64,000 nucleotides of DNA from positions 246 to 64,245 of the forward strand of contig CAVYHN010000032.1 of assembly GCA_963768295.1 (NCBI GenBank), read 5' to 3'. The translations under genes and the position numbers were made by a program. This DNA comes from an uncultured Gammaproteobacteria bacterium. Its GTDB lineage: Bacteria; Pseudomonadota; Gammaproteobacteria; GCA-001735895. This document shows, piece after piece, positions 1 through 64,000 of the stretch. Under the pieces are notes generated by a model that worked only from the letters and a program-made list of their open reading frames with translations, was not told the origin of the DNA and did not search any database. Position 1 is the stretch's first letter, and each line of letters starts with the position of its first letter.

Positions 1-1671
1 AATGTCGTCAGGCCCTGTATCGATCCCTACTTGGATAATAATCCAGTAGAAAAGTCACCCCCTTACTCGATCTGGATTTACGATAGGAACGGCGATAGTC
101 AGAAACCCCTCGTGCTGGCGGAAGCGGGCAGGGTCATCACCGAAGCGATTGCGCTCGAGAATCGAACCCGGGCGCCGGTTATTTTCGACAAGAGTCTGCT
201 TGGCGAGCTCGATACCGGCTGGGAAGGCGAAGTCCTTGGCGTGGTCAATATCAAAAGCGTTTACGACATCGGTGACGGCACGTTTAACGGTTGTTACTTT
301 ACCGAATGCACCTCGGCCCCCGGCATTACTACGGTGCAGGATTTTGCCGACCCGATGAATTCCGCCGCAGCCGATCGTCCGGCGCGCTTCGTGCGTTTTA
401 TCAAGGCGGTCGGCATTCCTGATCCAGACGACCCGACGTTGGTCAATCCGCCTGATCTCGATAACAATGCTTTTGGGCCACAGCGCAACCGTGGTATGCG
501 GGATATCGTCGGCTACGCACCGGTCGAGCCCGATGGCTCGGTCAAGGTCAAGGTCCCGGCCTTTGTGCCGTTAGCGATCGAGGTGCTTGACGCTGAAGGC
601 CGCCGAATCGGGCCGCGGCATGATAACTGGTTCCAGGTGCAGGCCGGAGATATGTTGACCTGCGTCGGCTGTCACGATCCCGTCAATGGCGGCAGCCCAC
701 CCGAAATTCATGCGCGCAGCGACGGCGAGGCGCCGTCGATCAATAGCGGCCTGCCGGCGGGTGGAATATTCGACAATACCCTGATTCCTGGCTCGATGCC
801 GCCCAGTCCTTACATGGGTACTCCCGGGGAAACCATGGCCGAAGTGCGTTTCGACACCGTTGCGGTTGCCAGTCAACCGAAGCTCAGCGCCGATTTGATT
901 TTCACGGATAACTGGACCGATCCCGGAATAAGCACTCAAGACCCTGATATCGCCCATCTTTATGCCGATCTGAGTCCCAATATGTTGAGTCCGACTAATA
1001 CCTTTTGCCAGCCCAGCTGGTTATACAATTGCCGTGTGACGATCAATTATCCGCCGCATATCCATGCCATCTTCCAGCTCGATCGTGACTTTGATAGCGT
1101 CAACGGCCTAGTAGTGTACAGTGACCCGACTTTCGACGACATTACGCCGATGGCGCCGCTTAATCCGCTAAATAACGACCCGACCAACACGCCACTGGAG
1201 TTTGTGGCGGTGGCCGATGGCGTCGGCGACAATACCTGTATTAGTTGCCACACGACTCTCAACGGCACCCGCTTGCCCTATGGCCAGCTTGATTTGACCA
1301 CCGATCTCAACCAGGATCCGAACGATCGTTTCCGGTCTTTTCAGCAAATGTTTAACACCCGGCAGGGCCAGTTCTTTAACGCAGGCGCCATGCAACTCGA
1401 GCAGTTTACGGTGCCCGACGGCATGGGCGGCACCATTCCCGATCCTGCCGCGGCGATCAATCCGATCATGACCACGGCCGGCGCGCGTAACAGTTTCTTC
1501 ATCGAAAAGATGAGCGGCACCGAGCTTGACGCTGGACGCTCTTTACCCGTGGGCAGTGTCGATCATACGATCATGTTGACGGATGCCGAATTAAAGCTGA
1601 TTAGCGAATGGATCGATCTGGGCGCACAAAATTTTAACGATCCATTTGACCCGGACGCGCCACAAAACTAA
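1..1671 (+). CDS. Hydrazine synthase alpha (HZS_alpha) middle-domain-like protein with two c-type heme motifs; 5'-truncated by the window edge
   Basis: Frame is open from base 1 (NVVRPCIDPYLDNN...). GYAPVEPDGSVKVKVPAFVPLAIEVLDAEGRRIG...LTCVGCH resembles the HZS_alpha middle domain. CxxCH motifs: CVGCH (661-675) and CISCH (1237-1251). Confidence 0.75.
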   Translation, partial: NVVRPCIDPYLDNNPVEKSPPYSIWIYDRNGDSQKPLVLAEAGRVITEAIALENRTRAPVIFDKSLLGELDTGWEGEVLGVVNIKSVYDIGDGTFNGCYFTECTSAPGITTVQDFADPMNSAAADRPARFVRFIKAVGIPDPDDPTLVNPPDLDNNAFGPQRNRGMRDIVGYAPVEPDGSVKVKVPAFVPLAIEVLDAEGRRIGPRHDNWFQVQAGDMLTCVGCHDPVNGGSPPEIHARSDGEAPSINSGLPAGGIFDNTLIPGSMPPSPYMGTPGETMAEVRFDTVAVASQPKLSADLIFTDNWTDPGISTQDPDIAHLYADLSPNMLSPTNTFCQPSWLYNCRVTINYPPHIHAIFQLDRDFDSVNGLVVYSDPTFDDITPMAPLNPLNNDPTNTPLEFVAVADGVGDNTCISCHTTLNGTRLPYGQLDLTTDLNQDPNDRFRSFQQMFNTRQGQFFNAGAMQLEQFTVPDGMGGTIPDPAAAINPIMTTAGARNSFFIEKMSGTELDAGRSLPVGSVDHTIMLTDAELKLISEWIDLGAQNFNDPFDPDAPQN

Positions 1672-1703
1672 ATTAGTGGCTGAATTCATACGGGAATAAA
1701 AAC

Positions 1704-2516
1704 TTGAGACGATTCAAGGGGATTCTTTTGCCCAGTCTGTACCTGTTGCTAGCCGCTACCTGCAGTAATGCAGCCTATGCGCAGACGGTAAAAGAGGATC
1801 CGTCGCTAGCGGTGGAGACGGTTGAAAAAAATAGCAAATACTATCGGGTCACCATCACCGATCCGTTTATCGAGCTCCATACCGGCCCAGGCGCAGGCTA
1901 CCCCATATTTTACGTGATCGATCGCGGCACCGAGGTCCAGGTTCTGCGGCGCAAGACCGACTGGTTCAAAATCGTCACCGACGATGGCAAGACCGGTTGG
2001 GCCAGTCGCAATCAGATGCGTCAGACCTTATTGCCGACGGGTGAACCGTTCAAGATCGTCGAGCTCGACCTGGAAGATTTCACGCAGCGTAACTGGGTAC
2101 TCGGGGTGACCGGGGGTGAGTTCGAATCGGCCCCGGTGTTTACTCTGTTCACCGCCTATTCGTTTACCGACAATCTCGCCGCAGAGTTGCATTTCGGCCA
2201 ATCGGTCGGCAGAAAGTCGAGCGCCAGGTTTCTGAAAGCGAATGCTGTCATGCAACCGTTGCCGGATTTGAAGTATTCTCCGTATATGACACTGGGATTG
2301 GGTAGAATAGAAGTCAGCCCGAGCGCGACCCTGATCGTGACCCAGGACGACAGCAACGATTTTGCCCAGTTTGGACTAGGTATACAGCGCTATATCACTC
2401 GCAGTTTTTTATTTCGACTCGAGTTCAATGAATACATTATTTTTTCGGCCAATAGCACCCGCAACGACAATGAGGAAGTAAACGAGTGGAAATTCGGTTT
2501 CGCAGTATTTTTCTAG
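1704..2516 (+). CDS. SH3-domain / outer-membrane beta-barrel fusion protein
   Basis: Signal peptide; bacterial SH3 pattern ELHTGPGAGYPI...VLRRKTDWFKI...GKTGW; amphipathic beta strands ending KFGFAVFF. Confidence 0.75.
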   Translation: MRRFKGILLPSLYLLLAATCSNAAYAQTVKEDPSLAVETVEKNSKYYRVTITDPFIELHTGPGAGYPIFYVIDRGTEVQVLRRKTDWFKIVTDDGKTGWASRNQMRQTLLPTGEPFKIVELDLEDFTQRNWVLGVTGGEFESAPVFTLFTAYSFTDNLAAELHFGQSVGRKSSARFLKANAVMQPLPDLKYSPYMTLGLGRIEVSPSATLIVTQDDSNDFAQFGLGIQRYITRSFLFRLEFNEYIIFSANSTRNDNEEVNEWKFGFAVFF

Positions 2517-3139
2517 CGTTTGCGCTTTTCGCCGCGAGCGCGCCGTTGACCGAGGTCCTGGCGCAAAGCGACGAGGAAGAACAAACTAATTTGATAGAAC
2601 CCCAGATCGAACGCACCGAGTTCGACGAATCACTGATCGACTCGGATGATTTCGAAATCGCGATCTACGGCGGTTACCTGGCGCTGGAAGACTTCGATAC
2701 CAACATCGTGGTCGGGGTTAAGCTCGGCTATCACATTTCGGAAGATTTCTTCGTCCAGGCTTCCTACGGTACCAGTGAAGCCGGGGAAACCAGTTTCGAA
2801 AGACTAAGCGGCGGCGCGCCGCTGTTGTCCGATGACGAACGCTCGGCCGAGTACTATCTCGTCACTCTGGGATTCAATCTGTTCCCAGGGGAGGCATTTG
2901 TCACCGATTCGACTACATTTAATACAGTGTTTTACCTGTCCGCCGGCGTTGGCACCACGACCTTCGCGGGCGACGATCGTTTTACCATCGCTTATGGCGT
3001 TGGCCACCGCACCCTGTTTGCAGACGGTTTCAGTCTGGATATCGAGATGCGGGATTTAATTTTTGAACAGGATGTTTTTGGCGAAGAGGAATCCACCAAT
3101 AATCTGGAGTTCACGGTATCGCTAAACCTGTTTTTTTAA
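2486..3139 (+). CDS. Small outer-membrane beta-barrel domain protein
   Basis: Signal peptide, acidic N-terminus, alternating beta strands, C-terminal LEFTVSLNLFF; start overlaps the upstream gene. Confidence 0.75.
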   Translation: MEIRFRSIFLAFALFAASAPLTEVLAQSDEEEQTNLIEPQIERTEFDESLIDSDDFEIAIYGGYLALEDFDTNIVVGVKLGYHISEDFFVQASYGTSEAGETSFERLSGGAPLLSDDERSAEYYLVTLGFNLFPGEAFVTDSTTFNTVFYLSAGVGTTTFAGDDRFTIAYGVGHRTLFADGFSLDIEMRDLIFEQDVFGEEESTNNLEFTVSLNLFF

Positions 3140-3151
3140 AGGAGAAATAAT

Positions 3152-3664
3152 ATGAAGAGCAAATTATCACGATTCGGGTTGAGCCTGATACTGCTGTGTG
3201 CGGTGTCTTTTGCCGCCGTCGGTCCGGCCAGTGCCGCTACGGGCGGAGGACCGGCGCCAAACTTCACCCTGAAATCGCTGACGGGCAAGAATATGAAGCT
3301 TAGTGAATTGACCGGCAATGTCGTGTTGATTAATTTCTGGGCTTCCTGGTGTGGTCCCTGCCGCGAGGAAATGCCGCTGTTGAATGCTCTGCACAAAAAG
3401 TATGAAGCGCTGGGTTTTACCGTGCTCGGCGTCAACGTCGAAGAACAGGCCGATAACGCGCGCGGTTTCCTGAAAGACTTCCCGGTTGACTTTCCTGTAT
3501 TGCTGGACAGCAAGAATCAGGTCAGCAAACTTTATAGTGTGATCGCGATGCCGACCACGGTGGTGGTGGATCGTGATGGAAACATGCGGTTTCTACACAA
3601 GGGTTTTAAGTCCGGCGATGAGAAAAAATATCGTAAAATTGTGAAAAAGCTGGTGCGGGAGTAA
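3152..3664 (+). CDS. TlpA/ResA family thiol-disulfide reductase (exported thioredoxin)
   Basis: NFWASWCGPC motif, APNFTL, AMPTTVVVDRDG; AAGGAG Shine-Dalgarno upstream. Confidence 0.92.
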   Translation: MKSKLSRFGLSLILLCAVSFAAVGPASAATGGGPAPNFTLKSLTGKNMKLSELTGNVVLINFWASWCGPCREEMPLLNALHKKYEALGFTVLGVNVEEQADNARGFLKDFPVDFPVLLDSKNQVSKLYSVIAMPTTVVVDRDGNMRFLHKGFKSGDEKKYRKIVKKLVRE

Positions 3665-3665
3665 C

Positions 3666-3893
3666 GTGGTGCGACAGGCTCTGGTAATTCCCGCTTTAAT
3701 TGTAACCACGCTGCTTGGTGGTTGCGCCATCGAGCCCTGGGTCAAGCCCTACGAGCGCGCAAACCTGGCGGATCCAATCATGAATTTCAGTCGCGATCCG
3801 GTATCGTCGAGCTACCTGCACCACGTTTACGATTCACGTGAAGGTGCGCGCGGAGCGGGCATAGCTACCGGCGGCGGTTGCGGTTGCAACTAA
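3666..3893 (+). CDS. DUF4266-like small lipoprotein
   Basis: Lipobox LLGGC; VKPYER..LADPIM; C-terminal GGGCGCN, typical of this family. Confidence 0.85.
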   Translation: MVRQALVIPALIVTTLLGGCAIEPWVKPYERANLADPIMNFSRDPVSSSYLHHVYDSREGARGAGIATGGGCGCN

Positions 3894-3905
3894 AGGGAAC
3901 CTGAG

Positions 3906-5090
3906 TTGCTGGTTATTTTACGCAATAGCCTTTCGGCAATTGGTATCGATGGGTTAAAGATGACGGCTGCAATTCGTTGCGCCGTGCTGCTGGGCCTGTG
4001 GACAGTCACCGGGCTGGCCGGCGCGGCAGTGCTGCCGGAAGAACGCGCGGATCTGCTCTACCATAGCTATGACGGCGGTGGTGCCGAAATCTCTGGACCC
4101 TCTTTGCTGGTGCGCAAGAACCTCGGTGACAGCGTTTCGGTTGGCCTGAATCACTATCTCGACAACGTCACCAGTGCTTCGATCGACGTGTTGGTCAGCG
4201 CCAGCGAGTATACCGAGAATCGGGAAGAGAACAGTATCAACCTCGATTACCTGCGCCAGAAGACGACCATGAGTCTGGGTTACACGGTTAGCCAGGAGAG
4301 CGATTTTGACGCCAAAACGCTAAGCCTTGGAATCTCGCAGGACATGTTCGGTGACCTGACCACGATCAGCATGTCGTTTGCACTAGGCGATAACATCATC
4401 GGTAGAAATGGCGACGATGTATTCGAGGAAGAGGCCAAGGTTCGCAGTTACCGCTTTGGTGTATCCCAGATCATGACCAAGAACATGGTCATGGCGATTA
4501 CCTACGAAACGATCAGCGACGAGGGTTATCTCAATAATCCATACCGCCAGGTTCGATATCTCAATGGTGACGGGATTACCTACAGCTTCGAACCAGAAGT
4601 CTATCCGCAAACCCGAACCAGTACCGCGATTGCATTGCGAGCTAACTATTTCCTGCCGCAACGCGCCGCTATTCATGGTGGAGTGCGGGTATTTGACGAT
4701 ACCTGGGATATCGAGGGCACTACCTACGAGGTTGGTTATACGATGCCGTTCGGCGATGAATGGATATTCGAAGCTACCTATCGTTTTCATGATCAATCCA
4801 GCGCAGAGTTTTACAGTGATCTGTTTCCATTCCAGGAAGCCACGACTTTCCGCGCGCGTGATAAAGAGCTGAGCACGTTTACCAGTTCCACCGTTGGTCT
4901 CGGTGCGAGCTGGGAATTTGGGCGTTCCTGGAGCGCGATTGAACGCGGTAGCTTCAATCTGAACATCGACTGGATTAGTTTCGATTATGATGACTTTAGC
5001 GATCTGACGGAGTCGGCGCCGGCTGGTTCAGAATCGCCTTACAGTTTTGATGCCAGGGTTACCCGCTTTTTTACATCGATCTGGTTTTAG
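3906..5090 (+). CDS. DUF3570-like outer-membrane beta-barrel protein (true start may be the ATG near 3960)
   Basis: LPEERADLLYHSYDGGG, DNVTSAS and GYLNNPYR motifs; C-terminal SIWF; lies in the TlpA-DUF4266-DUF3570 arrangement. Confidence 0.8.
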   Translation: MLVILRNSLSAIGIDGLKMTAAIRCAVLLGLWTVTGLAGAAVLPEERADLLYHSYDGGGAEISGPSLLVRKNLGDSVSVGLNHYLDNVTSASIDVLVSASEYTENREENSINLDYLRQKTTMSLGYTVSQESDFDAKTLSLGISQDMFGDLTTISMSFALGDNIIGRNGDDVFEEEAKVRSYRFGVSQIMTKNMVMAITYETISDEGYLNNPYRQVRYLNGDGITYSFEPEVYPQTRTSTAIALRANYFLPQRAAIHGGVRVFDDTWDIEGTTYEVGYTMPFGDEWIFEATYRFHDQSSAEFYSDLFPFQEATTFRARDKELSTFTSSTVGLGASWEFGRSWSAIERGSFNLNIDWISFDYDDFSDLTESAPAGSESPYSFDARVTRFFTSIWF

Positions 5091-6633
5091 CCTGCTGGTG
5101 CTCTATTTTCTGATGCCGGCTTCGCTGCAGGCATCCGAAGTCGCTAACTGCGTGGCGCTTATCGGCGTCGATATCGAAACCAGCGAAATCCTTCCAGCGT
5201 CCGAATCGCAGGCCTTGATCGAGCCTTTCCTCGGCGCCTGCATCGACGTGGATTTAACCCATGACCTGCTGTCGGTAATTTCCGACCACCTTATCGAAAA
5301 CGGCTATGTCACCTCGCGTCCCTACCTGCTGGAGCAGGATATCAGCGATGGTCAGATCGAGATTCGAATCCTGGCCGGCAGCATAGAAAAAATTGTCGAT
5401 GCCGACAGCGGCGGCAGCAATGGCAAGATTGCAACCGCCTTTCTGTTCAATGACGCAATCCTCAACTTGCGCGAACTCGAAACCGCGCTGGAACAAATAG
5501 AGCGAGTTTCATCCATTACTGCCAACATCGAAATAAGACCCGGCGCTCGGCAGGGTGGTAGCATTGTCGCTATCAGGACGGTCGAATCAGATCCATTGAA
5601 ATTCGAACTGGGGGCTAATGCGCAGACGGATCTCGACGACCAGCTCAGTTTTTTGATGAGCTGGGATAACCCTCTGCATATCAACGACATACTGCAGTTT
5701 CGTCTGAATGACGGCGAGCTGCGCGAAACCTTCCAGAGCAACCGCAGCCGCGAGTTGACTTATTCTTTCCCGCTTGGCGGCTATCTGCTCGAGCTGAGCC
5801 ATAGCGATATTAATTTCAAGCAGCGCCTGCAGGGTAGCAACGGCAGTTTTCTGTCCGCAGGCGATACGCTGGCTGACAGCTTTCGCGTCAGTAAAATCGT
5901 TGCCCGCAACCAGGACAGTCGGGTGACGCTGGGGCTGGCACTCGAAATCAAGGATACGGATAATTTTTTTGAAGGCGAGGCGGTCGACGTGTCGAGCTAC
6001 AAGACTAGTCAAATACAACTTGAACTGCGGCATGACTGGTACCAACCCTGGGGGCGGCTAGGCATGCGGTATATATACCATCAGGGGCTGGATTCATTTG
6101 GGGCCAGGGACGATGACTATTTTACCCGCGCGGACGGATCCGAAAACGAGGCGCGCTTACAATTCGAAAAAGTCAGTATCGATAGCAGGGTTTCAGTTTA
6201 CCTCGACGGGCCGAGCTGGTATCTGGACCTGAACCTGCATTTGCAGTACAGCGACGATCTTCTTTTCGACAGCGATAAACTTAATCTGGGCAGCCCCTAT
6301 ACGGTACGCGGGTATTCTTCGGCGTTGAGCGGCAGCAATGCCTGGTATCTGCGAAGTGATATTACCTGGCAACTGGAATCTACTGCTAAGCCGTCAGCGG
6401 CGAAGCGGCTGACCAAATCGGTCGCTCTGTCGTTCGGCCTGGACTATGGCGAAGTTGAATGCGAGATCGATAACGCCGACGTCTGTGGAGAAATCTATGC
6501 TGCCGGTCTGGGCCTGGTGGTGTGGGACTCGAATTTCAGCGGGCGCCTGCTGTGGGGGCATCCGCTCAGGGAAATCGGTGATGGGATTGGGGACGAAGAT
6601 CGCTTCCTGCTCGATTTCCGCTGGGCGCTCTAA
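5047..6633 (+). CDS. ShlB/FhaC/HecB (TpsB) family two-partner secretion transporter; start uncertain
   Basis: POTRA pattern GYVTSRPYL..QDISDGQIEIRILAG; loop-6 motif TVRGY; C-terminal barrel strand FLLDFRWAL. Confidence 0.85.
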   Translation: MMPGLPAFLHRSGFSLLVLYFLMPASLQASEVANCVALIGVDIETSEILPASESQALIEPFLGACIDVDLTHDLLSVISDHLIENGYVTSRPYLLEQDISDGQIEIRILAGSIEKIVDADSGGSNGKIATAFLFNDAILNLRELETALEQIERVSSITANIEIRPGARQGGSIVAIRTVESDPLKFELGANAQTDLDDQLSFLMSWDNPLHINDILQFRLNDGELRETFQSNRSRELTYSFPLGGYLLELSHSDINFKQRLQGSNGSFLSAGDTLADSFRVSKIVARNQDSRVTLGLALEIKDTDNFFEGEAVDVSSYKTSQIQLELRHDWYQPWGRLGMRYIYHQGLDSFGARDDDYFTRADGSENEARLQFEKVSIDSRVSVYLDGPSWYLDLNLHLQYSDDLLFDSDKLNLGSPYTVRGYSSALSGSNAWYLRSDITWQLESTAKPSAAKRLTKSVALSFGLDYGEVECEIDNADVCGEIYAAGLGLVVWDSNFSGRLLWGHPLREIGDGIGDEDRFLLDFRWAL

Positions 6634-6641
6634 CGCCCGGC

Positions 6642-7937
6642 TCAAAGTTGTCGCTCGGTAATGTCTTCGCGTTGATCGAGTTGTTCGATTTCGTGCCTGG
6701 CGACAGCCTCGGCGTATTCGATCGAATCGGGCGCGATATATTCCGCAATCGGCGTGCCGATCGGGCCGGCGACCAGCATCGACTGATCCCTGACTGCAAC
6801 ACCCGCGCGTGATCCGATTCTGATCAGGGTGAAAAAGAATATGAGCGCGAACACGACCGCGATACCCCAGAAGTAAAATTCGATGCCGAGTAATTCCATG
6901 AAAAACGCGATCACGATGGGTCCTATCATGGCGCCGAAACCCGCCACCATGACGAGACTGCCGCTGGCGCCAACAATCTGGTGCGGCTCCAGGCGGTCAT
7001 TGGCATAGGCGATACAGATCGAATACATCGGTATTGCGGCGCCGCCCAGACCCACGATGACCAGGTAAAAAGCCAGGCTGCCTTTGACCATGACCACCGC
7101 CAGGATACAGCAGACAATCGAGACAAGCGACAGCCCCGCCATGACCACGCGCCGGCCGACCAGGTCCGAGATGTGACCAACCGGCCACTGAGCAACGAGG
7201 CTGCCGAGCAGAAAACAGGCCATGAACAGCGATATCGACTTCAAGTCCACCAGAACCTGGTTGGCGTAGATCGCACCCAGGCCGAAAATAGTGCCATGTG
7301 CCATCCCGGTCAGACAGTTGCCGATCGTGGCCAGCGGCGAAGCCCGGTACAGCTCGGCAACCGACATTTTCGACGAGGTACTGAAATTGGGCGCGGGTTT
7401 TGCGGTGAGCAGAATTGGAATCAGCCCGAAGGAGATGATGACCGAGATCAGAATGAACAGGTCGATGGCTTCGGGTTTGGCGATATTCAGCAGGAACTGA
7501 CCCGCGCCCATGCCGCCGGTTACGATCACCATGTAGACAGACAGGACCTTGCCGCGGGTTTCGTTACTGGCGCGATCGTTTAACCAGCTTTCGGTGACGA
7601 CATAGAATCCGGCGAAGCAGAGACCGGTTAAGACGCGCATCGCCATCCATAGCCACGGATCGATATAAACCCCGTGAAACAATATCGAAATCGATGCCAG
7701 CGAAGCCAGCGCCGAAAACACGCGGATGTGGCCGACTCGATTAACCAGCCAGGGTGCGAGCATCGAACCGATGAACATGCCGATAAAATAACCCGACATC
7801 ATGATCCCGGTGCTGAACGTCGAAAATCCCTCGATGCCGGCGCGCACGCCGAGCAAGGTACCCTGCAGGCCGTTGGCCAGCATCATGAAGCCTATGCCAA
7901 GCAGTATCGCCCAGGAGGCGCCGAGCTCTTTCCACAT
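6642..7937 (-). CDS. MFS transporter (YcaD-like)
   Basis: About 12 hydrophobic segments; RVGHIRVF and GHISDLVGRR motif A; ESWLN. Confidence 0.88.
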   Translation of the reverse strand: MWKELGASWAILLGIGFMMLANGLQGTLLGVRAGIEGFSTFSTGIMMSGYFIGMFIGSMLAPWLVNRVGHIRVFSALASLASISILFHGVYIDPWLWMAMRVLTGLCFAGFYVVTESWLNDRASNETRGKVLSVYMVIVTGGMGAGQFLLNIAKPEAIDLFILISVIISFGLIPILLTAKPAPNFSTSSKMSVAELYRASPLATIGNCLTGMAHGTIFGLGAIYANQVLVDLKSISLFMACFLLGSLVAQWPVGHISDLVGRRVVMAGLSLVSIVCCILAVVMVKGSLAFYLVIVGLGGAAIPMYSICIAYANDRLEPHQIVGASGSLVMVAGFGAMIGPIVIAFFMELLGIEFYFWGIAVVFALIFFFTLIRIGSRAGVAVRDQSMLVAGPIGTPIAEYIAPDSIEYAEAVARHEIEQLDQREDITERQL

Positions 7938-8016
7938 CGAATCGTTTTTCCGTGAAGTGAATGACTAGCAGTCAGTGTGCGCGGATTCTAGTAGAGCGCT
8001 GACAGCGCAGCAACGA

Positions 8017-8832
8017 CTAATTCAGTTCCGCGTAGCCGGCTTCAATGGCAAAGTTTTCAAGCTCGAGGATCGATTGATAATCGTCCAGGCCGACGCTTTC
8101 GAAACGCGCCAGGTGCAGCTTTTGCCTAAGCTCTGCGGGTAGCAGCGTCAAAGCCTGGTTGAGTGCGCTTACATAGCTTGCGCAAACTTGTGCTGAATAT
8201 TGCGACGTCGGCACGACCAGGGGGAGGCCGCCGGTTTGCTCGCTGTGGCCGATAACACGCAGTGCGGAAATCAGGGCGGGATTCTGGTCGGCGATCAACT
8301 GGTAAGTGACGCAGTCGATGGCCGCCAGCTGGGCCCGGTTTGACGCGACCGCCTCGACGCTGGCGAGATGACCTCCGCTGATCAGGACTTCCGAAAAATA
8401 ACCCGGCGTAGCGCCCAGCTTTGCCAGCGCATAGCGCAGCACGTTCATGCCGCTGTTCGAATCGCTGCTATTGATCGCGACGATTTTGCCACGGCATTGC
8501 TGCAGTGACTCGATTACTGAATCCGCGGGTACGATGAACTGGCTCGAATAGAATTTACCGCTAGCACCCGGCAGGTCGAAGCAGGGCAGGCAAAAAGGCT
8601 GGAGTGCGTCCCGTAATCGCGTCATCAATGGGTATCCACAGGTGTGACCAATTATCAGGTTGTCAGCGCGCAGAACTGATTCATCGCTGGCGAAAACCAG
8701 TTGCCGCGTTAATCCGCTACCCAGATCGAGCAAAGGATAAAATAGGTCAAAAAGCGCCTGCCAGGCATTTCGGATGTCGTCATTCGGTGCATACATGCCG
8801 CAGGCAATGAATCGGCCGGCATTCATGGCCAT
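8017..8832 (-). CDS. PhnD/SsuA/transferrin-family substrate-binding protein, no evident signal peptide
   Basis: HTCGYP, AINSSDSNSG, SGGHLASVEAVASNRAQLAAIDCVT motifs. Confidence 0.75.
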   Translation of the reverse strand: MAMNAGRFIACGMYAPNDDIRNAWQALFDLFYPLLDLGSGLTRQLVFASDESVLRADNLIIGHTCGYPLMTRLRDALQPFCLPCFDLPGASGKFYSSQFIVPADSVIESLQQCRGKIVAINSSDSNSGMNVLRYALAKLGATPGYFSEVLISGGHLASVEAVASNRAQLAAIDCVTYQLIADQNPALISALRVIGHSEQTGGLPLVVPTSQYSAQVCASYVSALNQALTLLPAELRQKLHLARFESVGLDDYQSILELENFAIEAGYAELN

Positions 8833-8933
8833 ACAAAGTATCCCGGGAATAACTTAAAAACCAGCTTCTTTTAATGCCTGGTTTGTTGATTTAAGTAAAC
8901 AAAAATGTTTTGAAAAAACTCTAGTGACATAGA

Positions 8934-8962
8934 TAGACAATTTTAAATACGTCAAATACTAT
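8934..8962 (+). promoter_or_regulatory. Putative sigma70 promoter of the mttB operon
   Basis: TAGACA (8934-8939), 17-nt spacer, TACTAT (8957-8962) in an AT-rich divergent intergenic region. Confidence 0.55.
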
Positions 8963-8988
8963 CGACGCTTGCCGCCGAGGAGCCGGTC

Positions 8989-10509
8989 ATGCCCAGAAGA
9001 AGAGCTCGAAAACCTACCCCGTCCAGCGAACAACTGCTGCCGCCGAAAGCGCAGCAGCTGTTCAACCCCTATGCCCCGATTGCGGCACTGGATGCGGAGT
9101 CGCTGGATTTAATCCATGACGCCTCGATGCGGATTCTCGAAGAGATCGGCCTCGAGATACTGAGTCGGGACGCGCTTGCGCTGTACGAGCAAGACGGGGC
9201 ACGCGTCGACTGGGATGAGCAGAAGGTTTACCTGGACCGCAACCAGCTCATGCAGAGAATTGCGAGCGTGCCCTCGGAGTTTACGCTGCATGCGCCAAAC
9301 CCCGAGCGCAACCGCCTGATAGGGCGCAATGCGATCAACTTTACCACCGTTGCCAGCGCGCCCAACAGCTCCGATCTCGAAGGCGGCAGGCGCACTGGCA
9401 ACTTTGCAGACTACTGCAACTTTCTGCGCCTGGCGCAAAGCTTCGACGTCATCGATTTTCTCAGCGGTTACCCGGTCGAGCCGATCGACATTCCACCCGA
9501 TACACGCCACCTCGACGCTACCCTGGCGGCATTCACGCTGACCGATCGCGCGTTTTCACTCTACTGCCTCGGCGGCGGCCGCGTTCTGGACGGGATACAG
9601 ATGACCGCGATTGCGCGCGGGGTCGATCTGGAAACCCTCAAAACGCAACCCAGTATAAACAGCGTGGTCAATACCAATTCGCCGCTGCGGGTCGACGGGC
9701 CGATGCTCGATGGCCTGATAGAAATGGCGCAGTATGGTCAGCCCGTTATCGTGACTCCGTTTACGCTATCCGGGGCGATGTGCCCGATTACCCTTGCCGG
9801 TGCGCTGGCGCAGCAAAATGCCGAGGCGCTCGGCGTCATCGCCTTGTCGCAAATCGTCAACCCGGGCGCGCCGATGGTATACGGCGGCTTCACCTCGAAC
9901 GCGGATATGCGCAGCGGTGCCCCGGCCTTTGGCACGCCCGAGTACACCCGCGCCGCCTGGGCCAGCGGCCAGCTCGCGCGCCGCTACGGTATTCCATTTC
10001 GTTCGTCCAATACCAATGCGTCGAATTGCGTCGACGCCCAGGCCGCCTGGGAATCGCAGATGTCGCTGTGGGGTGCGGTCATGGGGCATGCGCAGATTAT
10101 CAAACACGCCGCCGGCTGGCTCGAGGGCGGTCTGTGCGCTTCGTTCGAAAAATTCATTATCGATGTCGACATGCTGCAAATGATGCGCGAGACACTGACG
10201 CCGCTGAAGGTGGATGAATCGACGCTGGCGCTGGACGCGATCAGGGAAGCCGGGCACGGTGGTCATTTCTTCGGCACCGCGCATACCCTGGCTAACTACA
10301 CCACCGCTTTTTACGAGCCGCTGGTTTCCGACTGGAGCAATTTCGAGGCCTGGAGCGAGAACGGTGCGCAGAATGCGTTTCAGCGCGCCAACCTGATATA
10401 CCGGCAAAAACTTGCCGAGTATCAGCCGCCCGCAATGGATGCCTCGAGACGCCAGTCGCTGGAACAGTATGTCGTCGAACGCCGGCACGAACTGGAGCTC
10501 GCACGGTGA
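8989..10509 (+). CDS. Trimethylamine methyltransferase family protein (MttB/MtgB-like, pyrrolysine-free)
   Basis: NTNSPL, PFTLSGAMCPITLAGALAQQNAE, GAPAFGTPE and HAAGWLEGGL motifs; no in-frame amber codon. Confidence 0.92.
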   Translation: MPRRRARKPTPSSEQLLPPKAQQLFNPYAPIAALDAESLDLIHDASMRILEEIGLEILSRDALALYEQDGARVDWDEQKVYLDRNQLMQRIASVPSEFTLHAPNPERNRLIGRNAINFTTVASAPNSSDLEGGRRTGNFADYCNFLRLAQSFDVIDFLSGYPVEPIDIPPDTRHLDATLAAFTLTDRAFSLYCLGGGRVLDGIQMTAIARGVDLETLKTQPSINSVVNTNSPLRVDGPMLDGLIEMAQYGQPVIVTPFTLSGAMCPITLAGALAQQNAEALGVIALSQIVNPGAPMVYGGFTSNADMRSGAPAFGTPEYTRAAWASGQLARRYGIPFRSSNTNASNCVDAQAAWESQMSLWGAVMGHAQIIKHAAGWLEGGLCASFEKFIIDVDMLQMMRETLTPLKVDESTLALDAIREAGHGGHFFGTAHTLANYTTAFYEPLVSDWSNFEAWSENGAQNAFQRANLIYRQKLAEYQPPAMDASRRQSLEQYVVERRHELELAR

Positions 10510-11360
10510 AATTACAGGAACGGGTCAGCCTGTTCCAGGACCGCCTGCAGCAGGTCATTAGCTATAGCGGGCTCAATCGCTCGGCGTTTGCGGCCTCGAT
10601 CAGGGTCGATCGTTCGACCCTGTCGCAGTTACTCGCGGTCGACAATATCCGCCTGCCACGCGCCGACACGGTGACGTCGATCGCCGAAGTCCATCAGGTC
10701 AGCATCGACTGGCTGCTGGGTTTGACCCAGGAAGGCTCGATGGGCGCCAATATTCTGCCCGAAGCTTTCCAGTTCGATGCTTACTCGACCAGTATTCTCG
10801 AAAAAAACCTGGAATGGCATCGTGAAGCCTGCGGTTACAAAATCCGCTACGTGCCGACGACCCTGCCCGACCTGCTCAAGACCGAAGCGGTGGCGGAGTA
10901 CGAATTCAATCGCTATGGCGCCGGCAAGGTCGATCAGACAGTGCGCGACAACCAGCTGCTGTTGCTGCAACAACGCCATCCGGGCAGCGAACTCGAAACC
11001 TGCATGCCACTGCAGCAGCTCGAAAGTTTCGCTGCCGGGCAGGGGATCTGGCAGGGGTTGGCGCTGGCCGATCGCCGCGCCCAGCTCGAACGCATGATCG
11101 AACTCAATGCTGAGCTTTACCCGGGATTTCGCTGGTTTCTGTTCGACGGCAAACAAAGCTACTCGTCGTCGTTTATCATATTCGGCCCATTGCGGGCGAC
11201 GCTGTTCCTCGGACACCTGTATGTCATCGTCAACAGCATCGATCATATACGCCAGCTTACCGATCGCTTCGACGACCTGATTCGCATCGCGATGGTGCAC
11301 CCGCATGAAATCCAGGCCCACCTGCAACAACTGCTGGAACAGACAGAGCAACTAACTTGA
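10506..11360 (+). CDS. XRE-family helix-turn-helix transcriptional regulator with a long C-terminal domain
   Basis: SGLNRSAFAASIRVDRSTLSQLL...VSIDWLLGL HTH; GTGA overlap with the mttB stop. Confidence 0.8.
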   Translation: MKLQERVSLFQDRLQQVISYSGLNRSAFAASIRVDRSTLSQLLAVDNIRLPRADTVTSIAEVHQVSIDWLLGLTQEGSMGANILPEAFQFDAYSTSILEKNLEWHREACGYKIRYVPTTLPDLLKTEAVAEYEFNRYGAGKVDQTVRDNQLLLLQQRHPGSELETCMPLQQLESFAAGQGIWQGLALADRRAQLERMIELNAELYPGFRWFLFDGKQSYSSSFIIFGPLRATLFLGHLYVIVNSIDHIRQLTDRFDDLIRIAMVHPHEIQAHLQQLLEQTEQLT

Positions 11361-11375
11361 AGACAGGAACTCAGC

Positions 11376-12683
11376 ATGGCTAAGAGCTACGATGCAATCA
11401 TCATTGGCGCCGGAATTATCGGTTGCGCAACCTCGCTCGCGCTGGGGCGCAAAGGCTGGAAGGTGCTGAACCTGGACCGCCTGCCGGCGGCGGGCTACGG
11501 CTCTACCTCGGGCTCCTGCGCTATTATCCGCCCCTATTACTCTACGCTCGACGGCTCGGCGATGGCTTACGAGTCGCATTTCTACTGGAAAAACTGGGCC
11601 GAGTACCTGGGCGGCGACGATATCGACGAGCGCGGCCTGATCGAGTATCACAATGTCGGTTCGCTGGTCATGAAAACCGAGGCTAACGACTACCTGCGCC
11701 CGACGATGGCGTTGATGGAGCATCTCGACTCCCCCTACAGCGAGCTTTCGCCCGCAGAAATACGCCAGAAATTGCCGGTCTGGAACACCGAATCGTTTTA
11801 TCCGGTGAAGCGACCCGATGATTCCGAATTCGGCGTCGCCAACGAGCAACCCTTGCCCGGCGCCGTGCTGTTTCATGCCGCGGGTTATATCTCAGATCCG
11901 CAGCTGGCGACGCATAACATTATGCGTGCCGCCGAGATTGCCGGCGGTGAGTTCAAGTACAACGCGCGGGTGATCGAAATTCGCCGTGACAGCGGTCAGG
12001 TCTCTGGCGTTACCCTCGAAGGCGGTGAAACCGTCGATGCCCCAGTGGTGCTCAATGCCGCCGGACCGCATTCATCCAAGGTCAATCAGATGGCAGATGT
12101 CGAGAAATCGATGCGGGTCAAAACCCGCGCGCTGCGCCAGGAAGTGGCGCATGTGCCGCTACCGGAGGGTTACCGCCGTGAAACCGCCTGCGTTACCTCG
12201 GATAGCGATATCGGGCTCTACACCCGTCCCGAGCAGGGCGATGCGCTCCTGATCGGCAGCGAGGATCCACCCTGCGACCCGCATGAATGGGTGGACCCGG
12301 ATGACTATAACCGTGATTTCAGCGAACAGTGGAAGGTGCAGGTACTGCGAGTTTGTCAACGGGTGCCGAATCTGGGCGTGCCCAGCCAGATGCGCGGCGT
12401 AGTCGATCTGTACGATGTTACCGATGACTGGATCCCGATCTACGACCAGTCGGACCTGCCCGGTTTTTACCTCGCGATCGGCACCAGCGGTAACCAGTTC
12501 AAAAACGCGCCAATCGCAGGTGAATTGATGGCTAACATCATCGAGGCGACGCAAAGCGGCAACGATCACGATGCCGACCCGATCGATTTTCATCTAAAAA
12601 CAATCGATCATACTTTTTCCAGCGGTTTTTACTCACGCTTGCGTGAGGTTAACCAGGACAGCAGCTTTTCCGTACTGGGGTAG
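11376..12683 (+). CDS. FAD-dependent oxidoreductase (DAO / sarcosine-oxidase-like)
   Basis: Rossmann motif IIIGAGIIG; GSTSGSCAIIR; YDVTDDWIPI; GTSGNQFK. Confidence 0.88.
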   Translation: MAKSYDAIIIGAGIIGCATSLALGRKGWKVLNLDRLPAAGYGSTSGSCAIIRPYYSTLDGSAMAYESHFYWKNWAEYLGGDDIDERGLIEYHNVGSLVMKTEANDYLRPTMALMEHLDSPYSELSPAEIRQKLPVWNTESFYPVKRPDDSEFGVANEQPLPGAVLFHAAGYISDPQLATHNIMRAAEIAGGEFKYNARVIEIRRDSGQVSGVTLEGGETVDAPVVLNAAGPHSSKVNQMADVEKSMRVKTRALRQEVAHVPLPEGYRRETACVTSDSDIGLYTRPEQGDALLIGSEDPPCDPHEWVDPDDYNRDFSEQWKVQVLRVCQRVPNLGVPSQMRGVVDLYDVTDDWIPIYDQSDLPGFYLAIGTSGNQFKNAPIAGELMANIIEATQSGNDHDADPIDFHLKTIDHTFSSGFYSRLREVNQDSSFSVLG

Positions 12684-12688
12684 CAGAT

Positions 12689-15106
12689 ATGAAATCTCAT
12701 GCACAGGTAGTGGTCATTGGCGGCGGGGTAGTCGGTTGCAGCGTTATCTATCACCTGACCAAACTCGGCCTGCGGGACGTGGTTCTGATCGAACGTTCGG
12801 AATTGACTTCGGGCTCGACCTGGCACGCCGCCGGCGGATTCCACACGCTCAATGCCGATACCAACATGGCCGCGTTGCAGGGTTACACGATTCGCCTTTA
12901 TCGTGAGCTCGAGGAACTCACCGGCCAGTCCTGCAGCCTGCATCACGTCGGCGGTATCACGCTCGCGGAGTCGCCGGAGCGGCTCGATTTCCTCAAGTCG
13001 GCACGCGCGATGCATCGCCACATGGGTCTCGATACCGAGCTGATTACGCCCGCGGAAATTCGCAAACTAAGTCCGATTACCAATACTGACGGCGTCCTCG
13101 GCGCGTTGTACGATCCGCTCGACGGACACCTTGACCCCTCGGGGACCACGCACGCCTATGCCAAAGCGGCGCAGATGCAGGGCGCTGAAATCGTGCTGCG
13201 CTGTCCGGTGCTGGAAACCAATCCAAGGGCTGACGGCAGCTGGGAAGTGGTTAGCGAACAGGGCACGATTATCGCCGAACAACTGGTCAATGCCGCCGGG
13301 CTGTGGGCGCGCGAAGTCGGCGCCATGGCCGGGGTGTACCTGCCGCTGCATCCGATGGAACACCAGTATTTCGCAACCGCGGATATTGCCGAGGTGTACG
13401 GGCACGCGCGCGAGTTACCGCACGTCATGGACCCCGAGGGCGAGAGTTATCTGCGCCAGGAAGGCAAGGGCCTGGTGATCGGATTTTACGAACAGAACTG
13501 CGTGCCCTGGGCGGTCGACGGCACGCGCTGGGATTTCGGACATGAACTGCTGGATGAAAATCTCGATCGCATCGGCGATTCGATGGAGTTCGCCTTCAGG
13601 CGTTTCCCGGTGCTCGCCGACGCCGGTATCAAGACCATCATCAACGGGCCCTTCACCTTTGCGCCGGACGGTAACCCGCTGGTCGGGCCGGTGCCCGGCC
13701 TGCGTAACTACTGGTCAGCCTGTGCGGTGATGGCCGGTTTCAGCCAGGGCGGTGGCGTCGGGCTAACGCTGGCGGAATGGATGATCGATGGTGAACCCTC
13801 ACGTGATGTGTTCGCGATGGACGTGGCGCGCTTCGGCGATTACTGCACGCCGTCGTACACCCGCCTCAAGGTGCGTGAGAATTACCAGCGGCGTTTCAGC
13901 GTGTCCTATCCCAACGAGGAGTTGCCGGCGGCGCGACCCCTGGACACCACCCCGGTTTACGGCATCTGGCAGTCGCAAAATGCGGTCTTTGGCGACATGT
14001 ACGGCATGGAGCACGTAAATTACTTTGCGCCCGCGGCTGAGGAACCGTATGAAATTCCGAGTTTTCGGCGCTCCAATGCCTTCGACACGGTGGCTGAAGA
14101 GGTGCGCGCGGTGCGCGAAAACGTCGGTCTCAACGAGGTGCATAATTTCGGCAAGTACGAAGTCTCGGGCGCGGGCGCGCACGCGTACCTTGACCGGATC
14201 ATGGCCGGCAGGATACCGGCAGTCGGCAGGCTGAGCCTGAACCCGATGCTGAGCCCACGCGGCCGGATTATCGGCGATTTTACCGTGGCCCAGGTTTCGA
14301 CCGGCGTATTCCAGGTCACCGCGTCGTTCGGCGCGCAGGCTTACCACATGCGCTGGTTCGAACAGCATTTGCCCGCATCGGGGGTGCAGCTGCGCAATAT
14401 TTCAAAACAGCGTATCGGATTTCAGATCGCGGGCCCGAGGGCGCAGGAATTGCTGGCGCGGGTAACGCGCGCCGACGTGTCGACCGCGGCGATGCCCTTC
14501 CTGTCGATTCGCGAAATCGATGTCGGCCAGTGCCAGGCGATCGTGCAGCGCGTCAGCTATACCGGTGACCGCGGTTATGAAATCTATGTACCCTGGCACA
14601 ACCAGGTCGCGCTCTACCAGGTGCTGACCGAGGCGGGTAAAGATCTCGCGCTGCGGCCCTTCGGGATGCGCGCAATGATGAGCCTGCGACTCGATAAATC
14701 ATTCGGTTCCTGGATGCGTGAATTCAAGCCCGACTATACGCCGCTCGAAACCGGTCTCGATCGTTTCGTCGCTTATGATAAGGCTACCGATTTCATCGGC
14801 AAGGCCGCGGCGCTGGCTGAAAGAGAGCAGGGCGTGAGCCGCAGGTTATGCACCTTCGAGGTCGACGCCAGGGATGCCGATGCCGTCGCCTGGGAACCTA
14901 TCTGGCACGCCGGTGAGGTCGTGGGTTACGTGACCTCGGGCGGTTACTCGCATTACGCCAAAAAGAGCATCGCCTTCGGATTCCTGCCGACTGAACTGGC
15001 CGCAGAAGGTCGCCAGGTCGAAATCGAAATCCTCGGCGACATGATCCCGGCCCGACTCTACACCGCGCCCCTGTTCGATCCCGACAACGAATACCTGCGT
15101 GGCTAG
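12689..15106 (+). CDS. GcvT-family FAD-dependent dehydrogenase (dimethylglycine/sarcosine dehydrogenase-like)
   Basis: VIGGGVVG, LTSGSTWHAAG, NGPFTFAPDGNPLVG; folate-binding GcvT half (SYTGDRGYE, GYVTSGGY). Confidence 0.93.
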   Translation: MKSHAQVVVIGGGVVGCSVIYHLTKLGLRDVVLIERSELTSGSTWHAAGGFHTLNADTNMAALQGYTIRLYRELEELTGQSCSLHHVGGITLAESPERLDFLKSARAMHRHMGLDTELITPAEIRKLSPITNTDGVLGALYDPLDGHLDPSGTTHAYAKAAQMQGAEIVLRCPVLETNPRADGSWEVVSEQGTIIAEQLVNAAGLWAREVGAMAGVYLPLHPMEHQYFATADIAEVYGHARELPHVMDPEGESYLRQEGKGLVIGFYEQNCVPWAVDGTRWDFGHELLDENLDRIGDSMEFAFRRFPVLADAGIKTIINGPFTFAPDGNPLVGPVPGLRNYWSACAVMAGFSQGGGVGLTLAEWMIDGEPSRDVFAMDVARFGDYCTPSYTRLKVRENYQRRFSVSYPNEELPAARPLDTTPVYGIWQSQNAVFGDMYGMEHVNYFAPAAEEPYEIPSFRRSNAFDTVAEEVRAVRENVGLNEVHNFGKYEVSGAGAHAYLDRIMAGRIPAVGRLSLNPMLSPRGRIIGDFTVAQVSTGVFQVTASFGAQAYHMRWFEQHLPASGVQLRNISKQRIGFQIAGPRAQELLARVTRADVSTAAMPFLSIREIDVGQCQAIVQRVSYTGDRGYEIYVPWHNQVALYQVLTEAGKDLALRPFGMRAMMSLRLDKSFGSWMREFKPDYTPLETGLDRFVAYDKATDFIGKAAALAEREQGVSRRLCTFEVDARDADAVAWEPIWHAGEVVGYVTSGGYSHYAKKSIAFGFLPTELAAEGRQVEIEILGDMIPARLYTAPLFDPDNEYLRG

Positions 15107-15147
15107 CAGTAACTCGGTCGTTGGCAACCTGCATCTGTCCCGTTCAC

Positions 15148-15344
15148 GGCAACCACAGCAGCTCCATGCGACTGACTGAGTGGCCTGCGGCTTCCTGAAA
15201 AAAGCTTTAAATTTTAATGGGCAAGGCGAGACTCGACATCCATGTCTCGACTCGCCACAGACCGCATCCATGCGGTCTGACCCACTAAAATTAAAGCTTT
15301 TTCAGCACTCAGTCTTTATGTCGCATGGAGCTGCTGCGGTTGCC
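15148..15344. repeat. 197-bp nested imperfect palindrome (MITE/REP-like)
   Basis: GGCAACCACAGCAGCTCCATGCGAC (from 15148) pairs with GTCGCATGGAGCTGCTGCGGTTGCC (to 15344). GACTGAGTG pairs with CACTCAGTC. CTGAAAAAAGCTTTAAATTTTAATGGG pairs with CCCACTAAAATTAAAGCTTTTTCAG. Two inner hairpins are centred on CATCCATG. Confidence 0.8.
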
Positions 15345-15405
15345 TCGATAAAGTCAATATGCTGTCAATGTCAGCTCGAAAGGTGGCGTTGGAATCAAAT
15401 TTGTC

Positions 15406-15428
15406 ATACCGCGGCTTGACCGCGGTAT
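15406..15428. terminator. GC-rich hairpin, possible terminator or protein-binding palindrome
   Basis: ATACCGCGG-CTTGA-CCGCGGTAT perfect 9-bp stem; no clear U-tract. Confidence 0.35.
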
Positions 15429-15585
15429 CCAGCGAGCGGCCGGTTGTGCATTCAATTCAGGGTTTCGTTGTTACGCCGCGGGGATGAGAGGTCTCGGGCT
15501 CCCCCTTAAAGGGACCTGGGACCGAGCTCCTTCAACCGGGATGAATGTTGGGATATAGTAACTGCGGATTTTATAGGAGAGAACG

Positions 15586-16512
15586 GTGGCGTCGGGTTCG
15601 AAGCTGGTCATTATTGCGGCATTGATCGGTAATGCGCTGATTTCGATTACCAAGTTTGCGGCGGCGGCGATGACCGGCAGCTCGGCGATGATGTCCGAGG
15701 GCATTCACTCGCTGGTCGATACCGGCAACCAGGTATTGCTGCTTTACGGTTTGAAGCGTGCAGCCAAACCGCCCGACGCTGATTTTCCCTTCGGTTACGG
15801 CAAGGAAATCTACTTCTGGAGCTTTATCGTCGCGATTCTCATTTTTGCGCTCGGCGGCGGCATTTCAATTTACGAGGGTATTCGGCACATTCAGCACCCT
15901 GAGCCGATCAGCAACCCGTTGATCAACTACGTCGTGCTCGGTCTGGCGATGATTTTCGAAGGCGCGGCCTGGTATTTTGCGTTCCGTGAGTTCAGCCGGG
16001 TCAAGGGGCGCTGGGGATATCTCGAGGCGATTCAGCGCGCCAAGGATCCTACGGTTTTCGTTATTCTGTTCGAGGATAGCGCGGCGATGCTCGGTTTGCT
16101 GGTGGCGTTTATCGGCGTGCTGCTGACACATACCACCGGGATACTGATATTCGACGGCGCCGCGTCGGTGATTATCGGCCTGATCCTGATCGGCACCGCG
16201 GTCTGGCTGGCCTATGAAACCAAGGGGTTACTGATCGGTGAAAGCGCCAACCGGTCGGTAATCCGCGGTATCCGCGACTCGCTGCAGGGGCATTCGAACA
16301 TCAATCACGTCAACGAAATATTGACCATGCATATGGGCCCCGATTTCATTCTCGCCAATATAAGCGTCGACTTTGCCGATTCGATTAGCGCCGAGCAAGT
16401 CGAGTCAGATACAGCAGCGATCGATCGGGCGATCAAGCAGCGCTATCCACAAATCAAACGTGTATTCGTCGAGGCGGAGAGTCGCGGCAACAAGTATCCG
16501 TACAACGGATAG
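15586..16512 (+). CDS. Cation diffusion facilitator (CDF) family transporter
   Basis: SEGIHSLVDTGNQ, PFGYGKE and FEDSAA motifs; C-terminal cytoplasmic domain. Confidence 0.92.
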   Translation: MASGSKLVIIAALIGNALISITKFAAAAMTGSSAMMSEGIHSLVDTGNQVLLLYGLKRAAKPPDADFPFGYGKEIYFWSFIVAILIFALGGGISIYEGIRHIQHPEPISNPLINYVVLGLAMIFEGAAWYFAFREFSRVKGRWGYLEAIQRAKDPTVFVILFEDSAAMLGLLVAFIGVLLTHTTGILIFDGAASVIIGLILIGTAVWLAYETKGLLIGESANRSVIRGIRDSLQGHSNINHVNEILTMHMGPDFILANISVDFADSISAEQVESDTAAIDRAIKQRYPQIKRVFVEAESRGNKYPYNG

Positions 16513-16521
16513 GAGCAGCCC

Positions 16522-17153
16522 ATGGGAAACGGTTCAGATGAAATACTGGGGCGTGTCAGCCACCTCGAAGACGGTGACAGCTCGCGTGATATTTATGATG
16601 ACTGGTCCGATAACTACGATAATCACTTGATCGAAGAATTCGGCTATATTTCGCCCGAAATTGCTGCCCAGACGCTGAGTGACGAAATCGAGGCGAGCGA
16701 TGGCGCCATCATCGATTACGGCTGTGGCACTGGTCTGGTCGGTAAGGCGCTGAATCAGCAGGGTTTTCTGGCTATCGACGGGATTGATATTTCGCCAGGC
16801 ATGCTCGAACAGGCGCGCGCGAAACAGGTTTATCGTAACCTGGTCTGTGGCGATCTGACTGACTCGGATTGCGCTGGATGACGCGATTTACGATGCCGCG
16901 ACCTGCATCGGTTCGATGGGCGCGGGCCATGTCGGCGCGCAGCACCTACCCGAACTATTGCGTCCGCTCAAGAGCCGATGGGCTGTTCGTCATCATCATG
17001 AATGGCGCCTACTATATCTCGGGCGGTTTCGAGTCGGCTTTCAGGCAACTGGAAAACGACGGATTATGGCGTATTCGAAAACTGGAAGAATTCAACTACA
17101 TGACGCAACTGGAGCGGCCAGGCTGGCTGCTGGTCGCCGAAAAGCAGCAGTAG
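16522..17153 (+). pseudogene. Class I SAM-dependent methyltransferase split by two +1 frameshifts (probably assembly error)
   Basis: IIDYGCGTGLVG and DGIDISPGML in the first frame; RIALDDAIYDAATCIGSMGAGHV after ~16861; DGLFVIIMNG...LVAEKQQ after ~16975. Confidence 0.8.
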
Positions 17154-17212
17154 GACAGACCCGGAGTAAAGTCTTTACAAGTTTTTACTCTGGGTCAAAT
17201 CTCTCGGGAAGA

Positions 17213-17539
17213 TTACTCGTGACGTTCGAGAAAATCTTCCAGTTTTTGCGCGAGAATATCCCAGATCGCCATAGGCCCTGCGCTCTGTACGGTTTCCTTG
17301 CGCCAGTTTTTGACCGGCATGGTCTTAATTGCTTCGGCCTGCTGTTGCAAACGTTGCGTCGCGTAGTCCTTCAATTCCGCATGGGCATCATGATCCTCCT
17401 CGAGGTGATCGGTGGCCTTGAGCGCACGTTCGTAAAGTTCTTCAATATGCTTCAAACGCGACTCGTACTCGCGCACATGCTGTTCGATTAATTGCTCTTT
17501 GGTGGTCATGGCGTGTATCTCCAATCTTGATGACTTCAC
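17213..17539 (-). CDS. Hypothetical helical protein
   Basis: 108-aa ORF with plausible composition, divergent from ccmA; likely start at MTTKEQ. Confidence 0.65.
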   Translation of the reverse strand: MKSSRLEIHAMTTKEQLIEQHVREYESRLKHIEELYERALKATDHLEEDHDAHAELKDYATQRLQQQAEAIKTMPVKNWRKETVQSAGPMAIWDILAQKLEDFLERHE

Positions 17540-17643
17540 ATTACTACGGTTTATACTCCCTTGCCTGATCTATATCAAAAAAATGAGTTGATCGAGGCCG
17601 GTGCCAGGGCTAATCTTCGGGCACGTTCATTCCCAAGCATTGC

Positions 17644-18276
17644 ATGTCCACATCGACTTTACTCGAAACCCGGGATCTCGGCTGTATCCGCAACGATCGT
17701 CAACTATTCGAGCATCTTGAATTTGCGCTCGAAGCGGGCGAGATGCTGGTCGTCGAAGGCCCCAACGGCTGCGGCAAAACCAGCCTGTTGCGCATCCTGA
17801 CCGGGCTCAGGCTGGCGGATAAGGGTGACATTTTATGGCGTGGCGAAGCGATCGACCGTCTCGCCGGAGATTATTATGAACAGGTCAACTATGTCGGCCA
17901 CCACGATGGCATTAAACATGAACTGTCCTGTCTGGAAAATCTGCGTCTGGCGAGAGCGATGGGGATTCCTTCGCAACGTGATCTCGAAGACGTGCTCGAG
18001 CAGGTAAATCTGTATGCCTATGGCGAGTCCGAGGTAGGCAGCCTTTCGGCCGGTCAGAAACGCCGCCTCGCGCTGGCGCGGCTGCTGGCGACCGATTCGC
18101 TACTGTGGATTCTGGATGAACCCTTTACCTCGCTCGACAAAGCCAGCATGGAATTGTTCGCCGCGCTGTTTGAGCAGCACCTGCAGCGCGAGGGCGTTAT
18201 CGTGGTCACCTCGCATCACGATATTTCGCTGCCGACGCTGGCGGTACAGCGGTTGGACCTGGGGCAGCCGACATGA
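17644..18276 (+). CDS. ccmA: Heme export ABC transporter ATP-binding protein CcmA
   Basis: GPNGCGKT Walker A, LSAGQKRR, WILDEPFT; first gene of the ccm operon. Confidence 0.95.
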   Translation: MSTSTLLETRDLGCIRNDRQLFEHLEFALEAGEMLVVEGPNGCGKTSLLRILTGLRLADKGDILWRGEAIDRLAGDYYEQVNYVGHHDGIKHELSCLENLRLARAMGIPSQRDLEDVLEQVNLYAYGESEVGSLSAGQKRRLALARLLATDSLLWILDEPFTSLDKASMELFAALFEQHLQREGVIVVTSHHDISLPTLAVQRLDLGQPT

Positions 18277-18959
18277 GCAATCGCCTTTCACTGGGTCAGG
18301 CCTTTATCTTCCTGCTCAGGCGAGATTTGTTGCTGGCGTTGCGCAATCGCGCGGAATATGCGATGCCACTATTGTTTTTTGTACTGGTGATCACCATGTT
18401 CCCACTGGCGCTTGGCGCGCTGCCAGAACTGCTGGCGCGAATTGCACCCGGAATTATCTGGGTTGCGGCGTTGCTCGCGGCGATGTTGTCGCTGGATAGC
18501 ATTTTTCGCTCGGACTTCGACGATGGCTCGCTCGAACAGATCCTGCTGAGCGCGCATCCGGTGGCGATACTGGTGCTGGCTAAGGTCAGTGCGCACTGGT
18601 TGGTAACGGGTTTGCCGTTGCTGATTGTGGCGCCATTGTTAGCCGAAATGCTGGGCATGTCGACAGTGGCGCAACCGACGCTTTTGTTAACTATTTTGAT
18701 TGGCACGCCAATTCTGAGTTTGATTGGCGCAATTGGTGTAGCATTAACGGTTGGTTTACGAAAAGGTGGTATTATCCTGTCGCTTTTGGTGTTGCCTCTG
18801 TATGTGCCGGTGCTGATTTTTGCCGCCAGTGCGATCGAAAATGCCGCGATGGGATTCGAAGTTTCCGCGCAGATCTACATGCTGCTGGCATTTTTGCTGT
18901 TGTCGGTCTCGCTATCGCCCTGGGCAACTGCCGCAGCCCTGAGAATGTCGGCAAGTTAA
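18273..18959 (+). CDS. ccmB: Heme exporter protein CcmB
   Basis: FRSDFDDGSLEQ, KVSAHWLVTGLP, LLVLPLYVPVLIF. Confidence 0.95.
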   Translation: MSNRLSLGQAFIFLLRRDLLLALRNRAEYAMPLLFFVLVITMFPLALGALPELLARIAPGIIWVAALLAAMLSLDSIFRSDFDDGSLEQILLSAHPVAILVLAKVSAHWLVTGLPLLIVAPLLAEMLGMSTVAQPTLLLTILIGTPILSLIGAIGVALTVGLRKGGIILSLLVLPLYVPVLIFAASAIENAAMGFEVSAQIYMLLAFLLLSVSLSPWATAAALRMSAS

Positions 18960-18969
18960 ACGGATAAAT

Positions 18970-19695
18970 ATGTTTCTGTGGTTTCACAAATTGGGTTCGC
19001 CGCCACATTTTTATCGGATCGCCGGTAAATGGATACCCTGGCTAAGCGGGATATTTCTGACGCTGCTGCTGGCCGGTCTTTATGGAGGTCTGATTTTAGC
19101 GCCGCCGGACTATCAACAGGGCGAAAGTTATCGCATCATTTTCGTGCATGTGCCGGCGGCCTGGATGTCGCTCTTCATTTATGTCGCCATGGCATTTTGC
19201 GGCATCGTGGTAATCGTCTGGCGCATGAAGCTGGCCGAAGTAGTATTGATCAGCAGCGCGCCGATTGGCGCCAGCTTTACCTTTCTGGCCCTGGTTACCG
19301 GTTCGCTCTGGGGTAAACCCATGTGGGGTACCTACTGGGTCTGGGATGCGCGCCTGACCTCTGAACTCATCCTGTTGTTTCTGTACCTGGGTGTTATCGG
19401 CCTGCATAACGCGATCGAGGATAAACGTGTCGCCGCGCGCGCGGTCGCGATCCTGGCGCTGGTCGGGGTCGTAAATGTTCCTATAATTCATTATTCGGTG
19501 GAATGGTGGCACTCACTGCACCAGGGCGCCTCGTTGAGCAAATTCGATAAGCCCTCGATGCCGCCGAGCATGTATGTGCCGATCCTGATCATGGCGCTCG
19601 CGTTCCAGTTTTATTACGCGCTGACGTTGTTTCACAAATGTCGCGCAGAGCTGTTGCAGCGTGAACGAAACAGTAAATGGGTTGGGGAACTTTAA
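18970..19695 (+). CDS. ccmC: Heme exporter protein CcmC
   Basis: HVPAAW, WGKPMWGTYWVWDARLTS tryptophan-rich motif, SVEWWHSLHQ. Confidence 0.96.
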   Translation: MFLWFHKLGSPPHFYRIAGKWIPWLSGIFLTLLLAGLYGGLILAPPDYQQGESYRIIFVHVPAAWMSLFIYVAMAFCGIVVIVWRMKLAEVVLISSAPIGASFTFLALVTGSLWGKPMWGTYWVWDARLTSELILLFLYLGVIGLHNAIEDKRVAARAVAILALVGVVNVPIIHYSVEWWHSLHQGASLSKFDKPSMPPSMYVPILIMALAFQFYYALTLFHKCRAELLQRERNSKWVGEL

Positions 19696-19854
19696 GTGGC
19701 TGAATTTTTCCAAATGGGGGGCTATGCCGCCTTTGTCTGGCCGAGCTACGCGCTGTGCGCGCTGGTGTTATGGCTGAACTGGTATTTGCCGCGTAAACAA
19801 CATGAGAAAGAATTGCGCCAGTTGAGACGGCGCCGGAAGGTTGAAAAAAAATGA
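19696..19854 (+). CDS. ccmD: Heme exporter protein CcmD (52 aa, absent from the ORF track)
   Basis: GTG start; MAEFFQMGGYAAFVWPSY, one TM segment and a basic tail; ATGA overlap with ccmE. Confidence 0.9.
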   Translation: MAEFFQMGGYAAFVWPSYALCALVLWLNWYLPRKQHEKELRQLRRRRKVEKK

Positions 19855-20285
19855 CCCCTGCACGCAAAAAGAGACTTTTATTAATTTCCCTGATGGTCGC
19901 CGGTGTTGCCGTCGGTGTCGGTCTGGCGCTGAAGTCGCTGGATGAAAATATCATGTTCTTTTTTACCCCGACCGAGGTGACAGCCGGTAAAGCCCCCGGC
20001 AACAAGCTGTTTCGCATGGGTGGCATGGTTGTTAACGGCAGCGTAAGCCGTCCCGGGGATGGCTTGACCGTACAGTTCGATCTGACCGATAACGAAAAGC
20101 AGGTCACGGTGCGCTATGCTGGCATCCTGCCGGACCTGTTCCGCGAAGGGCAGGGCATCATCGCCAATGGCAAGTTGAATGACCGGGGCGAATTTGTCGC
20201 CCAGGAAGTACTGGCCAAGCATGACGAAAACTATATGCCGCCAGAGTTGGCCGGCATGCATAAACCCGGGGAAACTCAGCAGTGA
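19851..20285 (+). CDS. ccmE: Heme chaperone CcmE
   Basis: YAGILPDLFREGQG and VLAKHDENYMPPE. Confidence 0.96.
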   Translation: MTPARKKRLLLISLMVAGVAVGVGLALKSLDENIMFFFTPTEVTAGKAPGNKLFRMGGMVVNGSVSRPGDGLTVQFDLTDNEKQVTVRYAGILPDLFREGQGIIANGKLNDRGEFVAQEVLAKHDENYMPPELAGMHKPGETQQ

Positions 20286-22252
20286 TTCCTGAAATCGGAC
20301 ATTTTGCCCTGATCATAGGGCTTGTTATCGTCGTCATTCAGGCGCTGGTTCCCCTGGCCGGCACCATTCTCGGGATGCAGCGCTGGGTTGCCATGGCCGT
20401 ACCGGCCGCGCTGGCGCAACTGCTGTTTATCGGCATATCTTATGGCTGCCTGACCTGGGCATTTCTGGTTCACGATTTCTCGGTGGCGTACGTGGCGCAG
20501 AATTCGAACAGCGGCTTGCCCCTGATTTACCGCATTTCCGGGGTCTGGGGCGCACACGAAGGTTCCCTGCTGTTGTGGGCCCTGGTGTTGTCGCTGTGGA
20601 CCGGCGCGGTTGCGCTATTCACCCCGAATGTGCCGCGTGCGATGCGCGCGCGCGTGCTGGCGGTGCTCGGCATGGTCAGCTGCGGTTTTCTGCTGTTTAT
20701 CATCGTCACCTCAAATCCGTTCGAACGCCTGCTTCCGGCCGCGGCCGAGGGCCGCGATCTGAATCCACTGTTGCAGGATATCGGACTCGCGATACACCCA
20801 CCGATGCTGTATCTAGGGTATGTCGGATTCTCGGTCGCCTTCGCGTTTTCGATCGCGGCGCTTATGTCCGGGCAGGTGGATTCGGCCTGGGCGCGCTGGG
20901 CGCGACCCTGGACCAATATCGCCTGGTTATTTCTGACGCTCGGTATCGCGCTCGGTAGCTGGTGGGCTTATTACGAACTGGGCTGGGGCGGCTGGTGGTT
21001 CTGGGACCCGGTGGAAAATGCATCATTCATGCCGTGGCTGGTCGGCACCGCGTTAATGCATTCGCTCGCTATCACCGAAAAACGCGGCACTTTCAAGGCC
21101 TGGACCGCGCTACTGGCGATATTTGCGTTTGCCTTGAGCCTGCTTGGGACCTTCCTGGTGCGCTCCGGCGTGCTGACCTCGGTTCATGCTTTCGCCAGCG
21201 ACCCGGAACGGGGTGTGTTCATCCTCGGCTTCCTGGTGCTGGTGGTCGGTGGCTCGCTGACGCTGTACGCCTGGCGTGCGCCCCTGCTGAAGAGCGCCGC
21301 GCAGACCAGTATATTCTCGCGCGACGGCGCATTGCTGCTAAATAATATCTTTCTGGCAGTGGTCACCGCGGCGATTCTGCTGGGCACCCTGTATCCGATA
21401 GCGATCGACGCGATGGGCGGCAAGATCTCGGTGGGTCCACCTTATTTCAACCTGATGTTTATCCTGCTGACCGCTCCGCTCGGCGTGTTTATCGGAATTG
21501 GCATGCTGATCCGCTGGAAGAGCGATAGCCTGCAGCGATTGAAGTCGAAGCTCTGGTTGCCGGCGCTGCTGGCGCTGGTGCTGGGAGCGGGTTTCGCCCT
21601 GCTGCAGCCCGACTGGCAGTGGGCCGCGTTTGCCGGGCTGGCGATGGCGGTTTGGATCGCCATTACCGCCGTGCTGGCCATCCATGAAAGATTTCGCAAC
21701 CGTTCGTTTGCGTCGGCGCTACGGGCAACGCCAGCCGGATTTTACGGCATGCTGCTCGGTCATATCGGTATCGCGGTTTTCATCGTCGGCGTGACGCTGA
21801 CCAGTCTCTACACCAAGGAAAAGGATTTGCGCATGGCGCCTGGCGATACCTACTCGGTCGCCGGTTACGAATTCACCTTCCACGGCGTGCGTGATTTCAA
21901 TATCGATAACTATGTGGCCACCCGGGGCGGATTTACCGTGCGCTCCGAGAGCGGCAATTACAAGGCCGAGATGTTTCCCGAGAAGCGGATTTATCGGGTC
22001 CAGACCATGCCGATGACGGAAGCGGCGATCGATGCCGGCTTAACGCGTGACCTGTTTATCGCGCTCGGCGAACCACTCGACCAGCAAGGCGCGTGGGCGA
22101 TACGAATTTACTACAAGCCGTTTATCCGCTGGATCTGGCTCGGTGCAATTATCATGGCGGTCGGCGGCCTGTTCGCCGCCAGCGATCGCCGCTACCGGCG
22201 GCTGGCGCGCAGCAGCAGTCCAGCAACCGACGCCGGGGAGCGGGTAACGTGA
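20282..22252 (+). CDS. ccmF: Heme lyase CcmF
   Basis: WGAHEGS, IHPP, WAYYELGWGGWWFWDPVENAS, SVHAF. Confidence 0.97.
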   Translation: MIPEIGHFALIIGLVIVVIQALVPLAGTILGMQRWVAMAVPAALAQLLFIGISYGCLTWAFLVHDFSVAYVAQNSNSGLPLIYRISGVWGAHEGSLLLWALVLSLWTGAVALFTPNVPRAMRARVLAVLGMVSCGFLLFIIVTSNPFERLLPAAAEGRDLNPLLQDIGLAIHPPMLYLGYVGFSVAFAFSIAALMSGQVDSAWARWARPWTNIAWLFLTLGIALGSWWAYYELGWGGWWFWDPVENASFMPWLVGTALMHSLAITEKRGTFKAWTALLAIFAFALSLLGTFLVRSGVLTSVHAFASDPERGVFILGFLVLVVGGSLTLYAWRAPLLKSAAQTSIFSRDGALLLNNIFLAVVTAAILLGTLYPIAIDAMGGKISVGPPYFNLMFILLTAPLGVFIGIGMLIRWKSDSLQRLKSKLWLPALLALVLGAGFALLQPDWQWAAFAGLAMAVWIAITAVLAIHERFRNRSFASALRATPAGFYGMLLGHIGIAVFIVGVTLTSLYTKEKDLRMAPGDTYSVAGYEFTFHGVRDFNIDNYVATRGGFTVRSESGNYKAEMFPEKRIYRVQTMPMTEAAIDAGLTRDLFIALGEPLDQQGAWAIRIYYKPFIRWIWLGAIIMAVGGLFAASDRRYRRLARSSSPATDAGERVT

Positions 22253-22773
22253 TCCGATTCGCCCTGCCGCTTGCAGTCTTTGTATTGATGGTCGGCCTGC
22301 TGGGTTATGGACTGCGTCTCGATCCGAAAAAGGTGCCGTCGCCGTTAATCGATAAAGCGGCGCCGGCGTTTTCACTGGCGATGCTGGAAGATCCCTCGCG
22401 CCAGCTGTCGACCGGCGACATGACCGGCCAGGTCTGGATACTCAACGTATGGGCTTCGTGGTGTGTATCCTGTCGTGCCGAACACGAGGTGATTACCGCG
22501 CTGGCGAAGCGCAACCTGGTCACCGTGATCGGACTCAATTACAAGGATAAACCGGATGACGCGGCGCGCTGGCTCGAGCAGTTCGGCAATCCCTATGCGA
22601 CCAGCGTGATCGATAGCGATGGCCGGGTCGGGATCGACTGGGGGGTTTACGGGGTACCGGAGACTTTCGTTATCGGCGCCGACGGAATGATCAAGTACAA
22701 GCATATCGGTCCGGTCACGCATGAATCGCTGGAACAGAAAATAATGCCGATACTCAAGGAGTTGCTGAGTTGA
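22249..22773 (+). CDS. ccmG: Thiol:disulfide interchange protein CcmG/DsbE
   Basis: GTG start at 22249 overlapping the ccmF stop; NVWASWCVSC; GVYGVPETF. Confidence 0.94.
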   Translation: MIRFALPLAVFVLMVGLLGYGLRLDPKKVPSPLIDKAAPAFSLAMLEDPSRQLSTGDMTGQVWILNVWASWCVSCRAEHEVITALAKRNLVTVIGLNYKDKPDDAARWLEQFGNPYATSVIDSDGRVGIDWGVYGVPETFVIGADGMIKYKHIGPVTHESLEQKIMPILKELLS

Positions 22774-23246
22774 AACCATTGCTGTTACTGCTTCTGATCG
22801 GATTATTCATCACTCCGGCGCGGGCCGCGATCGAAGCCTATGAATTTGATTCGCCCGAAATGGAAGCCGACTACAACCAGCTCGTCGATGAGCTGCGTTG
22901 CCTGGTCTGTCAAAACCAGAACCTGGCCGGGTCCGATGCCGACCTGGCGCAGGATTTGCGGCGCGAAACCTATGAAATGCTGCAACAGGGCAAATCCCAG
23001 CAAGAGGTGATTGAGTTCATGGTCGCCCGTTATGGCGATTTTGTGCTCTATCGGCCACAGTTCAAGTCCAGCACCTACCTGCTGTGGTTGGGACCATTCC
23101 TGCTGTTGGTGGTGGTGCTCGTTGTCGTGCTGCGGCGCTTGCGCGCTGCCGCGAAACCGGTGGAAGTCGGCGCCGAGGCGCTTGCGGACGCCAGAAACTT
23201 GCTCGAACGAGACGAGCCCGATAAAAAAGAAGAGTCTGATAAATGA
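22770..23246 (+). CDS. ccmH: Cytochrome c biogenesis protein CcmH
   Basis: LRCLVCQNQ and RYGDFVLYRP. Confidence 0.94.
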   Translation: MKPLLLLLLIGLFITPARAAIEAYEFDSPEMEADYNQLVDELRCLVCQNQNLAGSDADLAQDLRRETYEMLQQGKSQQEVIEFMVARYGDFVLYRPQFKSSTYLLWLGPFLLLVVVLVVVLRRLRAAAKPVEVGAEALADARNLLERDEPDKKEESDK

Positions 23247-24466
23247 GTTTCTGGATTTTTGTTATTGCGTTGCTCGCGCTCGCGCTCGTGATTCTGTTGC
23301 TTCCGCTACTGCGTGCCGCGCGCGCGCAGCAGGATGATCAGCGCCAGCAGCAGAATATTCAGATTGCGCGCGAGAAGAAACAGCAGCTCGAAGCGCAGCT
23401 GGCAGAAGGGGAAATCGACCAGGCAAGTTTCGACGGCGCCTACCGGGATTTGCAGAACGCGCTCGCGCTGGAGCTGAATAATGCTCAGCAGGAAGATCAA
23501 AAAGCGCCTGGTAAATGGATGGCGCTGGTGGTAATGCTCACTATCCCAGCGGCCAGCGTTGCGCTCTACCTGATGTACGGTGAGTACCGGGTGATCGAGA
23601 ATCCGGATCTGGCGCGTGCCGCGCCGGCGCAGCAAACCGCGGCCGCGCCGCAAATGAGCCTCGAGGAAATGGAAGCCGCAATCAAGGATCGGCTGCGTGA
23701 CAATCCAGAAGACGCCGAGGGCTGGTTCATGCTGGGCCGTGCGATGATGGCTAAACAGCAGTTTGGCGAGGCAGTGACCGCGTTTCAGCGCAGCAACGAC
23801 CTGTTGGCCAACGAACCCGGCATCATGTTTGCGCTCGCCGATGCGCTGGCGATGCAGAACAATGGTAATCTGCTGGGCGAGCCAGAAGTGCTGGTGCTGA
23901 ATGGATTGAAGCTGGCGCCGCGTTTTCCGAATGGCCTGTGGCTTGCGGGCATGGCCGCTGAACAGCGCCAGGATTACAAAGCGGCGCACCGTTACTGGAC
24001 GCAATTGTTGCCCCTGATTGCGGATAATCCGGCCTCGACGCGCGAAATAAAAAGCTTGCTGAGCATGCTCGAGGAACGCGATCCCGAGCTGCTAAGCGCG
24101 GTGGCGGCGAGCTCTGGCGGCGGCAGTTTAAGCCTGGTAGTCGATATCAGCCCGCAATTGAAGGCAAAAGCGAAACCCGGGGACGCCGTGTTTGTCTATG
24201 CCAAGGCAATGCAGGGTCCGCCGATGCCGCTGGCGGTGAGGAAACTCACGCTGGCCGATTTGCCGGTCGCCCTGACCCTGAGCGATGCCGACGCGATGAT
24301 GCCATCGATGAAACTGTCTTCATTCAACCAGGTCGTCGTCGGCGCGCGCGTGTCGACCAGCGGCAACCCGGTGGCGCAGGCGGGCGATTTCTACACCGAA
24401 ATCGGGTCGATCGACAGCGCCAATCCACCGGCCGAAATATCGCTGACCATCGACCAGGTCAAGTAA
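23243..24466 (+). CDS. ccmI: Cytochrome c biogenesis protein CcmI/CycH (TPR plus C-terminal domain)
   Basis: N-terminal TM segments, TPR (DNPEDAEGWFMLGR) and C-terminal AMQGPPMPLAV domain. Confidence 0.92.
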   Translation: MSFWIFVIALLALALVILLLPLLRAARAQQDDQRQQQNIQIAREKKQQLEAQLAEGEIDQASFDGAYRDLQNALALELNNAQQEDQKAPGKWMALVVMLTIPAASVALYLMYGEYRVIENPDLARAAPAQQTAAAPQMSLEEMEAAIKDRLRDNPEDAEGWFMLGRAMMAKQQFGEAVTAFQRSNDLLANEPGIMFALADALAMQNNGNLLGEPEVLVLNGLKLAPRFPNGLWLAGMAAEQRQDYKAAHRYWTQLLPLIADNPASTREIKSLLSMLEERDPELLSAVAASSGGGSLSLVVDISPQLKAKAKPGDAVFVYAKAMQGPPMPLAVRKLTLADLPVALTLSDADAMMPSMKLSSFNQVVVGARVSTSGNPVAQAGDFYTEIGSIDSANPPAEISLTIDQVK

Positions 24467-24481
24467 CCTGCGGCGCGCATT

Positions 24482-24503
24482 CGCCCGGAATCAGATCCGG
24501 GCG
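24482..24503. terminator. Hairpin between convergent genes
   Basis: CGCCCGGA-ATCAGA-TCCGGGCG just after the ccmI stop. Confidence 0.5.
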
Positions 24504-24518
24504 CACGTAACACAGTTC

Positions 24519-25676
24519 TTAATCCATTACGGCCGGGAAGATATGGTCTCGCAGCAGATCAAAAACTCGCCGGTAGTCAGCGGCATAAATATCCGCTGTC
24601 GATACCACTACCATATTCAAATGGGGGATCACAAAAATAAACTGCCCGCCGTATCCCCAGGCGAAGTAGACATCGTTGACCGCCAGGTCAGCGATGGTGG
24701 GATCCTGATCCTGAAACCTCCACCACTGATAGCCATAACCATAAGTCGAATCGGCACTATCCGGATCGGCGTTTACATGCTTGCTGGTTGATAGCTTTAC
24801 CCATTCTTGCGGAATCAATTGCTGGTCGAGCCAGCGACCGTTGTTGAGAAAAAGAATGCCGAATTTTGCCAGGTCGCTGCGGCGCATTGCCAATCCAGAA
24901 TAAGTATTGGTTATGCCGCCGCGTGCAATCGTCCAGGAGTAATTTTCGATACCGAGCGGCTTGAACAGGTTTTCGATGGCGAAAGCTTCTGCTGTCTGGC
25001 CAGTGGATTTTTGCAAAATACTCGATAACAGGAGCGTACAACCGCTGCTATAGTTCAGATATTCTCCCGCTGTGTGGCTCATCGGCGAATCAATAACATG
25101 CTTAACCCAGTCCGGGCTGCGCAGCATAATATTAAAATCGTTTTGCGGATCGGCATAGCTGGTCGCAAGCTCATTCCATTGAAAACCCGCGGTCATCGTC
25201 AACACGTTCCCCAGCGTGATTTTCTGTTTGCGTGCATCCAGGTTTTGTATATCTTGGTACTCTGGAAAATAACCGAGCATATTTGATTTTACACCCTCGA
25301 TCTTGCCCTGTTCGATGGCGATGCCGATCAAAGCCGAGGTAATGGTCTTGGTGACGGATAGAACAGGGCGTTTATATTCCCGTCCGTGGTATTCAGGGGA
25401 AAAATACTTTTCCAGCACCAGGTAGTTGTTACGTACCACTAACAGGGCATCGATCTCGCCGTAGTCCCCGTTGTCGATTTTGCTAAGCGCCGCGTTTAGT
25501 TGGCGGCTGTCCAGGTTTTGCGATTCTGGCGTGGCTTCGGTTAAAGGTATCTGCGCGAGTTCATTCGCCGTCAAACCCGAGTGCCAACTGCCGACAAGCA
25601 GAAACAAGGTGCCAACCAGAAACAATGAAAAACGGTTTTCCACGGCTTGAACTTTGCTCCCTTTCCAAAAATTCAC
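24519..25676 (-). CDS. Serine hydrolase (beta-lactamase class C / AmpC-like family)
   Basis: SVTK (SxxK), LTMTAG, NYSSG, YGYQWW, AWGYGGQ; N-terminal signal peptide. Confidence 0.9.
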   Translation of the reverse strand: MNFWKGSKVQAVENRFSLFLVGTLFLLVGSWHSGLTANELAQIPLTEATPESQNLDSRQLNAALSKIDNGDYGEIDALLVVRNNYLVLEKYFSPEYHGREYKRPVLSVTKTITSALIGIAIEQGKIEGVKSNMLGYFPEYQDIQNLDARKQKITLGNVLTMTAGFQWNELATSYADPQNDFNIMLRSPDWVKHVIDSPMSHTAGEYLNYSSGCTLLLSSILQKSTGQTAEAFAIENLFKPLGIENYSWTIARGGITNTYSGLAMRRSDLAKFGILFLNNGRWLDQQLIPQEWVKLSTSKHVNADPDSADSTYGYGYQWWRFQDQDPTIADLAVNDVYFAWGYGGQFIFVIPHLNMVVVSTADIYAADYRRVFDLLRDHIFPAVMD

Positions 25677-25749
25677 CTTTCCGAGTTGATCTCGAGCTCG
25701 CCTTATCGGACGGCAACAAAAAGGCCGCCGGGTTAATAGATACTTGTCG

Positions 25750-26109
25750 TCAGCCGAACACCTGCTTGATTTCGTCGAAGGGCGCGGTTATGGCGAAGAC
25801 CCGGTTGTAGCCGAGTTGCTTGAGCGAATGCGCCGCCAGCGAGGCGCGACCGCCGCCGCCGCAATGTGTGATGATCACGGTGTTGGCATCGGGGCATTCC
25901 TTGTGCACGTCGTATTCCAGCACTCCACGCGAAATGTTGATCGAATTCGTCAGTTTCGATTCGCTCGCCTTGTGCGCTTCGCGCACGTCGACGATGACCG
26001 CATCGGGGCTTTCGTCATAAATTTTCTTCGCGGTTTCTACATCCACGCATTCGATGTGCTGCTGGGCCTCTCTGATCAGGTCGTCTGCAGATTTGAGCAT
26101 TTTTAGCAC
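25750..26109 (-). CDS. Single-domain rhodanese-like protein
   Basis: IVDVRE, NISRGVLE, active-site loop HCGGGGRA. Confidence 0.88.
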   Translation of the reverse strand: MLKMLKSADDLIREAQQHIECVDVETAKKIYDESPDAVIVDVREAHKASESKLTNSINISRGVLEYDVHKECPDANTVIITHCGGGGRASLAAHSLKQLGYNRVFAITAPFDEIKQVFG

Positions 26110-26168
26110 CTGTTTTTTGACTCCGGAAGCGAGTAGTTTATCTTATTGGCAAGGAACAACAATCATCG

Positions 26169-26504
26169 GTGTCGGCCCGGCGATTTTTAATCGCGGGTGA
26201 TGTCAGGCATACGGAGATCCCGCTTTGCGCAACCATCGGTTACATGTTTTCCCGAGGCGGGGATACAAGCCCATATGTAAGGCTGGGTGTCGTAGATCAT
26301 TCCGTCAGTGGTGACTACGTGGAGAGCAGCGACTCTGGCGTACTGACGGTTATCGGCGTCGAGTTTGGTCGCAAGCAGGGGCTTAACTGGGGAATCGAAC
26401 TCAGCGTGGACGATTCTACGGTGGAATTCGAGGATTTGAGCAAGGCAGGTAATACCGAAATCGAAACATACGATCGCCAGCTAACCTTGTTCTTTTTGTT
26501 TTAA
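26169..26504 (+). pseudogene. Possible C-terminal remnant of an outer-membrane beta-barrel gene
   Basis: Beta-strand-like segments (ATIGYMF, SPYVRLG, WGIELS) and C-terminal LTLFFLF, but no signal peptide or N-terminal half; in-frame stop at 26118. Confidence 0.4.
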
Positions 26505-26578
26505 CTGCGGCTGACGAGACGAGCCTGGATTCGCCTGCAGGCCCAGGTAGCTTCTTGCCTCCAGTTTCGATTAGCGGG

Positions 26579-27484
26579 CTAGTCCTGGAAGGTTTCGGCG
26601 ACGGCTGCTTGCCGTGCCGGAATCGAGCGGGGGTTCCAGTTAACAAGCGCCCATGCGAGCACCTCGGCGGGGCTGCTTTGGCCCAGCGCGGTGTCAGGCC
26701 CCTGGCCGAGATGCCTTAATGCGGCCATTAGCTGCGTCGACGCATTGCGATGATCGATCGGATTGGCGCCGGTTTGCTTGCTGAGCTTGACTCCCTGCGC
26801 ATTGTCGACCAGCGGGACGTGCAGGTAGCGCGGCGTGGCAAATCCCAGTTTCTGCTGCAGGTAAATATGCAGGCAGGTGTTTTCCAGCAGGTCGGCGCCG
26901 CGCACCACTTCGTCGATACCCTGCAACTGATCATCGACGACCACGGCGAGATGGTAGGCGTAGATACTATCGACTCGCCTGAGCACGAAATCGCCGACCG
27001 AATCAGGCAACTTCAACTCGAAGCGGCCATAGACCTGGTCTTCAAATCCGATGGTCGTTGCGCTTTCGGTATTCAGCCGAATCGAGCGACCCTCGGGCGC
27101 AAGGTTTTTGCGGCGGCAATTGCCGGGATAGATTTGACCCAGCGGGCCGGTGCGCACGCCCTGTTCACGCAGGCTGCGGCGGCTGCATTCACAGGCGTAG
27201 CAGTCACCTTGCGCGAGTAGCTTCTCGAGGTAAAAGCGGTAGTGCTCGAATTGATCGCTTTGATACAGGACCGGGCCATCCCAGGCGAATCCGAAAGCTT
27301 CGAGGTCACGCAGAATCTGGTCACTCGCTCCGCTGACAACCCGCGGTGTGTCGACATCTTCGATGCGCAGTAGCCAGCGTCCCTGGCGGGATTTCGCCTG
27401 GCAATAACTTGCCAGCGCTGCCACCAGTGATCCGAAATGCAATGGACCAGAAGGGGAGGGTGCAAAACGACCGGTCGTCGACAT
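26579..27484 (-). CDS. gluQ: tRNA glutamyl-Q(34) synthetase GluQRS
   Basis: GRFAPSPSGPLHFGS, LRIEDVDTPR, VVRGADL, KLSKQ; ~300 aa, no anticodon-binding domain. Confidence 0.94.
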   Translation of the reverse strand: MSTTGRFAPSPSGPLHFGSLVAALASYCQAKSRQGRWLLRIEDVDTPRVVSGASDQILRDLEAFGFAWDGPVLYQSDQFEHYRFYLEKLLAQGDCYACECSRRSLREQGVRTGPLGQIYPGNCRRKNLAPEGRSIRLNTESATTIGFEDQVYGRFELKLPDSVGDFVLRRVDSIYAYHLAVVVDDQLQGIDEVVRGADLLENTCLHIYLQQKLGFATPRYLHVPLVDNAQGVKLSKQTGANPIDHRNASTQLMAALRHLGQGPDTALGQSSPAEVLAWALVNWNPRSIPARQAAVAETFQD

Positions 27485-28614
27485 CAGGTGAGCAGGTTTT
27501 TAAGAATACTCTGGTAAATATCGGATAGCATGTCGAGATCTTCGATATCGACATGCTCATTGACCTTGTGGATGGAATCGTTAACCGGCCCCAGTTCGAG
27601 CACTTGCGCCCCGGTAGGCGCGATGAAACGTCCGTCCGAAGTGCCGCCAGTAGTTTGCAGATCGGTGGTGATTCCGGTGTGCTGTCTTATTGCCTGCTGC
27701 GCGGCCTTGACCAGTTCGCCTTCGGGCGTCAGGAACGGGTAGCCCGAGATCGACCAGTCGATGTCATAGTCGAGTTCGTGTTTGTCGAGTATCACCCGGG
27801 TAGTTTCGATAATTTGCCGGGCGTCGATCTCGGTCGAATAGCGCAGGTTAAACCATACTTCGGCGTGTCCCGGGACGACGTTGTGCGCGCCCGTGCCCGA
27901 GTTGATGTTGGAGATCTGCAGGCTGGTCGGCGGAAAGAAACGATTACCCTGATCCCATTCGTGGCGCGCCAGATCGTGCAGCGCAGGCATCGCGCGATGG
28001 ATCGGATTGTCGACTTTGTGCGGATAAGCCACGTGGCCCTGTACGCCGTGAATCACCAGTTTAGCGCCAATCGAGCCGCGCCGACCGTTCTTGCATACAT
28101 CGCCGACATGCTCATGGCTCGAGGGCTCGCCGATCAACGCCCAGTCGATTTTTTCGCCACGCGCCTCCAGCGCCTCGATCACCCTGACGGTACCGTTGAT
28201 CGCTATGCCTTCCTCGTCGCTGGTAATCAAAAGCGCGATCGAGCCGAGATGATCGGCATGCTGTTCGACGAATCTTTCGCAGGCGGTGACCATCGCGGCG
28301 ATACTGGATTTCATATCCGCGGCGCCGCGGCCGTAGAGCACGCCGTCGCGAATTTCCGGCACGAAAGGGTCGCTATGCCACTTTTCCAGCGGACCGGGTG
28401 GGACCACGTCGGTGTGGCCGGCAAAGGCAAGCACTGGCCCACCTTGCCCGCGGCGCGCCCACAGGTTGGTGACATCGTCGAAAATCATGGTTTCACAGTT
28501 AAAGCCAATCTTGCTGAGTCGCTCGACCAGCATCGCCTGACAGCCCGCGTCGTCAGGCGTAACCGAGGCCCTGGCGATTAGATCGGAGGCCAATTGTACC
28601 GTTGTGCTACTCAT
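27484..28614 (-). CDS. dapE: Succinyl-diaminopimelate desuccinylase
   Basis: [40 protein letters not shown]. Confidence 0.96.
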
Positions 28615-28617
28615 GGT

Positions 28618-28974
28618 TTAGCTGAATATTTCCTGGTATTGCTGCTCGTTGAAGCCAACGAAAAAATGATTCTTGCTGGCGAGTATCGGACGTTTGATGA
28701 TGGCCGGATTTTCCAGCATCAACTTTAACGCCGAGTCACGATCGATACGGTTTTTGATCGTATCGGGCAGTGCTCGCCAGGTGGTGCCGCGCCGATTCAG
28801 CATGGCCTCCCAGCCGAGCGTTGCTTCCATCGAATGTAACAGCGTCATATCGAGACCCTGTTTGCGGTAATCGTGAAAAGCGAACGCGATCTCTCTGCTA
28901 TCCAGCCAGTTCCTGGCTTTTTTGATCGTATCGCAGTTAGCGATGCCGTAAAGTCTGGTTTGGCCCGAGCTCAT
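28618..28974 (-). CDS. ArsC/Spx/MgsR family protein (YffB-like)
   Basis: YGIANCDTIKKA, LNRRGTTWR, IKRP; usual position between dapD and dapE. Confidence 0.9.
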   Translation of the reverse strand: MSSGQTRLYGIANCDTIKKARNWLDSREIAFAFHDYRKQGLDMTLLHSMEATLGWEAMLNRRGTTWRALPDTIKNRIDRDSALKLMLENPAIIKRPILASKNHFFVGFNEQQYQEIFS

Positions 28975-28979
28975 GGGTT

Positions 28980-29801
28980 TCAGATGTTGCGAATCAATTC
29001 GTTAATGCCGACCTTGGCACGGGTTTTCTCGTCCACCTGCTTGACGATAACCGCGCAGTAAAGGCTGTGGCTGCCATCGGCTGCGGGCAGGTTGCCCGAA
29101 ACGACGACCGACCCCGCGGGTACGCGGCCGTAGCTCACCTCGCCGGTTTCGCGGTTGTAAATCTTGGTGCTTTGCCCGATGTATACGCCCATCGAGATCA
29201 CCGAGTTTTTCTCGACGATGACGCCTTCGACGACTTCGGAACGCGCGCCGATAAAGCAATTGTCCTCGATGATCGTCGGCGAGGCCTGCAGTGGCTCGAG
29301 CACGCCGCCAATACCGACCCCGCCGGAAAGATGCACGTTCTTGCCGATTTGCGCACAGGAACCGACGGTGGCCCAGGTATCGACCATGGTGCCGCTATCG
29401 ACATAGGCGCCGATATTGACATAGGAAGGCATCATCACCACGCCGGCGGCGACGTAAGAGCCTTTGCGCGCCACCGCGGGCGGCACCACGCGCACGCCGC
29501 TGGCCGCATGCTGTTCGCTGCTCATGCCATCGAACTTGGAATCGACCTTGTCATAGTACTGCGTAAATCCGCCCGGCATGATTTCGTTTTCACGAATGCG
29601 GAATGACAGGAGCACGGCCTTTTTGAGCCATTCGTTGACTTGCCATCCGCCGTCGACCGGTTGCGCCACGCGCTGCTGGCCCGAGTCGAGCAATTGAATT
29701 GCCTCGAGCACCGCATTTTTGACTTCCGCGTCGACGTTAGCCGGGTTGATTTCAGCGCGATTTTCGAATGCCTGTTCGATAATTTGCTGAAGGTCTGCCA
29801 T
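28980..29801 (-). CDS. dapD: Tetrahydrodipicolinate N-succinyltransferase
   Basis: [15 protein letters not shown], hexapeptide repeats, [14 protein letters not shown]. Confidence 0.97.
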
Positions 29802-29811
29802 GAGTTGTCTC

Positions 29812-31011
29812 CTAAAGAGCTGATATCAGTGAGTTAATGCGCTGCGCCGCGTCCAGGCATTCGTCGAGTGGGGCCACCAGCGCCATGCGCACGCGATTTT
29901 CGCCAGGATTGCTGCCGTTGTGGTCGCGCGACAGGAAGCGTCCTGGGAGTACCGTGACGTTTTGCTCGGCGTACAAACGCCGCGCGAATTCGGTGTCGGG
30001 AACTGGCGTATTGGCCCACAGGTAAAATCCAGCCTGCGGTTTCTGCGGCGCGAGTGTATCAGAAAGCAGGGCTAAAACCTGCTCAAATTTTTGCCGGTAG
30101 CGGGCGCGGTTTTCGACCACGTGGCTTTCGTCGGACCAGGCCGCGGCGCTTGCGGTCTGGGTTGCCGACGGCAGTGCGCAGCCGTGATAAGTGCGGTAAA
30201 GCAGAAACTTTTCCAGAATGCGGGCATCCCCGGCAACAAAACCCGAGCGCAGTCCCGGCAGGTTGGAGCGTTTCGACAGGCTGTGGAAGGCGAGGCAGCG
30301 ATCGAAGCCATCGTTACCCATTGCTGCGGCAACACCGAGCAGTCCCGGCGGCGGAGTTCTTTCATCGAAGTATATTTCTGAGTAACACTCATCGCTGGCA
30401 ATGACAAAATCGTATCGATGGGCGAGCTCGATCAGGCGCTGCAGGTATTCATGTGGCATCACGGCGCCGGTTGGGTTGCCGGGTGAGCAGATATAGATCA
30501 GCTGGCAGCGTGACCATTCTTCGGCGGATACCTGATCGAGATTGGGCAGGAAATCGTTTTCCGGCAGGCAGTCGAGGTAACGCGGGGCCGCGCCGGCCAG
30601 CAGGGCCGCGCCCTCGTAGATCTGGTAAAACGGATTGGGCATGAATACCAGCGGGTGATCGCAATTGCGATCAACCACTGCCTGGGCGATCGCGAACAGG
30701 GCTTCGCGCGTGCCGCTAACCGGCAACAGATTAATTTCCGGATCGACCAGCGCCTGATTGATGGCGAAGCGGTTGCTGATCCAGGCCGCGATTGCCTCGC
30801 GTAACTCCTGCTTACCTTTGGTGCTGGGGTAATTCGACAACTGGTGCAGGTGTGCAATCAGGTTTTCGACGACGAAATGTGGCGCCGGATGCCGGGGTTC
30901 GCCGACCGATAAAGCGATATGATCGAGATTGCCCGGCGGCTGCAGCCCCTGTTTTAGTTCGGCCAGTTTTTCGAACGGGTAGCGGTGTAGCAGGGATAAG
31001 TCTTGGTTCAT
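29812..31011 (-). CDS. dapC: N-succinyldiaminopimelate aminotransferase (start set at MNQDL)
   Basis: [45 protein letters not shown]. Confidence 0.93.
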
Positions 31012-31185
31012 TGATATTCGGTCCGGACTGGAGGCGATAGTATAGCGGCAGCGCCGAATTTTTGAATCCACGAGTCTATCGATTGCTTTGGTTGATTGCC
31101 GTAAGCCGTGATTAGTTCACTTTTTACCGGCTGGAAATTGAGATCCGGGTCCCAGTTCTGTTGCGCTGGAAATCTATAATTTAGT

Positions 31186-31246
31186 GCTTAAGACCCTCCT
31201 GTTATACGTTTGTGTGTTGACCCCATTCCCCAATGGGGTTTTTTTT
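31186..31246 (+). ncRNA. Candidate small RNA (~60 nt)
   Basis: TATAAT at 31175-31180, body containing CCCTCCT, and a plus-strand intrinsic terminator with no plus-strand gene upstream. Confidence 0.5.
31220..31246 (+). terminator. Intrinsic terminator
   Basis: ACCCCATT-CCCC-AATGGGGT 8-bp stem running into an 8-T tract. Confidence 0.8.
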
Positions 31247-31251
31247 GTCCC

Positions 31252-31356
31252 CTGGCCTGCTGCGCTTGCGCTAGCGGCGTTGGAATTTTGCGCGAGACGC
31301 TCGCCTACGGTTGGTACTGCTCGCGCCATCGCGCAAAATCCCGCCTTGCGCTCGCG
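31252..31356 (+). repeat. Dispersed palindromic repeat, copy 1
   Basis: 98 nt (31252-31349) match 39652-39749 with 6 mismatches; internal 11-bp stem ATTTTGCGCGA/TCGCGCAAAAT. Confidence 0.9.
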
Positions 31357-31490
31357 AGGCTCAGAAGCTCCATCTATTGGACCAGGACCTCATATTTTAT
31401 GTGTCATCCCTGCGCCAGCGGGTATATTGCTGACGTCATGCTAAAAAATTCCTGTCAGATATGCAGGAATTGTAAAATTTTCGGATGTTT

Positions 31491-31512
31491 ACCTCGCGAA
31501 GCATCGCGAGGT
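31491..31512. terminator. Hairpin just downstream of flgN
   Basis: ACCTCGCGA-AGCA-TCGCGAGGT perfect 9-bp stem. Confidence 0.45.
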
Positions 31513-31520
31513 GGGGGAAT

Positions 31521-32009
31521 TCAGGCGATGGCGATATCGCGGCGACCCGCGGGATTGATAGCCTGGCCCTTGTTACTGTAGGTTTTGCAGGTCGCGGATG
31601 TACCGCCCCCGGTCAGTATTCCAATCGAGCGTCTTACCCGGTCCTGGCCCTTGTTAACCAGCAGGCTGTTGATCTGTATCGACTGCCTTAAATCCATCAG
31701 GCTCGCGATCAATTGCTGGTAAAGTCCTGCCAGCAGTTGATCCTGGTCACACCAGTTGATGCACTTCTCAAGGCCATCGGGATCCTGGTCGAAACCAAAG
31801 TCTGTCAGCAGCTGGTAACGCTGTCGCTCGAGATTTTCGATATCTTCTATTGACAGGTCGGAGCTGGTCAGCGTTTGCTGCAGAGTTTCCAGTTGATCGT
31901 CGGCGATTGCATTCTTGACCACCAGCAGGTACTCGTTAGCCTGCGTGATCCGCTCGGTTTGAGCTTGCAGCAGTTCGCTCAAGCGTTGACGACACTGATC
32001 AGTATTCAT
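31521..32009 (-). CDS. flgN: Flagellar export chaperone FlgN
   Basis: Helical ~160-aa protein after flgM with QINSLLV and TYSNKG motifs. Confidence 0.85.
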   Translation of the reverse strand: MNTDQCRQRLSELLQAQTERITQANEYLLVVKNAIADDQLETLQQTLTSSDLSIEDIENLERQRYQLLTDFGFDQDPDGLEKCINWCDQDQLLAGLYQQLIASLMDLRQSIQINSLLVNKGQDRVRRSIGILTGGGTSATCKTYSNKGQAINPAGRRDIAIA

Positions 32010-32323
32010 GGCAGTAACTTTTCAATTTCGCTGTACTTACGTGCGACCACTTCGGCATCAGGCTGATACTCGCCTTTGGTCAATGCCTGCTTGACCGCAT
32101 CCACCCGGGCTTCGTTCACTTCGGGTAAATTCTTGATCTGTTCCCCCAGTTCCTCGAGCAGCGCGGCACTGCTAAGCTGGACGGTACTCGCTTCGTCAGA
32201 TTTAGCCGTGGGGGTCTTGCCCTGCGCGGATGGCTGGCTGGATTTTGCCGTGGAGCCGGCCCTGGTATCCGAAGCTACCCCGGTGTTGCGCAAGCGATTC
32301 TGTGTGTTAATCGGGTCAGGCAT
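32006..32323 (-). CDS. flgM: Anti-sigma28 factor FlgM
   Basis: VQLSSAA...PEVNEARVDAVKQALTKGEYQPDAEVVARK. Confidence 0.92.
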   Translation of the reverse strand: MPDPINTQNRLRNTGVASDTRAGSTAKSSQPSAQGKTPTAKSDEASTVQLSSAALLEELGEQIKNLPEVNEARVDAVKQALTKGEYQPDAEVVARKYSEIEKLLP

Positions 32324-32354
32324 TGCTGATCTCCTTAGATATTACCCATGTACT

Positions 32355-32381
32355 CTATCGGCAGTCCGATAAAAATATTAA
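32355..32381 (-). promoter_or_regulatory. Sigma28 (FliA) promoter of flgMN
   Basis: Minus strand TTAA-N15-GCCGATAG (consensus TAAA-N15-GCCGATAA). Confidence 0.8.
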
Positions 32382-32405
32382 CTGCAATTACTGGAAAAAA
32401 ATTCA

Positions 32406-33128
32406 TTATATGCTTATCCGCACCAGTCCTTCACCCGAAACCACGCCTTCGACGACCTTCAACGACTGGCTGTTGCGCACCTTGACGAGTTGGCCCAGGG
32501 TCGCCGACTGCAGTGCTTTACCGGTTGATTTGATCTGCAGGCCGTTGTAATTCAGTACCAGTGTTACCTGCTGCCCGGACCGCACCATTAACAGCGGCGC
32601 CAGTCTGGACGGCGTAAGCACGGTTCCGCGTGCCAGGTTACGCCTGGCCTGCAGCTGTTCCAGCGCGCTGCTTTTCGAGTAGTAGCCATTTTTTAGGCGC
32701 GCAATATTGTGTTTTTGGAAAGTAATTGCCGAATCGTCAATTTTTTGACCTTTGAGCAATGGTTTAGCGGTGACGATAACGTCGTCGAATACGTCAATGC
32801 GTACCGGTAAATGAATTTTCCATCCCGCCGTGGTCGGACAGCGTACCAGTAAAGAGGTATTACCATGCACCATATCGCGGCGATTGAATTCGATCGAGAG
32901 CGCTTCGTGACAGGCTTTGAGACGCAGCCTGGAGTCCAGGTTGCCGAGCTGAAAGCGCGGTGGATAGGGGCTTTGGTAAGGGTAACTCGAGATGAAAGAC
33001 TCGGCCTGCAGTCGAATCGACGCCAGGCTCTGTATCGCCGTTGCGTGTGCCGAAAAACTTGACGACAGCAACAGGCAAAAAGTAACTGACGCGAGTAACG
33101 CCGTTCTGGTAACGATATTTGTGATCAT
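32406..33128 (-). CDS. flgA: Flagellar basal-body P-ring formation chaperone FlgA
   Basis: DSRLRLKAC, LMVRSGQQV, GKALQSATLGQLVKVRNSQS; start MITNIV chosen because the sigma54 promoter overlaps the longer start. Confidence 0.93.
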   Translation of the reverse strand: MITNIVTRTALLASVTFCLLLSSSFSAHATAIQSLASIRLQAESFISSYPYQSPYPPRFQLGNLDSRLRLKACHEALSIEFNRRDMVHGNTSLLVRCPTTAGWKIHLPVRIDVFDDVIVTAKPLLKGQKIDDSAITFQKHNIARLKNGYYSKSSALEQLQARRNLARGTVLTPSRLAPLLMVRSGQQVTLVLNYNGLQIKSTGKALQSATLGQLVKVRNSQSLKVVEGVVSGEGLVRISI

Positions 33129-33153
33129 TGCTTGTCTCATCGAAAATAGTAGC

Positions 33154-33169
33154 TGCAATTATCAGGCCA
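33154..33169 (-). promoter_or_regulatory. Sigma54 promoter of flgA
   Basis: Minus strand TGGCCTGATAATTGCA, GG-N10-GC spacing. Confidence 0.75.
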
Positions 33170-33599
33170 ATATTTTCAGGGTGTCGTCGCTTTAAGTAGC
33201 CGGGGGCGCGCTCGACAATTTCGCTGGCGCACATATCGCAATCGCATCGCGCGGCGGGCGACATCGCCAGGCGCTGGTTATTTCCGCTATGCAAATGCCG
33301 GCAATGGACAGTTAAGCATTTACCAGCGGGCTGCGCGCAAACCTGCGCCTCGAATATCTATACCTTAATTATGTATACCTCGATGAACAGGTTGTTCAAG
33401 CAGAGCAAGGTCGCTTGGGCTGGCGCGAACAAGTTCATTGCCAGGTTCGACCCTGATATCCTCGCCAGGGCAGTAATTATGAGTGCCCCGGGAATTGTCC
33501 TCAAACAGGCGGCAATATTGCCTCCCGCGGTTGCCGCCTTGCCGCTCTCATCCCCAGGCTGGCCAGCTAAGTTATTGATTTAAAATGATAACAGGTCGA

Positions 33600-33615
33600 T
33601 GGCACCGTCCATGCA
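33600..33615 (+). promoter_or_regulatory. Sigma54 promoter of the flgB operon
   Basis: TGGCACCGTCCATGCA, GG-N10-GC spacing, 35 nt before flgB. Confidence 0.8.
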
Positions 33616-33649
33616 TTGGTATCCGTATTGTTGATTTACGGTAAGAACC

Positions 33650-34051
33650 ATGCCCATCAGTTTTGACAGAGCCCTTTCCATACACGATGACGCGCTGCTG
33701 CTACGCGGCCAGCGTTCATCGATTCTGGCATCCAATATCGCCAATGTCGACACGCCGAACTATAAGGCGCGCGATATCGATTTTGGCGCCATGCTGCGCA
33801 GCGCAAGCCAGCGGCAGGCGGATAACGTCTCACTGGCCAGCACCCATCGTGATCATATCGCGCTGGATTCCAGTCAGGCTCGGACGACGTTGATGTATCG
33901 CAATCCCTTGCACCCATCGCTCGACGGCAACAGCGTCGACGCGCATATCGAACAGGCCAAGTTCGCTGAGAATGCCATGTTGTACCAGACCAGCTTTACC
34001 TTTCTCAACGGCAAGTTCAACGGCCTGATGAAAGCCCTTAAAGGAGAATAA
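33650..34051 (+). CDS. flgB: Flagellar basal-body rod protein FlgB
   Basis: LASNIANVDTPNYKARD, SLDGNSVD. Confidence 0.96.
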   Translation: MPISFDRALSIHDDALLLRGQRSSILASNIANVDTPNYKARDIDFGAMLRSASQRQADNVSLASTHRDHIALDSSQARTTLMYRNPLHPSLDGNSVDAHIEQAKFAENAMLYQTSFTFLNGKFNGLMKALKGE

Positions 34052-34053
34052 TC

Positions 34054-34464
34054 ATGGGACTGCTTGCCAACTTTAACATTTCGGGCAGCGCCATCAGCGC
34101 ACAGTCAACGCGTCTTAACACGGTCGCCAGTAATCTCGCCAATGTCGAAACCATCGCCAGCAGCGAAGCCGAGGCATATCGTTCACGCCAGCCGGTGTTT
34201 CAGGCGCTGTTCGATAACCAGGGCAGGCCCGGCGAAGTCGGTGTCAACATGCTTGGCATCGTCGAAAGCCAGCGCGGTGTAGAACGCCGCTACGATCCGG
34301 GTCATGCGCTTGCCAACGAAGAAGGCTACGTATTTGGCAGCAACGTCAACCCGATTGAAGAGATGGCGAACATGATTTCGGCCTCGCGCGCCTACCAGAA
34401 TAACGTCGAGGTGTTAAACACCTCGCGTGACCTGTTGATGCGCGCGCTGTCGCTGGGCAGCTAA
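34054..34464 (+). CDS. flgC: Flagellar basal-body rod protein FlgC
   Basis: RLNTVASNLAN, YDPGHALA, SNVNPIEEMANMISASRAYQ. Confidence 0.96.
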   Translation: MGLLANFNISGSAISAQSTRLNTVASNLANVETIASSEAEAYRSRQPVFQALFDNQGRPGEVGVNMLGIVESQRGVERRYDPGHALANEEGYVFGSNVNPIEEMANMISASRAYQNNVEVLNTSRDLLMRALSLGS

Positions 34465-34476
34465 CGGAGACGAAGC

Positions 34477-35154
34477 ATGACTGATATCGATAGCAAGAAT
34501 ATCTATACCCAGCTGGGTTTGAACAAGGCGTTGAACACCGATAGCAAGGCAAACGATGAGCTTGGCCAGGCCGAGTTCCTCGAATTGATGACCGCCCAGC
34601 TCAGGTTCCAGGATCCGCTGCAACCGATGGAGAATGGCGACTTCCTCGGGCAGATGGCGCAGTTTGGCACCGTTAGTGGAATCAACGAGTTAAATACCAC
34701 TTTCAACACCTTGAGTTCCTCGTTCCAGTCGAACCAGGCGCTGCAGGCGTCGACGCTGGTGGGCCGGCGGGTAATGGTGCCGTCGCAAAGCGCCTTTCTG
34801 AATGACGGTGAATCCGTGCTGGGATCGGTCGAACTCGAGCAGCCTGCCAGCAAGATGGTCATAACAGTCAAGAATGGAGCCGGGCAGTTGGTACACCGCC
34901 AGGAGTTGGGCATCCAGCAGGCCGGGCTGGTTGATTTTGAATGGAACGGCCAGGATGCGGACGGCAACAGTTTGCCGGGCGGACAGTACCAGATCGGAGC
35001 CGAGGTTTATCGTGGAACCGAGGTCACAGCAGGAACGATGTATACGGTGGTTGATGTCGAGAGTGTAACGCTCGGCGCCGGTGGCCAGGATTTAACGCTT
35101 AGCGTTTCCGGCCTCGGCGATATCGATATGAGCCAGGTTCGCAAAATAATGTAG
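34477..35154 (+). CDS. flgD: Flagellar hook assembly protein FlgD
   Basis: FLELMTAQLRFQDPLQPM, QMAQF, ASTLVGR. Confidence 0.95.
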   Translation: MTDIDSKNIYTQLGLNKALNTDSKANDELGQAEFLELMTAQLRFQDPLQPMENGDFLGQMAQFGTVSGINELNTTFNTLSSSFQSNQALQASTLVGRRVMVPSQSAFLNDGESVLGSVELEQPASKMVITVKNGAGQLVHRQELGIQQAGLVDFEWNGQDADGNSLPGGQYQIGAEVYRGTEVTAGTMYTVVDVESVTLGAGGQDLTLSVSGLGDIDMSQVRKIM

Positions 35155-35183
35155 TTAGTAGTGTAATTAGTCAGGAGAAAACA

Positions 35184-36509
35184 ATGTCATTTAATACAGC
35201 ACTCAGCGGATTACAGGCCGCTACCGTCGACCTCAGCGTCACCAGTAACAACATCGCCAATGTCGCGACCACCGGATTCAAGGGTTCGCGCGCAGAGTTT
35301 GGTGATATTTTCGAAATATCGCCATTTGGCAGCACCCCGACTGCCGTCGGCAGTGGTGTCAAGGTGACCAGCGTGAGCCAGCAGTTCGATCAGGGAAACC
35401 TCAAGTTCACCGATGCCGCTCTCGACATGGCGATCAGCGGACAGGGATTTTTTGTTACCAACAAGGCGCTCGCCGGTAGCGACATATCCTATACCCGCGC
35501 CGGCCAGTTTCGTGCCGACAACGCGGGCTATATCACCAACAGCACCGGTGAGTACCTGCAGGCTTTTCCGGTGGACGCGAACGGTAACGTGACCTCCACC
35601 AGCCTGAACACCACGGTGCCGATTCAGCTGCCGGCTTCAACCGGATCGCCGCAGGCGAGCACCGAGGTAGAGGTGGGCGTCAACCTGAACGCCTCCAGCA
35701 CTGCGGTCGATCCGGCGCTGTTCGATCCGACCGCGAGCAATACCTATTCGCATTCGACCTCGACTACGGTCTTCGATTCGCTGGGCGCTTCGCACGTATT
35801 GTCGTACTACTTCGTACACGATCTGCCGGGTTCGGCGACTAACGCCGCCAACGACCCGAATCAATGGGCCGTGTTCACCTACCTGGATGGCGCCGAGGTC
35901 GATGTCGCCGGCGGTACCGCGATTGGTCATTTTAACGGTGGTGTAGCGGTTGCGCATGACGCGGCGCTGCTGAATTTTAACCCGGATGGTTCGCTTAGCA
36001 TCCCCACCTCGCCGGCGCTGATACAGAATGCGGGCGTGGCATTGACCAACGGCGCCAGTCCGCTGACGGTGACGCATGACTTTGCCAATAACGCTACCAC
36101 CCAGTATGCGACCGGATTTTCGGTGAGCACGTTGTCTTCGGATGGCTATGCCACGGGGCGTTTAACCGGCCTGGATATTTCGGAAACCGGATTAATGCGC
36201 GCAACCTTCAGTAATGGCATCGCCACGCCGCTGGGGCAGATCGCGATGGCGGATTTCCCCAATTCCCAGGGATTGCGCTCGCTGGGCGACACTTCCTGGC
36301 GTGAAACCATCGATTCCGGTGCGGTGCTTACCGGCTCGGCTGGCACCGGCCGCTTCGGGTTGATTCAGTCGGGCGCGCTGGAAACCTCCAACGTCGATTT
36401 GACGCAGCAACTGGTTAACCTGATCACCGCGCAGCGAAACTTTCAGGCCAATGCTCGCTCGATCGAAACCTCGAACACGATTACCGACACTGTAATCCAG
36501 ATTCGATAG
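35184..36509 (+). CDS. flgE: Flagellar hook protein FlgE
   Basis: SNNIANVATTGFK, YTRAGQF, GALETSNVDLTQQLV. Confidence 0.96.
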   Translation: MSFNTALSGLQAATVDLSVTSNNIANVATTGFKGSRAEFGDIFEISPFGSTPTAVGSGVKVTSVSQQFDQGNLKFTDAALDMAISGQGFFVTNKALAGSDISYTRAGQFRADNAGYITNSTGEYLQAFPVDANGNVTSTSLNTTVPIQLPASTGSPQASTEVEVGVNLNASSTAVDPALFDPTASNTYSHSTSTTVFDSLGASHVLSYYFVHDLPGSATNAANDPNQWAVFTYLDGAEVDVAGGTAIGHFNGGVAVAHDAALLNFNPDGSLSIPTSPALIQNAGVALTNGASPLTVTHDFANNATTQYATGFSVSTLSSDGYATGRLTGLDISETGLMRATFSNGIATPLGQIAMADFPNSQGLRSLGDTSWRETIDSGAVLTGSAGTGRFGLIQSGALETSNVDLTQQLVNLITAQRNFQANARSIETSNTITDTVIQIR

Positions 36510-36531
36510 GGTTAAACGGAGATAGATCGAG

Positions 36532-37275
36532 ATGGATAAGTATCTTTACCTCGCGATGAATGGAGCTGCGCAAGCGATGCTTGCGCAGCAGAACAATGCC
36601 AACAATCTCGCCAACATCAGCACGGTCGGATTCAAGGCGACGCTGGATCATTTCCAGTCAGACCCTGTTTCCGGTCCGGGCCATCTCGATCGTGTCTACG
36701 CCAGCAACCAGGCTGCCGGCGCCAATCTCAACCCTGGTGCGGTTACGACTACCGGGCGACCGCTTGACCTGGCGATCAGTGGTGACGGCTGGTTTGCGGT
36801 TCAGGCCCCCGATGGCGGTACCGCCTACTCGCGTCGCGGTGATTTCAGAATCGATCCGGCAGGCCTGCTGCTCAATGGCGCCAATCAGATCGTGCTCGGC
36901 GAAAGCGGGCCGATCACGATTCCCCAGTTCGAAAGTCTCGAAATCGGTCGCGACGGCAGTATCAGCATCCGTGCCGCGGGCCAGGCCGCCAACACCCTGG
37001 TGGGCGTGGACCGAATTCGGCTGGTGAACCCGTCTCAGGACGAGCTTTATCGCGGTGACGATGGGCTATTCCGCAGCCGTAACGCTGCCGAATTGCCGGC
37101 CGATGCGTCGGTTGCGGTAACCTCGGGCGCGCTCGAGTCCAGCAACGTCAACGCCGTCGACGCGATGGTGCGGATGATCGACTATGCGCGTTTCTATGAG
37201 CAACAGGTTAAGCTGATGAAACTGGCCAGCGAGAACGATGCCGCCAGCGCGCGCTTGATGCGTATGTCAGGCTAG
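36532..37275 (+). CDS. flgF: Flagellar basal-body rod protein FlgF
   Basis: MDKYLYLAM, ANNLANISTVGFK, TGRPLDLAI, LESSNVNAV. Confidence 0.94.
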   Translation: MDKYLYLAMNGAAQAMLAQQNNANNLANISTVGFKATLDHFQSDPVSGPGHLDRVYASNQAAGANLNPGAVTTTGRPLDLAISGDGWFAVQAPDGGTAYSRRGDFRIDPAGLLLNGANQIVLGESGPITIPQFESLEIGRDGSISIRAAGQAANTLVGVDRIRLVNPSQDELYRGDDGLFRSRNAAELPADASVAVTSGALESSNVNAVDAMVRMIDYARFYEQQVKLMKLASENDAASARLMRMSG

Positions 37276-37311
37276 CGCAAAATAACCCGGCACTAACAAC
37301 CGGGATCCGCC

Positions 37312-37803
37312 TTGACCGAATCAGATGACCCGCGCGAGGATTACCTGGCGCTACGAGAATCCACCGCCAGTGTGCAACTGGCAACGCTAACCCCGGATGA
37401 CAATCCTGAAGCCAGCTATGCACCCTGCGTCTGGCTCGACGGAGATTGCTATCTTTATCTCAGCGGGCTGTCGAGTCATAGCGCTAACCTTGAGGGTAAT
37501 CCGAAGATCAGCCTGTTGCTGATCGACGAGGCCGCCAGAGCACCCAACGCTTTTGCGCGCAAACGCGCCAGCCTGCAGGGCAGGGCGCAGATCATAAAAC
37601 GCGATGACGCGGTCTTTACCCGCGTGATGCGGATGTTTCATGAACGCTTCGGCAAGGTGATGCAGATCATCGAACCCTTGCCTGATTTTCGCCTGTTTCG
37701 CGTCGCTGCGTCGTCGGGTAGCTTTATTCGGGGTTTCGGTCAGGCTTACGAGTTGAGCGGTGCCGGACTGGAGCAGATGGCACCGGTCGACCCTAGAAAA
37801 TAG
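37312..37803 (+). CDS. Pyridoxamine 5'-phosphate oxidase-like / HugZ family protein
   Basis: PEASYAP, LSGLSSHSANL, FIRGFGQAY. Confidence 0.85.
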   Translation: MTESDDPREDYLALRESTASVQLATLTPDDNPEASYAPCVWLDGDCYLYLSGLSSHSANLEGNPKISLLLIDEAARAPNAFARKRASLQGRAQIIKRDDAVFTRVMRMFHERFGKVMQIIEPLPDFRLFRVAASSGSFIRGFGQAYELSGAGLEQMAPVDPRK

Positions 37804-37827
37804 GTGTTTACAGGGTGCTGCGCGGTA

Positions 37828-38331
37828 TTAGCCTAAGTCGACAATTGCTTCAGCGGCGATTATTTTCTCCACTTCCTGCCTGAGATCATCCGCCTGGTAC
37901 ATGCCGCCCGGTGTTTCCGAGATTGCGTGATACCAGGGTTTGACCAGGTGCCTGAGCGCATCGATATTATCGGCGTCGTTGATTTCATCGATGAGTTTGG
38001 CGACGCGCACGCGGTTGGCGAAGGTTAGCAGCGTATTACACATGAATTCGCGCGCGCTGACTTCGAATGCGGATGCAGTTTTGTCAGCCTCGGGTTCGAA
38101 ATCTATCTGCGGGCTGGTCGCGCTATCCTGCGCGATAAAGCCGCCGTCGAGCAGGACCCCCAGGATTTCGGCGGTGTCTTCGCATAGCGACAGCTGTTGC
38201 AGCGTTGCCGCGTTGTTTTCGCCGTTGACCAGGATTAATACGCGCCGCTGTTTCATCGACAGCGCGTTGGTCCTGGTTTCAACCTCTGTCTGGCCTTTAA
38301 CCGTTTTATGAAAGATTTCGCTCGCTTTCAT
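37828..38331 (-). CDS. Hypothetical protein
   Basis: 167-aa ORF with a KTVKGQTEVETRTNALSMKQRRVLILVNG N-terminus, possibly a winged-helix-like domain. Confidence 0.65.
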   Translation of the reverse strand: MKASEIFHKTVKGQTEVETRTNALSMKQRRVLILVNGENNAATLQQLSLCEDTAEILGVLLDGGFIAQDSATSPQIDFEPEADKTASAFEVSAREFMCNTLLTFANRVRVAKLIDEINDADNIDALRHLVKPWYHAISETPGGMYQADDLRQEVEKIIAAEAIVDLG

Positions 38332-38379
38332 TGGTCGCCTGGTCCGCTGATCTGGGTATGATACTTATCGGCAGGCTAA

Positions 38380-39192
38380 TTAAAATATCGAGCTGCAGAG
38401 TTCGTTAACCGCGGCGATCATTTCGCGATCGTCGGTGAGCGCTTGCGAAACCGCGCTGGCGCAGGCGTCTCTCGGTTCGATACCGCTGACCATCAGCTTA
38501 CCGGCGTGCACCAGCAGGCGTGTGCTGGCGCCTTCGTCGAGGCCCGCACCCTTGAGATTACGCGTGAGCTGGGCAAAGCGAATCAACTGCCTGGATTTGT
38601 CGGCATTTAGCCCGGACTCGGTTTGCACGATTTTCTGCTCCAGTTCGGCCCTGGGGTAATCAAACTCGAGCGCCACGAAACGCTGACGCGTGCTTTGTTT
38701 GATGTCCTTGAGTACGCTCTGGTAACCGGGGTTGTAAGAAATGGCCATGCAAAAATTTTCATGGGCGACGATCAATTCTCCCAGCTTTTCCACCGGCAAC
38801 ATGCGCCGGTCGTCGGCCAGCGGGTGTATCACGACCGTGGTGTCGGCGCGGGCCTCGACAATTTCGTCGAGATAACAGATCGCCCCATTGCGCACCGCCG
38901 CGGTCAACGGACCGTCGATCCAGACCGTCTGGTTGTCGGTGATCAGGTAGCGCCCGATCAGATCGGAGGCGGTCAGGTCGTCATGGCATGAAACGGTGAT
39001 CAGCGGCAGCTGCAGACGCCATGCCATGTACTCCATGAAACGGGTTTTGCCGCAACCCGTGGGTCCCCGTAGCGCAACCGCCAGCTGGTTGCGATAGGCT
39101 GATTCAAAAATCTCGATTTCGTTGGCGACGGCCTCGTAGTAAGGCTCTTCGGTGATGCGGTATTCTTCCGGCTTCAGGGTTTGAGCTGACAT
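38380..39192 (-). CDS. CbbQ/NirQ/NorQ family AAA+ ATPase
   Basis: PYYEAVANE, GPTGCGKTRF, CHDDLTASDLIGR, YLDEIVEAR, SYNPGYQ, KQSTRQRF. Confidence 0.94.
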   Translation of the reverse strand: MSAQTLKPEEYRITEEPYYEAVANEIEIFESAYRNQLAVALRGPTGCGKTRFMEYMAWRLQLPLITVSCHDDLTASDLIGRYLITDNQTVWIDGPLTAAVRNGAICYLDEIVEARADTTVVIHPLADDRRMLPVEKLGELIVAHENFCMAISYNPGYQSVLKDIKQSTRQRFVALEFDYPRAELEQKIVQTESGLNADKSRQLIRFAQLTRNLKGAGLDEGASTRLLVHAGKLMVSGIEPRDACASAVSQALTDDREMIAAVNELCSSIF

Positions 39193-39621
39193 CGTATTCG
39201 TACCTGGTTTGCAGGGGCTCTAATATACAGGCCGACACTATACTGGTATTGGTCGATTGTTTTTATAATAGTATAAATTGGCATTTGCAGATTAATCCCT
39301 GCAGCATGGTCAGCTCGGCGCGCCGGGTCAAGGCTCCGGCCTTTATCGGTAGCGCCGCCGCCCGCGATTACGGCGCCGACACGATTATCACCACCTGTTT
39401 TTTTGGTTCCCGTTTCAGGCCTGCGTCGAGCTCTTGCAGGAAGGAATTAATGCAAAATTTTGTAGCAACTTCAAGATGCCTGTGGTTTACTAGCGCCACT
39501 TTAATTCAGCGGCCATAGGCCAAAGCGCCAAAGAATCGCTACTGAATGGCCAGAGAATCAAGGCCGAGAAACTGGAGGAGATAGCTGCCAAAATTAAAAT
39601 AATAAAGGCAGTGAGGACGAG

Positions 39622-39648
39622 AAAGGCGCCATTAGGCGCCTTTTTTTT
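39622..39648 (+). terminator. Intrinsic terminator with no annotated upstream gene
   Basis: AAAGGCGCC-ATTA-GGCGCCTTT running into an 8-T tract. Confidence 0.8.
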
Positions 39649-39649
39649 G

Positions 39650-39775
39650 TTCTGGCCTGCTGCGCTTGCGCGAGCGGCGTTGGAACTTCGCGCGAGACGC
39701 TCGCGTACGGTCTGTACTGCTCGCGCCATCGCGCAAAATCCCGCCTTGCTCTCGCGGCGCTCGCGACGGCCAGAA
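39650..39775 (+). repeat. Dispersed palindromic repeat, copy 2, with 8-bp terminal inverted repeats
   Basis: TTCTGGCC (39650-39657) and GGCCAGAA (39768-39775); core matches copy 1. Confidence 0.9.
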
Positions 39776-39799
39776 TCTTCCCTAAACGACAGTCATACT

Positions 39800-39868
39800 T
39801 GCTGCGCTTGCGCGGGCGGCGTTGGAATTTCGCGCGAGACGCTCGCGTACGGTCTGTACTGCTCGCGC
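39800..39868 (+). repeat. Dispersed palindromic repeat, copy 3 (truncated)
   Basis: TGCTGCGCTTGCGCGGGCGGCGTTGGAATTTCGCGCGAGACGCTCGCGTACGGTCTGTACTGCTCGCGC matches copy 2. Confidence 0.85.
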
Positions 39869-39957
39869 ACCGACCTGCGCCTGGTTGGATCGGATTACGA
39901 TTTTTTTAGTCGGCACATCTTTTTATCGGCGCATCTGTTGCTATAATTTCACCTTAG

Positions 39958-40509
39958 ATGAAACTGCTTCCCTTGATTCTTATGCTCTCGATTTTACTGG
40001 TCGCGCCGCTGCAGGCGAACCAGGACGGCATCGTCGTGCGTACCGCCGCGGTGCATGCCCAGGCGAGCCACGGGTCGAAGCGTATCGGGCAGGTCGCCGC
40101 CGGCACGACGGTCAGTATTTTTTCACGCCAGGGTGGCTGGAAGGAAATATTCTCGGAAGATAATTCAATCGTTGGCTGGGTGCGCAGCTACCAGGTGCGT
40201 GAAACCACCGCGGCGGCGCCCGTAAGCGCCGAACCCGAATCGGATTCGCGTGGCTTTCTCGCGGGCCTCGCATCCTTTTCGCGCAAGGCCAGCAGCTTTT
40301 TCAAATCCGGTAAAGACAGTACGAGCTCGGGAACGGCAACCATCGGCGTCAGGGGATTGAGCGAACAGGAAATCAATAGCGCGCAGGCCGATTTTGCCGA
40401 GTTTGAAAAAATGCAGCGGTTCGCCAGCAGCACGAAACGCGCCGGCAGCTTTGCCAAACAGGGTGGCCTTAGCGCAATCAAGGTTCCACATATCTCGGGT
40501 GAAAAATAG
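39958..40509 (+). CDS. Exported SH3-domain protein
   Basis: Signal peptide; VHAQASHGSKRIGQV...SRQGGWKEI...VGWVR; C-terminal TATIGVRGL. Confidence 0.8.
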   Translation: MKLLPLILMLSILLVAPLQANQDGIVVRTAAVHAQASHGSKRIGQVAAGTTVSIFSRQGGWKEIFSEDNSIVGWVRSYQVRETTAAAPVSAEPESDSRGFLAGLASFSRKASSFFKSGKDSTSSGTATIGVRGLSEQEINSAQADFAEFEKMQRFASSTKRAGSFAKQGGLSAIKVPHISGEK

Positions 40510-40512
40510 AAA

Positions 40513-41400
40513 ATGAAAATCCTGGCCTCGACGATACTGCTGTTCAGCCTCATTTTTAGCCCGGCCGTTATGACGCCCTCGTTTGCTTTGAGTTTCGATG
40601 ATTTGAAAAAGGATTTTAAAGAGGCGAAGGAAAAACTGAAGAAAAAGGCCAAACAGGGCAAGGAGAAATTCGACAGCTCCCGCGGCAAGCTCACCGAGGA
40701 AGAAGAAATCGAGATCGGTGGCAACCTGGTTTCGGGATTGCTTGGAGCGGCGCCGCTGGTCGACGATGCCGGCCTGCAACAGTACGTCAACGATGTTGGC
40801 TACTGGATTGCATCGCAGTCGAAACGCGAGCAACTACCCTGGAACTTCGGCGTGATCGATTCCGCGGGGATTAACGCTTTCGCCGCGCCAGGCGGCTATA
40901 TCCTTATCACCCTGGGACTCTACAACCTGCTCGAGAACGAAGCCCAGCTGGCCGGGGTACTGGCGCATGAAATTGCCCACGTGGTGCGCAAGCACCACCT
41001 CAAGGCGTTGCAGAAAACCATGCAACGGGAATTCTGGACCGATCTCGGGATCGAAGTGGTCGGCAATGAGAATAAACGTGAAAAACTCCGGAAATTAATC
41101 AACTCCGGGGTGCAGCTCTATGCCACCGGTCTGGATCGAAAATACGAGTATGACGCAGATTTGCGCGGTGTGGTGCTGGCGGCCCGCGCCGGCTATGATC
41201 CCTACGCTATGCTTGATGTGTTGACCACCATCGACAGTATCAATCCCGCTTCCTCGGAATTGACGGTGCTCATGAAAACGCATCCGCCCACGGCGAAACG
41301 CCTCGATCAGCTTGGCCGCAAGATGGACGGCAGGCTGGACGACTTTGCCGCGGGGCAGCTGAATGCCGGACGTTTTCGCCAGATCGCCAGCAATCCATAA
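40513..41400 (+). CDS. M48 family zinc metalloprotease
   Basis: INAFAAPGG, HEIAH (HExxH), EYDAD, THPP. Confidence 0.9.
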   Translation: MKILASTILLFSLIFSPAVMTPSFALSFDDLKKDFKEAKEKLKKKAKQGKEKFDSSRGKLTEEEEIEIGGNLVSGLLGAAPLVDDAGLQQYVNDVGYWIASQSKREQLPWNFGVIDSAGINAFAAPGGYILITLGLYNLLENEAQLAGVLAHEIAHVVRKHHLKALQKTMQREFWTDLGIEVVGNENKREKLRKLINSGVQLYATGLDRKYEYDADLRGVVLAARAGYDPYAMLDVLTTIDSINPASSELTVLMKTHPPTAKRLDQLGRKMDGRLDDFAAGQLNAGRFRQIASNP

Positions 41401-41441
41401 AGTTTAACCGGCTTGGCAGTAACTCGGAGTAACAGGCCATA

Positions 41442-42476
41442 ATGTACGCAATGAGTAACAACGACCGCGCAATCATGCGCTGGTTACAGCTATGCCTGGT
41501 ACTGATTTTCGCCATGGTCATTCTCGGCGGCGTCACCCGGCTCACCGACTCCGGGCTTTCCATGGTGACCTGGCATCCTGCTGGTATGCTGCCGCCGCTT
41601 GGCGATCAACAATGGCATGCCGAATTCGAGCTTTACCAGCAGTATCCGGAGTATCAGAAACTGAACCGTGACATGTCGCTCGAAGGCTTCAAGTCGATAT
41701 TCTGGTTCGAGTACTCGCATCGCATGCTGGGGCGACTGATCGGCCTGGTGTTTCTGCTGCCGTTGGTTTACTTCCTGCTGCGCAAAATGGTCAAACCCGG
41801 CCTGACGCCCAGGCTGGTGATCCTGTTTTTTCTAGGCGGCATGCAGGGTCTGCTCGGCTGGTACATGGTTAAGAGCGGCCTGGTCAGCAATCCGCACGTT
41901 AGCCAGTACCGGCTGACCGCGCATTTGCTCAGCGCAATCCTGATCTACGGTTTCCTCCTGTGGACGATATTCAATCTGGCTTTCCCGCTTAAATACCGCC
42001 CCCTGGCCGAATCCGATGTGAGCGGCTGGCGCAAGGCCTCCTGGGGTCTGTTGACCCTGCTGCTGGTAACGATCGCCACCGGCGGATTCGTCGCCGGCCT
42101 CGATGCGGGGATGATATTCAATACCTTCCCCCTGATGGGAGACACCCTGCTGCCCGAGGGCATAGGCGCGTTAACGCCCTGGTATCTGAATCCCTTTGAA
42201 AACCTGGTGACGGTGCAATTCAATCATCGTTGGCTGGCCATCACGACCGGCCTGTTGCTCATTGTCTGGTATGTCAAGGGGCGTTCTCGATTCGACGACG
42301 CCTTGCTGCAGCGCGGCTTTAAACTGGTCGGCATGATGGTGATCATCCAGCTTGGACTCGGAATTGCGACCCTGCTGATGCAGGTCCCGGTGTTGCTCGG
42401 CGCGTTGCACCAGGCCGGCGCCCTGGTACTATTCGGCGTTTTGCTGCTTAACGTCCATGCACTCAGCCGCGTGTAG
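41442..42476 (+). CDS. ctaA: Heme A synthase (COX15/CtaA)
   Basis: GGVTRLTDSGLS, WFEYSHR, QGLLGWYMVKSGL, QFNHR, HQAGA. Confidence 0.93.
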   Translation: MYAMSNNDRAIMRWLQLCLVLIFAMVILGGVTRLTDSGLSMVTWHPAGMLPPLGDQQWHAEFELYQQYPEYQKLNRDMSLEGFKSIFWFEYSHRMLGRLIGLVFLLPLVYFLLRKMVKPGLTPRLVILFFLGGMQGLLGWYMVKSGLVSNPHVSQYRLTAHLLSAILIYGFLLWTIFNLAFPLKYRPLAESDVSGWRKASWGLLTLLLVTIATGGFVAGLDAGMIFNTFPLMGDTLLPEGIGALTPWYLNPFENLVTVQFNHRWLAITTGLLLIVWYVKGRSRFDDALLQRGFKLVGMMVIIQLGLGIATLLMQVPVLLGALHQAGALVLFGVLLLNVHALSRV

Positions 42477-42532
42477 TTGCGCGGCCGGGCGGGTATAATT
42501 CAGCGCTTTGGCCGAAACGAGACGATCCGTCG

Positions 42533-43018
42533 ATGACTAGCCCCAGAATCGGACACGGTTACGATGTGCATGCCTTCACGCAGGGTAATGGCTTCGTGCT
42601 GGGTGGAATCAAGATTCCCTGCGACAAGTCGATCGTTGCGCACTCCGATGGCGATGTGCTGATCCATGCGCTGTGCGACGCCCTGCTCGGCGCATTGGGG
42701 CGTGGCGATATCGGCCGCCTGTTTCCCGATAGCGATGCGCTTAACGAAAACCGGGATAGCCGCGAATTTCTGCAGGCGGTAAAACGACTGGCGGATCAGG
42801 ATGGCTTCCGCCTGGGTAACGCCGATATTACCGTGATTCTGCAGGCGCCTAAAGTGGCGCCCCAGCTGGAGGCGATGCAGCTTGTCCTGGCGCGGGCGCT
42901 GGATTGCCCAGCGGGACTAATCAATATCAAGGCGACAACCACCGAGAAACTCGGCTTCATCGGGCGGGAACAGGGTGTCGCCGTCGAGGCGGTAGTCTTG
43001 CTGGAGCCAGTCACTTGA
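42533..43018 (+). CDS. ispF: 2-C-methyl-D-erythritol 2,4-cyclodiphosphate synthase
   Basis: IGHGYDVHAF, HSDGDVLIHALCDALLGA, KATTTEKLGF. Confidence 0.97.
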   Translation: MTSPRIGHGYDVHAFTQGNGFVLGGIKIPCDKSIVAHSDGDVLIHALCDALLGALGRGDIGRLFPDSDALNENRDSREFLQAVKRLADQDGFRLGNADITVILQAPKVAPQLEAMQLVLARALDCPAGLINIKATTTEKLGFIGREQGVAVEAVVLLEPVT

Positions 43019-44067
43019 GCCTGGGGCCGGTCATGCTCGATATTGCCGGAACGACGCTCGACGACGACGATCGCAAGCGGCTGCGTCATCCGCAGGTCGG
43101 CGGCGTGATTCTGTTCAGCCGCAATTACCAGGACCCGGCGCAACTGGCGCAGCTTTGTCGGGAAATCCATGCGCTCAGAGACCCGCGCCTGGTGGTTGCA
43201 GTCGACCATGAAGGCGGGCGCGTGCAGCGCTTTCGCGAGGGCTTTCAGGCCGTGCCGGCGATGGGGCATCTTGGCGACCTGTATGATCATGATGCGCAAC
43301 AGGCCATTCGGCTTGCCGAAACCTTTGCCTGGGTGATGTCTGCGGAACTGCTCAGCTATGGGGTCGACCTCAGCTTTGCACCGGTGCTGGATCTCGCCAA
43401 TCCAATTAGCAGCGTTATCGGTGATCGTGCATTTCATCGCGATCCCGAGGTTGTGTGTCATTTGGCCAATGCCTGGATTCGTGGCATGCGCAGTGCCGGC
43501 ATGGAGGCGGTAGGCAAACATTTTCCGGGACACGGCTCGGTGGAGGGTGACTCGCATCACGTCATGCCTTTCGACCGCCGCGGTTTTAGCGAAATCGAGG
43601 CGCTGGACCTGATTCCGTTTCGGCGGGTTATCGCCACGCATCTGACCGGTATCATGATGGCGCATGTGATTTACGACCGGGTGGACCCGCATGCGGCCGG
43701 TTACTCGCATTTCTGGATTGAAACGGTACTGCGCGGGCAGCTAGAATTCGAAGGTGTCGTTTTCAGCGACGATTTGAGCATGAGCGGCGCCGAGTCGGTT
43801 GGTGGCTATGCCGAACGCGCGCGGCATGCCCTCGACGCGGGCTGCGATATACTGCTGGTTTGCAATAATGCGGATGGCGCCGACGAGGTGCTGGAGTCGT
43901 TGCAGGGTTATACCAACCCGACATCGCAGCTACGCATGATACGCTTACATGGTCAGGCCGTGGCGCCCGACTTGCGCGAATCGGAGCACTGGCAAAGCGC
44001 CTGCGACGAGTTACTGACTTTCAATCACCGGCTTGGACTGGCGAGTAGTGGAGATTTATTCGAGTGA
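43015..44067 (+). CDS. nagZ: Beta-N-acetylhexosaminidase
   Basis: TTG start (MSLGPVMLD) overlapping the ispF stop; DHEGGRVQR, KHFPGHG, SDDL. Confidence 0.95.
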   Translation: MSLGPVMLDIAGTTLDDDDRKRLRHPQVGGVILFSRNYQDPAQLAQLCREIHALRDPRLVVAVDHEGGRVQRFREGFQAVPAMGHLGDLYDHDAQQAIRLAETFAWVMSAELLSYGVDLSFAPVLDLANPISSVIGDRAFHRDPEVVCHLANAWIRGMRSAGMEAVGKHFPGHGSVEGDSHHVMPFDRRGFSEIEALDLIPFRRVIATHLTGIMMAHVIYDRVDPHAAGYSHFWIETVLRGQLEFEGVVFSDDLSMSGAESVGGYAERARHALDAGCDILLVCNNADGADEVLESLQGYTNPTSQLRMIRLHGQAVAPDLRESEHWQSACDELLTFNHRLGLASSGDLFE

Positions 44068-45146
44068 TGACTGAACTGGACCAATGGATCCCGTGGATGG
44101 GCGGGGAGTGGGCCTGGGTAGCCCAGGTATTTTCCATCGTGTTGGTGACGGCCTTTGCCAGCTTTTTTATCAAGCGGTTGTTGACGAAGATGCTAACGCG
44201 GCTCAATCGCACCGCCACTCGCTGGGATGACATCATCCTGAAATCGATGCAGCGACCGATTACCTGGATCGTGTGGTTACAGGGTCTGAATATCGCCGTC
44301 GATATTGTCTATGCGCAAACTCAGAACGTGATCTTTTCCTATTCCGGTCCAATTCGAGATGTTGGCGTTTTGGTCTGCATTACCTGGTTTCTGCTGGGGC
44401 TGGTGCGCGGTGCCGAACAGGAATTTACCACCGAGGCCGATCAAATCGATCAGCATACCGCCGAGGCGATCGGCAAGCTGGTGCGGCTCGCGATTATTAT
44501 TACCGCGGCGCTGGTGATACTGCAGACGCTTGGATTCAGTATTTCAGGGGTGCTGGCGATGGGCGGCATCGGTGGCATCGCGGTCGGTTTTGCGGCCAAG
44601 GATTTGCTGGCCAATTTCTTCGGCGCCCTGATTGTTTACTTCGATCGCCCCTTCCTGGTGGGTGACTGGATTCGCTCGCCCGATCGTAACATCGAGGGCA
44701 CGGTCGAAAAGATCGGCTGGCGGTTGACGGTAATCCGTGACTTCCAGTCACGTCCGATTTACGTTCCCAATTCTATTTTCACCAGCATCATCGTCGAAAA
44801 CCCGTCGCGCATGGCGAACCGTCGTATCAACGAAACTATCGGCCTGAGGTATTCCGATCTGACGAGTATGGATAAGATTGTCAGCCAGGTGGAGGCGATG
44901 CTGAGAAGTCACGAGGCGATCGATCCCGAGAAAACGTTGATGGTCAATTTCAACGAGTTTGCGGATTCATCGGTCGACTTTTTCATCTACTGCTTTACGA
45001 AAACCACCAAGTGGGTAGAATTCCACCAGGTCAAACAGGACGTGATGTTGCGTATCGCCGAAATAATCGGGGCGAATAATGCGGAGGTCGCGTTCCCGAC
45101 GTCCACCATTCACATTGCCGATCCGATTTCGGTAGACAGCAGGTAG
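44064..45146 (+). CDS. MscS family mechanosensitive channel (YnaI-like)
   Basis: GFAAKDLLANFFG, DRPFLVGDWI, EGTVEKIGWR, IYVPNS. Confidence 0.92.
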   Translation: MMTELDQWIPWMGGEWAWVAQVFSIVLVTAFASFFIKRLLTKMLTRLNRTATRWDDIILKSMQRPITWIVWLQGLNIAVDIVYAQTQNVIFSYSGPIRDVGVLVCITWFLLGLVRGAEQEFTTEADQIDQHTAEAIGKLVRLAIIITAALVILQTLGFSISGVLAMGGIGGIAVGFAAKDLLANFFGALIVYFDRPFLVGDWIRSPDRNIEGTVEKIGWRLTVIRDFQSRPIYVPNSIFTSIIVENPSRMANRRINETIGLRYSDLTSMDKIVSQVEAMLRSHEAIDPEKTLMVNFNEFADSSVDFFIYCFTKTTKWVEFHQVKQDVMLRIAEIIGANNAEVAFPTSTIHIADPISVDSR

Positions 45147-45147
45147 T

Positions 45148-45702
45148 ATGCAAGCAGACCGTGCCCAGCAAGTACACCAGACCGCAGACCTGCTGTTCGC
45201 GGCCGACTCGGTAGAACGGTCGATTGCCGAACTTGCGCGCCAGGTTGAAGTCGAATGCAAGGAGGATTTTCCGCTGCTGCTGTGCGTCATGAATGGCGGG
45301 CTTTATCTGACCGGGCAATTGCTGCGCCACTGGGAGTTTCCGCTGACGCTCGACTATGTGCATGCCACGCGTTACCGGCTGGCGACGCTGGGCAAGGACG
45401 TATTGTGGAAGGCTTATCCGCAAAACGAGATCAAAGACCGCAACGTGATTATCGTCGATGATATTTTCGACCAGGGTTATACCCTGGAAGAAGTGAAATC
45501 ATACTGTCTCAAGCACGGGGCGCGCAAATGCAGCAGTGTGTTCCTGATCCGTAAAACCCACGAGCGCAAAAAGGCCGATATCCAGCCTGATTTCGTCGGC
45601 CTCGAATGCGACGATTGTTATGTTTATGGTGTCGGCATGGATTTGAACGGTCATTTCCGCAATCTCTCCAGTATCTATGCGCTGCCTGAAAAGGTGGTTT
45701 AA
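45148..45702 (+). CDS. Hypoxanthine-guanine phosphoribosyltransferase family protein
   Basis: PRPP-binding VIIVDDIFDQGYTL; YVYGVGMD. Confidence 0.9.
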   Translation: MQADRAQQVHQTADLLFAADSVERSIAELARQVEVECKEDFPLLLCVMNGGLYLTGQLLRHWEFPLTLDYVHATRYRLATLGKDVLWKAYPQNEIKDRNVIIVDDIFDQGYTLEEVKSYCLKHGARKCSSVFLIRKTHERKKADIQPDFVGLECDDCYVYGVGMDLNGHFRNLSSIYALPEKVV

Positions 45703-46445
45703 TGCTTGCGATTATTGGTGGCAGCGGCCTTTATTCGCTGGGTGATGATTTTGAGCTGGAGGAACAGGCGTCCCGGGACACTCCCTATGGTGAGACATCG
45801 GCCGATATCTTACAGGGTAAATGGCAGGATGTAGCGCTGGCTTTCCTGCCCCGTCACGGCCCCGGTCACAAGGTTCCGCCGCAGCGCATCAACTATCGGG
45901 CCAATCTCTGGGCGCTTAATAATATTGGTGTTCGGCATATCATCGCGGTCAACGCGGTCGGCGGAATCAGGGCCGATATGCCGCCCCTGACGCTGGCCGT
46001 GCCCGACCAGATAATCGACTATAGTTCAGGCCGGGAAAACACGTTTTTCGATGGCGACGATACGCTCGTTAGCCATATCGATTTCAGCTGGCCCTACAGC
46101 GCGCAGCTGCGTGGAATAATTACCGAGGTTGGTCTGCAGCTGGGTCAGCCGCTGGTTGCATCCGGCACCTATGGCGCCACCAATGGTCCACGCCTGGAAA
46201 CCGCGGCCGAAGTTAAACGCTTGCAGGCCGATGGCTGTACCATGGTGGGTATGACTGGAATGCCTGAGGCGGCTTTGGCAAGAGAGCTCGAGATCGAGTA
46301 TGCCTGTCTTGCGCTGGTTGTTAACTGGGCCGCCGGCATCGAGGATCGAGCAATCAGCATGCAGGAAATTCTGGCCAACATGGAACAGGGCATACATCAG
46401 ATCAAGCCGCTATTGCTCGGCGCGGCCAGGCTGGTTCGAAAGTGA
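45702..46445 (+). CDS. S-methyl-5'-thioinosine/thioadenosine phosphorylase (MTAP family)
   Basis: AIIGGSG, FLPRHG, GPRLETAAE, VGMTGMPEA. Confidence 0.9.
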   Translation: MLAIIGGSGLYSLGDDFELEEQASRDTPYGETSADILQGKWQDVALAFLPRHGPGHKVPPQRINYRANLWALNNIGVRHIIAVNAVGGIRADMPPLTLAVPDQIIDYSSGRENTFFDGDDTLVSHIDFSWPYSAQLRGIITEVGLQLGQPLVASGTYGATNGPRLETAAEVKRLQADGCTMVGMTGMPEAALARELEIEYACLALVVNWAAGIEDRAISMQEILANMEQGIHQIKPLLLGAARLVRK

Positions 46446-46996
46446 ACTACTGCAGCCAGTGCGGGCAGCCCGTTACCCTCAAGATTCCTGTAGACGACAA
46501 TCGTGAGCGCTTTGTTTGCGATCATTGCGGCTACGTGCACTATCAAAATCCCAATAATGTCTGCGGTGCGATACTGACCCGTGGTGACGAGTTGCTGCTG
46601 TGCAAGCGCGCCATCGAGCCACGCTATGGGCTTTGGACCCTGCCTGCCGGATTCATGGAAAACAATGAAACCGTGGCCGAGGCCGCGGCCCGGGAGGCGC
46701 TGGAAGAAGCCAATGCGAACTCGGGCCCGCTGACCCTGTTTGGAATCTTCAGCATGCCCTATATTTCACAGGTCTACCTGATGTTTCATGGCGAGCTCGT
46801 CGGCGATATTTCCCCCGGTGTGGAAAGCCTCGAAGTCGGCATGTTCAAGCGCGCGCAAATTCCCTGGGACGAGCTTGCCTTCCCGGTAATCTCCCATAGC
46901 CTGAAACTGTTTTATGAACACGGCACGGATCGAGTGCATCACGCCTGGTTTAGCCGGAGTCCAGATCGCGAAGTCGAGCTGCATTTCATCGACTAG
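46442..46996 (+). CDS. NUDIX hydrolase with N-terminal zinc ribbon
   Basis: YCSQCG...CDHCG, WTLPAGFME, Nudix box ETVAEAAAREALEEA. Confidence 0.92.
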   Translation: MNYCSQCGQPVTLKIPVDDNRERFVCDHCGYVHYQNPNNVCGAILTRGDELLLCKRAIEPRYGLWTLPAGFMENNETVAEAAAREALEEANANSGPLTLFGIFSMPYISQVYLMFHGELVGDISPGVESLEVGMFKRAQIPWDELAFPVISHSLKLFYEHGTDRVHHAWFSRSPDREVELHFID

Positions 46997-47105
46997 GCCG
47001 ATCACGGCATGTGGCGCAATGGAAGCTGCCCGCTGCCGATTCCGAACTGGTTTCGTTGCCGTGCAAGCCGAGGCGAGCCGTAATCCGACGCGGTCCGAAT
47101 CCGGC

Positions 47106-48368
47106 CTAGACCGAGTCGGGAATCGACAAATCGGTAAATTCGGAGACCATGGTCTGGTTGCGACCATTGTTCTTGGCTTCGTAGAGCGCGATGTCAGCGC
47201 GTTTGATCAGTTCGCCGATGGTTTCTCCCTTGACGATGGCCGCACAGCCGAGGCTCGCGGTTATCTGGCCGACGGTTTCAAAATCGGTGCCGCCAACCAG
47301 TTGCCTGATGGTTTCGGCAATCGGCAACAAATCGTCTTCCTCGATCGTGGTGCAGCAAATCAGGAACTCCTCGCCGCCCCAGCGTGCAATGAAGTCGCTG
47401 GTGCGAATCGCGTTTTCAAAGATTAACGCCAGTTTTTTAAGCACGACATCGCCGGTATCGTGGCCGAAATTGTCATTCACGCGCTTGAAGTGATCGATAT
47501 CGAGCATGATGATGCCAAAGCGCTGGTTGTGCCGCTCGAAGCGCGAGTATTCCTTGTGCAGAATCTGGTTCATGTGGGTGCGGTTGGACAGCCCGGTCAG
47601 GCTGTCGGTCAGGGCCATGCGCGTCAATTCGTTTTTGTCTTGAAGCAATTCCTTTTGCGTGTCGAGCAGCGACTCGGTGCGTTCGTAAATCTTTTGCTCC
47701 AGGTAGGTATTCATATCCTGTAACTGGCCGGAAAGCTTGCGCCCGTACCCGATTGCGACAACGGTAACGGTCAGGCTGACCAACACGGCGATCACCGAAA
47801 ATATGGCAATCCGGGTGCGGCTCATCTCGGCGTCGCTGCTGGATAGCAGCAGGGCTTTTTGCACATCCATGCGCTGCGCCTGGGTCAGCTCGGACAGGTG
47901 TGACAGCAGCGGGGCGGTCTTGGGCAACACTTCCTGCAGCAAAACTTTACTGGCTTCATCGCGGCTGCCGTTCAGGAACAGCACCGAGACCTGGCGGTTC
48001 AAATCGTTGATATCGCGGTCGAGACGATCGATCGCCTGCATGATTTCGCGTTCACGCGGCGCCAGCATCGGCGTCAGGCGGTCTCGGGTTTCCCTATAAG
48101 CGCCGCTCAAGCGGTTGAAACTGGGCCAGGATTCGTCTTCGATGAACTGTTCGTCATGCAGCAGCATGGATTGCATGAAACGGGTGCGACTCTGGATGAT
48201 GGTCGACAGTTCGTTGATCAGGTTCATCTTATCGAGCTGCCTGGCGACCTCGATATTGGCGTCGCGATTGCCAACGCTGCTCGAATGAAAAGCGATAAAT
48301 GCCAGCGCTATCATCATCAGGATAACGATGGCGAATCCGTAGGTCAAAAGACGAGTGGGGTGATGCAT
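47106..48368 (-). CDS. Membrane-bound diguanylate cyclase (periplasmic helical sensor plus GGDEF)
   Basis: Two TM segments; TDSLTGL, DIDHFK, RTSD I-site and GGEEF active site. Confidence 0.93.
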   Translation of the reverse strand: MHHPTRLLTYGFAIVILMMIALAFIAFHSSSVGNRDANIEVARQLDKMNLINELSTIIQSRTRFMQSMLLHDEQFIEDESWPSFNRLSGAYRETRDRLTPMLAPREREIMQAIDRLDRDINDLNRQVSVLFLNGSRDEASKVLLQEVLPKTAPLLSHLSELTQAQRMDVQKALLLSSSDAEMSRTRIAIFSVIAVLVSLTVTVVAIGYGRKLSGQLQDMNTYLEQKIYERTESLLDTQKELLQDKNELTRMALTDSLTGLSNRTHMNQILHKEYSRFERHNQRFGIIMLDIDHFKRVNDNFGHDTGDVVLKKLALIFENAIRTSDFIARWGGEEFLICCTTIEEDDLLPIAETIRQLVGGTDFETVGQITASLGCAAIVKGETIGELIKRADIALYEAKNNGRNQTMVSEFTDLSIPDSV

Positions 48369-48429
48369 TAGCTGGAATTTAGCCTTGAAACGGGAAGCTC
48401 CCTGTTGCTGCAGCCTGACATTAGACTGA

Positions 48430-50703
48430 TTATAGGATAGAAGCGCAAATTTTCTGCTGAACGTCGTCGATATTACGATAAACGACCCCGTGCTGATCGC
48501 TGTCGAGCAGGGTTACGGTCTTGTTTTTCGCCGTAATCAGCTTTTCCAGGGTTTTTACGCTTTCCGGATTGACGACGGGGTCCTTATCTCCCTGGAAAAG
48601 ATGGACATCTGCGTTGATCGTGAGGCTATTTCCGATTAAGTGGTCGATAAATCGCTGCAATTGGTAGAGCGCCCGAATCGGGATATGCTGGTAATTGACT
48701 TGCGGATTCTCGGGTTCGTTGGGCCGAAACGGCACCAGGCCTTCCGAGGTCACCCAGCTCACCAGCCGATTGGCGTGATGCAGCAGCGGCAAGAATATCA
48801 TGTTCTTGTTACGAAAATGAACCGGCGCCGAGACGCTGATAACCGATTTTATCCGGCGGTTGGGATAATTCGCAGCATGGTTCAGTGCCAGCAGCCCGCC
48901 GGTGGAAAAGCCGATGATATGCACCGACTGGCTGTATGCCTTGATGATTTCGTAACCGCGCTCTACCGAAGCCGCCCAGTCATGCCAGCTGCGGTTGCGC
49001 AAATCCCAGGGCGATGTGCCATGGCCTTTCAGGCGCACCCCGAGCACATGAAAACCGGCCGCGTGCAGGCGCTCGCCCAGGCTTCTCAACTCTGCCGGAC
49101 CCGACAGAAAACCGTGAATCAACAGTACCGCGCTGGCGGATTTTTGCTTCGATTTGAGGAAGTACCAGTTGGCGTCGGCGGTCTGCGTCTGCTGCGCATT
49201 GATTTCCCGGTAACGTTCGCGCTGAAATTTGTTGTAGTCCCATTCGTAAGCGAGTAGCTGGTCGTTAAAGCGGTAATCGGCCAGCGCGCGCGCGTCCACC
49301 TTGTCGATGCGCGCCATCGCATTTTCGATGATGCGGGTAACCTTCCCCAGTGGGCTTATTTCATTGGCGTAAACGCTGATTAAATTTTCGGTGCGAACGT
49401 CGTCGATCTCGAAATCATGGATCAGCTTCTGGTCGAGCACATACTCGCCCTGGTCGATGTGTAACAGCTGCATTTTTTGCGCGGTTTTCAGGAATTGCTC
49501 GAGCCGGCTACTGCCCTTGTTGATGATCGCGCCATACTCTTCCGGGTTGCACAGGCTGCGGTGCAGATCGTAGCTGGACTGCTGCAACAGCTTGATACTG
49601 AGATACAGCATTTTGTGCAAGCGGGCGCAGCTAATACGTCGCAGGTCTTTTTGGTACAGCCGCAACACGATCAGCGAAGCGATATGACTGAGATTGATGG
49701 TGACCGCCTCGTACATCGAGCGCATGTAGGCGTCCCGCAGCCTGGTCGACTTCGCCTGCATGCCGATGGCGTGAATGCGACCGCCCCAGTGCCCCGGTTC
49801 GGGCTTGAGCGCGAACAGTTCGTTCAGGCTTTCGAAGCGATGCACCACGTTCGGCAATAGCCTCTTTTCCCACCAGCGCCAGTAGTCTCCGGCGATTATC
49901 GGCCGAGAAAACCGGATATCCATATCGGTTTCCTTGAACAACAGGTTGCCTTCGATGATCAGTTCCTCGGCAAAGCGCTTGTTGATGCCCCGGTTGAACA
50001 GGCGCGCGGCCTGGTGCAGGATGTTGTCGCTGACGCGGATCGGATAAAAAGTAATGTGGCTGGGCACGATGACTGTGGGTTTGACAGCCTGCGTCATCAA
50101 ATGCTCGACATTGTCGAAATCCAGTTGCTCGGCCCAGCGTTCCACGCGCTCGTATTTACCCGCCGCGTAGTCGTGCAGTAACGCGGTTTTGAATGCATCC
50201 AGCGCCAACGCGATGACGGCCGAACCGCGGTGATGCTTGCGGCGTTCGTTGGCGGTCCGGGAAAAGATGTTGTATTCCCCGCGGTGATCGATTACGCGCT
50301 TGTCCTTGACCATGCCGCCCTCGGGAAAAACGATCAACTTGCGGCCGTGTAACAGTTCCCGCGCCAGGAACGGAAACAGGTTGGGCAAGTCATTGGGCAC
50401 GACACCGATCGAGTACAGGAACTGGCTGAAACGCTCGTCGCCTTCAAAAAATTCGGGCGCCGCCACCGAGCGACAGTAGGCACCGGTTGCCTCCTTGATC
50501 AGGTACTGCGGGATAAAGGTTTCGAAGCGCGCAAAATGATTAAACAGGAAGATATTGCCCTGCTGCACGGTATCGTTATTGCTGGCGTCGTCCTGGTGCA
50601 GCTTGATGTTGAGTTTGAGCAGTTTTTTGGTGGTGCGAAACGCCTTGACGCAAAAGTCATAGACTCTGGTATTGATTAGTGGATTTTCGGGGTCGGCGGA
50701 CAT
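48430..50703 (-). CDS. Fusion of a PlsC/PlsB-like acyltransferase domain and an alpha/beta-hydrolase (carboxylesterase) domain
   Basis: NHFARFE (HX4D-like) and VFPEGG at the N-terminus; IHGFLSGP, GFSTGG, GDKDPVV and QHG at the C-terminus. Confidence 0.75.
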   Translation of the reverse strand: MSADPENPLINTRVYDFCVKAFRTTKKLLKLNIKLHQDDASNNDTVQQGNIFLFNHFARFETFIPQYLIKEATGAYCRSVAAPEFFEGDERFSQFLYSIGVVPNDLPNLFPFLARELLHGRKLIVFPEGGMVKDKRVIDHRGEYNIFSRTANERRKHHRGSAVIALALDAFKTALLHDYAAGKYERVERWAEQLDFDNVEHLMTQAVKPTVIVPSHITFYPIRVSDNILHQAARLFNRGINKRFAEELIIEGNLLFKETDMDIRFSRPIIAGDYWRWWEKRLLPNVVHRFESLNELFALKPEPGHWGGRIHAIGMQAKSTRLRDAYMRSMYEAVTINLSHIASLIVLRLYQKDLRRISCARLHKMLYLSIKLLQQSSYDLHRSLCNPEEYGAIINKGSSRLEQFLKTAQKMQLLHIDQGEYVLDQKLIHDFEIDDVRTENLISVYANEISPLGKVTRIIENAMARIDKVDARALADYRFNDQLLAYEWDYNKFQRERYREINAQQTQTADANWYFLKSKQKSASAVLLIHGFLSGPAELRSLGERLHAAGFHVLGVRLKGHGTSPWDLRNRSWHDWAASVERGYEIIKAYSQSVHIIGFSTGGLLALNHAANYPNRRIKSVISVSAPVHFRNKNMIFLPLLHHANRLVSWVTSEGLVPFRPNEPENPQVNYQHIPIRALYQLQRFIDHLIGNSLTINADVHLFQGDKDPVVNPESVKTLEKLITAKNKTVTLLDSDQHGVVYRNIDDVQQKICASIL

Positions 50704-50774
50704 TTACCGGCTTCCTTTGACTGCCTTGGCTTGGGGGGATTGTAAGGCCATATTGAATAAGGCTCTATTAATTG

Positions 50775-50801
50775 TTCAGAAGTTCCGGTTGCGGCCGATA
50801 A
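50775..50801 (+). promoter_or_regulatory. Putative sigma28 promoter upstream of the vWA gene
   Basis: Perfect -10 GCCGATAA (50794-50801) with a degenerate -35 TTCAG at canonical distance. Confidence 0.5.
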
Positions 50802-50805
50802 AGCC

Positions 50806-52579
50806 GTGGTAAATAACGGTTTTTTCATACCAATGCTTCGATATACCTGTCTCCAGCTACTATTGATCCCGGCGTTGTTGCAGGCGCCTGTCCTGGCCGC
50901 CGCTCCTGCTTACGATTTTCGGGTTGTGATTGACGTTTCCGGCAGTATGAAAGAAACCGATCCGCAGAATCTACGCGTACCGGCGTTGAAACTGATCAAT
51001 GGACTGATTCCGAGCGGATCGCGCGCCGGTGTCTGGACTTTCGGCAAATACGTCGACATGGCCGTCAAATGGGGCAAAGTCAACGATAGCTGGCGCAGCC
51101 AGGCCGATCTCGGCGCCGAGAAAATTCATTCCAACGCGCTGCTGACTAATATTGAAAGCGCCCTGGCGCGCGCGCGCGTTGGCTGGGACCGGGCCGACGG
51201 CAAGACCAGGCGCATCTTGCTACTGCTGACCGATGGCAAGGTCGACGTTTCCAGAGACCCGGCTCAAAAATGAAAAATCCCGTAACAAGGTGCTCGGTGA
51301 AAGCCTGGCCGCACTCAAGCAAGCCGGCGCCGAAGTTCATGCCATCGCCCTGTCGGACGGTACCGACGAGGTGCTGCTGAAACAGCTGGCGCTCGAAACC
51401 GGCGGCTCGTTTGCGATCGCAAAAACCGCCGCCGAGCTGCAAAAGGTTTTTTACAGGATGTTCGAGCGCGCCAGCAAACCCGATACGGTTGCGCTCACCG
51501 GCAAGGAATTTCCAATAGACGCCAGTATCCGCGAAATGACCCTGTTGATTTTTCGCAGCGCCGACAGTCAGCCAACCATCCTGATTCCACCGGACAGTCC
51601 CGCAATCAGCGCGCAGAAACCCCGCGCTTCGCGCTGGCGCAGCGATCAGGGCTACGATTTGATTACGGTCAGAAACCCGCAGGCCGGGACCTGGCGTATC
51701 GTTGCGGAGATGGATCCCGACAATCGGCTGATGGTGGTTACGGATTTAAAGCTCGAGGTTGGAGGCGTGCCGGCCTATAGCAGTCCGCGGGATACGCACA
51801 GGCTGACCGCTGAATTGTTCAACCGCGACAGGAAAATCAGCAAGAACAGTTTTCTGCGCTTCGTCGATTTCGAGCTTACCCATATCGATACCGATGGCAG
51901 CGAGAAAAAGTATCCGCTGGCACACAGCAGCGAACGTAAGGATAAGGGGCAGTACCTTTACCTGCTCGAACAAAATCTGGCTGAGGGAACGCATAGTTTT
52001 ATCGTTTCCGCAGATAGCCGTACTTTTAACCGCAGCAAGCGCTTCGACATGCAGGTGCAGTGGCCGATTGAAGTCAAAATAGAGCCACAGCAGCAGGCCG
52101 GCGTGTACCAGCTGAAACTGCGCGCGCGCGAAGAATACCTGAAACCGGACGGCATGGTCGCCAACGTCGATGTCGAGGCGCCCGATGGCTCGCGCGACAG
52201 CGTCGAACTGGAAAATTCAGAAGGCTGGTTGCAAACCCGCGTCGAAACCAGCCAGGCCGGCCTGTACCGCGCGCACATCCGGGTTTCGGCGCAGAACCAT
52301 GCCAGCGAAATATACGATATCGATCTGGGTAGTTTTTCGATGCTGGGCGTGTATCGGCAGCCGCCTGTCGCCGAGGGCATCGTCCCCGCGGCGGAGCCGA
52401 CCGCAGCGGTCGCCCCGAATGCGGATACAGGCAAGGGCACCGACTGGCGCCTGGTCGGCATCGTCGTGGTTGGCGTAAACGTATTCCTGATGTTGTTGAT
52501 TTTCGGCGGCTGGTGGATCTTGCGCCGCAGGAAGGCCGCCGACGAGTTGATTATCGAAGACGAGGAGCTCAGTGCTTGA
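50806..52579 (+). pseudogene. Exported vWA-domain protein with C-terminal TM anchor, split by one +1 frameshift (probably assembly error)
   Basis: MIDAS motif IDVSGS, LLTDGKVD. Removing one A from the A-run at ~51266-51270 gives DPAQNEKSRNKVL. C-terminal TM then RRRK. Confidence 0.8.
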
Positions 52580-53177
52580 AGTCAATGCCATATACTTCAT
52601 CCTGCTGGTTGAGGCCTTCGGCGTACTGCTGATCCTGATCCTGCTGTGGATATTGATTGCCGTTTTCAGAATACGCCGCAAGGGCAAAGCGATCAGGGAT
52701 CTTGCGGCTCGATTAAAGCAGCGGACGCAGCAGCGCGGTGAACAAACCGAAGCCTTCCTGCAGGCGGTTTACCATCTCGAAGATCAGGACTTACGCGACG
52801 CGTTGCAGGATATCGATAAACATGAAAACGACTTCATCCTGCTGTTAGTCGCTAGTCTGCATCGAGGGAAATCTGTGCATCTCGGTTCGCTCGACGCTGC
52901 ATTGGACAAGTTGATCGAATCCTATAAGTGCCTGCAGCCTCGCGTCGAGGAAGCTAAACCGGAAGCACAGGAAAAGCTGCAGGAAATCAGTATGCTGCGC
53001 GACGAAAATGATGAATTGCGCAGCGAGCTGTCGGTTGCGAAAAACAATTTAAGCGATACGATCGCCGAGTTCGGCAACATGTTCGGCGGCGGCAAGGATC
53101 ACGAACTCGACCTGCATGAAATCAAGAAGAAGCTGGCGGCGATGCAGGCCAGTAGCGAACTCGATATCAATCTCTAG
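52572..53177 (+). CDS. Hypothetical protein: N-terminal TM segment plus coiled coil
   Basis: Hydrophobic N-terminus and heptad-rich C-terminus; start overlaps the vWA gene stop. Confidence 0.7.
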   Translation: MLEVNAIYFILLVEAFGVLLILILLWILIAVFRIRRKGKAIRDLAARLKQRTQQRGEQTEAFLQAVYHLEDQDLRDALQDIDKHENDFILLLVASLHRGKSVHLGSLDAALDKLIESYKCLQPRVEEAKPEAQEKLQEISMLRDENDELRSELSVAKNNLSDTIAEFGNMFGGGKDHELDLHEIKKKLAAMQASSELDINL

Positions 53178-53179
53178 CC

Positions 53180-53755
53180 TCAGAAATAATCCGGCTCGTT
53201 GCCGGCGCGCCACTTGATATTACAACCGACGCTCGGAATCTGATCACCGGTTATTGCTTTGCCCGCGAACAGCGCATCGACCGCGGCGCGCAAGTCACTG
53301 CCGTCGACCGGAGCCTGGTTGCCCGGCCTGGAGCCATCGTACTGGCCGCGATAAACCAGCTGATGCGCGCTATCGAACAAAAAGAAATCCGGGGTACAGG
53401 CGGCGCGATAGGCGCGCGCGACACGCTGTGATTCATCGTAAAGATAAGGGAACTCGAAGCCATAGGACTGCGCCAGCTGCGCCATCTTCTCCGGACCGTC
53501 GGCGGGATAACCGGCGACATCGTTGGCGCTGATCATGACGACTGCAAGTCCCGGGCGCTGTTTTTCGTTGGCAAAACCGGTCAGGGACTCGAGGATGTGC
53601 AGCACGTAAGGGCAATGGTTGCAGGAGAAAACCACGAGCAGGGGCTTGCCGGCATAATCCGCCAGGCTCACGCTATTGCCGCTGGCCGGGTCGGGCAGTG
53701 AGAAATCCGGGGCCTGGGTACCGATACCGAGCATCGTCGAAGGGGTTTCCGCCAT
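53180..53755 (-). CDS. Thioredoxin-family (AhpC/TSA-like) protein
   Basis: APDFSLP, SCNHCPYV, YRAACTPDFF, PSVGCNIKW. Confidence 0.9.
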   Translation of the reverse strand: MAETPSTMLGIGTQAPDFSLPDPASGNSVSLADYAGKPLLVVFSCNHCPYVLHILESLTGFANEKQRPGLAVVMISANDVAGYPADGPEKMAQLAQSYGFEFPYLYDESQRVARAYRAACTPDFFLFDSAHQLVYRGQYDGSRPGNQAPVDGSDLRAAVDALFAGKAITGDQIPSVGCNIKWRAGNEPDYF

Positions 53756-53893
53756 TTTTATATTCGCTCAATCTGTGTGGACGGCCGATTATAACCCGAT
53801 TGCCGGGTTGCGGTTAAGCCACAGCCGCATCCTGCGGGACGATTGGCGAAGACCTGTACGCTGTATGCGCGATAAAACCGACAGTCTGACCGG

Positions 53894-55222
53894 TTACAGG
53901 CTTTCGAAGCTGCGGTTAATCGCGGCTTCGAAGACCGGTACGTCTTCCATTTGCGTGCACAGCGGCGGGCAGATACGCAACACGTTGCGATAGGCGCCCG
54001 ACTTGCTCGCCACCAGCCCGTTGGCGCGCGTATTCTCGAACAGGCGCGCCATGGTTTCCGGGTCGGGTTGCTTGCTGTCGCGATCCTTGACCAGCTCCAG
54101 CGCCATCATCATGCCGCGCCCGCGCACGTCGCCGATGACCTCATGCCGGGTTTGCAGATCCCGCAGTACGTCGAGCAGGGCCGCGCCGACCTGGCGCGCG
54201 CGCTGCTGCAGCTCGTGTTTTTCGATCACGTGCAGCACCGCGCGACCGGCGGCGCAGCTTACCGGGTTGGCGCCATAGGTGTGGAAATAAAACTTTTGCG
54301 CCATCGCCTCGGCGATTTCACGCTTGACGATCAGCGCCGCCAGCGGAAATCCGTTGCCGATGCCCTTGGCTGCAACGACGATATCGGGCACCACATCGTG
54401 CTGCTGAAACGACCAGAAACTGTCGCCGGTGCGCGCCATACCCGCCTGCACTTCGTCGATGATGAGCAGGCCACCGGCGGCCTTGACGCGTTCCTGGGCG
54501 CCGCTGATGTAGCCTTCGGGCATGGGTACGATGCCGCCGTAGCCCTGCACCGGTTCGATGAACATGCCGGCCAGCTGGCCGCAGGTGCCGTAATGAATCG
54601 TGCCTTCGAGATCGCTCAGGTAGGGCTCGACCCCTGCGCCATGAATGCCGCGGTACTGGTCCGGCACCGGCGCGAACTGCACGCCGCCGAGCTGCGGCAC
54701 GTTGTGGCGAAAGCCGCTGATACCGGTGACCGACTGCGCGCCGAAGGTGGCGCCATGATAAGCGTTGGTCAGCGAAACGATATCGATGTTGCCGGTATAG
54801 CTGCGCGCCAGCAGAATCGCCATGTCGATCGCCTCGGCGCCGCTGTTCATCAGGTGCACGGTCCAGTCTTCGCCGGCCGGCATGGTGCGCGTCAACTCTT
54901 CGGCAAAATGCGCCGGCACCGGGTGAAAAAACATCGTCGTGCAGTGCTGTAGCGTTTGCGCCTGCTTGACCACTTCACGCGTAACCACGGGATTGTTGTA
55001 ACCGATGCTGATGGTCAGGTTCTGACTCAGGCAATCGAGGTACTGGTTGCCTTTTTCGTCCCACAGGTAATTGTCCTGACCGCGGCTGAATATCAGCGGT
55101 TTCTGGTAGGGCACGAAGGCGCGTTGCGAGGCCGCGTAATAGGTATTGCGCCGCGCGACGATGGCGTCGCTGTCCCAGTCGATTTCGAATTCATGCTGGT
55201 CGTGGTCGAATTGTGAAGTCAT
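53894..55222 (-). CDS. Class III PLP aminotransferase (AGXT2-like); start set at MTSQF
   Basis: NSGAEA, YHG, IEPVQGYGG, LIIDEVQAG, AKGIGNG; GGAG precedes the chosen start. Confidence 0.9.
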   Translation of the reverse strand: MTSQFDHDQHEFEIDWDSDAIVARRNTYYAASQRAFVPYQKPLIFSRGQDNYLWDEKGNQYLDCLSQNLTISIGYNNPVVTREVVKQAQTLQHCTTMFFHPVPAHFAEELTRTMPAGEDWTVHLMNSGAEAIDMAILLARSYTGNIDIVSLTNAYHGATFGAQSVTGISGFRHNVPQLGGVQFAPVPDQYRGIHGAGVEPYLSDLEGTIHYGTCGQLAGMFIEPVQGYGGIVPMPEGYISGAQERVKAAGGLLIIDEVQAGMARTGDSFWSFQQHDVVPDIVVAAKGIGNGFPLAALIVKREIAEAMAQKFYFHTYGANPVSCAAGRAVLHVIEKHELQQRARQVGAALLDVLRDLQTRHEVIGDVRGRGMMMALELVKDRDSKQPDPETMARLFENTRANGLVASKSGAYRNVLRICPPLCTQMEDVPVFEAAINRSFESL

Positions 55223-55406
55223 CGCCATCTCCGCCCTGATATTGTCTGGCCGAACATAGCCGATGCGCGGCTGCGAAACAATCGCCAAAACACGAATCGA
55301 GTCATTCTTATAGGCGTTTATCGATTTTCATTTAGTCGCCGCAGGGTGGTTGTTTCATGCCTGATCTCTGTCAGAATGAACCACGGGTTTAACGACAGGA
55401 ACAACG

Positions 55407-56950
55407 GTGGCAGCTACGCGAGGTAAATCGACAGGCAGGCGCAAGCGCAGGACGCGCGGCCAACCCCGGGCTCGCGGCGACACCACGCCTGCCCTATATC
55501 AGGCGCAACATAGCCACTTACGATATTCTGAGCGAAGAGGGTTTGTGCCTGATCGAGGAAAACGCCGACCGCATACTGCGCGACATCGGCATGGAGTTTC
55601 ATAACGATCCCGAGATTCTCGACTACTTCCGCGAAGCCGGCGCCGATGTCGACGGGGTGCGGGTGCGCTTCGAGCCGGGCATGTGCCGCCGGATCATCCA
55701 GGCGTCGGCGCCACGGCAGTACACCCAGCACGCGCGTAACCCGGACAACAATGTCGAGATCGGCGGTGACAACACCGTGCTGAGCCCGGTTTACGGCCCG
55801 CCCTTCGTGCACGATATCGATCAGGGCCGGCGTTACGCCACGCTCGACGATTTCGTCAAGCTCAACAAGATTCACCAGATGATTCCGCATCTGCATCACT
55901 GCGGCGGCATCGTTTGCGAACCGGTCGACTTGCCGGTCAACAAGCGTCACCTCGACATGATGCTGGCGCACATCACCTACGGTGACCGCGCGCTGTTCGG
56001 CGCCCTGATCGGCAGCGAGCGCGCCGAGGATTCGGTGGCGATGGTCAAGATCCTGTTCGGCGATGAATTCGTCGACCAGAACACCGTGCTCTACGGGGTT
56101 TCCAACACCAATGCGCCGCTGGTAATGGACGACGCCATGTCGGGTTCGCTCAAGGTTTACGCGCGCAATAACCAGGCCGTTGCCTGCACGCCGTGGATGA
56201 TTACCGGCGCGATGAGCCCCTGCACCGAGGCGGGCACGCTGGCGCAACTGCTGGCCGAGGCGCTGGCGACCTGCGCCCTGACGCAATTGATTCGCCCCGG
56301 CGCGCCGTGCCTGATGGGCAGCTTCGCGACCGCGATGTCGATGCAGTCGGGCGCGCCGACTTTCGGCATGCCCGAGGCCGCGCAAGACCGTGCTCGCCGC
56401 CGGCCAGCTGGCGCGTCGGCTCGGCGTGCCGTTTCATACCGTCGGCAGCCTGACTTCGTCCAAGGTTCCCGACAGCCAGGCGCAGCAGGAAGGTAGCATG
56501 AGCCTGATCATGGCGGTGCTGGCCGGCGCCAATTTCATCAACCACGCCACCGGCTGGCTCGAGGGCGGGCTTTGCACCGGCTTCGAAAAAACCATCATCG
56601 ATGCCGACCTATGCGGCAAGTTGATCGAATTCTGCAAGGGCATTGATTTATCTGAAAACGCGCAGGCGATGGAGGCCATCGCCGAGGTCGGTCCCGGCAG
56701 CCATTTTCTGTCCAGCGCGCATACGCTGAATAACTTTGAAACCGCTTACTATCGCTCCAGCATCGGCGATGCGAATTCGTTCGAACAATGGCAAGACGAG
56801 GGCAGCCTGCAGACCGCGCAGCGCGCCAATAAAATCTGGAAACAACTGCTCGACGATTACCAGCAACCGCCGCTCGACCCGGCCATACTCGAAGCCCTGC
56901 AGGACTACGTCGAGCGCCGCAAGTCCGCGATGCCCGACCGCAATTACTAG
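55407..56950 (+). pseudogene. Second MttB-family methyltransferase, split by two +1 frameshifts (~55440-55480 and ~56375-56385)
   Basis: LPYIRR...DILSEEG, GPPFV, SGAPTFGMPE, HATGWLEGGL spread across three frames. Confidence 0.85.
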
Positions 56951-57006
56951 ATGCCGAAACCCATGCTCGCATTTTTATCTGTTACTGACTTTTCTCCGGG
57001 AATTCG

Positions 57007-59417
57007 ATGACTAGCGAACGCAAAAATGTCGTCGTCATCGGTGGGGGCGCGATCGGGCTCAGCGTGGCTTACCACCTCGGACATCTGGGTGTCGAGGATG
57101 TGCTGCTGCTGGAACGCGATCGGCTGACCAGCGGCACGAGCTGGCATGCGGCGGGTATCGTCGGCCCGCTGCGCGCGAGCATGAATCTGACTAAGCTGGC
57201 GCAGTATGCGCTCGAGTTGTTCGCCGAGCTGGAAGTCGAAACCGGGCAGGCCACCGGCTACCAGCAAACCGGCGGTGTGTGGCTCGCGCAAAAATCGGAG
57301 CGCATGGTCGAGTTGCAACGCATCAAGGCGATGGGCGACCGGGCTGGGCTCGCGACCGAAGTTATGTCGGGACCGCAAATCCGCGAGCGATTACCGTTTT
57401 TGCACAGCGATGACCTGGCCGGCGGTCTGTGGGTCGAGCAGGATGGCCAGGTGAACCCGGTTGATCTGTGTATGGCTTATGCCAGGGGAGCGAGGGCACA
57501 GGGCGTGGAAATTCGGGAGCACAGCCGGGTCGCCGAGATCGAGGTCGATCGGGGCGCGGTCAGGGCGGTGGCGCTGGCCGATGGAAGCCGCATCGAATGC
57601 AACAAGCTGGTGCTCTGCGCCGGCGCCTGGTCGCGCCAGCTCGGCGCGCTGGCCGGGCGTCGATATCCCGCTCGCCGCCTGCGAGCATATGTACCTGGTG
57701 ACCGACGTGGTCGATGAATTATCGTGGCCCTGTCCGATCATCCGTGACCTCGATGCCGGAATCTATTTAAAGGGTGATAACCGCAAGCTGCTGCTGGGCG
57801 CTTTTGAAGCCAAACCCGAAAATCTGGAAACCGCGGCAGCAGGATGCCGGCTTCCTGATGTTCGACGAGGACTGGGATCATGTGCAGCCAATGCTCGAGG
57901 CCGGAATCCGGCGCGCACCGGTGATCGCCGAGCAGGGCATTACCCACTTCATGAATGGTCCCGAGAGTTTTACCCCGGACACCCGGCAGATCATGGGTGA
58001 GACGCCGACCTGCCGTAACCTGTTCGTCGCCGCCGGATTCAATTCGATCGGCATCATGTCGTCGGCCGGAGTGGGCAAGGTCATGGCGCCCTGGATTCGC
58101 GACAATGAAGCGCCGCTCGATTTGTGGGAAGTCGATATTGCCCGGCTGGATCCGCTGCAGGGCAGGGATGACTACCTGGCGGCGCGCCTGCCGGAAGCGG
58201 TACACAATCAGTTTGCCATGCACTGGCCTTACAAACAGTATCAGACCGGTCGCGGATTGCGCCGCTCGGCCTGGCACCGGCGGCTGGCGGAGCAGGGCGC
58301 GGTATTCGGCGCGCCGACCGGCTGGGAGCGACCGTTGTGGTACGCCGCCGATGAAGTCGAGGCCGAACCCGGTTATAGCTACGGCGCGCAGCCCTGGTGG
58401 CCCGCCGCCAGGCGCGAAGCCCTGCACTGCCAGCGGCAGGTTAGCCTGTTCGAATTGAGCCCGTTTACCAAGATCGAGGTCAGCGGCGCAAATGCGCTGC
58501 GCTTTCTGCAAATGATGTGCTGCGGCGATATCGATATCGAGCCAGGGCAGCTGCGTTACAGCCTGATGCTGAATCAACGTGGCGGTATCGAAGCCGAAAT
58601 CACGCTCACTCGATTGTCGGCAAATCGTTTTCGCATCGTCGGCGGCGCCGCGACCCGGTTCAAGGATCTTTTCTGGTTGCGCAGGCATCTGCGCGACGAG
58701 ACGCAGGTCGAAATCACCGACGTGACCGAGGATTATGCCGTTGCCGGAATTATGGGGCCGCAGTCGCGCAATCTGTTGCAGGATTTGTGTGCGTTCGATT
58801 TCGAAGACGAGGCTTTTCCGTTTTCCAGTGCCCGGCAAATACAAATCGATGATTGCGAGTTGCTCGCAACCCGCCTCAGTTTCGTCGGCGAGCTGGGCTG
58901 GGAACTCTTTATTCCGGTGCAACATGCATCGCGGGTGCTGAAGGCGGTGCTGGCGGCCGGGGTGAAATACGAGTTGGGACTGGCCGGGCATTTCGCGCTC
59001 GACGGCTGCCGCCTGGAAGTGGGATTCCTTCACTGGGGATATGATATGGGCGCCGATGATACGCCCTGGGAATGCGGGCTCGATTTTGCCGTCAGGCTCG
59101 ACAAGCGTGATGATTTCATTGGCAAACAGGCGCTGATCGCTCAGCGGCAAAACGGCTGGGACAAGCAATTGAAATTGTGCGAAGTGCAGGCGCATGCGGT
59201 CTTGATACTGCACGACGAGCCGGTTTACCGCGCGCGTAAAATTGTCGGTCACTGTACCTCGGGCGGACAGGGATATCGTACCGGCAGGACGCTGTGTTTC
59301 GTCATGTTTTACCAACGCGATGTCAGCAGCGCAGACGACTGCCAGATCGAAGTGGCGGGTGAGCGTTACGCTCTCGAAATTCTCGATAAACCTCCCTACC
59401 GGGCGAATAGCAAATGA
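57007..59417 (+). pseudogene. GcvT-family FAD-dependent dehydrogenase, split by two +1 frameshifts (GGG at 57655-57657, CCC at 57815-57817)
   Basis: VIGGGAIG, TSGTSWHAAG, NGPESFTPD, SFVGELGWE; removing one base at each site restores a single frame. Confidence 0.85.
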
Positions 59418-61797
59418 AAACTCATGTCAGGGTGGCCGTCATCGGCGGCGGCGTCATGGGCGCGTCGCTGATCTATCACCTGACCCAGCTCGGCTGGGAC
59501 GATGTAGCACTGATCGAAAAAAACGAATTGACCGCGGGCTCGACCTGGCACGCCGCCGGACTCTGCACTCACTACGCGCACAACATCACCATCATGAACC
59601 TGCGTGCGCATAGCGTGCAGTTGTACAAGTCGGTTCTGGCCGAGGAAACCGGGCAGCCGGTCAGTTTTCACGCCTGCGGCGCGTTACGCGTCACTCGCCA
59701 CCAGGATCGGCTCGACGAGTTTCGCCAGGTACAGGGCATCGGCAAGTTCGCCGGGTTTGATTTTGATATTCTGTCGCCCGCGCGAACTTAAGAATATTTA
59801 CCCGCTGGCCGAGGTCGATGATTTAATCGGGGCCATTTATGAACCGCTCGACGGGCACGTCGACCCGAGCCAGGCGACCCAGGCGATGGCCAAAGGCGCG
59901 CGCAATCGCGGCGCCGAGATTTATCGGCAGACGAAGGTAACGAACATCAGCCAGCAGGCCAATGGCGAATGGTTGATCACTACCGACAAGGGTGAAATCA
60001 AAGCCGAGCATATCGTCAACGCTGCCGGCACCTGGTGCCGCGAAATCGGCGACATGATGGGTGTCGATCTGCCGGTGGTGCCGATGCTGCACCAGTATAT
60101 CGTTAGCGATCGCATCGGCGCCTTTGCCGAACTCGACCACGAACTGCCGATGATCCGCGATCCCGATGAGAGCTGGTACCTGCGCATGGAACGCGATGGC
60201 GTCATCATCGGTCCCTACGAAAAACAGGGCAAGCCCTGGTCTATCGACGGCGTACCGCCGGAGTTCGGCATGGAGTTGCTGGAACCGGATATCGACGCGA
60301 TTGCCGATATCGCCGCGCAGGCGATGGCGCGTGTCCCCGCGGCTGCCGAAGCTGGTATCAAAAGTATTGTCAACGGCCCGATCACTTTTACCCCGGATGG
60401 CAATCCGCTGATCGGCCCGGCCTTTGCTCTGCGCAATGCCTGGCTGCTCACCGGCTCTTCGATGGGGATCATGGAAGGCGGCGGCGCCGGCAAGTTCCTG
60501 GCCGAGTGGATGGATGCAGGCGAGCCGCCGATGGATGCGCTCGCGGTCGATTCACGCCGCTTCGGTGGCTACGCCGATCGCGACTATCGCGTCGACAAGG
60601 CGGTGGAGTGTTTCGCCGCACAGTTTGGTATTCACTATCCCTACGAGGAACGCCGGGGCAGGCCGTAACAGGAAACAGACACCCGCATACGAATTACTGC
60701 AGGCAAATGGCGCGGTGTTCGGCAGCGTTTACGGCTTCGAACGGCCCAACTGGTATTCGCGCGATACGGCCGTTACCGAATCATCCTTAAGTTTCCGGCG
60801 CGCCAACTGGTTCCATACCGTCGCCGCCGAATGCGAAAACCTGCAGCATAACGTCGGGCTGGGGGATCTGTCGGTATTTTCCAAGTTCCGGGTCAGCGGC
60901 AAGAATGCGTTTGCGTTCATCGATCAACTCGGCGCCAATGCGGCGCCGCAAACAGGCCGTATCGGCCTGAACCACGTGCTCAACCAATCGGGCGGGATCA
61001 TGTCTGAATTTTCGATTAGCGCGACGGGAGACAACGAGTACTATCTCGTCAGCGCCGCCGCCGCGGGGCGGCATGACGAAGATTTGCTGCGCGTTCGCGC
61101 GCGCGGCTTTGATCTGCAGATCGAAAATATCACCGATCAGAAAGGCGTTTTTGGCATCATGGGTGCGAACGCGGAGAACCTGTTGCAGCAACTCAGCGAG
61201 CAGGATTTATCGATCGAAACCTTTCCCTGGTTAAATGCTCGTCGTATCGAGATTGCCGGCATCGCGCTGGACGCCTTGCGCGTTTCCTATGTCGGCGAGC
61301 CGGGATTCGAACTGCACCACGATATCGGGCAGCAGCGGGTATTGCTACAGCGGTTGCTGCAGGCGGGTGAAAAATACGGACTGGGTTTTTACGGCGCCTT
61401 CGCGATGAACTCAATGCGCCTCGAAAAGGGGTATCGCGCCTGGGGTGCCGACCTGACGACCGAGCGCACTCCGCTCGAAGCCGGGCTCGGCTATCTGGTC
61501 AAATCGGAAAACCGGGAATTCATCGGCCGCGACGCCATGCTCGCGCGCCAGCAGCGCGCTGACCACTGGAGCATGCAGTTACTCGAGTTCGACGACCCTG
61601 AATTCGATCCGTTTTACCTGCACACGGTGTTCCGCGGTCACACGGCGGTCGGCATGGTGACTTCAGGCAGCTACGGGCATCGACTGCACAAGGCCATCGG
61701 ACTCGCTTACTTCCGCAGGCCCGTAACCAGAGCCGACGAACTCAGCGTTGAAATTCTGGGGCGACCTGTCAATGCTCGCATAACCCGGCCGCTATAG
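59414..61797 (+). pseudogene. GcvT-family FAD-dependent dehydrogenase, split by two +1 frameshifts (CCC at 59777-59779, GGGG at 60655-60658)
   Basis: VIGGGVMG, TAGSTWHAAG, NGPITFTPDG, SYVGEPGFE, GMVTSGSYGH. Confidence 0.85.
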
Positions 61798-62055
61798 AAC
61801 TTACCTGTCATCCCCTTGAAAATAGGCCCCGTCTCCTGTGAGCAGTTGCCACTGGTAAGGGACACTATCGACGAATAGTTCGCAGATTTCATGGCGGCTT
61901 TCTTAGTTTTTGCCTGGCCCATCCAGGCAGTCGCATAAGGTCCCGAAATGCTGACGCGGCGGTCGCGACGGAGCCCGCAAATGATTGAAGATGCCTGAGA
62001 ATTCCCCCGAATTCCCACCTATACTTAATAACCTCATATTCGATACATCAATGCG

Positions 62056-64000
62056 TTGACGGCAAAAGCAAAAAATCAATCTACGGCAGGTTCGATAGAA
62101 CAGCAATTGCGCGACGAGATCGACCTGTTGCGCGCCCAGCTGGCCGAAGCAGAGACGTCAATCGAGTTTCGTGATTATCGCAGCAAGGAATTATCCAGAA
62201 TGCTGAATCTCGGCATATGGGAATGGAACGAGGTTGAGAACAAGCCGGTCTTCTATTCAGACGAGATGGCGGAAGTTTACGGCGTCGATCTTGCAGAGCT
62301 CAGAAGCGGATTTCTAACCCAGGCAGATTTCGAGCGCCTCGTCCATCCCGATGACCTGGCGTATTTCCGTGAGCGAATCGACGGCCGGGTCCTGGAGCCC
62401 GATGTCAGTATCAGCTTCGATTACCGGATTATCACCGCCGGGGACGGAATCCGGCATCTACGCGAGTACCTGCGAGGCGTGTTCGATGAGAACGGTACGC
62501 TGCTTAACAGCTTCGGCATGGTGCAGGATATTACCGACAGCCAGGCTGTAATCACGGCAATGAAGGAAAGCGAGGAACGCTACAGTTCTTTGTTTCAGCA
62601 AATGCCGCTGGGGGTGCAGGAGGAAGACTATACCGCGTTCAAGAAAATTGTCGACAAGCTGATCTTCCAGGGCGTCGAGGATCTGGAAGAGTATTTCCTG
62701 AGCAATCCGCGTGTCCTGCTAGAGACCGTCAGGCAAACTCGAATCACCGATGTCAACGAAACCCTGTTGCGCATGCATGATGCCGGGTCAAAAGATGAAT
62801 TTCTTGCCGCCGAAGCCGACATCGACGCCTGGTGGGATGCGCAATGGGCCGAGCACTATGCGGCCGAGATTTCCGCGCTCGCCAGCGACAAAAAATATTA
62901 CGTGACCGAACGCGTCGATTCACGTGTCGACGGCAGCTATTTCGAAACCCGTTCCGTCGTAACCCTGGTGCGCGGCTATGAAGACAGCTGGAAACGCGTG
63001 ATTACGATTCACGAAGATATTACCGAACGCAAGCAGGCCGAAGCCTCGATGATCGAAGCCAAAAACCAGGCCGAACAGGCGAGTCAGGCGAAGTCCGAGT
63101 TCCTCTCCAGCATGAGTCATGAACTGCGGACCCCGCTTAACGCGATTCTCGGATTTTCGCAACTGTTTGCCTACGACCGTAACCTCAGCGAACAGCATCT
63201 TGCCAACGCAACCGAAATCAACCGCGCCGGCCGGCATTTAATGTCACTGATTGACCAGATTCTGGATCTGTCGCGCATCGAGGCCGGTGAGATCGACCTG
63301 TCGCTGGAACCGGTTTCGCTCAAGCAGGTGTTGAATGACAGCGTGCACTGGGTCATACCGTTGGCGAAAAGCCGCAGCATCGAAGTCGACTTCGACGATA
63401 CCGAATTCGACGGCCTCAACGTGCAGGCGGATACCATTCGCCTGAAGCAGGTTTTCCTGAACCTGCTGACCAACGCAGTCAAGTACAATCATGAAGGTGG
63501 TCGCGTGGAGGTAAAACTCCGGCGCGGGCCTGGCGGTTTATTGCGGGTCGGGGTGCAGGATACCGGCAGCGGGATATCGGAAGAAAAACTCAAGGAACTG
63601 TTTCAGCCTTTCAACCGTCTCGGCGCCGAGTTCAGCTCGATCGAGGGCACCGGCATCGGACTGGTGATCACCCGGCAGCTGCTCGACCTGATGAACGGTG
63701 AACTCACTATCGACAGCAGTCCGGGGCAGGGCAGTACCTTCTGGGTTGGGCTTGCGCCCGTGCAGGTAAATTCACCGGTCGCCGAAGCGCTTGGGCTGGA
63801 TTTAACCGTTACCAGTATCACCGGACCCAATGGCCAGGCTTCGCGCATCCTGGTCGCGGAAGACAACCTGATCAACCAGGAACTGATGGCGGCGCAGCTG
63901 GAAATACTGGGTTACAAGGCTGACTATGTCGAAAATGGCGTGCAGGCGCTGGAGCGCTGGCAACAACGCGATTACGGGCTGTTGCTCACCGATATACGCA
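62056..64000 (+). CDS. PAS-domain hybrid sensor histidine kinase / response regulator; 3'-truncated, absent from the ORF track, start uncertain
   Basis: Translated by hand: LGIWEW and VHPDD PAS; H box FLSSMSHELRTPLNAILGF; NLLTNAVKYN; DTGSGI; GTGIGL; receiver ILVAEDNLINQ. Confidence 0.92.
   Translation, partial: MTAKAKNQSTAGSIEQQLRDEIDLLRAQLAEAETSIEFRDYRSKELSRMLNLGIWEWNEVENKPVFYSDEMAEVYGVDLAELRSGFLTQADFERLVHPDDLAYFRERIDGRVLEPDVSISFDYRIITAGDGIRHLREYLRGVFDENGTLLNSFGMVQDITDSQAVITAMKESEERYSSLFQQMPLGVQEEDYTAFKKIVDKLIFQGVEDLEEYFLSNPRVLLETVRQTRITDVNETLLRMHDAGSKDEFLAAEADIDAWWDAQWAEHYAAEISALASDKKYYVTERVDSRVDGSYFETRSVVTLVRGYEDSWKRVITIHEDITERKQAEASMIEAKNQAEQASQAKSEFLSSMSHELRTPLNAILGFSQLFAYDRNLSEQHLANATEINRAGRHLMSLIDQILDLSRIEAGEIDLSLEPVSLKQVLNDSVHWVIPLAKSRSIEVDFDDTEFDGLNVQADTIRLKQVFLNLLTNAVKYNHEGGRVEVKLRRGPGGLLRVGVQDTGSGISEEKLKELFQPFNRLGAEFSSIEGTGIGLVITRQLLDLMNGELTIDSSPGQGSTFWVGLAPVQVNSPVAEALGLDLTVTSITGPNGQASRILVAEDNLINQELMAAQLEILGYKADYVENGVQALERWQQRDYGLLLTDIR

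Follow-up and report, generated by a model that had tools for sequence, protein, structure and literature searches.

A redox module of the cell envelope is conserved in Gammaproteobacteria, and positions 1-5090 of the window, as we call the whole 64-kb stretch of DNA analysed here, correspond to its right-hand half. The new observations are that a flavin/thiol cassette is linked, in many sediment and symbiont Gammaproteobacteria, to a dihaem lipoprotein and small barrels, that a divergent redox trio lies alongside, and that modelling of the DUF3570 protein of the cassette gives an outer-membrane barrel of 16 strands, a single loop of which carries both flavinylation motifs.

Gene order and conservation of the module

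The region contains six co-oriented, tightly packed genes, g1 to g6, on the plus strand (Table 1); all of the genes, domains and motifs listed in the initial annotation were found at the coordinates given there. From g1 to g6 the intergenic spacings are 32, -31, 12, 1 and 12-66 nt (the 31-nt overlap is that of g2 and g3), and each of the six products has an export signal. The last residue of all three barrels (g2, g3 and g6) is aromatic, as is typical for outer-membrane proteins. It is strongly supported that g1-g6 are a single operon encoding exported proteins.

Table 1. Positions of the genes and motifs of the module, and of the adjacent g7, in the window
Feature	Position	Strand	Description
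g1	1..1671	+	PF18582 HZS_alpha (E 1.8e-13); window starts inside the ORF
g1 haem-binding motif 1, CVGCH	661..675	+	End of HZS_alpha middle domain
g1 haem-binding motif 2, CISCH	1237..1251	+	C-terminal domain
g2	1704..2516	+	SH3_3 (6e-12), OMP_b-brl (5e-7); C-terminal part matches TIGR04565
g3	2486..3139	+	TIGR04565 (3e-46), OMP_b-brl (7e-8)
g4	3152..3664	+	TlpA/ResA-type redoxin, thiol-disulfide oxidoreductase, with export signal
g4 active site, WCGPC	3347-3361	+	TlpA/ResA-type redoxin
g5	3666..3893	+	DUF4266 lipoprotein, PF14086 (E 1.9e-22)
g5 lipobox, LLGGC	3711-3725	+	
g5 C-terminal tail, GGGCGCN	3870-3890	+	
g6	3960..5090 (longest ORF from 3906)	+	DUF3570, PF12094 (E 1.8e-36)
g6 tandem ApbE-type flavinylation motifs, DNVTSAS and DVLVSAS(EY)	4161..4211	+	Predicted FMN acceptors Ser74 and Ser82
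g7	5047..6633	+	ShlB/FhaC-type two-partner-secretion transporter; overlaps the 3' end of g6

The initial annotation had made its proposal depend on the co-occurrence of these genes across genomes. Synteny was counted in 62 independent genomes with enough flanking sequence, and g1-g6 were collinear in 55 of the 62 testable loci, at g1 identities from 88% down to 38%. Since the order is kept in so many independent genomes, the arrangement is far beyond chance. A divergent trio was also present (54/56 genomes), so that the nine-gene core reads Tat-exported protein, LamG dihaem lipoprotein and monohaem protein on one strand, followed by g1 to g6 in the divergent direction; the LamG lipoprotein has two haem motifs and the monohaem protein has one. 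Genes for ApbE and TPR proteins often join this core. The carriers include Steroidobacter, Kangiella, Woeseiaceae and Lentisalinibacter, as well as the Olavius, Lamellibrachia and Thiodiazotropha symbionts. In distant carriers, the flanks beyond the module are unrelated.

Downstream of g6, the g7 product has ShlB (3e-57), POTRA_2 (1e-14) and POTRA_3 (7e-9) domains. No Haemagg_act/TPS match, as would indicate a TpsA partner, was found among the neighbours in the window or in locus L002. The g7 gene was found only in the 12 closest loci, and is a lineage-specific neighbour outside the conserved core. A CDF cation-efflux gene lies at 15586-16512 of the window and is present also in close relatives, to which the CDF and MFS genes are limited.

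The flavin and thiol genes

ApbE, DUF3570, a thioredoxin-like protein and DUF4266 (with a CXC end) have been described as a recurrent cluster, in which ApbE was shown experimentally to attach FMN to DUF3570 at two [S/T]GA[S/T] motifs (Meheust et al., eLife 2021, PMC8238504). The covalent FMN was shown on the Chlorobium luteolum DUF3570 protein only, and the paper describes DUF3570 neither as a barrel nor as an outer-membrane protein (PMC8238504). The products of g4, g5 and g6 correspond to the three non-ApbE members of this cassette (the 'DsbD systems'), with both flavinylation motifs and the CXC end of DUF4266 kept; there is strong support for equating g4-g5-g6, together with the ApbE gene found upstream in relatives, with the published cassette. 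The initial annotation knew of no characterised function for the gene set. This does not hold for g4-g6 with ApbE, since that cassette is published and the flavinylation of a DUF3570 protein has been shown experimentally, but it stands in so far as the physiological function of the cluster was left 'uncertain' (PMC8238504).

The version in the window differs from the published one in several respects. The thioredoxin of the published cassette belongs to PF13899, whereas g4 is of the TlpA/ResA type (AhpC-TSA/Redoxin), and the flavinylation motifs of g6 have Ser for Gly (TSAS and VSAS), although some orthologues read SGAS. Furthermore, the genes of the cassette share an operon here with those for a dihaem HZS-alpha-like lipoprotein and two small barrels, and in relatives the module faces three further secreted redox proteins. 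No ApbE gene was found in the 64-kb window, which starts inside g1; in relatives with the same gene order, whose g1 is 88% identical, ApbE (PF02424, 1.5e-79) is encoded about 6 kb upstream of g1, and overall it lies within 10 kb of the module in only 32 loci. Among the published clusters, DsbD was co-located in 227 cases and absent in 316 (PMC8238504). The window resembles the latter: a heuristic scan for DsbD/CcdA found no multi-pass membrane ORF with a Cys pair in the window, and DsbD was not seen in the module flanks of two cultured carriers.

The AF2 model of g6 is all beta with 16 strands (pLDDT 72), Foldseek with this model gave matches to outer-membrane barrels only, and the protein ends in SIWF. 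Both flavinylation motifs sit at residues 68-82, in an invariant loop between strands 3 and 4; the pLDDT of this loop is below 50, and the side of the membrane on which it lies was deduced from strand parity alone. The first motif, D..[ST][SG]A[ST], is present in all 65 g6 orthologues and the second in 64 of them, and the first is found even in a Hymenobacter DUF3570 that is only 25% identical. The retention of both ApbE acceptor motifs is thus strongly supported, as is, from the modelled structure, the assignment of g6 as an outer-membrane barrel. Its motifs make g6 a predicted substrate of ApbE, with Ser74 and Ser82 as the putative FMN acceptors.

The g4 protein shares its fold, WCxPC site (in 62/63 orthologues) and export signal with the periplasmic reductants TlpA, ResA and CcmG, has ResA/DsbE as its best PDB relatives, and like these reductants would presumably rely on DsbD/CcdA. 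However, its gene lies outside the Ccm operon, and its conserved neighbours are DUF4266 and DUF3570 rather than cytochrome-maturation or Sco genes. The full Ccm operon cited in the initial annotation is real (17644-24466) and carries its own CcmG (22369-22767), which is 32% identical to g4 and its only paralogue in the window. Given this separate CcmG, g4 is not the reductant that serves cytochrome maturation in general. In g5, an alignment of 70 sequences (the window included) has an invariant core, PWVKPYER..LADPIM, and an invariant tail, GGGCGCN, and all 69 orthologues end in GCGCN. TlpA is the least conserved member of the module: it is missing from six Woeseiaceae-type loci that keep g1-g3, g5 and g6, and therefore the thiol input is either dispensable or supplied in trans.

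The dihaem lipoprotein and the small barrels

The part of g1 in the window encodes the C-terminal 556 residues of a protein of about 950 aa; the window lacks about 392 residues of the N-terminus, which are encoded upstream of it. Full-length homologues are 920-960 aa long with a lipobox whose Cys is invariant in 76 sequences; thus these proteins are lipoproteins, and the cytochrome has the export signal on which the initial annotation had made its proposal depend. Both CxxCH motifs are kept in 75 of 76 orthologues. PD40 and HZS_alpha Pfam domains were found in the g1-type protein, for which chain A of 5C2V, the hydrazine synthase alpha of Kuenenia stuttgartiensis, is the only PDB sequence match (HMMER, in three collinear pieces). 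It was also the top Foldseek match (5c2v_A, E 4e-19 over 716 columns) of a g1-type model of low confidence (mean pLDDT 49). In both proteins an N-terminal propeller is followed by a middle domain with CxxCH at its end and then by a second CxxCH domain, which forms the C-terminus and closes with a shared (E)WIDLGAQ motif.

This collinearity with its only solved relative, from the propeller to the C-terminus, would suit g1 as a hydrazine-synthase-like nitrogen enzyme for the condensation or conversion of hydroxylamine, NO or similar small N-compounds, but we consider this very improbable. The identity is only about 14%, and g1 is lipid-anchored and found in non-anammox Gammaproteobacteria, with aerobic heterotrophs among the carriers of g1-type genes. 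In hydrazine synthase alpha, Tyr591 is the proximal ligand of haem alpha-I, with a His587/Cys303 zinc site (PMC12758564), whereas the aligned position in g1 is a Val within CVGCHD(S/P)V. The beta and gamma subunits are likewise not encoded nearby, as the neighbours of g1 include neither a CCP/MauG-like gene nor a second gene for a propeller. Moreover, none of more than 600 reported HZS_alpha-type homologues is functional in anammox, and key residues are missing in all of them (PMC12758564). The HZS_alpha-like domain and the two CxxCH motifs noticed in the initial annotation are therefore present, but the resemblance to the enzyme is architectural only. There is strong support for g1 as a lipoprotein built from the same three domains as hydrazine synthase alpha, although its haems are of the ordinary CxxCH kind; it is one of a broad and uncharacterised group, the 'HZS_alpha domain-containing proteins'.

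Both g2 and g3 start with a signal peptide and end in a small outer-membrane beta-barrel; between these parts lies a bacterial SH3 domain in g2 and an acidic linker in g3. The g2 barrel has FF as its last residues, and that of g3 belongs to the OMP_myx_plus family. The final residue is F in 71/74 g2 and 71/71 g3 orthologues. Three beta-barrels had been proposed for the cluster, and all three are outer-membrane barrels; however, because the barrel domains of g2 and g3 (about 150 residues) match the small OmpA/OmpX-type family (OMP_b-brl), these two look like anchors, not pores.

These features bear on the analogy to porin-cytochrome pairs drawn in the initial annotation, namely that the cluster is a conduit of the MtrCAB/Pcc type, in which a barrel sheathing a cytochrome passes electrons to an extracellular substrate. 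In favour of this, the operon combines a cytochrome gene with genes for outer-membrane barrels, and the window includes a Ccm system, but g1 has only two haems where 8-12 are needed to span the membrane, g6 has about 16 strands, and g2 and g3 belong to the small-barrel family. Domain searches found no MtrB or multihaem family matches. We thus abandon the analogy, and judge such a conduit to have only a slight chance of being correct; membership of MtrCAB/Pcc itself was rejected, with a cytochrome of at least 8 haems absent and no sheath barrel of at least 20 strands. The module shares with the conduits (MtrCAB, PcaABC) and with Cyc2 a redox cofactor tied to an outer-membrane barrel and an operon with c-type cytochromes. 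Cyc2 is a fused cytochrome-porin modelled with about 16 strands. In those systems, however, the cofactor is haem, whereas in g6 it would be a covalent FMN on a loop; the module has no multihaem wire, and there is no sequence similarity.

A possible electron path

Our preferred reading, which we put forward tentatively and at somewhat short of an even chance, is that thiols, flavin and haem exchange electrons through this module at the outer membrane. Such a path is suggested by the adjacency of the genes and by the conserved residues. A DsbD/CcdA-type protein encoded elsewhere would bring reducing equivalents into the periplasm and reduce TlpA (g4), which would hold the Cys-Gly-Cys tail of the DUF4266 lipoprotein (g5) in the reduced state; the g5 dithiol would then exchange two electrons with one or two covalent FMNs on the invariant loop of g6. 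Flavins are well established as converters between two-electron and one-electron carriers, and the FMN could in this way supply electrons one at a time to the c-type haems in g1 and in both upstream cytochromes. The lipid anchor, and perhaps also the SH3/barrel pair g2-g3, would hold g1 at the outer membrane, where its haem 2 might relay electrons to haem 1 beside the propeller for the turnover of a small substrate. The data would fit reverse flow just as well, from haem to flavin and from there to thiols or an external acceptor. The initial annotation had suggested an outer-membrane or surface redox machine coupling haem and dithiol chemistry; the exported products and the barrels agree with it, but the predicted redox centre, covalent FMN, had been missed.

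One alternative is reductive metal handling at the outer membrane: Fe(III) or Cu(II) would be reduced by the FMN of the DUF3570 barrel, the flexible Cys-Gly-Cys tail of DUF4266, reduced by TlpA, would be a ligand of Cu(I)/Fe(II), and the cytochromes would supply the flavin with electrons. C-terminal CXC tails are known in metallochaperones, and TlpA reduces CoxB and the copper chaperone ScoI. Many flavinylation clusters have been tied to iron assimilation, and the VIT1 iron transporter is found in 25 DUF3570 clusters (PMC8238504); the nearby CDF gene is also in keeping with such a role. However, the conserved core has no metal transporter, the flanks of distant carriers differ, with CDF and MFS genes only in close relatives, and domain searches found no likeness of g1-g3 to known metal-binding families. 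We therefore regard metal handling as unlikely.

Similarly doubtful, in our opinion, is the explanation that two unrelated units are merely adjacent, with g1-g3, the upstream cytochromes and the Tat protein as a periplasmic haem enzyme system, and either g4-g6 as an independent flavin cassette or g4 as a thiol reductant dedicated to readying the CxxCH cysteines of the apocytochromes encoded nearby. On Hymenobacter plasmids the cassette occurs without any cytochrome, and thus g1 could be a neighbour with a separate job. Apocytochrome cysteines are classic targets of TlpA/ResA/CcmG, in line with the PDB relatives of g4, and the position of TlpA as the least conserved member would also fit two units. 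However, the Ccm operon already has the canonical CcmG, and on the same plasmids the thioredoxin remains alongside DUF4266/DUF3570 even though no cytochrome is encoded. Furthermore, g1-g6 keep their order down to 38% identity, and adjacent genes overlap or are separated by 1-32 nt, an arrangement that is hard to maintain without a shared function.

The operon, its neighbours and its distribution

The gene calls were made by ORF listing and profile searches, which confirmed the six plus-strand genes of the initial annotation (g1 to g6; see table). They very probably form one operon, their products are all exported, and the redox residues of the module are conserved. The successive intergenic spacings are 32, -31, 12, 1 and 12-66 nt, and a promoter and terminator scan found nothing above chance between the genes. 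The 31-nt overlap of g2 and g3 (window 2486-2516) is also present in L002, the locus of a relative, which suggests coupled synthesis (translational coupling) of the two small barrels. No RNA-seq run containing the locus was found. Exact-sequence look-up gave no match for g6 with either of two start codons tried, and a 778-bp contig as the sole match for g4. Near-identical sequence to window 1-5090 is present in contigs of several sediment and marine-sediment metagenome studies.

Coordinates of the features discussed (positions in the window, except for the last row)
Feature	Position	Strand	Remark
g1, HZS_alpha-like dihaem protein	1-1671	+	Pfam HZS_alpha middle domain, E 1.8e-13; open at window start
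g1 haem motif CVGCH	661-675	+	
g1 haem motif CISCH	1237-1251	+	
g2, bacterial SH3 domain then OMP_b-brl barrel	1704-2516	+	profile search
g3, second barrel, OMP_myx_plus family	2486-3139	+	TIGR04565, 3e-46
g4, TlpA/ResA-type redoxin, WCGPC	3152-3664	+	profile search
g5, DUF4266	3666-3893	+	lipobox LLGGC; C-terminal sequence GGGCGCN
g6, DUF3570	3906 or 3960 to 5090	+	profile search
g7, ShlB/FhaC-type TpsB transporter	5047-6633	+	overlaps g6 3' end by ~41 nt
Phosphonate-type periplasmic binding protein (- strand), then MttB-family methyltransferase, DAO-type FAD oxidoreductase, dimethylglycine-dehydrogenase-like DAO+GCV_T protein	8017-15106		
CcmABC(D)EFGHI cytochrome c maturation operon	17644-24466		complete
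CcmG	22369-22767		inside Ccm operon
Flagellar genes for rod and hook (Flg_bb_rod, FlgE domains); gene for haem A synthase (COX15/CtaA)	33650-37275 and 41442-42476		
Divergent conserved cluster upstream of g1 orthologue	L002 381-9636	-	upstream trio, ApbE, 207-aa secreted acidic protein, TPR proteins

The TpsB gene g7 follows g6 in the 12 closest loci only, and in L002 the counterparts of g6 and g7 are separated by a 195-nt gap with no overlap. No TpsA cargo gene (TPS domain) was found near g7, and g7 and an MFS gene occur only in the close relatives of the window. The genes at 8017-15106 probably serve the catabolism of methylated amines or betaine.

Because the window spans nearly all of the 64.8-kb source contig, the 5' end of g1 and the genes upstream of it were read from relatives. 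A synteny scan, which covered a single genome for each GTDB species and used an alignment of g1 as the query, returned 79 loci, whose ORFs were searched with the window proteins and the upstream proteins of L002. Downstream of g1, sequence of 3.6 kb or more was available in 62 loci, and 55 of these keep the order g2 to g6; six of the exceptions lack TlpA only and one lacks g3. The clustering noted in the initial annotation is thus upheld across genomes. Where at least 6.5 kb upstream was available, a divergent trio of genes was found in 54 of 56 loci. The trio encodes a secreted protein of 441 aa, which has a single CxxCH in 71/71, a LamG lipoprotein of about 900 aa (908 aa in L002), which has two in 61/61, and a protein of 546 aa, which has a twin-arginine signal in 60/61; these three are as conserved as g1 to g6. 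The initial annotation proposed to look upstream for further cytochrome, ApbE or DsbD genes, and relatives have the first two, the monohaem and dihaem proteins in the trio and ApbE in many loci. ApbE, the 207-aa secreted protein and the TPR proteins lie near the module at varying positions; no ApbE gene was found in the window, and contigs with an 88%-identical g1 carry one some 6 kb upstream of that gene. Searches of Pfam, NCBIfam and PDB sequences left three upstream proteins without a family: the 441-aa cytochrome, the 207-aa protein and the Tat protein, whose GGYDYH motif gives only an impression of a DUF1501-like protein.

The identity of g1 among carriers ranges from 88% down to 38%. Among these carriers are Steroidobacter, Kangiella, Woeseiaceae, Lentisalinibacter salinarum X77 and Steroidobacter gossypii S1-65, as well as symbionts of Olavius, Lamellibrachia and lucinid clams, and in distant carriers the flanks beyond the module are unrelated. 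Beside cosmopolitan sediment lineages (Woeseiaceae, Steroidobacterales) and animal symbionts, two or more cultured species carry the module, which makes genetic and biochemical work feasible. In six loci of the Woeseiaceae/Lentisalinibacter type (L030, L034, L049, L055, L080 and L083), g1 to g3, g5 and g6 are kept and no TlpA gene is detectable between g3 and g5.

Relationship of g1 to hydrazine synthase alpha

Full-length homologues of g1 have 920-960 aa and come almost all from uncultured marine Gammaproteobacteria. They begin with a lipoprotein signal (LNAC, LSAC or LSGC) whose cysteine is invariant in 76 sequences, and the export signal on which the initial annotation depended for the cytochrome is thus present in its full-length homologues. 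A PD40/TolB-like propeller is followed by the HZS_alpha domain, which ends in haem motif 1, and by a C-terminal domain with haem motif 2. The sole match among PDB sequences, to chain 5C2V_A of hydrazine synthase alpha, consists of three pieces in collinear order that include the C-terminal (E)WIDLGAQ motif common to both proteins. The AlphaFold (AF2) model of full-length g1 is poor (pLDDT 49, haem domains below 35) and was used only for a fold search, with no residue-level claims drawn from it; in this low-confidence model, the top structural match was again 5c2v_A (E 4e-19, 716 columns), and TolB propellers ranked behind it. The domain architecture of g1 is that of HZS-alpha.

Catalytically, hydrazine synthase alpha is defined by the use of Tyr591 to ligate haem alpha-I, while His587 is directed to a zinc site instead (PMC12758564). 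In g1, however, Tyr591 is not kept and aligns with valine. A role as a hydrazine-synthase-like nitrogen enzyme fails on this ligand residue and on the missing partner subunits. More than 600 structural homologues are known as 'HZS_alpha domain-containing', none of known function (PMC12758564), and g1 therefore belongs to this orphan superfamily and is not a hydrazine synthase. An exhaustive HMMER search found 248 representatives of 50% identity clusters at E <= 1e-30 and 1417 at E <= 1e-3. The locus gives this orphan family its first conserved functional context outside anammox.

The flavinylation cassette and the predicted DUF3570 barrel

By full-text search, the literature on DUF3570 with DUF4266 is essentially one study (Meheust et al., eLife 2021, PMC8238504), apart from a passing mention of the TlpA/DUF4266/DUF3570 neighbourhood in Haft's 2023 preprint. 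Meheust et al. reported that 'orphan' apbE genes cluster with DUF3570, that ApbE, DUF3570, a thioredoxin-like protein and DUF4266 recur together (DsbD being included in 227 cases and lacking in 316), and that the VIT1 iron transporter is present in 25 clusters; the function 'remains uncertain'. DUF3570 has two conserved [S/T]GA[S/T] motifs, and that of Chlorobium luteolum is flavinylated in E. coli by its cognate ApbE, which was abolished only when both serines were mutated (PMC8238504). The genes g4 to g6 are identifiable as this cassette, and half of the system that the initial annotation called undescribed had therefore been described already, including the covalent FMN, the key cofactor, which the annotation missed. 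The fixed nine-gene core combination was found in no paper; its parts are of known kinds, namely the flavinylation cassette, small OMP barrels, and members of the TlpA and orphan HZS-alpha-like families.

The closest solved relatives of g4 are DsbE/ResA proteins. The Ccm operon cited in the initial annotation is real and has its own CcmG, the only g4 paralogue in the window and only 32% identical, on which a role of g4 as the general Ccm reductant was rejected. Furthermore, a thioredoxin accompanies DUF4266 and DUF3570 where no cytochrome is encoded. These two results argue that g4 belongs to the flavin cassette and not to general cytochrome maturation. Another explanation is that the cassette and the haem proteins are two independent units, or that g4 is a private apocytochrome reductant; the conservation of gene order over a long range argues against both. 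In all g5 orthologues, the lipobox, the PWVKPYER..LADPIM core and the GGGCGCN end are kept.

In g6, DNVTSAS is followed seven residues on by DVLVSAS (residues 68-82, nt 4161-4211). The g6 orthologues of 65/65 loci carry the first flavinylation motif, D-x-x-[ST]-[SG]-A-[ST], and those of 64/65 the second, several orthologues having canonical SGAS. The AlphaFold model of g6 (pLDDT 72) contains beta structure only, arranged as 16 long antiparallel strands, its structural matches are outer-membrane barrels only (among them OmpG, CymA, OccD/K, FadL and PelB), and the protein ends in ...SIWF; a barrel fold is thus strongly supported by the prediction. The motifs lie in the strand 3-4 loop, and the long loops (11, 28, 25 and 12 residues) all follow odd-numbered strands. 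In outer-membrane barrels both termini are usually periplasmic, and by this rule the flavin loop, whose own pLDDT is below 50, would face outward or fold into the lumen. The models are weak exactly at the points critical to the mechanism. Neither DUF3570 as an outer-membrane barrel nor both flavin sites on one invariant loop was found in any paper; the text of Meheust et al. contains neither 'barrel' nor 'porin', and 'outer membrane' once, about siderophore transporters and not DUF3570. The mature N-terminus of g6, AAVLPEERADLLYHSYDGGG (window 3960-4040, residues 22-41), is almost invariant in 25 homologues, which is unusual for a first barrel strand and may mark a docking site.

A possible electron path and the portability of the cassette

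Flavin is the classical converter between two-electron and one-electron carriers. In the path that we infer, TlpA (g4) would be reduced by a DsbD/CcdA-type protein encoded elsewhere, no DsbD gene being found in the window, and would reduce the Cys-Gly-Cys tail of the DUF4266 lipoprotein (g5). The g5 dithiol would exchange two electrons with FMN on the g6 loop, and this flavin would link to the c-type haems of g1 and of the upstream cytochromes. The lipid anchor would hold g1 at the outer membrane, perhaps together with the SH3/barrel pair g2-g3; haem 2 of g1 may be a relay and haem 1, beside the propeller, the working site. Reductive handling of Fe or Cu, in which the CXC would bind the metal and FMN would reduce it, is compatible with the same parts and fits a hint in the literature (PMC8238504), although there is no transporter within the conserved core.

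A more far-reaching version of the electron path, which we consider unlikely, is that DUF3570 is a 'flavoporin', an outer-membrane barrel whose outer mouth has, at its rim or within it, a conserved loop with covalent FMN. Electrons would thereby have a haem-free route across the outer membrane, wired in these Gammaproteobacteria on the periplasmic side to the relay from TlpA to the DUF4266 CXC and to the HZS-alpha-like dihaem enzyme. If true, multihaem porin-cytochromes and Cyc2 would be joined by a third type of trans-outer-membrane electron conduit, one widespread in marine-sediment bacteria and chemosynthetic symbionts. The porin-cytochrome analogy of the initial annotation, taken as a literal MtrCAB-type conduit, breaks down over the number of haems and the size of the barrel.

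Hundreds of genomes have the DUF3570 cassette, the function of which is still called uncertain. At this locus its partners are fixed, namely two anchor barrels, a Tat-exported protein and c-type haems, five in number, and according to the model the DUF3570 flavoprotein would lie in the outer membrane; with these, the vague label of 'extracytosolic electron transfer' becomes a testable wiring diagram.

A g5 search for taxonomically diverse cassettes returned close gammaproteobacterial relatives only, and diversity came from tblastn of plasmids. Hymenobacter plasmids have the cassette alone, without a cytochrome or extra barrels; the annotated order in Hymenobacter sp. DG25B is thioredoxin, ApbE, DUF4266 and DUF3570, and a Hymenobacter DUF3570 only 25% identical to g6 still has the first motif, in the form DYYSSAS. 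Hence the flavin cassette is portable as a unit, and in this gammaproteobacterial lineage it is fixed to a set of haem proteins. In the DG25B plasmid (NZ_CP010056.1; L085, 8348-9600), DUF3570 is annotated as two adjacent CDSs, possibly because of a frameshift or as a pseudogene, and the rest of the cassette is intact.

Follow-up and report, generated by a model that had tools for sequence, protein, structure and literature searches.

A pyrrolysine-free MttB operon in an uncultured marine gammaproteobacterium as a probable spoke of a shared corrinoid hub

Where does an MttB-superfamily methyltransferase find its methyl acceptor when no corrinoid gene lies beside it? The question is raised by a tight operon at positions 8989–15106 of the window analysed here, a stretch of 64,000 nucleotides of contig C32 from an uncultured Gammaproteobacteria bacterium (GCA_963768295.1, CAVYHN010000032.1:246-64245), in which a pyrrolysine-free MttB is followed by an XRE-type helix-turn-helix (HTH) protein, a DAO flavoenzyme and a dimethylglycine dehydrogenase (DMGDH)-like flavoenzyme (Table 1). 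A sequence-only reading had described this set as one apparent operon, with neither a corrinoid nor a corrinoid:tetrahydrofolate (THF) methyltransferase gene in the window, and had proposed that in an apparently aerobic host MttB starts a stepwise demethylation of a quaternary amine, using either a distant corrinoid partner or different chemistry. Profile matches and close gene junctions bear out the operon, contig C32 holds none of the genome's matches to PF02310 (B12-binding) or PF00809 (pterin-binding), and heme A synthase, found at 41442–42476, indicates aerobic capacity. The corrinoid carrier and its helper proteins are encoded apart from the operon, on contig C26, and the operon probably forms one spoke in a hub-and-spoke system for cobalamin-dependent N-demethylation.

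Table 1. Genes and intergenic region of the mttB unit, in window coordinates.
Feature	Position	Strand	Length and domains
MFS transporter (YcaD-like), co-oriented with the PBP-like gene	6642-7937	-	PF07690
Signal-less AioX/ArrX/PhnD-fold binding protein (PBP-like)	8017-8832	-	PF12974
Divergent intergenic region	8833-8988	.	promoter-like site and MttB ribosome-binding site
MttB-superfamily methyltransferase	8989-10509	+	506 aa; PF06253 MTTB
XRE-type HTH protein	10506-11360	+	284 aa; weak HTH_3; C-terminal uncharacterised domain of ~200 aa
DAO-family FAD amine oxidoreductase	11376-12683	+	435 aa; PF01266; sarcosine oxidase / glycine oxidase / PbfD-like class
DMGDH/SARDH-family flavoenzyme with THF-binding GcvT domain	12689-15106	+	805 aa; DAO + FAO_M + GCV_T + GCV_T_C

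The first junction of the operon is a 4-base overlap between the mttB stop and the HTH start, and the next two are gaps of 15 and 5 bases. A ribosome-binding site (GAGGAG, 8979–8984) stands directly 5' of the MttB ATG, while the promoter-like TAGACA-17-TACTAT at 8934–8962 is a consensus match only, the number of such sites not exceeding that of a shuffled control. The divergent upstream pair, consisting of the AioX/PhnD-fold gene and the MFS gene, was overlooked earlier and is part of the unit. A decaying cluster was rejected, as all four operon genes are full length and 72–98% identical to their orthologues.

MttB matches PF06253 at 621.6 bits over profile positions 5–499 of 500, and its 506-aa frame is unbroken, with no stops within the match, so that mttB carries no in-frame UAG (pyrrolysine) codon, as had been stated. 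Against the Pyl-type model TIGR02369 it scores 291.6, under the cut-off of 525, and against 4YYC, 2QNE and 9YCE (MtgB) it gives E-values of about 1e-94 to 1e-98. It is therefore best described, from sequence, as a predicted quaternary amine:corrinoid protein Co-methyltransferase of the non-pyrrolysine branch of the superfamily. Unlike the Roseobacter proteins sampled (45–48% identity), it falls in a separate clade of 45 members with an SH-like support of 100. R109, D156 and H423 are residues specific to the clade. The genomic context of the Roseobacter sister clade, where MttB stands alone near recJ, was dropped as a substrate clue.

With MtgB of Desulfitobacterium hafniense (2QNE, 9YCE; PMC13080624) the window enzyme shares the superfamily, a full-length alignment (E about 1e-94) and the acid-binding pair, R338 and H373 corresponding in the 9YCE alignment to the carboxylate-binding R312 and H348. 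It differs in having an aerobic host, a corrinoid partner that is not adjacent, and Ala122 and Gly381 in place of the cation-pi pair Y97 and F356, so that two of the four glycine-betaine-binding residues of MtgB are not conserved. Both aromatic residues are required for a low Km in MtgB, the Y97A and F356L variants showing a Km raised several hundred-fold (PMC13080624). The absence of this pair, which in MtgB holds the trimethylammonium group, counts against the hub model.

The corrinoid protein of contig C26 (C26:18015–18719) combines a PF02607 cap with a PF02310 B12-binding domain, carries the DxHxxG motif as GDIHDIG, and scores 135 bits to MttC chain 7XCN_M and 197 bits to 1Y80. It is the sole cap-bearing, MttC/MtgC-type corrinoid protein in the assembly. 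No more than 7 kb away lie genes for DUF1638, a MetF2-like methylene-THF reductase (MTHFR), an MtgD-like Pterin_bind methyltransferase and RamA (RACo), of which the last is the only RamA activase in the genome and the pterin-binding protein the only one other than FolP. The genome holds 11 MttB loci, and from this gene content one hub would be common to all of them. A further B12-binding match on C12 was rejected as a methyl carrier, since it has no cap domain and is truncated where the contig ends; matches of equal score lie in ORFs of 1089–1091 aa in two relatives and of 529 aa in a third, and because of the missing cap and these long ORFs the C12 match is probably of mutase type.

Of the two options offered by the sequence-only reading, the distant partner is thus the one that the genome bears out (MtgC-like, MtgD, RamA, DUF1638 and MetF2 proteins on C26), while different chemistry is not supported; the corrinoid partner for which a genome search had been suggested is present, and appears to be shared instead of dedicated. 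An MttB homologue working without a corrinoid protein, whether it hands the methyl group straight to THF or some other acceptor or has no catalytic function, would suit a contig free of corrinoid genes. It would also suit the failure to find CobS in the genome, from which it follows that cobalamin would need to be imported, a point that weighs against the hub model as well. We regard such an enzyme as highly improbable, given that the genome has a complete hub, which nearly always accompanies the cluster, that sequence conservation to MtgB extends across the whole barrel, and that all characterised superfamily members methylate a corrinoid (PMC13080624, PMC12155760).

About 50 species, all of a single uncultured genus of marine Gammaproteobacteria and among them the Gamma 3 symbiont of Olavius algarvensis, keep the cluster, and the PBP-MttB-DMGDH synteny is conserved across them. 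RamA occurs in 49 of the 51 genomes of the order that carry the cluster, the two exceptions being 62% and 80% complete, and one 97%-complete genome has neither cluster nor RamA; these counts come from related genomes within one genus and are not independent. In the closed chromosome of a relative, cluster and hub are about 510 kb apart.

In 2025, aerobic marine bacteria were reported to encode in trans corrinoid hubs that several MttB paralogues share (PMC12478193), which removes the novelty that had been implied for an MttB without a neighbouring corrinoid protein. The closest system is MtgBCD(E) of Ruegeria pomeroyi DSS-3 (Mausz et al. 2025, PMC12478193), likewise in an aerobic host with several scattered pfam06253 paralogues, a single core MtgC-type corrinoid protein, and MtgD, MetF2, RamA and DUF1638 away from most paralogues. 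The present system differs in its gammaproteobacterial host, in its 11 MttB loci against up to seven, in the clustering of its hub genes and in the AioX-fold accessory protein, which is not described in R. pomeroyi. Five PF02574 matches lie in short ORFs of 160–405 aa (four of them 333–405 aa) without a MetH-like extension, and the MetH activation domain PF02965 was not found in the genome (95% complete); two relatives carry a MetH of 1241–1243 aa. These are candidates for a stand-alone homocysteine module (MtgE), and together with the lack of a classical MetH among the matches they may correspond to the split methionine synthase of Phaeobacter inhibens (PMC12478193).

New chemistry is not to be read from an "orphan" MttB operon in an aerobe; before it is claimed, the whole genome should be searched for corrinoid machinery. 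The shared-hub model would extend from Roseobacters to a species-rich uncultured genus of sediment-dwelling and symbiotic Gammaproteobacteria, in which 11 MttB loci per genome imply a broad B12-dependent diet of methylated osmolytes, which matters for how nitrogen and C1 units cycle in marine sands and gutless-worm symbioses.

In the hub-and-spoke system as we propose it, the MFS protein would import the substrate and MttB would bind an acid-bearing trimethylammonium compound, such as a betaine-type osmolyte, and use one of the compound's methyl groups to methylate the C26 corrinoid protein in its Co(I) state. From there the MtgD-like methylcorrinoid:THF methyltransferase and the MetF2-like methylene-THF reductase would take the methyl group onwards, with RamA and DUF1638 serving as putative corrinoid reactivation proteins. 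The hub would have to serve all 11 MttB loci, and probably also feeds methionine synthesis through candidate stand-alone homocysteine-binding modules. The tertiary amine left by MttB would undergo oxidative demethylation by the adjacent DMGDH-like, THF-dependent flavoenzyme in a second step, and the resulting secondary amine would pass to the DAO flavoenzyme where its gene is present. A conserved unit of MttB and two enzymes of the flavin N-demethylase type fits the stepwise quaternary amine demethylation that had been put forward.

The two flavoenzymes bear on what the substrate may be. The 805-aa protein matches DAO, FAO_M, GCV_T and GCV_T_C, all above their cut-offs, scores 632 bits to rat and 624 bits to human DMGDH, and shares the four-domain architecture of the mammalian enzyme (4PAA, 5L46). 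Its gene stands beside mttB in essentially all related loci that reach far enough. It differs from mammalian DMGDH in belonging to a set of at least 10 paralogues in the genome, of which several accompany other MttB genes, and its substrate is a prediction. Against solved DMGDH, a paralogue on C24 scores 605–617 bits and one on C55 436 bits, and scores as close as 632 and 617 bits fail to single out a true dimethylglycine enzyme. The DAO protein matches PF01266 at 165.8 bits, its best solved relatives being glycine and sarcosine oxidases at just 25–35 bits, and its gene, absent from about 12 related loci, is an accessory part.

Among the osmolytes of the sediments and worm hosts that the genus inhabits, glycine betaine is a major one. 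It is also the likeliest single named substrate, though as a specific assignment it is still doubtful. A plain glycine betaine pathway would comprise an MtgB-type step, DMGDH acting on dimethylglycine and a sarcosine-oxidase-like DAO yielding glycine, the operon being one of an isoenzyme set around the shared hub. Three enzymes for three methyl groups, the genome's best DMGDH match and the conserved R338 and H373 of MttB all speak for this pathway, which we hold to be possible but not probable. The low-Km residues Y97 and F356 (PMC13080624) are replaced by Ala and Gly in the window enzyme. Two other paralogues retain Y97: one on C26, whose neighbours are the hub and an AraC regulator of GbdR-like type, and one on C24, paired with its own DMGDH. 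Furthermore, an XRE regulator and a protein with an oxyanion pocket belong to the cluster itself, and about 12 relatives dispense with the DAO.

The AioX-fold protein is the part whose role has no precedent among described MttB systems. Neither here nor in about 40 orthologues does it have a signal peptide, all of them beginning just before the first strand, FIACGMY, and for this reason it is taken to be cytoplasmic. Its AlphaFold2 model (pLDDT 93.6) is matched by Foldseek to AioX 6esk with a TM of 0.79. The AioX pocket positions Y88, C106, Y131, S161, S163, H192 and D210 correspond to F47, C65, Y95, S125, S127, H155 and D173, six of the seven being conserved with Y88, now F47, as the exception; across 27 orthologues Y95 is nearly invariant, and C65, S125, S127, H155 and D173 show no variation. 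The fold and pocket recall the AioX/ArrX sensors and the PhnD/PtxB phosphonate and phosphite binding proteins (PMC5908839), from which the window protein differs in being cytoplasmic and in its linkage to mttB and an MFS gene, with no partner sensor kinase, response regulator or ABC transporter adjacent. In related loci its gene is always directly upstream of mttB, in either orientation. We suggest that it may bind the acidic or oxyanion group of the substrate in the cytoplasm, for sensing or hand-over. Homologue searches with it covered close relatives only (at least 52% identity); distant PBP paralogues (31–33% identity) in four related genomes were set aside, having no MttB or DMGDH near.

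With a pocket so nearly intact, a substrate carrying phosphonate, phosphate or arsenic is conceivable, if unlikely. It would be an onium compound such as phosphocholine, N,N,N-trimethyl-2-aminoethylphosphonate or an arsenical (arsenobetaine, for example), and the AioX-fold protein would bind its oxyanion group. The pocket positions kept include the Cys and Asp that are specific to AioX, and the gene invariably adjoins mttB. A likeness is found in the MthB/MthK phosphocholine system of Eubacterium limosum, where an MttB member acts on an oxyanion-bearing instead of a carboxylate substrate and an accessory protein for the acidic group is divergently encoded (PMC12155760); there, however, the accessory is a choline kinase, the genes for the corrinoid protein and the THF methyltransferase lie alongside, and the organism is an anaerobe. 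The genome also has a full 2-aminoethylphosphonate (AEP) pathway with a DMGDH-like gene beside phnW, and N-methyl-AEP is oxidised by DAO-family enzymes (PMC10590968). Yet the DMGDH-like protein of the AEP cluster is much more remote from true DMGDH than that of the operon, the AioX residue Y88 has given way to Phe, and the role of the pocket as ligand site is a prediction. PhnA occurs in 37 of 51 cluster-bearing genomes against nine of nine without the cluster, and because AEP genes are near-universal in the genus, cluster or not, the co-occurrence of PhnA, PhnW and PhnX does not discriminate. One genome (G014, 96% complete) has the cluster but none of the three.

At a similarly low level of confidence, the gammaproteobacterial MttB clade with its cytoplasmic AioX-fold neighbour may represent a cobalamin-dependent demethylation route for an oxyanion-bearing onium compound. 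The binding protein would then serve as a receptor for the substrate inside the cell, which has not been described for the AioX/PhnD fold. To our knowledge an oxygenase route is the only one for trimethyl-AEP, and we know of no described genes for arsenobetaine demethylation. Together with the substrate question, the cytoplasmic partner gives a testable starting point in the search for a new superfamily specificity.

The XRE-type protein is probably the pathway regulator and an accessory part. It matches HTH_3 at 20.3 bits, where Pfam requires 23, resembles XRE/HTH_3 families in the Atlas (score 0.98), and is 72–89% identical across 23 orthologues, while several related loci, including the closest (L018), lack the gene. 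Its AlphaFold2 model, built with 25 close orthologues, has a pLDDT of 55.5, with confident N-terminal helices and a C-terminal domain below 50. A paralogue on C23 adjoins a fatty-acid desaturase, DUF1538 proteins and RecQ, an uninformative setting. The MFS protein, probably an importer, matches NF002962 at 143.9 bits and its gene adjoins in 26 related loci; a paralogue at C16:152502–153782 lies about 2.5 kb from a group-A MttB paralogue on the same contig.

The four genes of 8989-15106 were placed correctly by the sequence-only reading, as confirmed by profile matches and open reading frames (see the table). The MttB frame is unbroken and the enzyme is thus without a pyrrolysine codon. The HTH gene shares its first 4 bases with the end of mttB, and the next two junctions are gaps of 15 and 5 bases; this spacing, a promoter-like site at 8934-8962 and a ribosome-binding site (GAGGAG) fit a single operon. 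Language-model look-alikes of the HTH protein are all XRE/HTH_3 proteins of ~280 aa, a family whose uncharacterised C-terminal domain (~200 aa) is conserved across the genus (72-89% identity) and gives a poor AF2 model; a paralogue is encoded at 4697-5545 of another locus, L098 (43% identical). Just upstream of the divergent MFS gene, 3906-6633 encodes a DUF3570 protein and a ShlB/FhaC-type two-partner-secretion transporter, unrelated to the mttB finding.

Features of the mttB operon, the second MttB cluster and related loci of the source genome
Feature	Position	Strand	Remarks
MttB, 506 aa	8989-10509	+	PF06253 (MTTB) end-to-end match, 621.6 bits
XRE-type HTH protein, 284 aa	10506-11360	+	weak N-terminal HTH_3 match, 20.3 bits
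DAO-family flavoprotein	11376-12683	+	
DMGDH/SARDH four-domain protein	12689-15106	+	632 bits vs rat DMGDH
Class-III aminotransferase	53894-55288	-	
MttB, split frames	55543-56496 with 56390-56950		
DMGDH-like, split frames	57007-57717 with 57774-59417		
DMGDH-like, split frames	59604-60668 with 60424-61797		
MttB paralogue, 49% identical to the window's	L100 (contig C16), ~6190-11780		with 703-aa StcD-type (N-methylproline demethylase) OYE/FMN + FAD enzyme, BetI-type TetR repressor, MFS paralogue, sulfatase
2-Aminoethylphosphonate (AEP) catabolic cluster	L109 (contig C55), 1602-13738		PhnT2/PhnU2 transporter, PhnW, LysR regulator, PhnA, PhnY
DMGDH-like THF-dependent flavoenzyme, 819 aa	L109, 6191-8650	-	directly beside phnW

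The window was also said to hold no corrinoid partner gene, and indeed all B12-binding and pterin-binding matches in the source genome G000 (4.57 Mb, 95% complete, 11 MttB loci; the window is its C32, 246-64245) lie off that contig. A search for stand-alone B12-binding proteins returned a single cap-bearing corrinoid protein, of 234 aa, in a tight cluster on contig C26 with a flavin reductase, a DUF1638 protein, an MTHFR-family protein, a pterin-binding methyltransferase, a RACo/RamA reductive activase and a GbdR-like AraC regulator, another MttB paralogue lying further along. This protein has B12-binding and cap domains and the motif GDIHDIG, matching MttC, the methanogen trimethylamine corrinoid protein (7XCN_M), at 135 bits as well as other methyltransferase corrinoid proteins. 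The RamA is the only one in the assembly, which holds one pterin-binding protein besides FolP. Stepwise demethylation with a distant corrinoid partner, as proposed earlier, is supported, the probable partner being the C26 hub protein; the hint of corrinoid-free chemistry falls away. The host does appear aerobic, with a heme A synthase gene at 41442-42476.

The search for a split MetH found no MetH activation domain in the 95%-complete assembly, and four of its five homocysteine-methyltransferase-domain matches are stand-alone ORFs (333-405 aa). Cobalamin synthase (CobS, PF02654) was likewise not found in this assembly, which relies on several B12-dependent enzymes; possibly the organism is auxotrophic for cobalamin and obtains its methionine by the split MtgCDE route. 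Two relatives carry full-length MetH. Between RamA and the hub-adjacent MttB (locus L016 of C26, 3636-17235) lie the GbdR-like AraC/DJ-1 regulator and a PAS-GGDEF protein with an SBP_bac_3 domain, which may link osmolyte sensing to c-di-GMP signalling.

Read here from its genes, the C26 arrangement is that shown genetically in Ruegeria pomeroyi, where glycine betaine demethylation and methionine synthesis both draw on a core MtgC and a bidirectional MtgD, with RamA, DUF1638 and MetF2 co-induced (Mausz et al., 2025, PMC12478193). Those authors count as many as seven pfam06253 paralogues, through which they suggest that other methylated compounds enter the same hub, and they also report mtgC in marine Gammaproteobacteria (PMC12478193). 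As a further member, the window system extends this hub-and-spoke scheme of MtgBCD type to a new host lineage, and what it adds is one accessory protein, a cytoplasmic AioX-fold binder.

The gene directly upstream of mttB, always present in either orientation, encodes this 271-aa PF12974 protein; neither it nor ~40 orthologues has a signal peptide. Its structural model, a confident one (pLDDT 93.6), matches AioX, ArrX, PtxB and PhnD (TM 0.79 to AioX). Six of the seven AioX pocket positions (taken from PMC5908839) are conserved in 27 orthologues, namely C65, Y95, S125, S127, H155 and D173, five being invariant and Y95 nearly so; the Cys and Asp specific to AioX are among them, and Y88 is replaced by Phe. 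Model and alignment point to a cytoplasmic protein that carries a predicted oxyanion pocket and whose gene accompanies that of a quaternary-amine methyltransferase. The pair resembles E. limosum MthB, a phosphocholine-specific enzyme whose accessory kinase is encoded divergently (PMC12155760).

Among species-representative genomes, MttB recurs at 77-94% identity in ~50 uncultured marine Gammaproteobacteria, including the Olavius algarvensis Gamma 3 endosymbiont. The window protein falls within a single 45-member clade (SH-like support 100), apart from the G000 paralogues, a Roseobacter clade and an Arenicellales/Acidiferrobacteraceae clade. The conserved core comprises the AioX-fold, MttB and DMGDH-like proteins, with MFS frequent and HTH and DAO each absent from a subset. 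Within an order sample of 79 species genomes, the AioX-fold marker occurs in 51/60 genomes of the genus (52/61 with G000) and 0/18 from other genera; RamA accompanies it in 49 of the 51, the exceptions being 62% and 80% complete, and one 97%-complete genome lacks both, these counts being descriptive, with no statistical test, because the genomes are related. A closed chromosome of the genus places the cluster at ~2.59 Mb and the hub at ~3.11 Mb.

In the glycine betaine site of D. hafniense MtgB, the trimethylammonium group is bound by Y97 and F356 and the carboxylate by R312 and H348 (Picking et al., 2026, PMC13080624). These correspond to A122, G381, R338 and H373 in the window MttB (mapped via the 9YCE alignment), which, unlike MtgB, keeps the acid-binding half without the aromatic half, a pattern seen in enzymes for carnitine, proline betaine, gamma-butyrobetaine and phosphocholine (PMC13080624). 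Four G000 paralogues, including this one, keep Arg and His without Tyr; all three persist in the C26 paralogue, beside the hub and GbdR-like regulator, and in the C24 paralogue, paired with its own DMGDH. The C7a paralogue has lost only His of the three, and three paralogues lack both Arg and His. R109, D156 (elsewhere His) and H423 (elsewhere Pro) are among the residues that are invariant in the clade of the window protein and differ in the sister clades and the paralogues. Because the downstream flavoenzyme is as DMGDH-like as any other in G000, glycine betaine stays the single most likely named substrate, if only tentatively. The L100 locus is probably a module for proline betaine or a related compound.

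A phosphonate-type substrate such as trimethyl-AEP is the less likely but more novel reading. G000 has a complete AEP cluster with a DMGDH-like gene adjoining phnW, and N-methyl-AEP is oxidised by DAO-family enzymes (PMC10590968). A co-occurrence test of this idea does not discriminate: PhnA is found almost throughout the genus, whether the mttB cluster is there or not, and one 96%-complete genome has that cluster without PhnA, PhnW or PhnX. For trimethyl-AEP, an oxygenase route is the only one described (PMC10590968). The L109 flavoenzyme is itself a candidate THF-linked N-methyl-AEP demethylase, separate from the published PbfB/C/D oxidases.

A second cluster in the window (53894-61797) combines an aminotransferase with one MttB and two DMGDH-like genes, and each of the latter three is broken into a pair of frames that overlap or adjoin; a run of three frameshifted genes points either to decay of the cluster or to local errors in the assembly. 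Its MttB keeps Tyr and His, with His replacing Arg, and the aminotransferase is a hint that the substrate may be an omega-amino-acid betaine.
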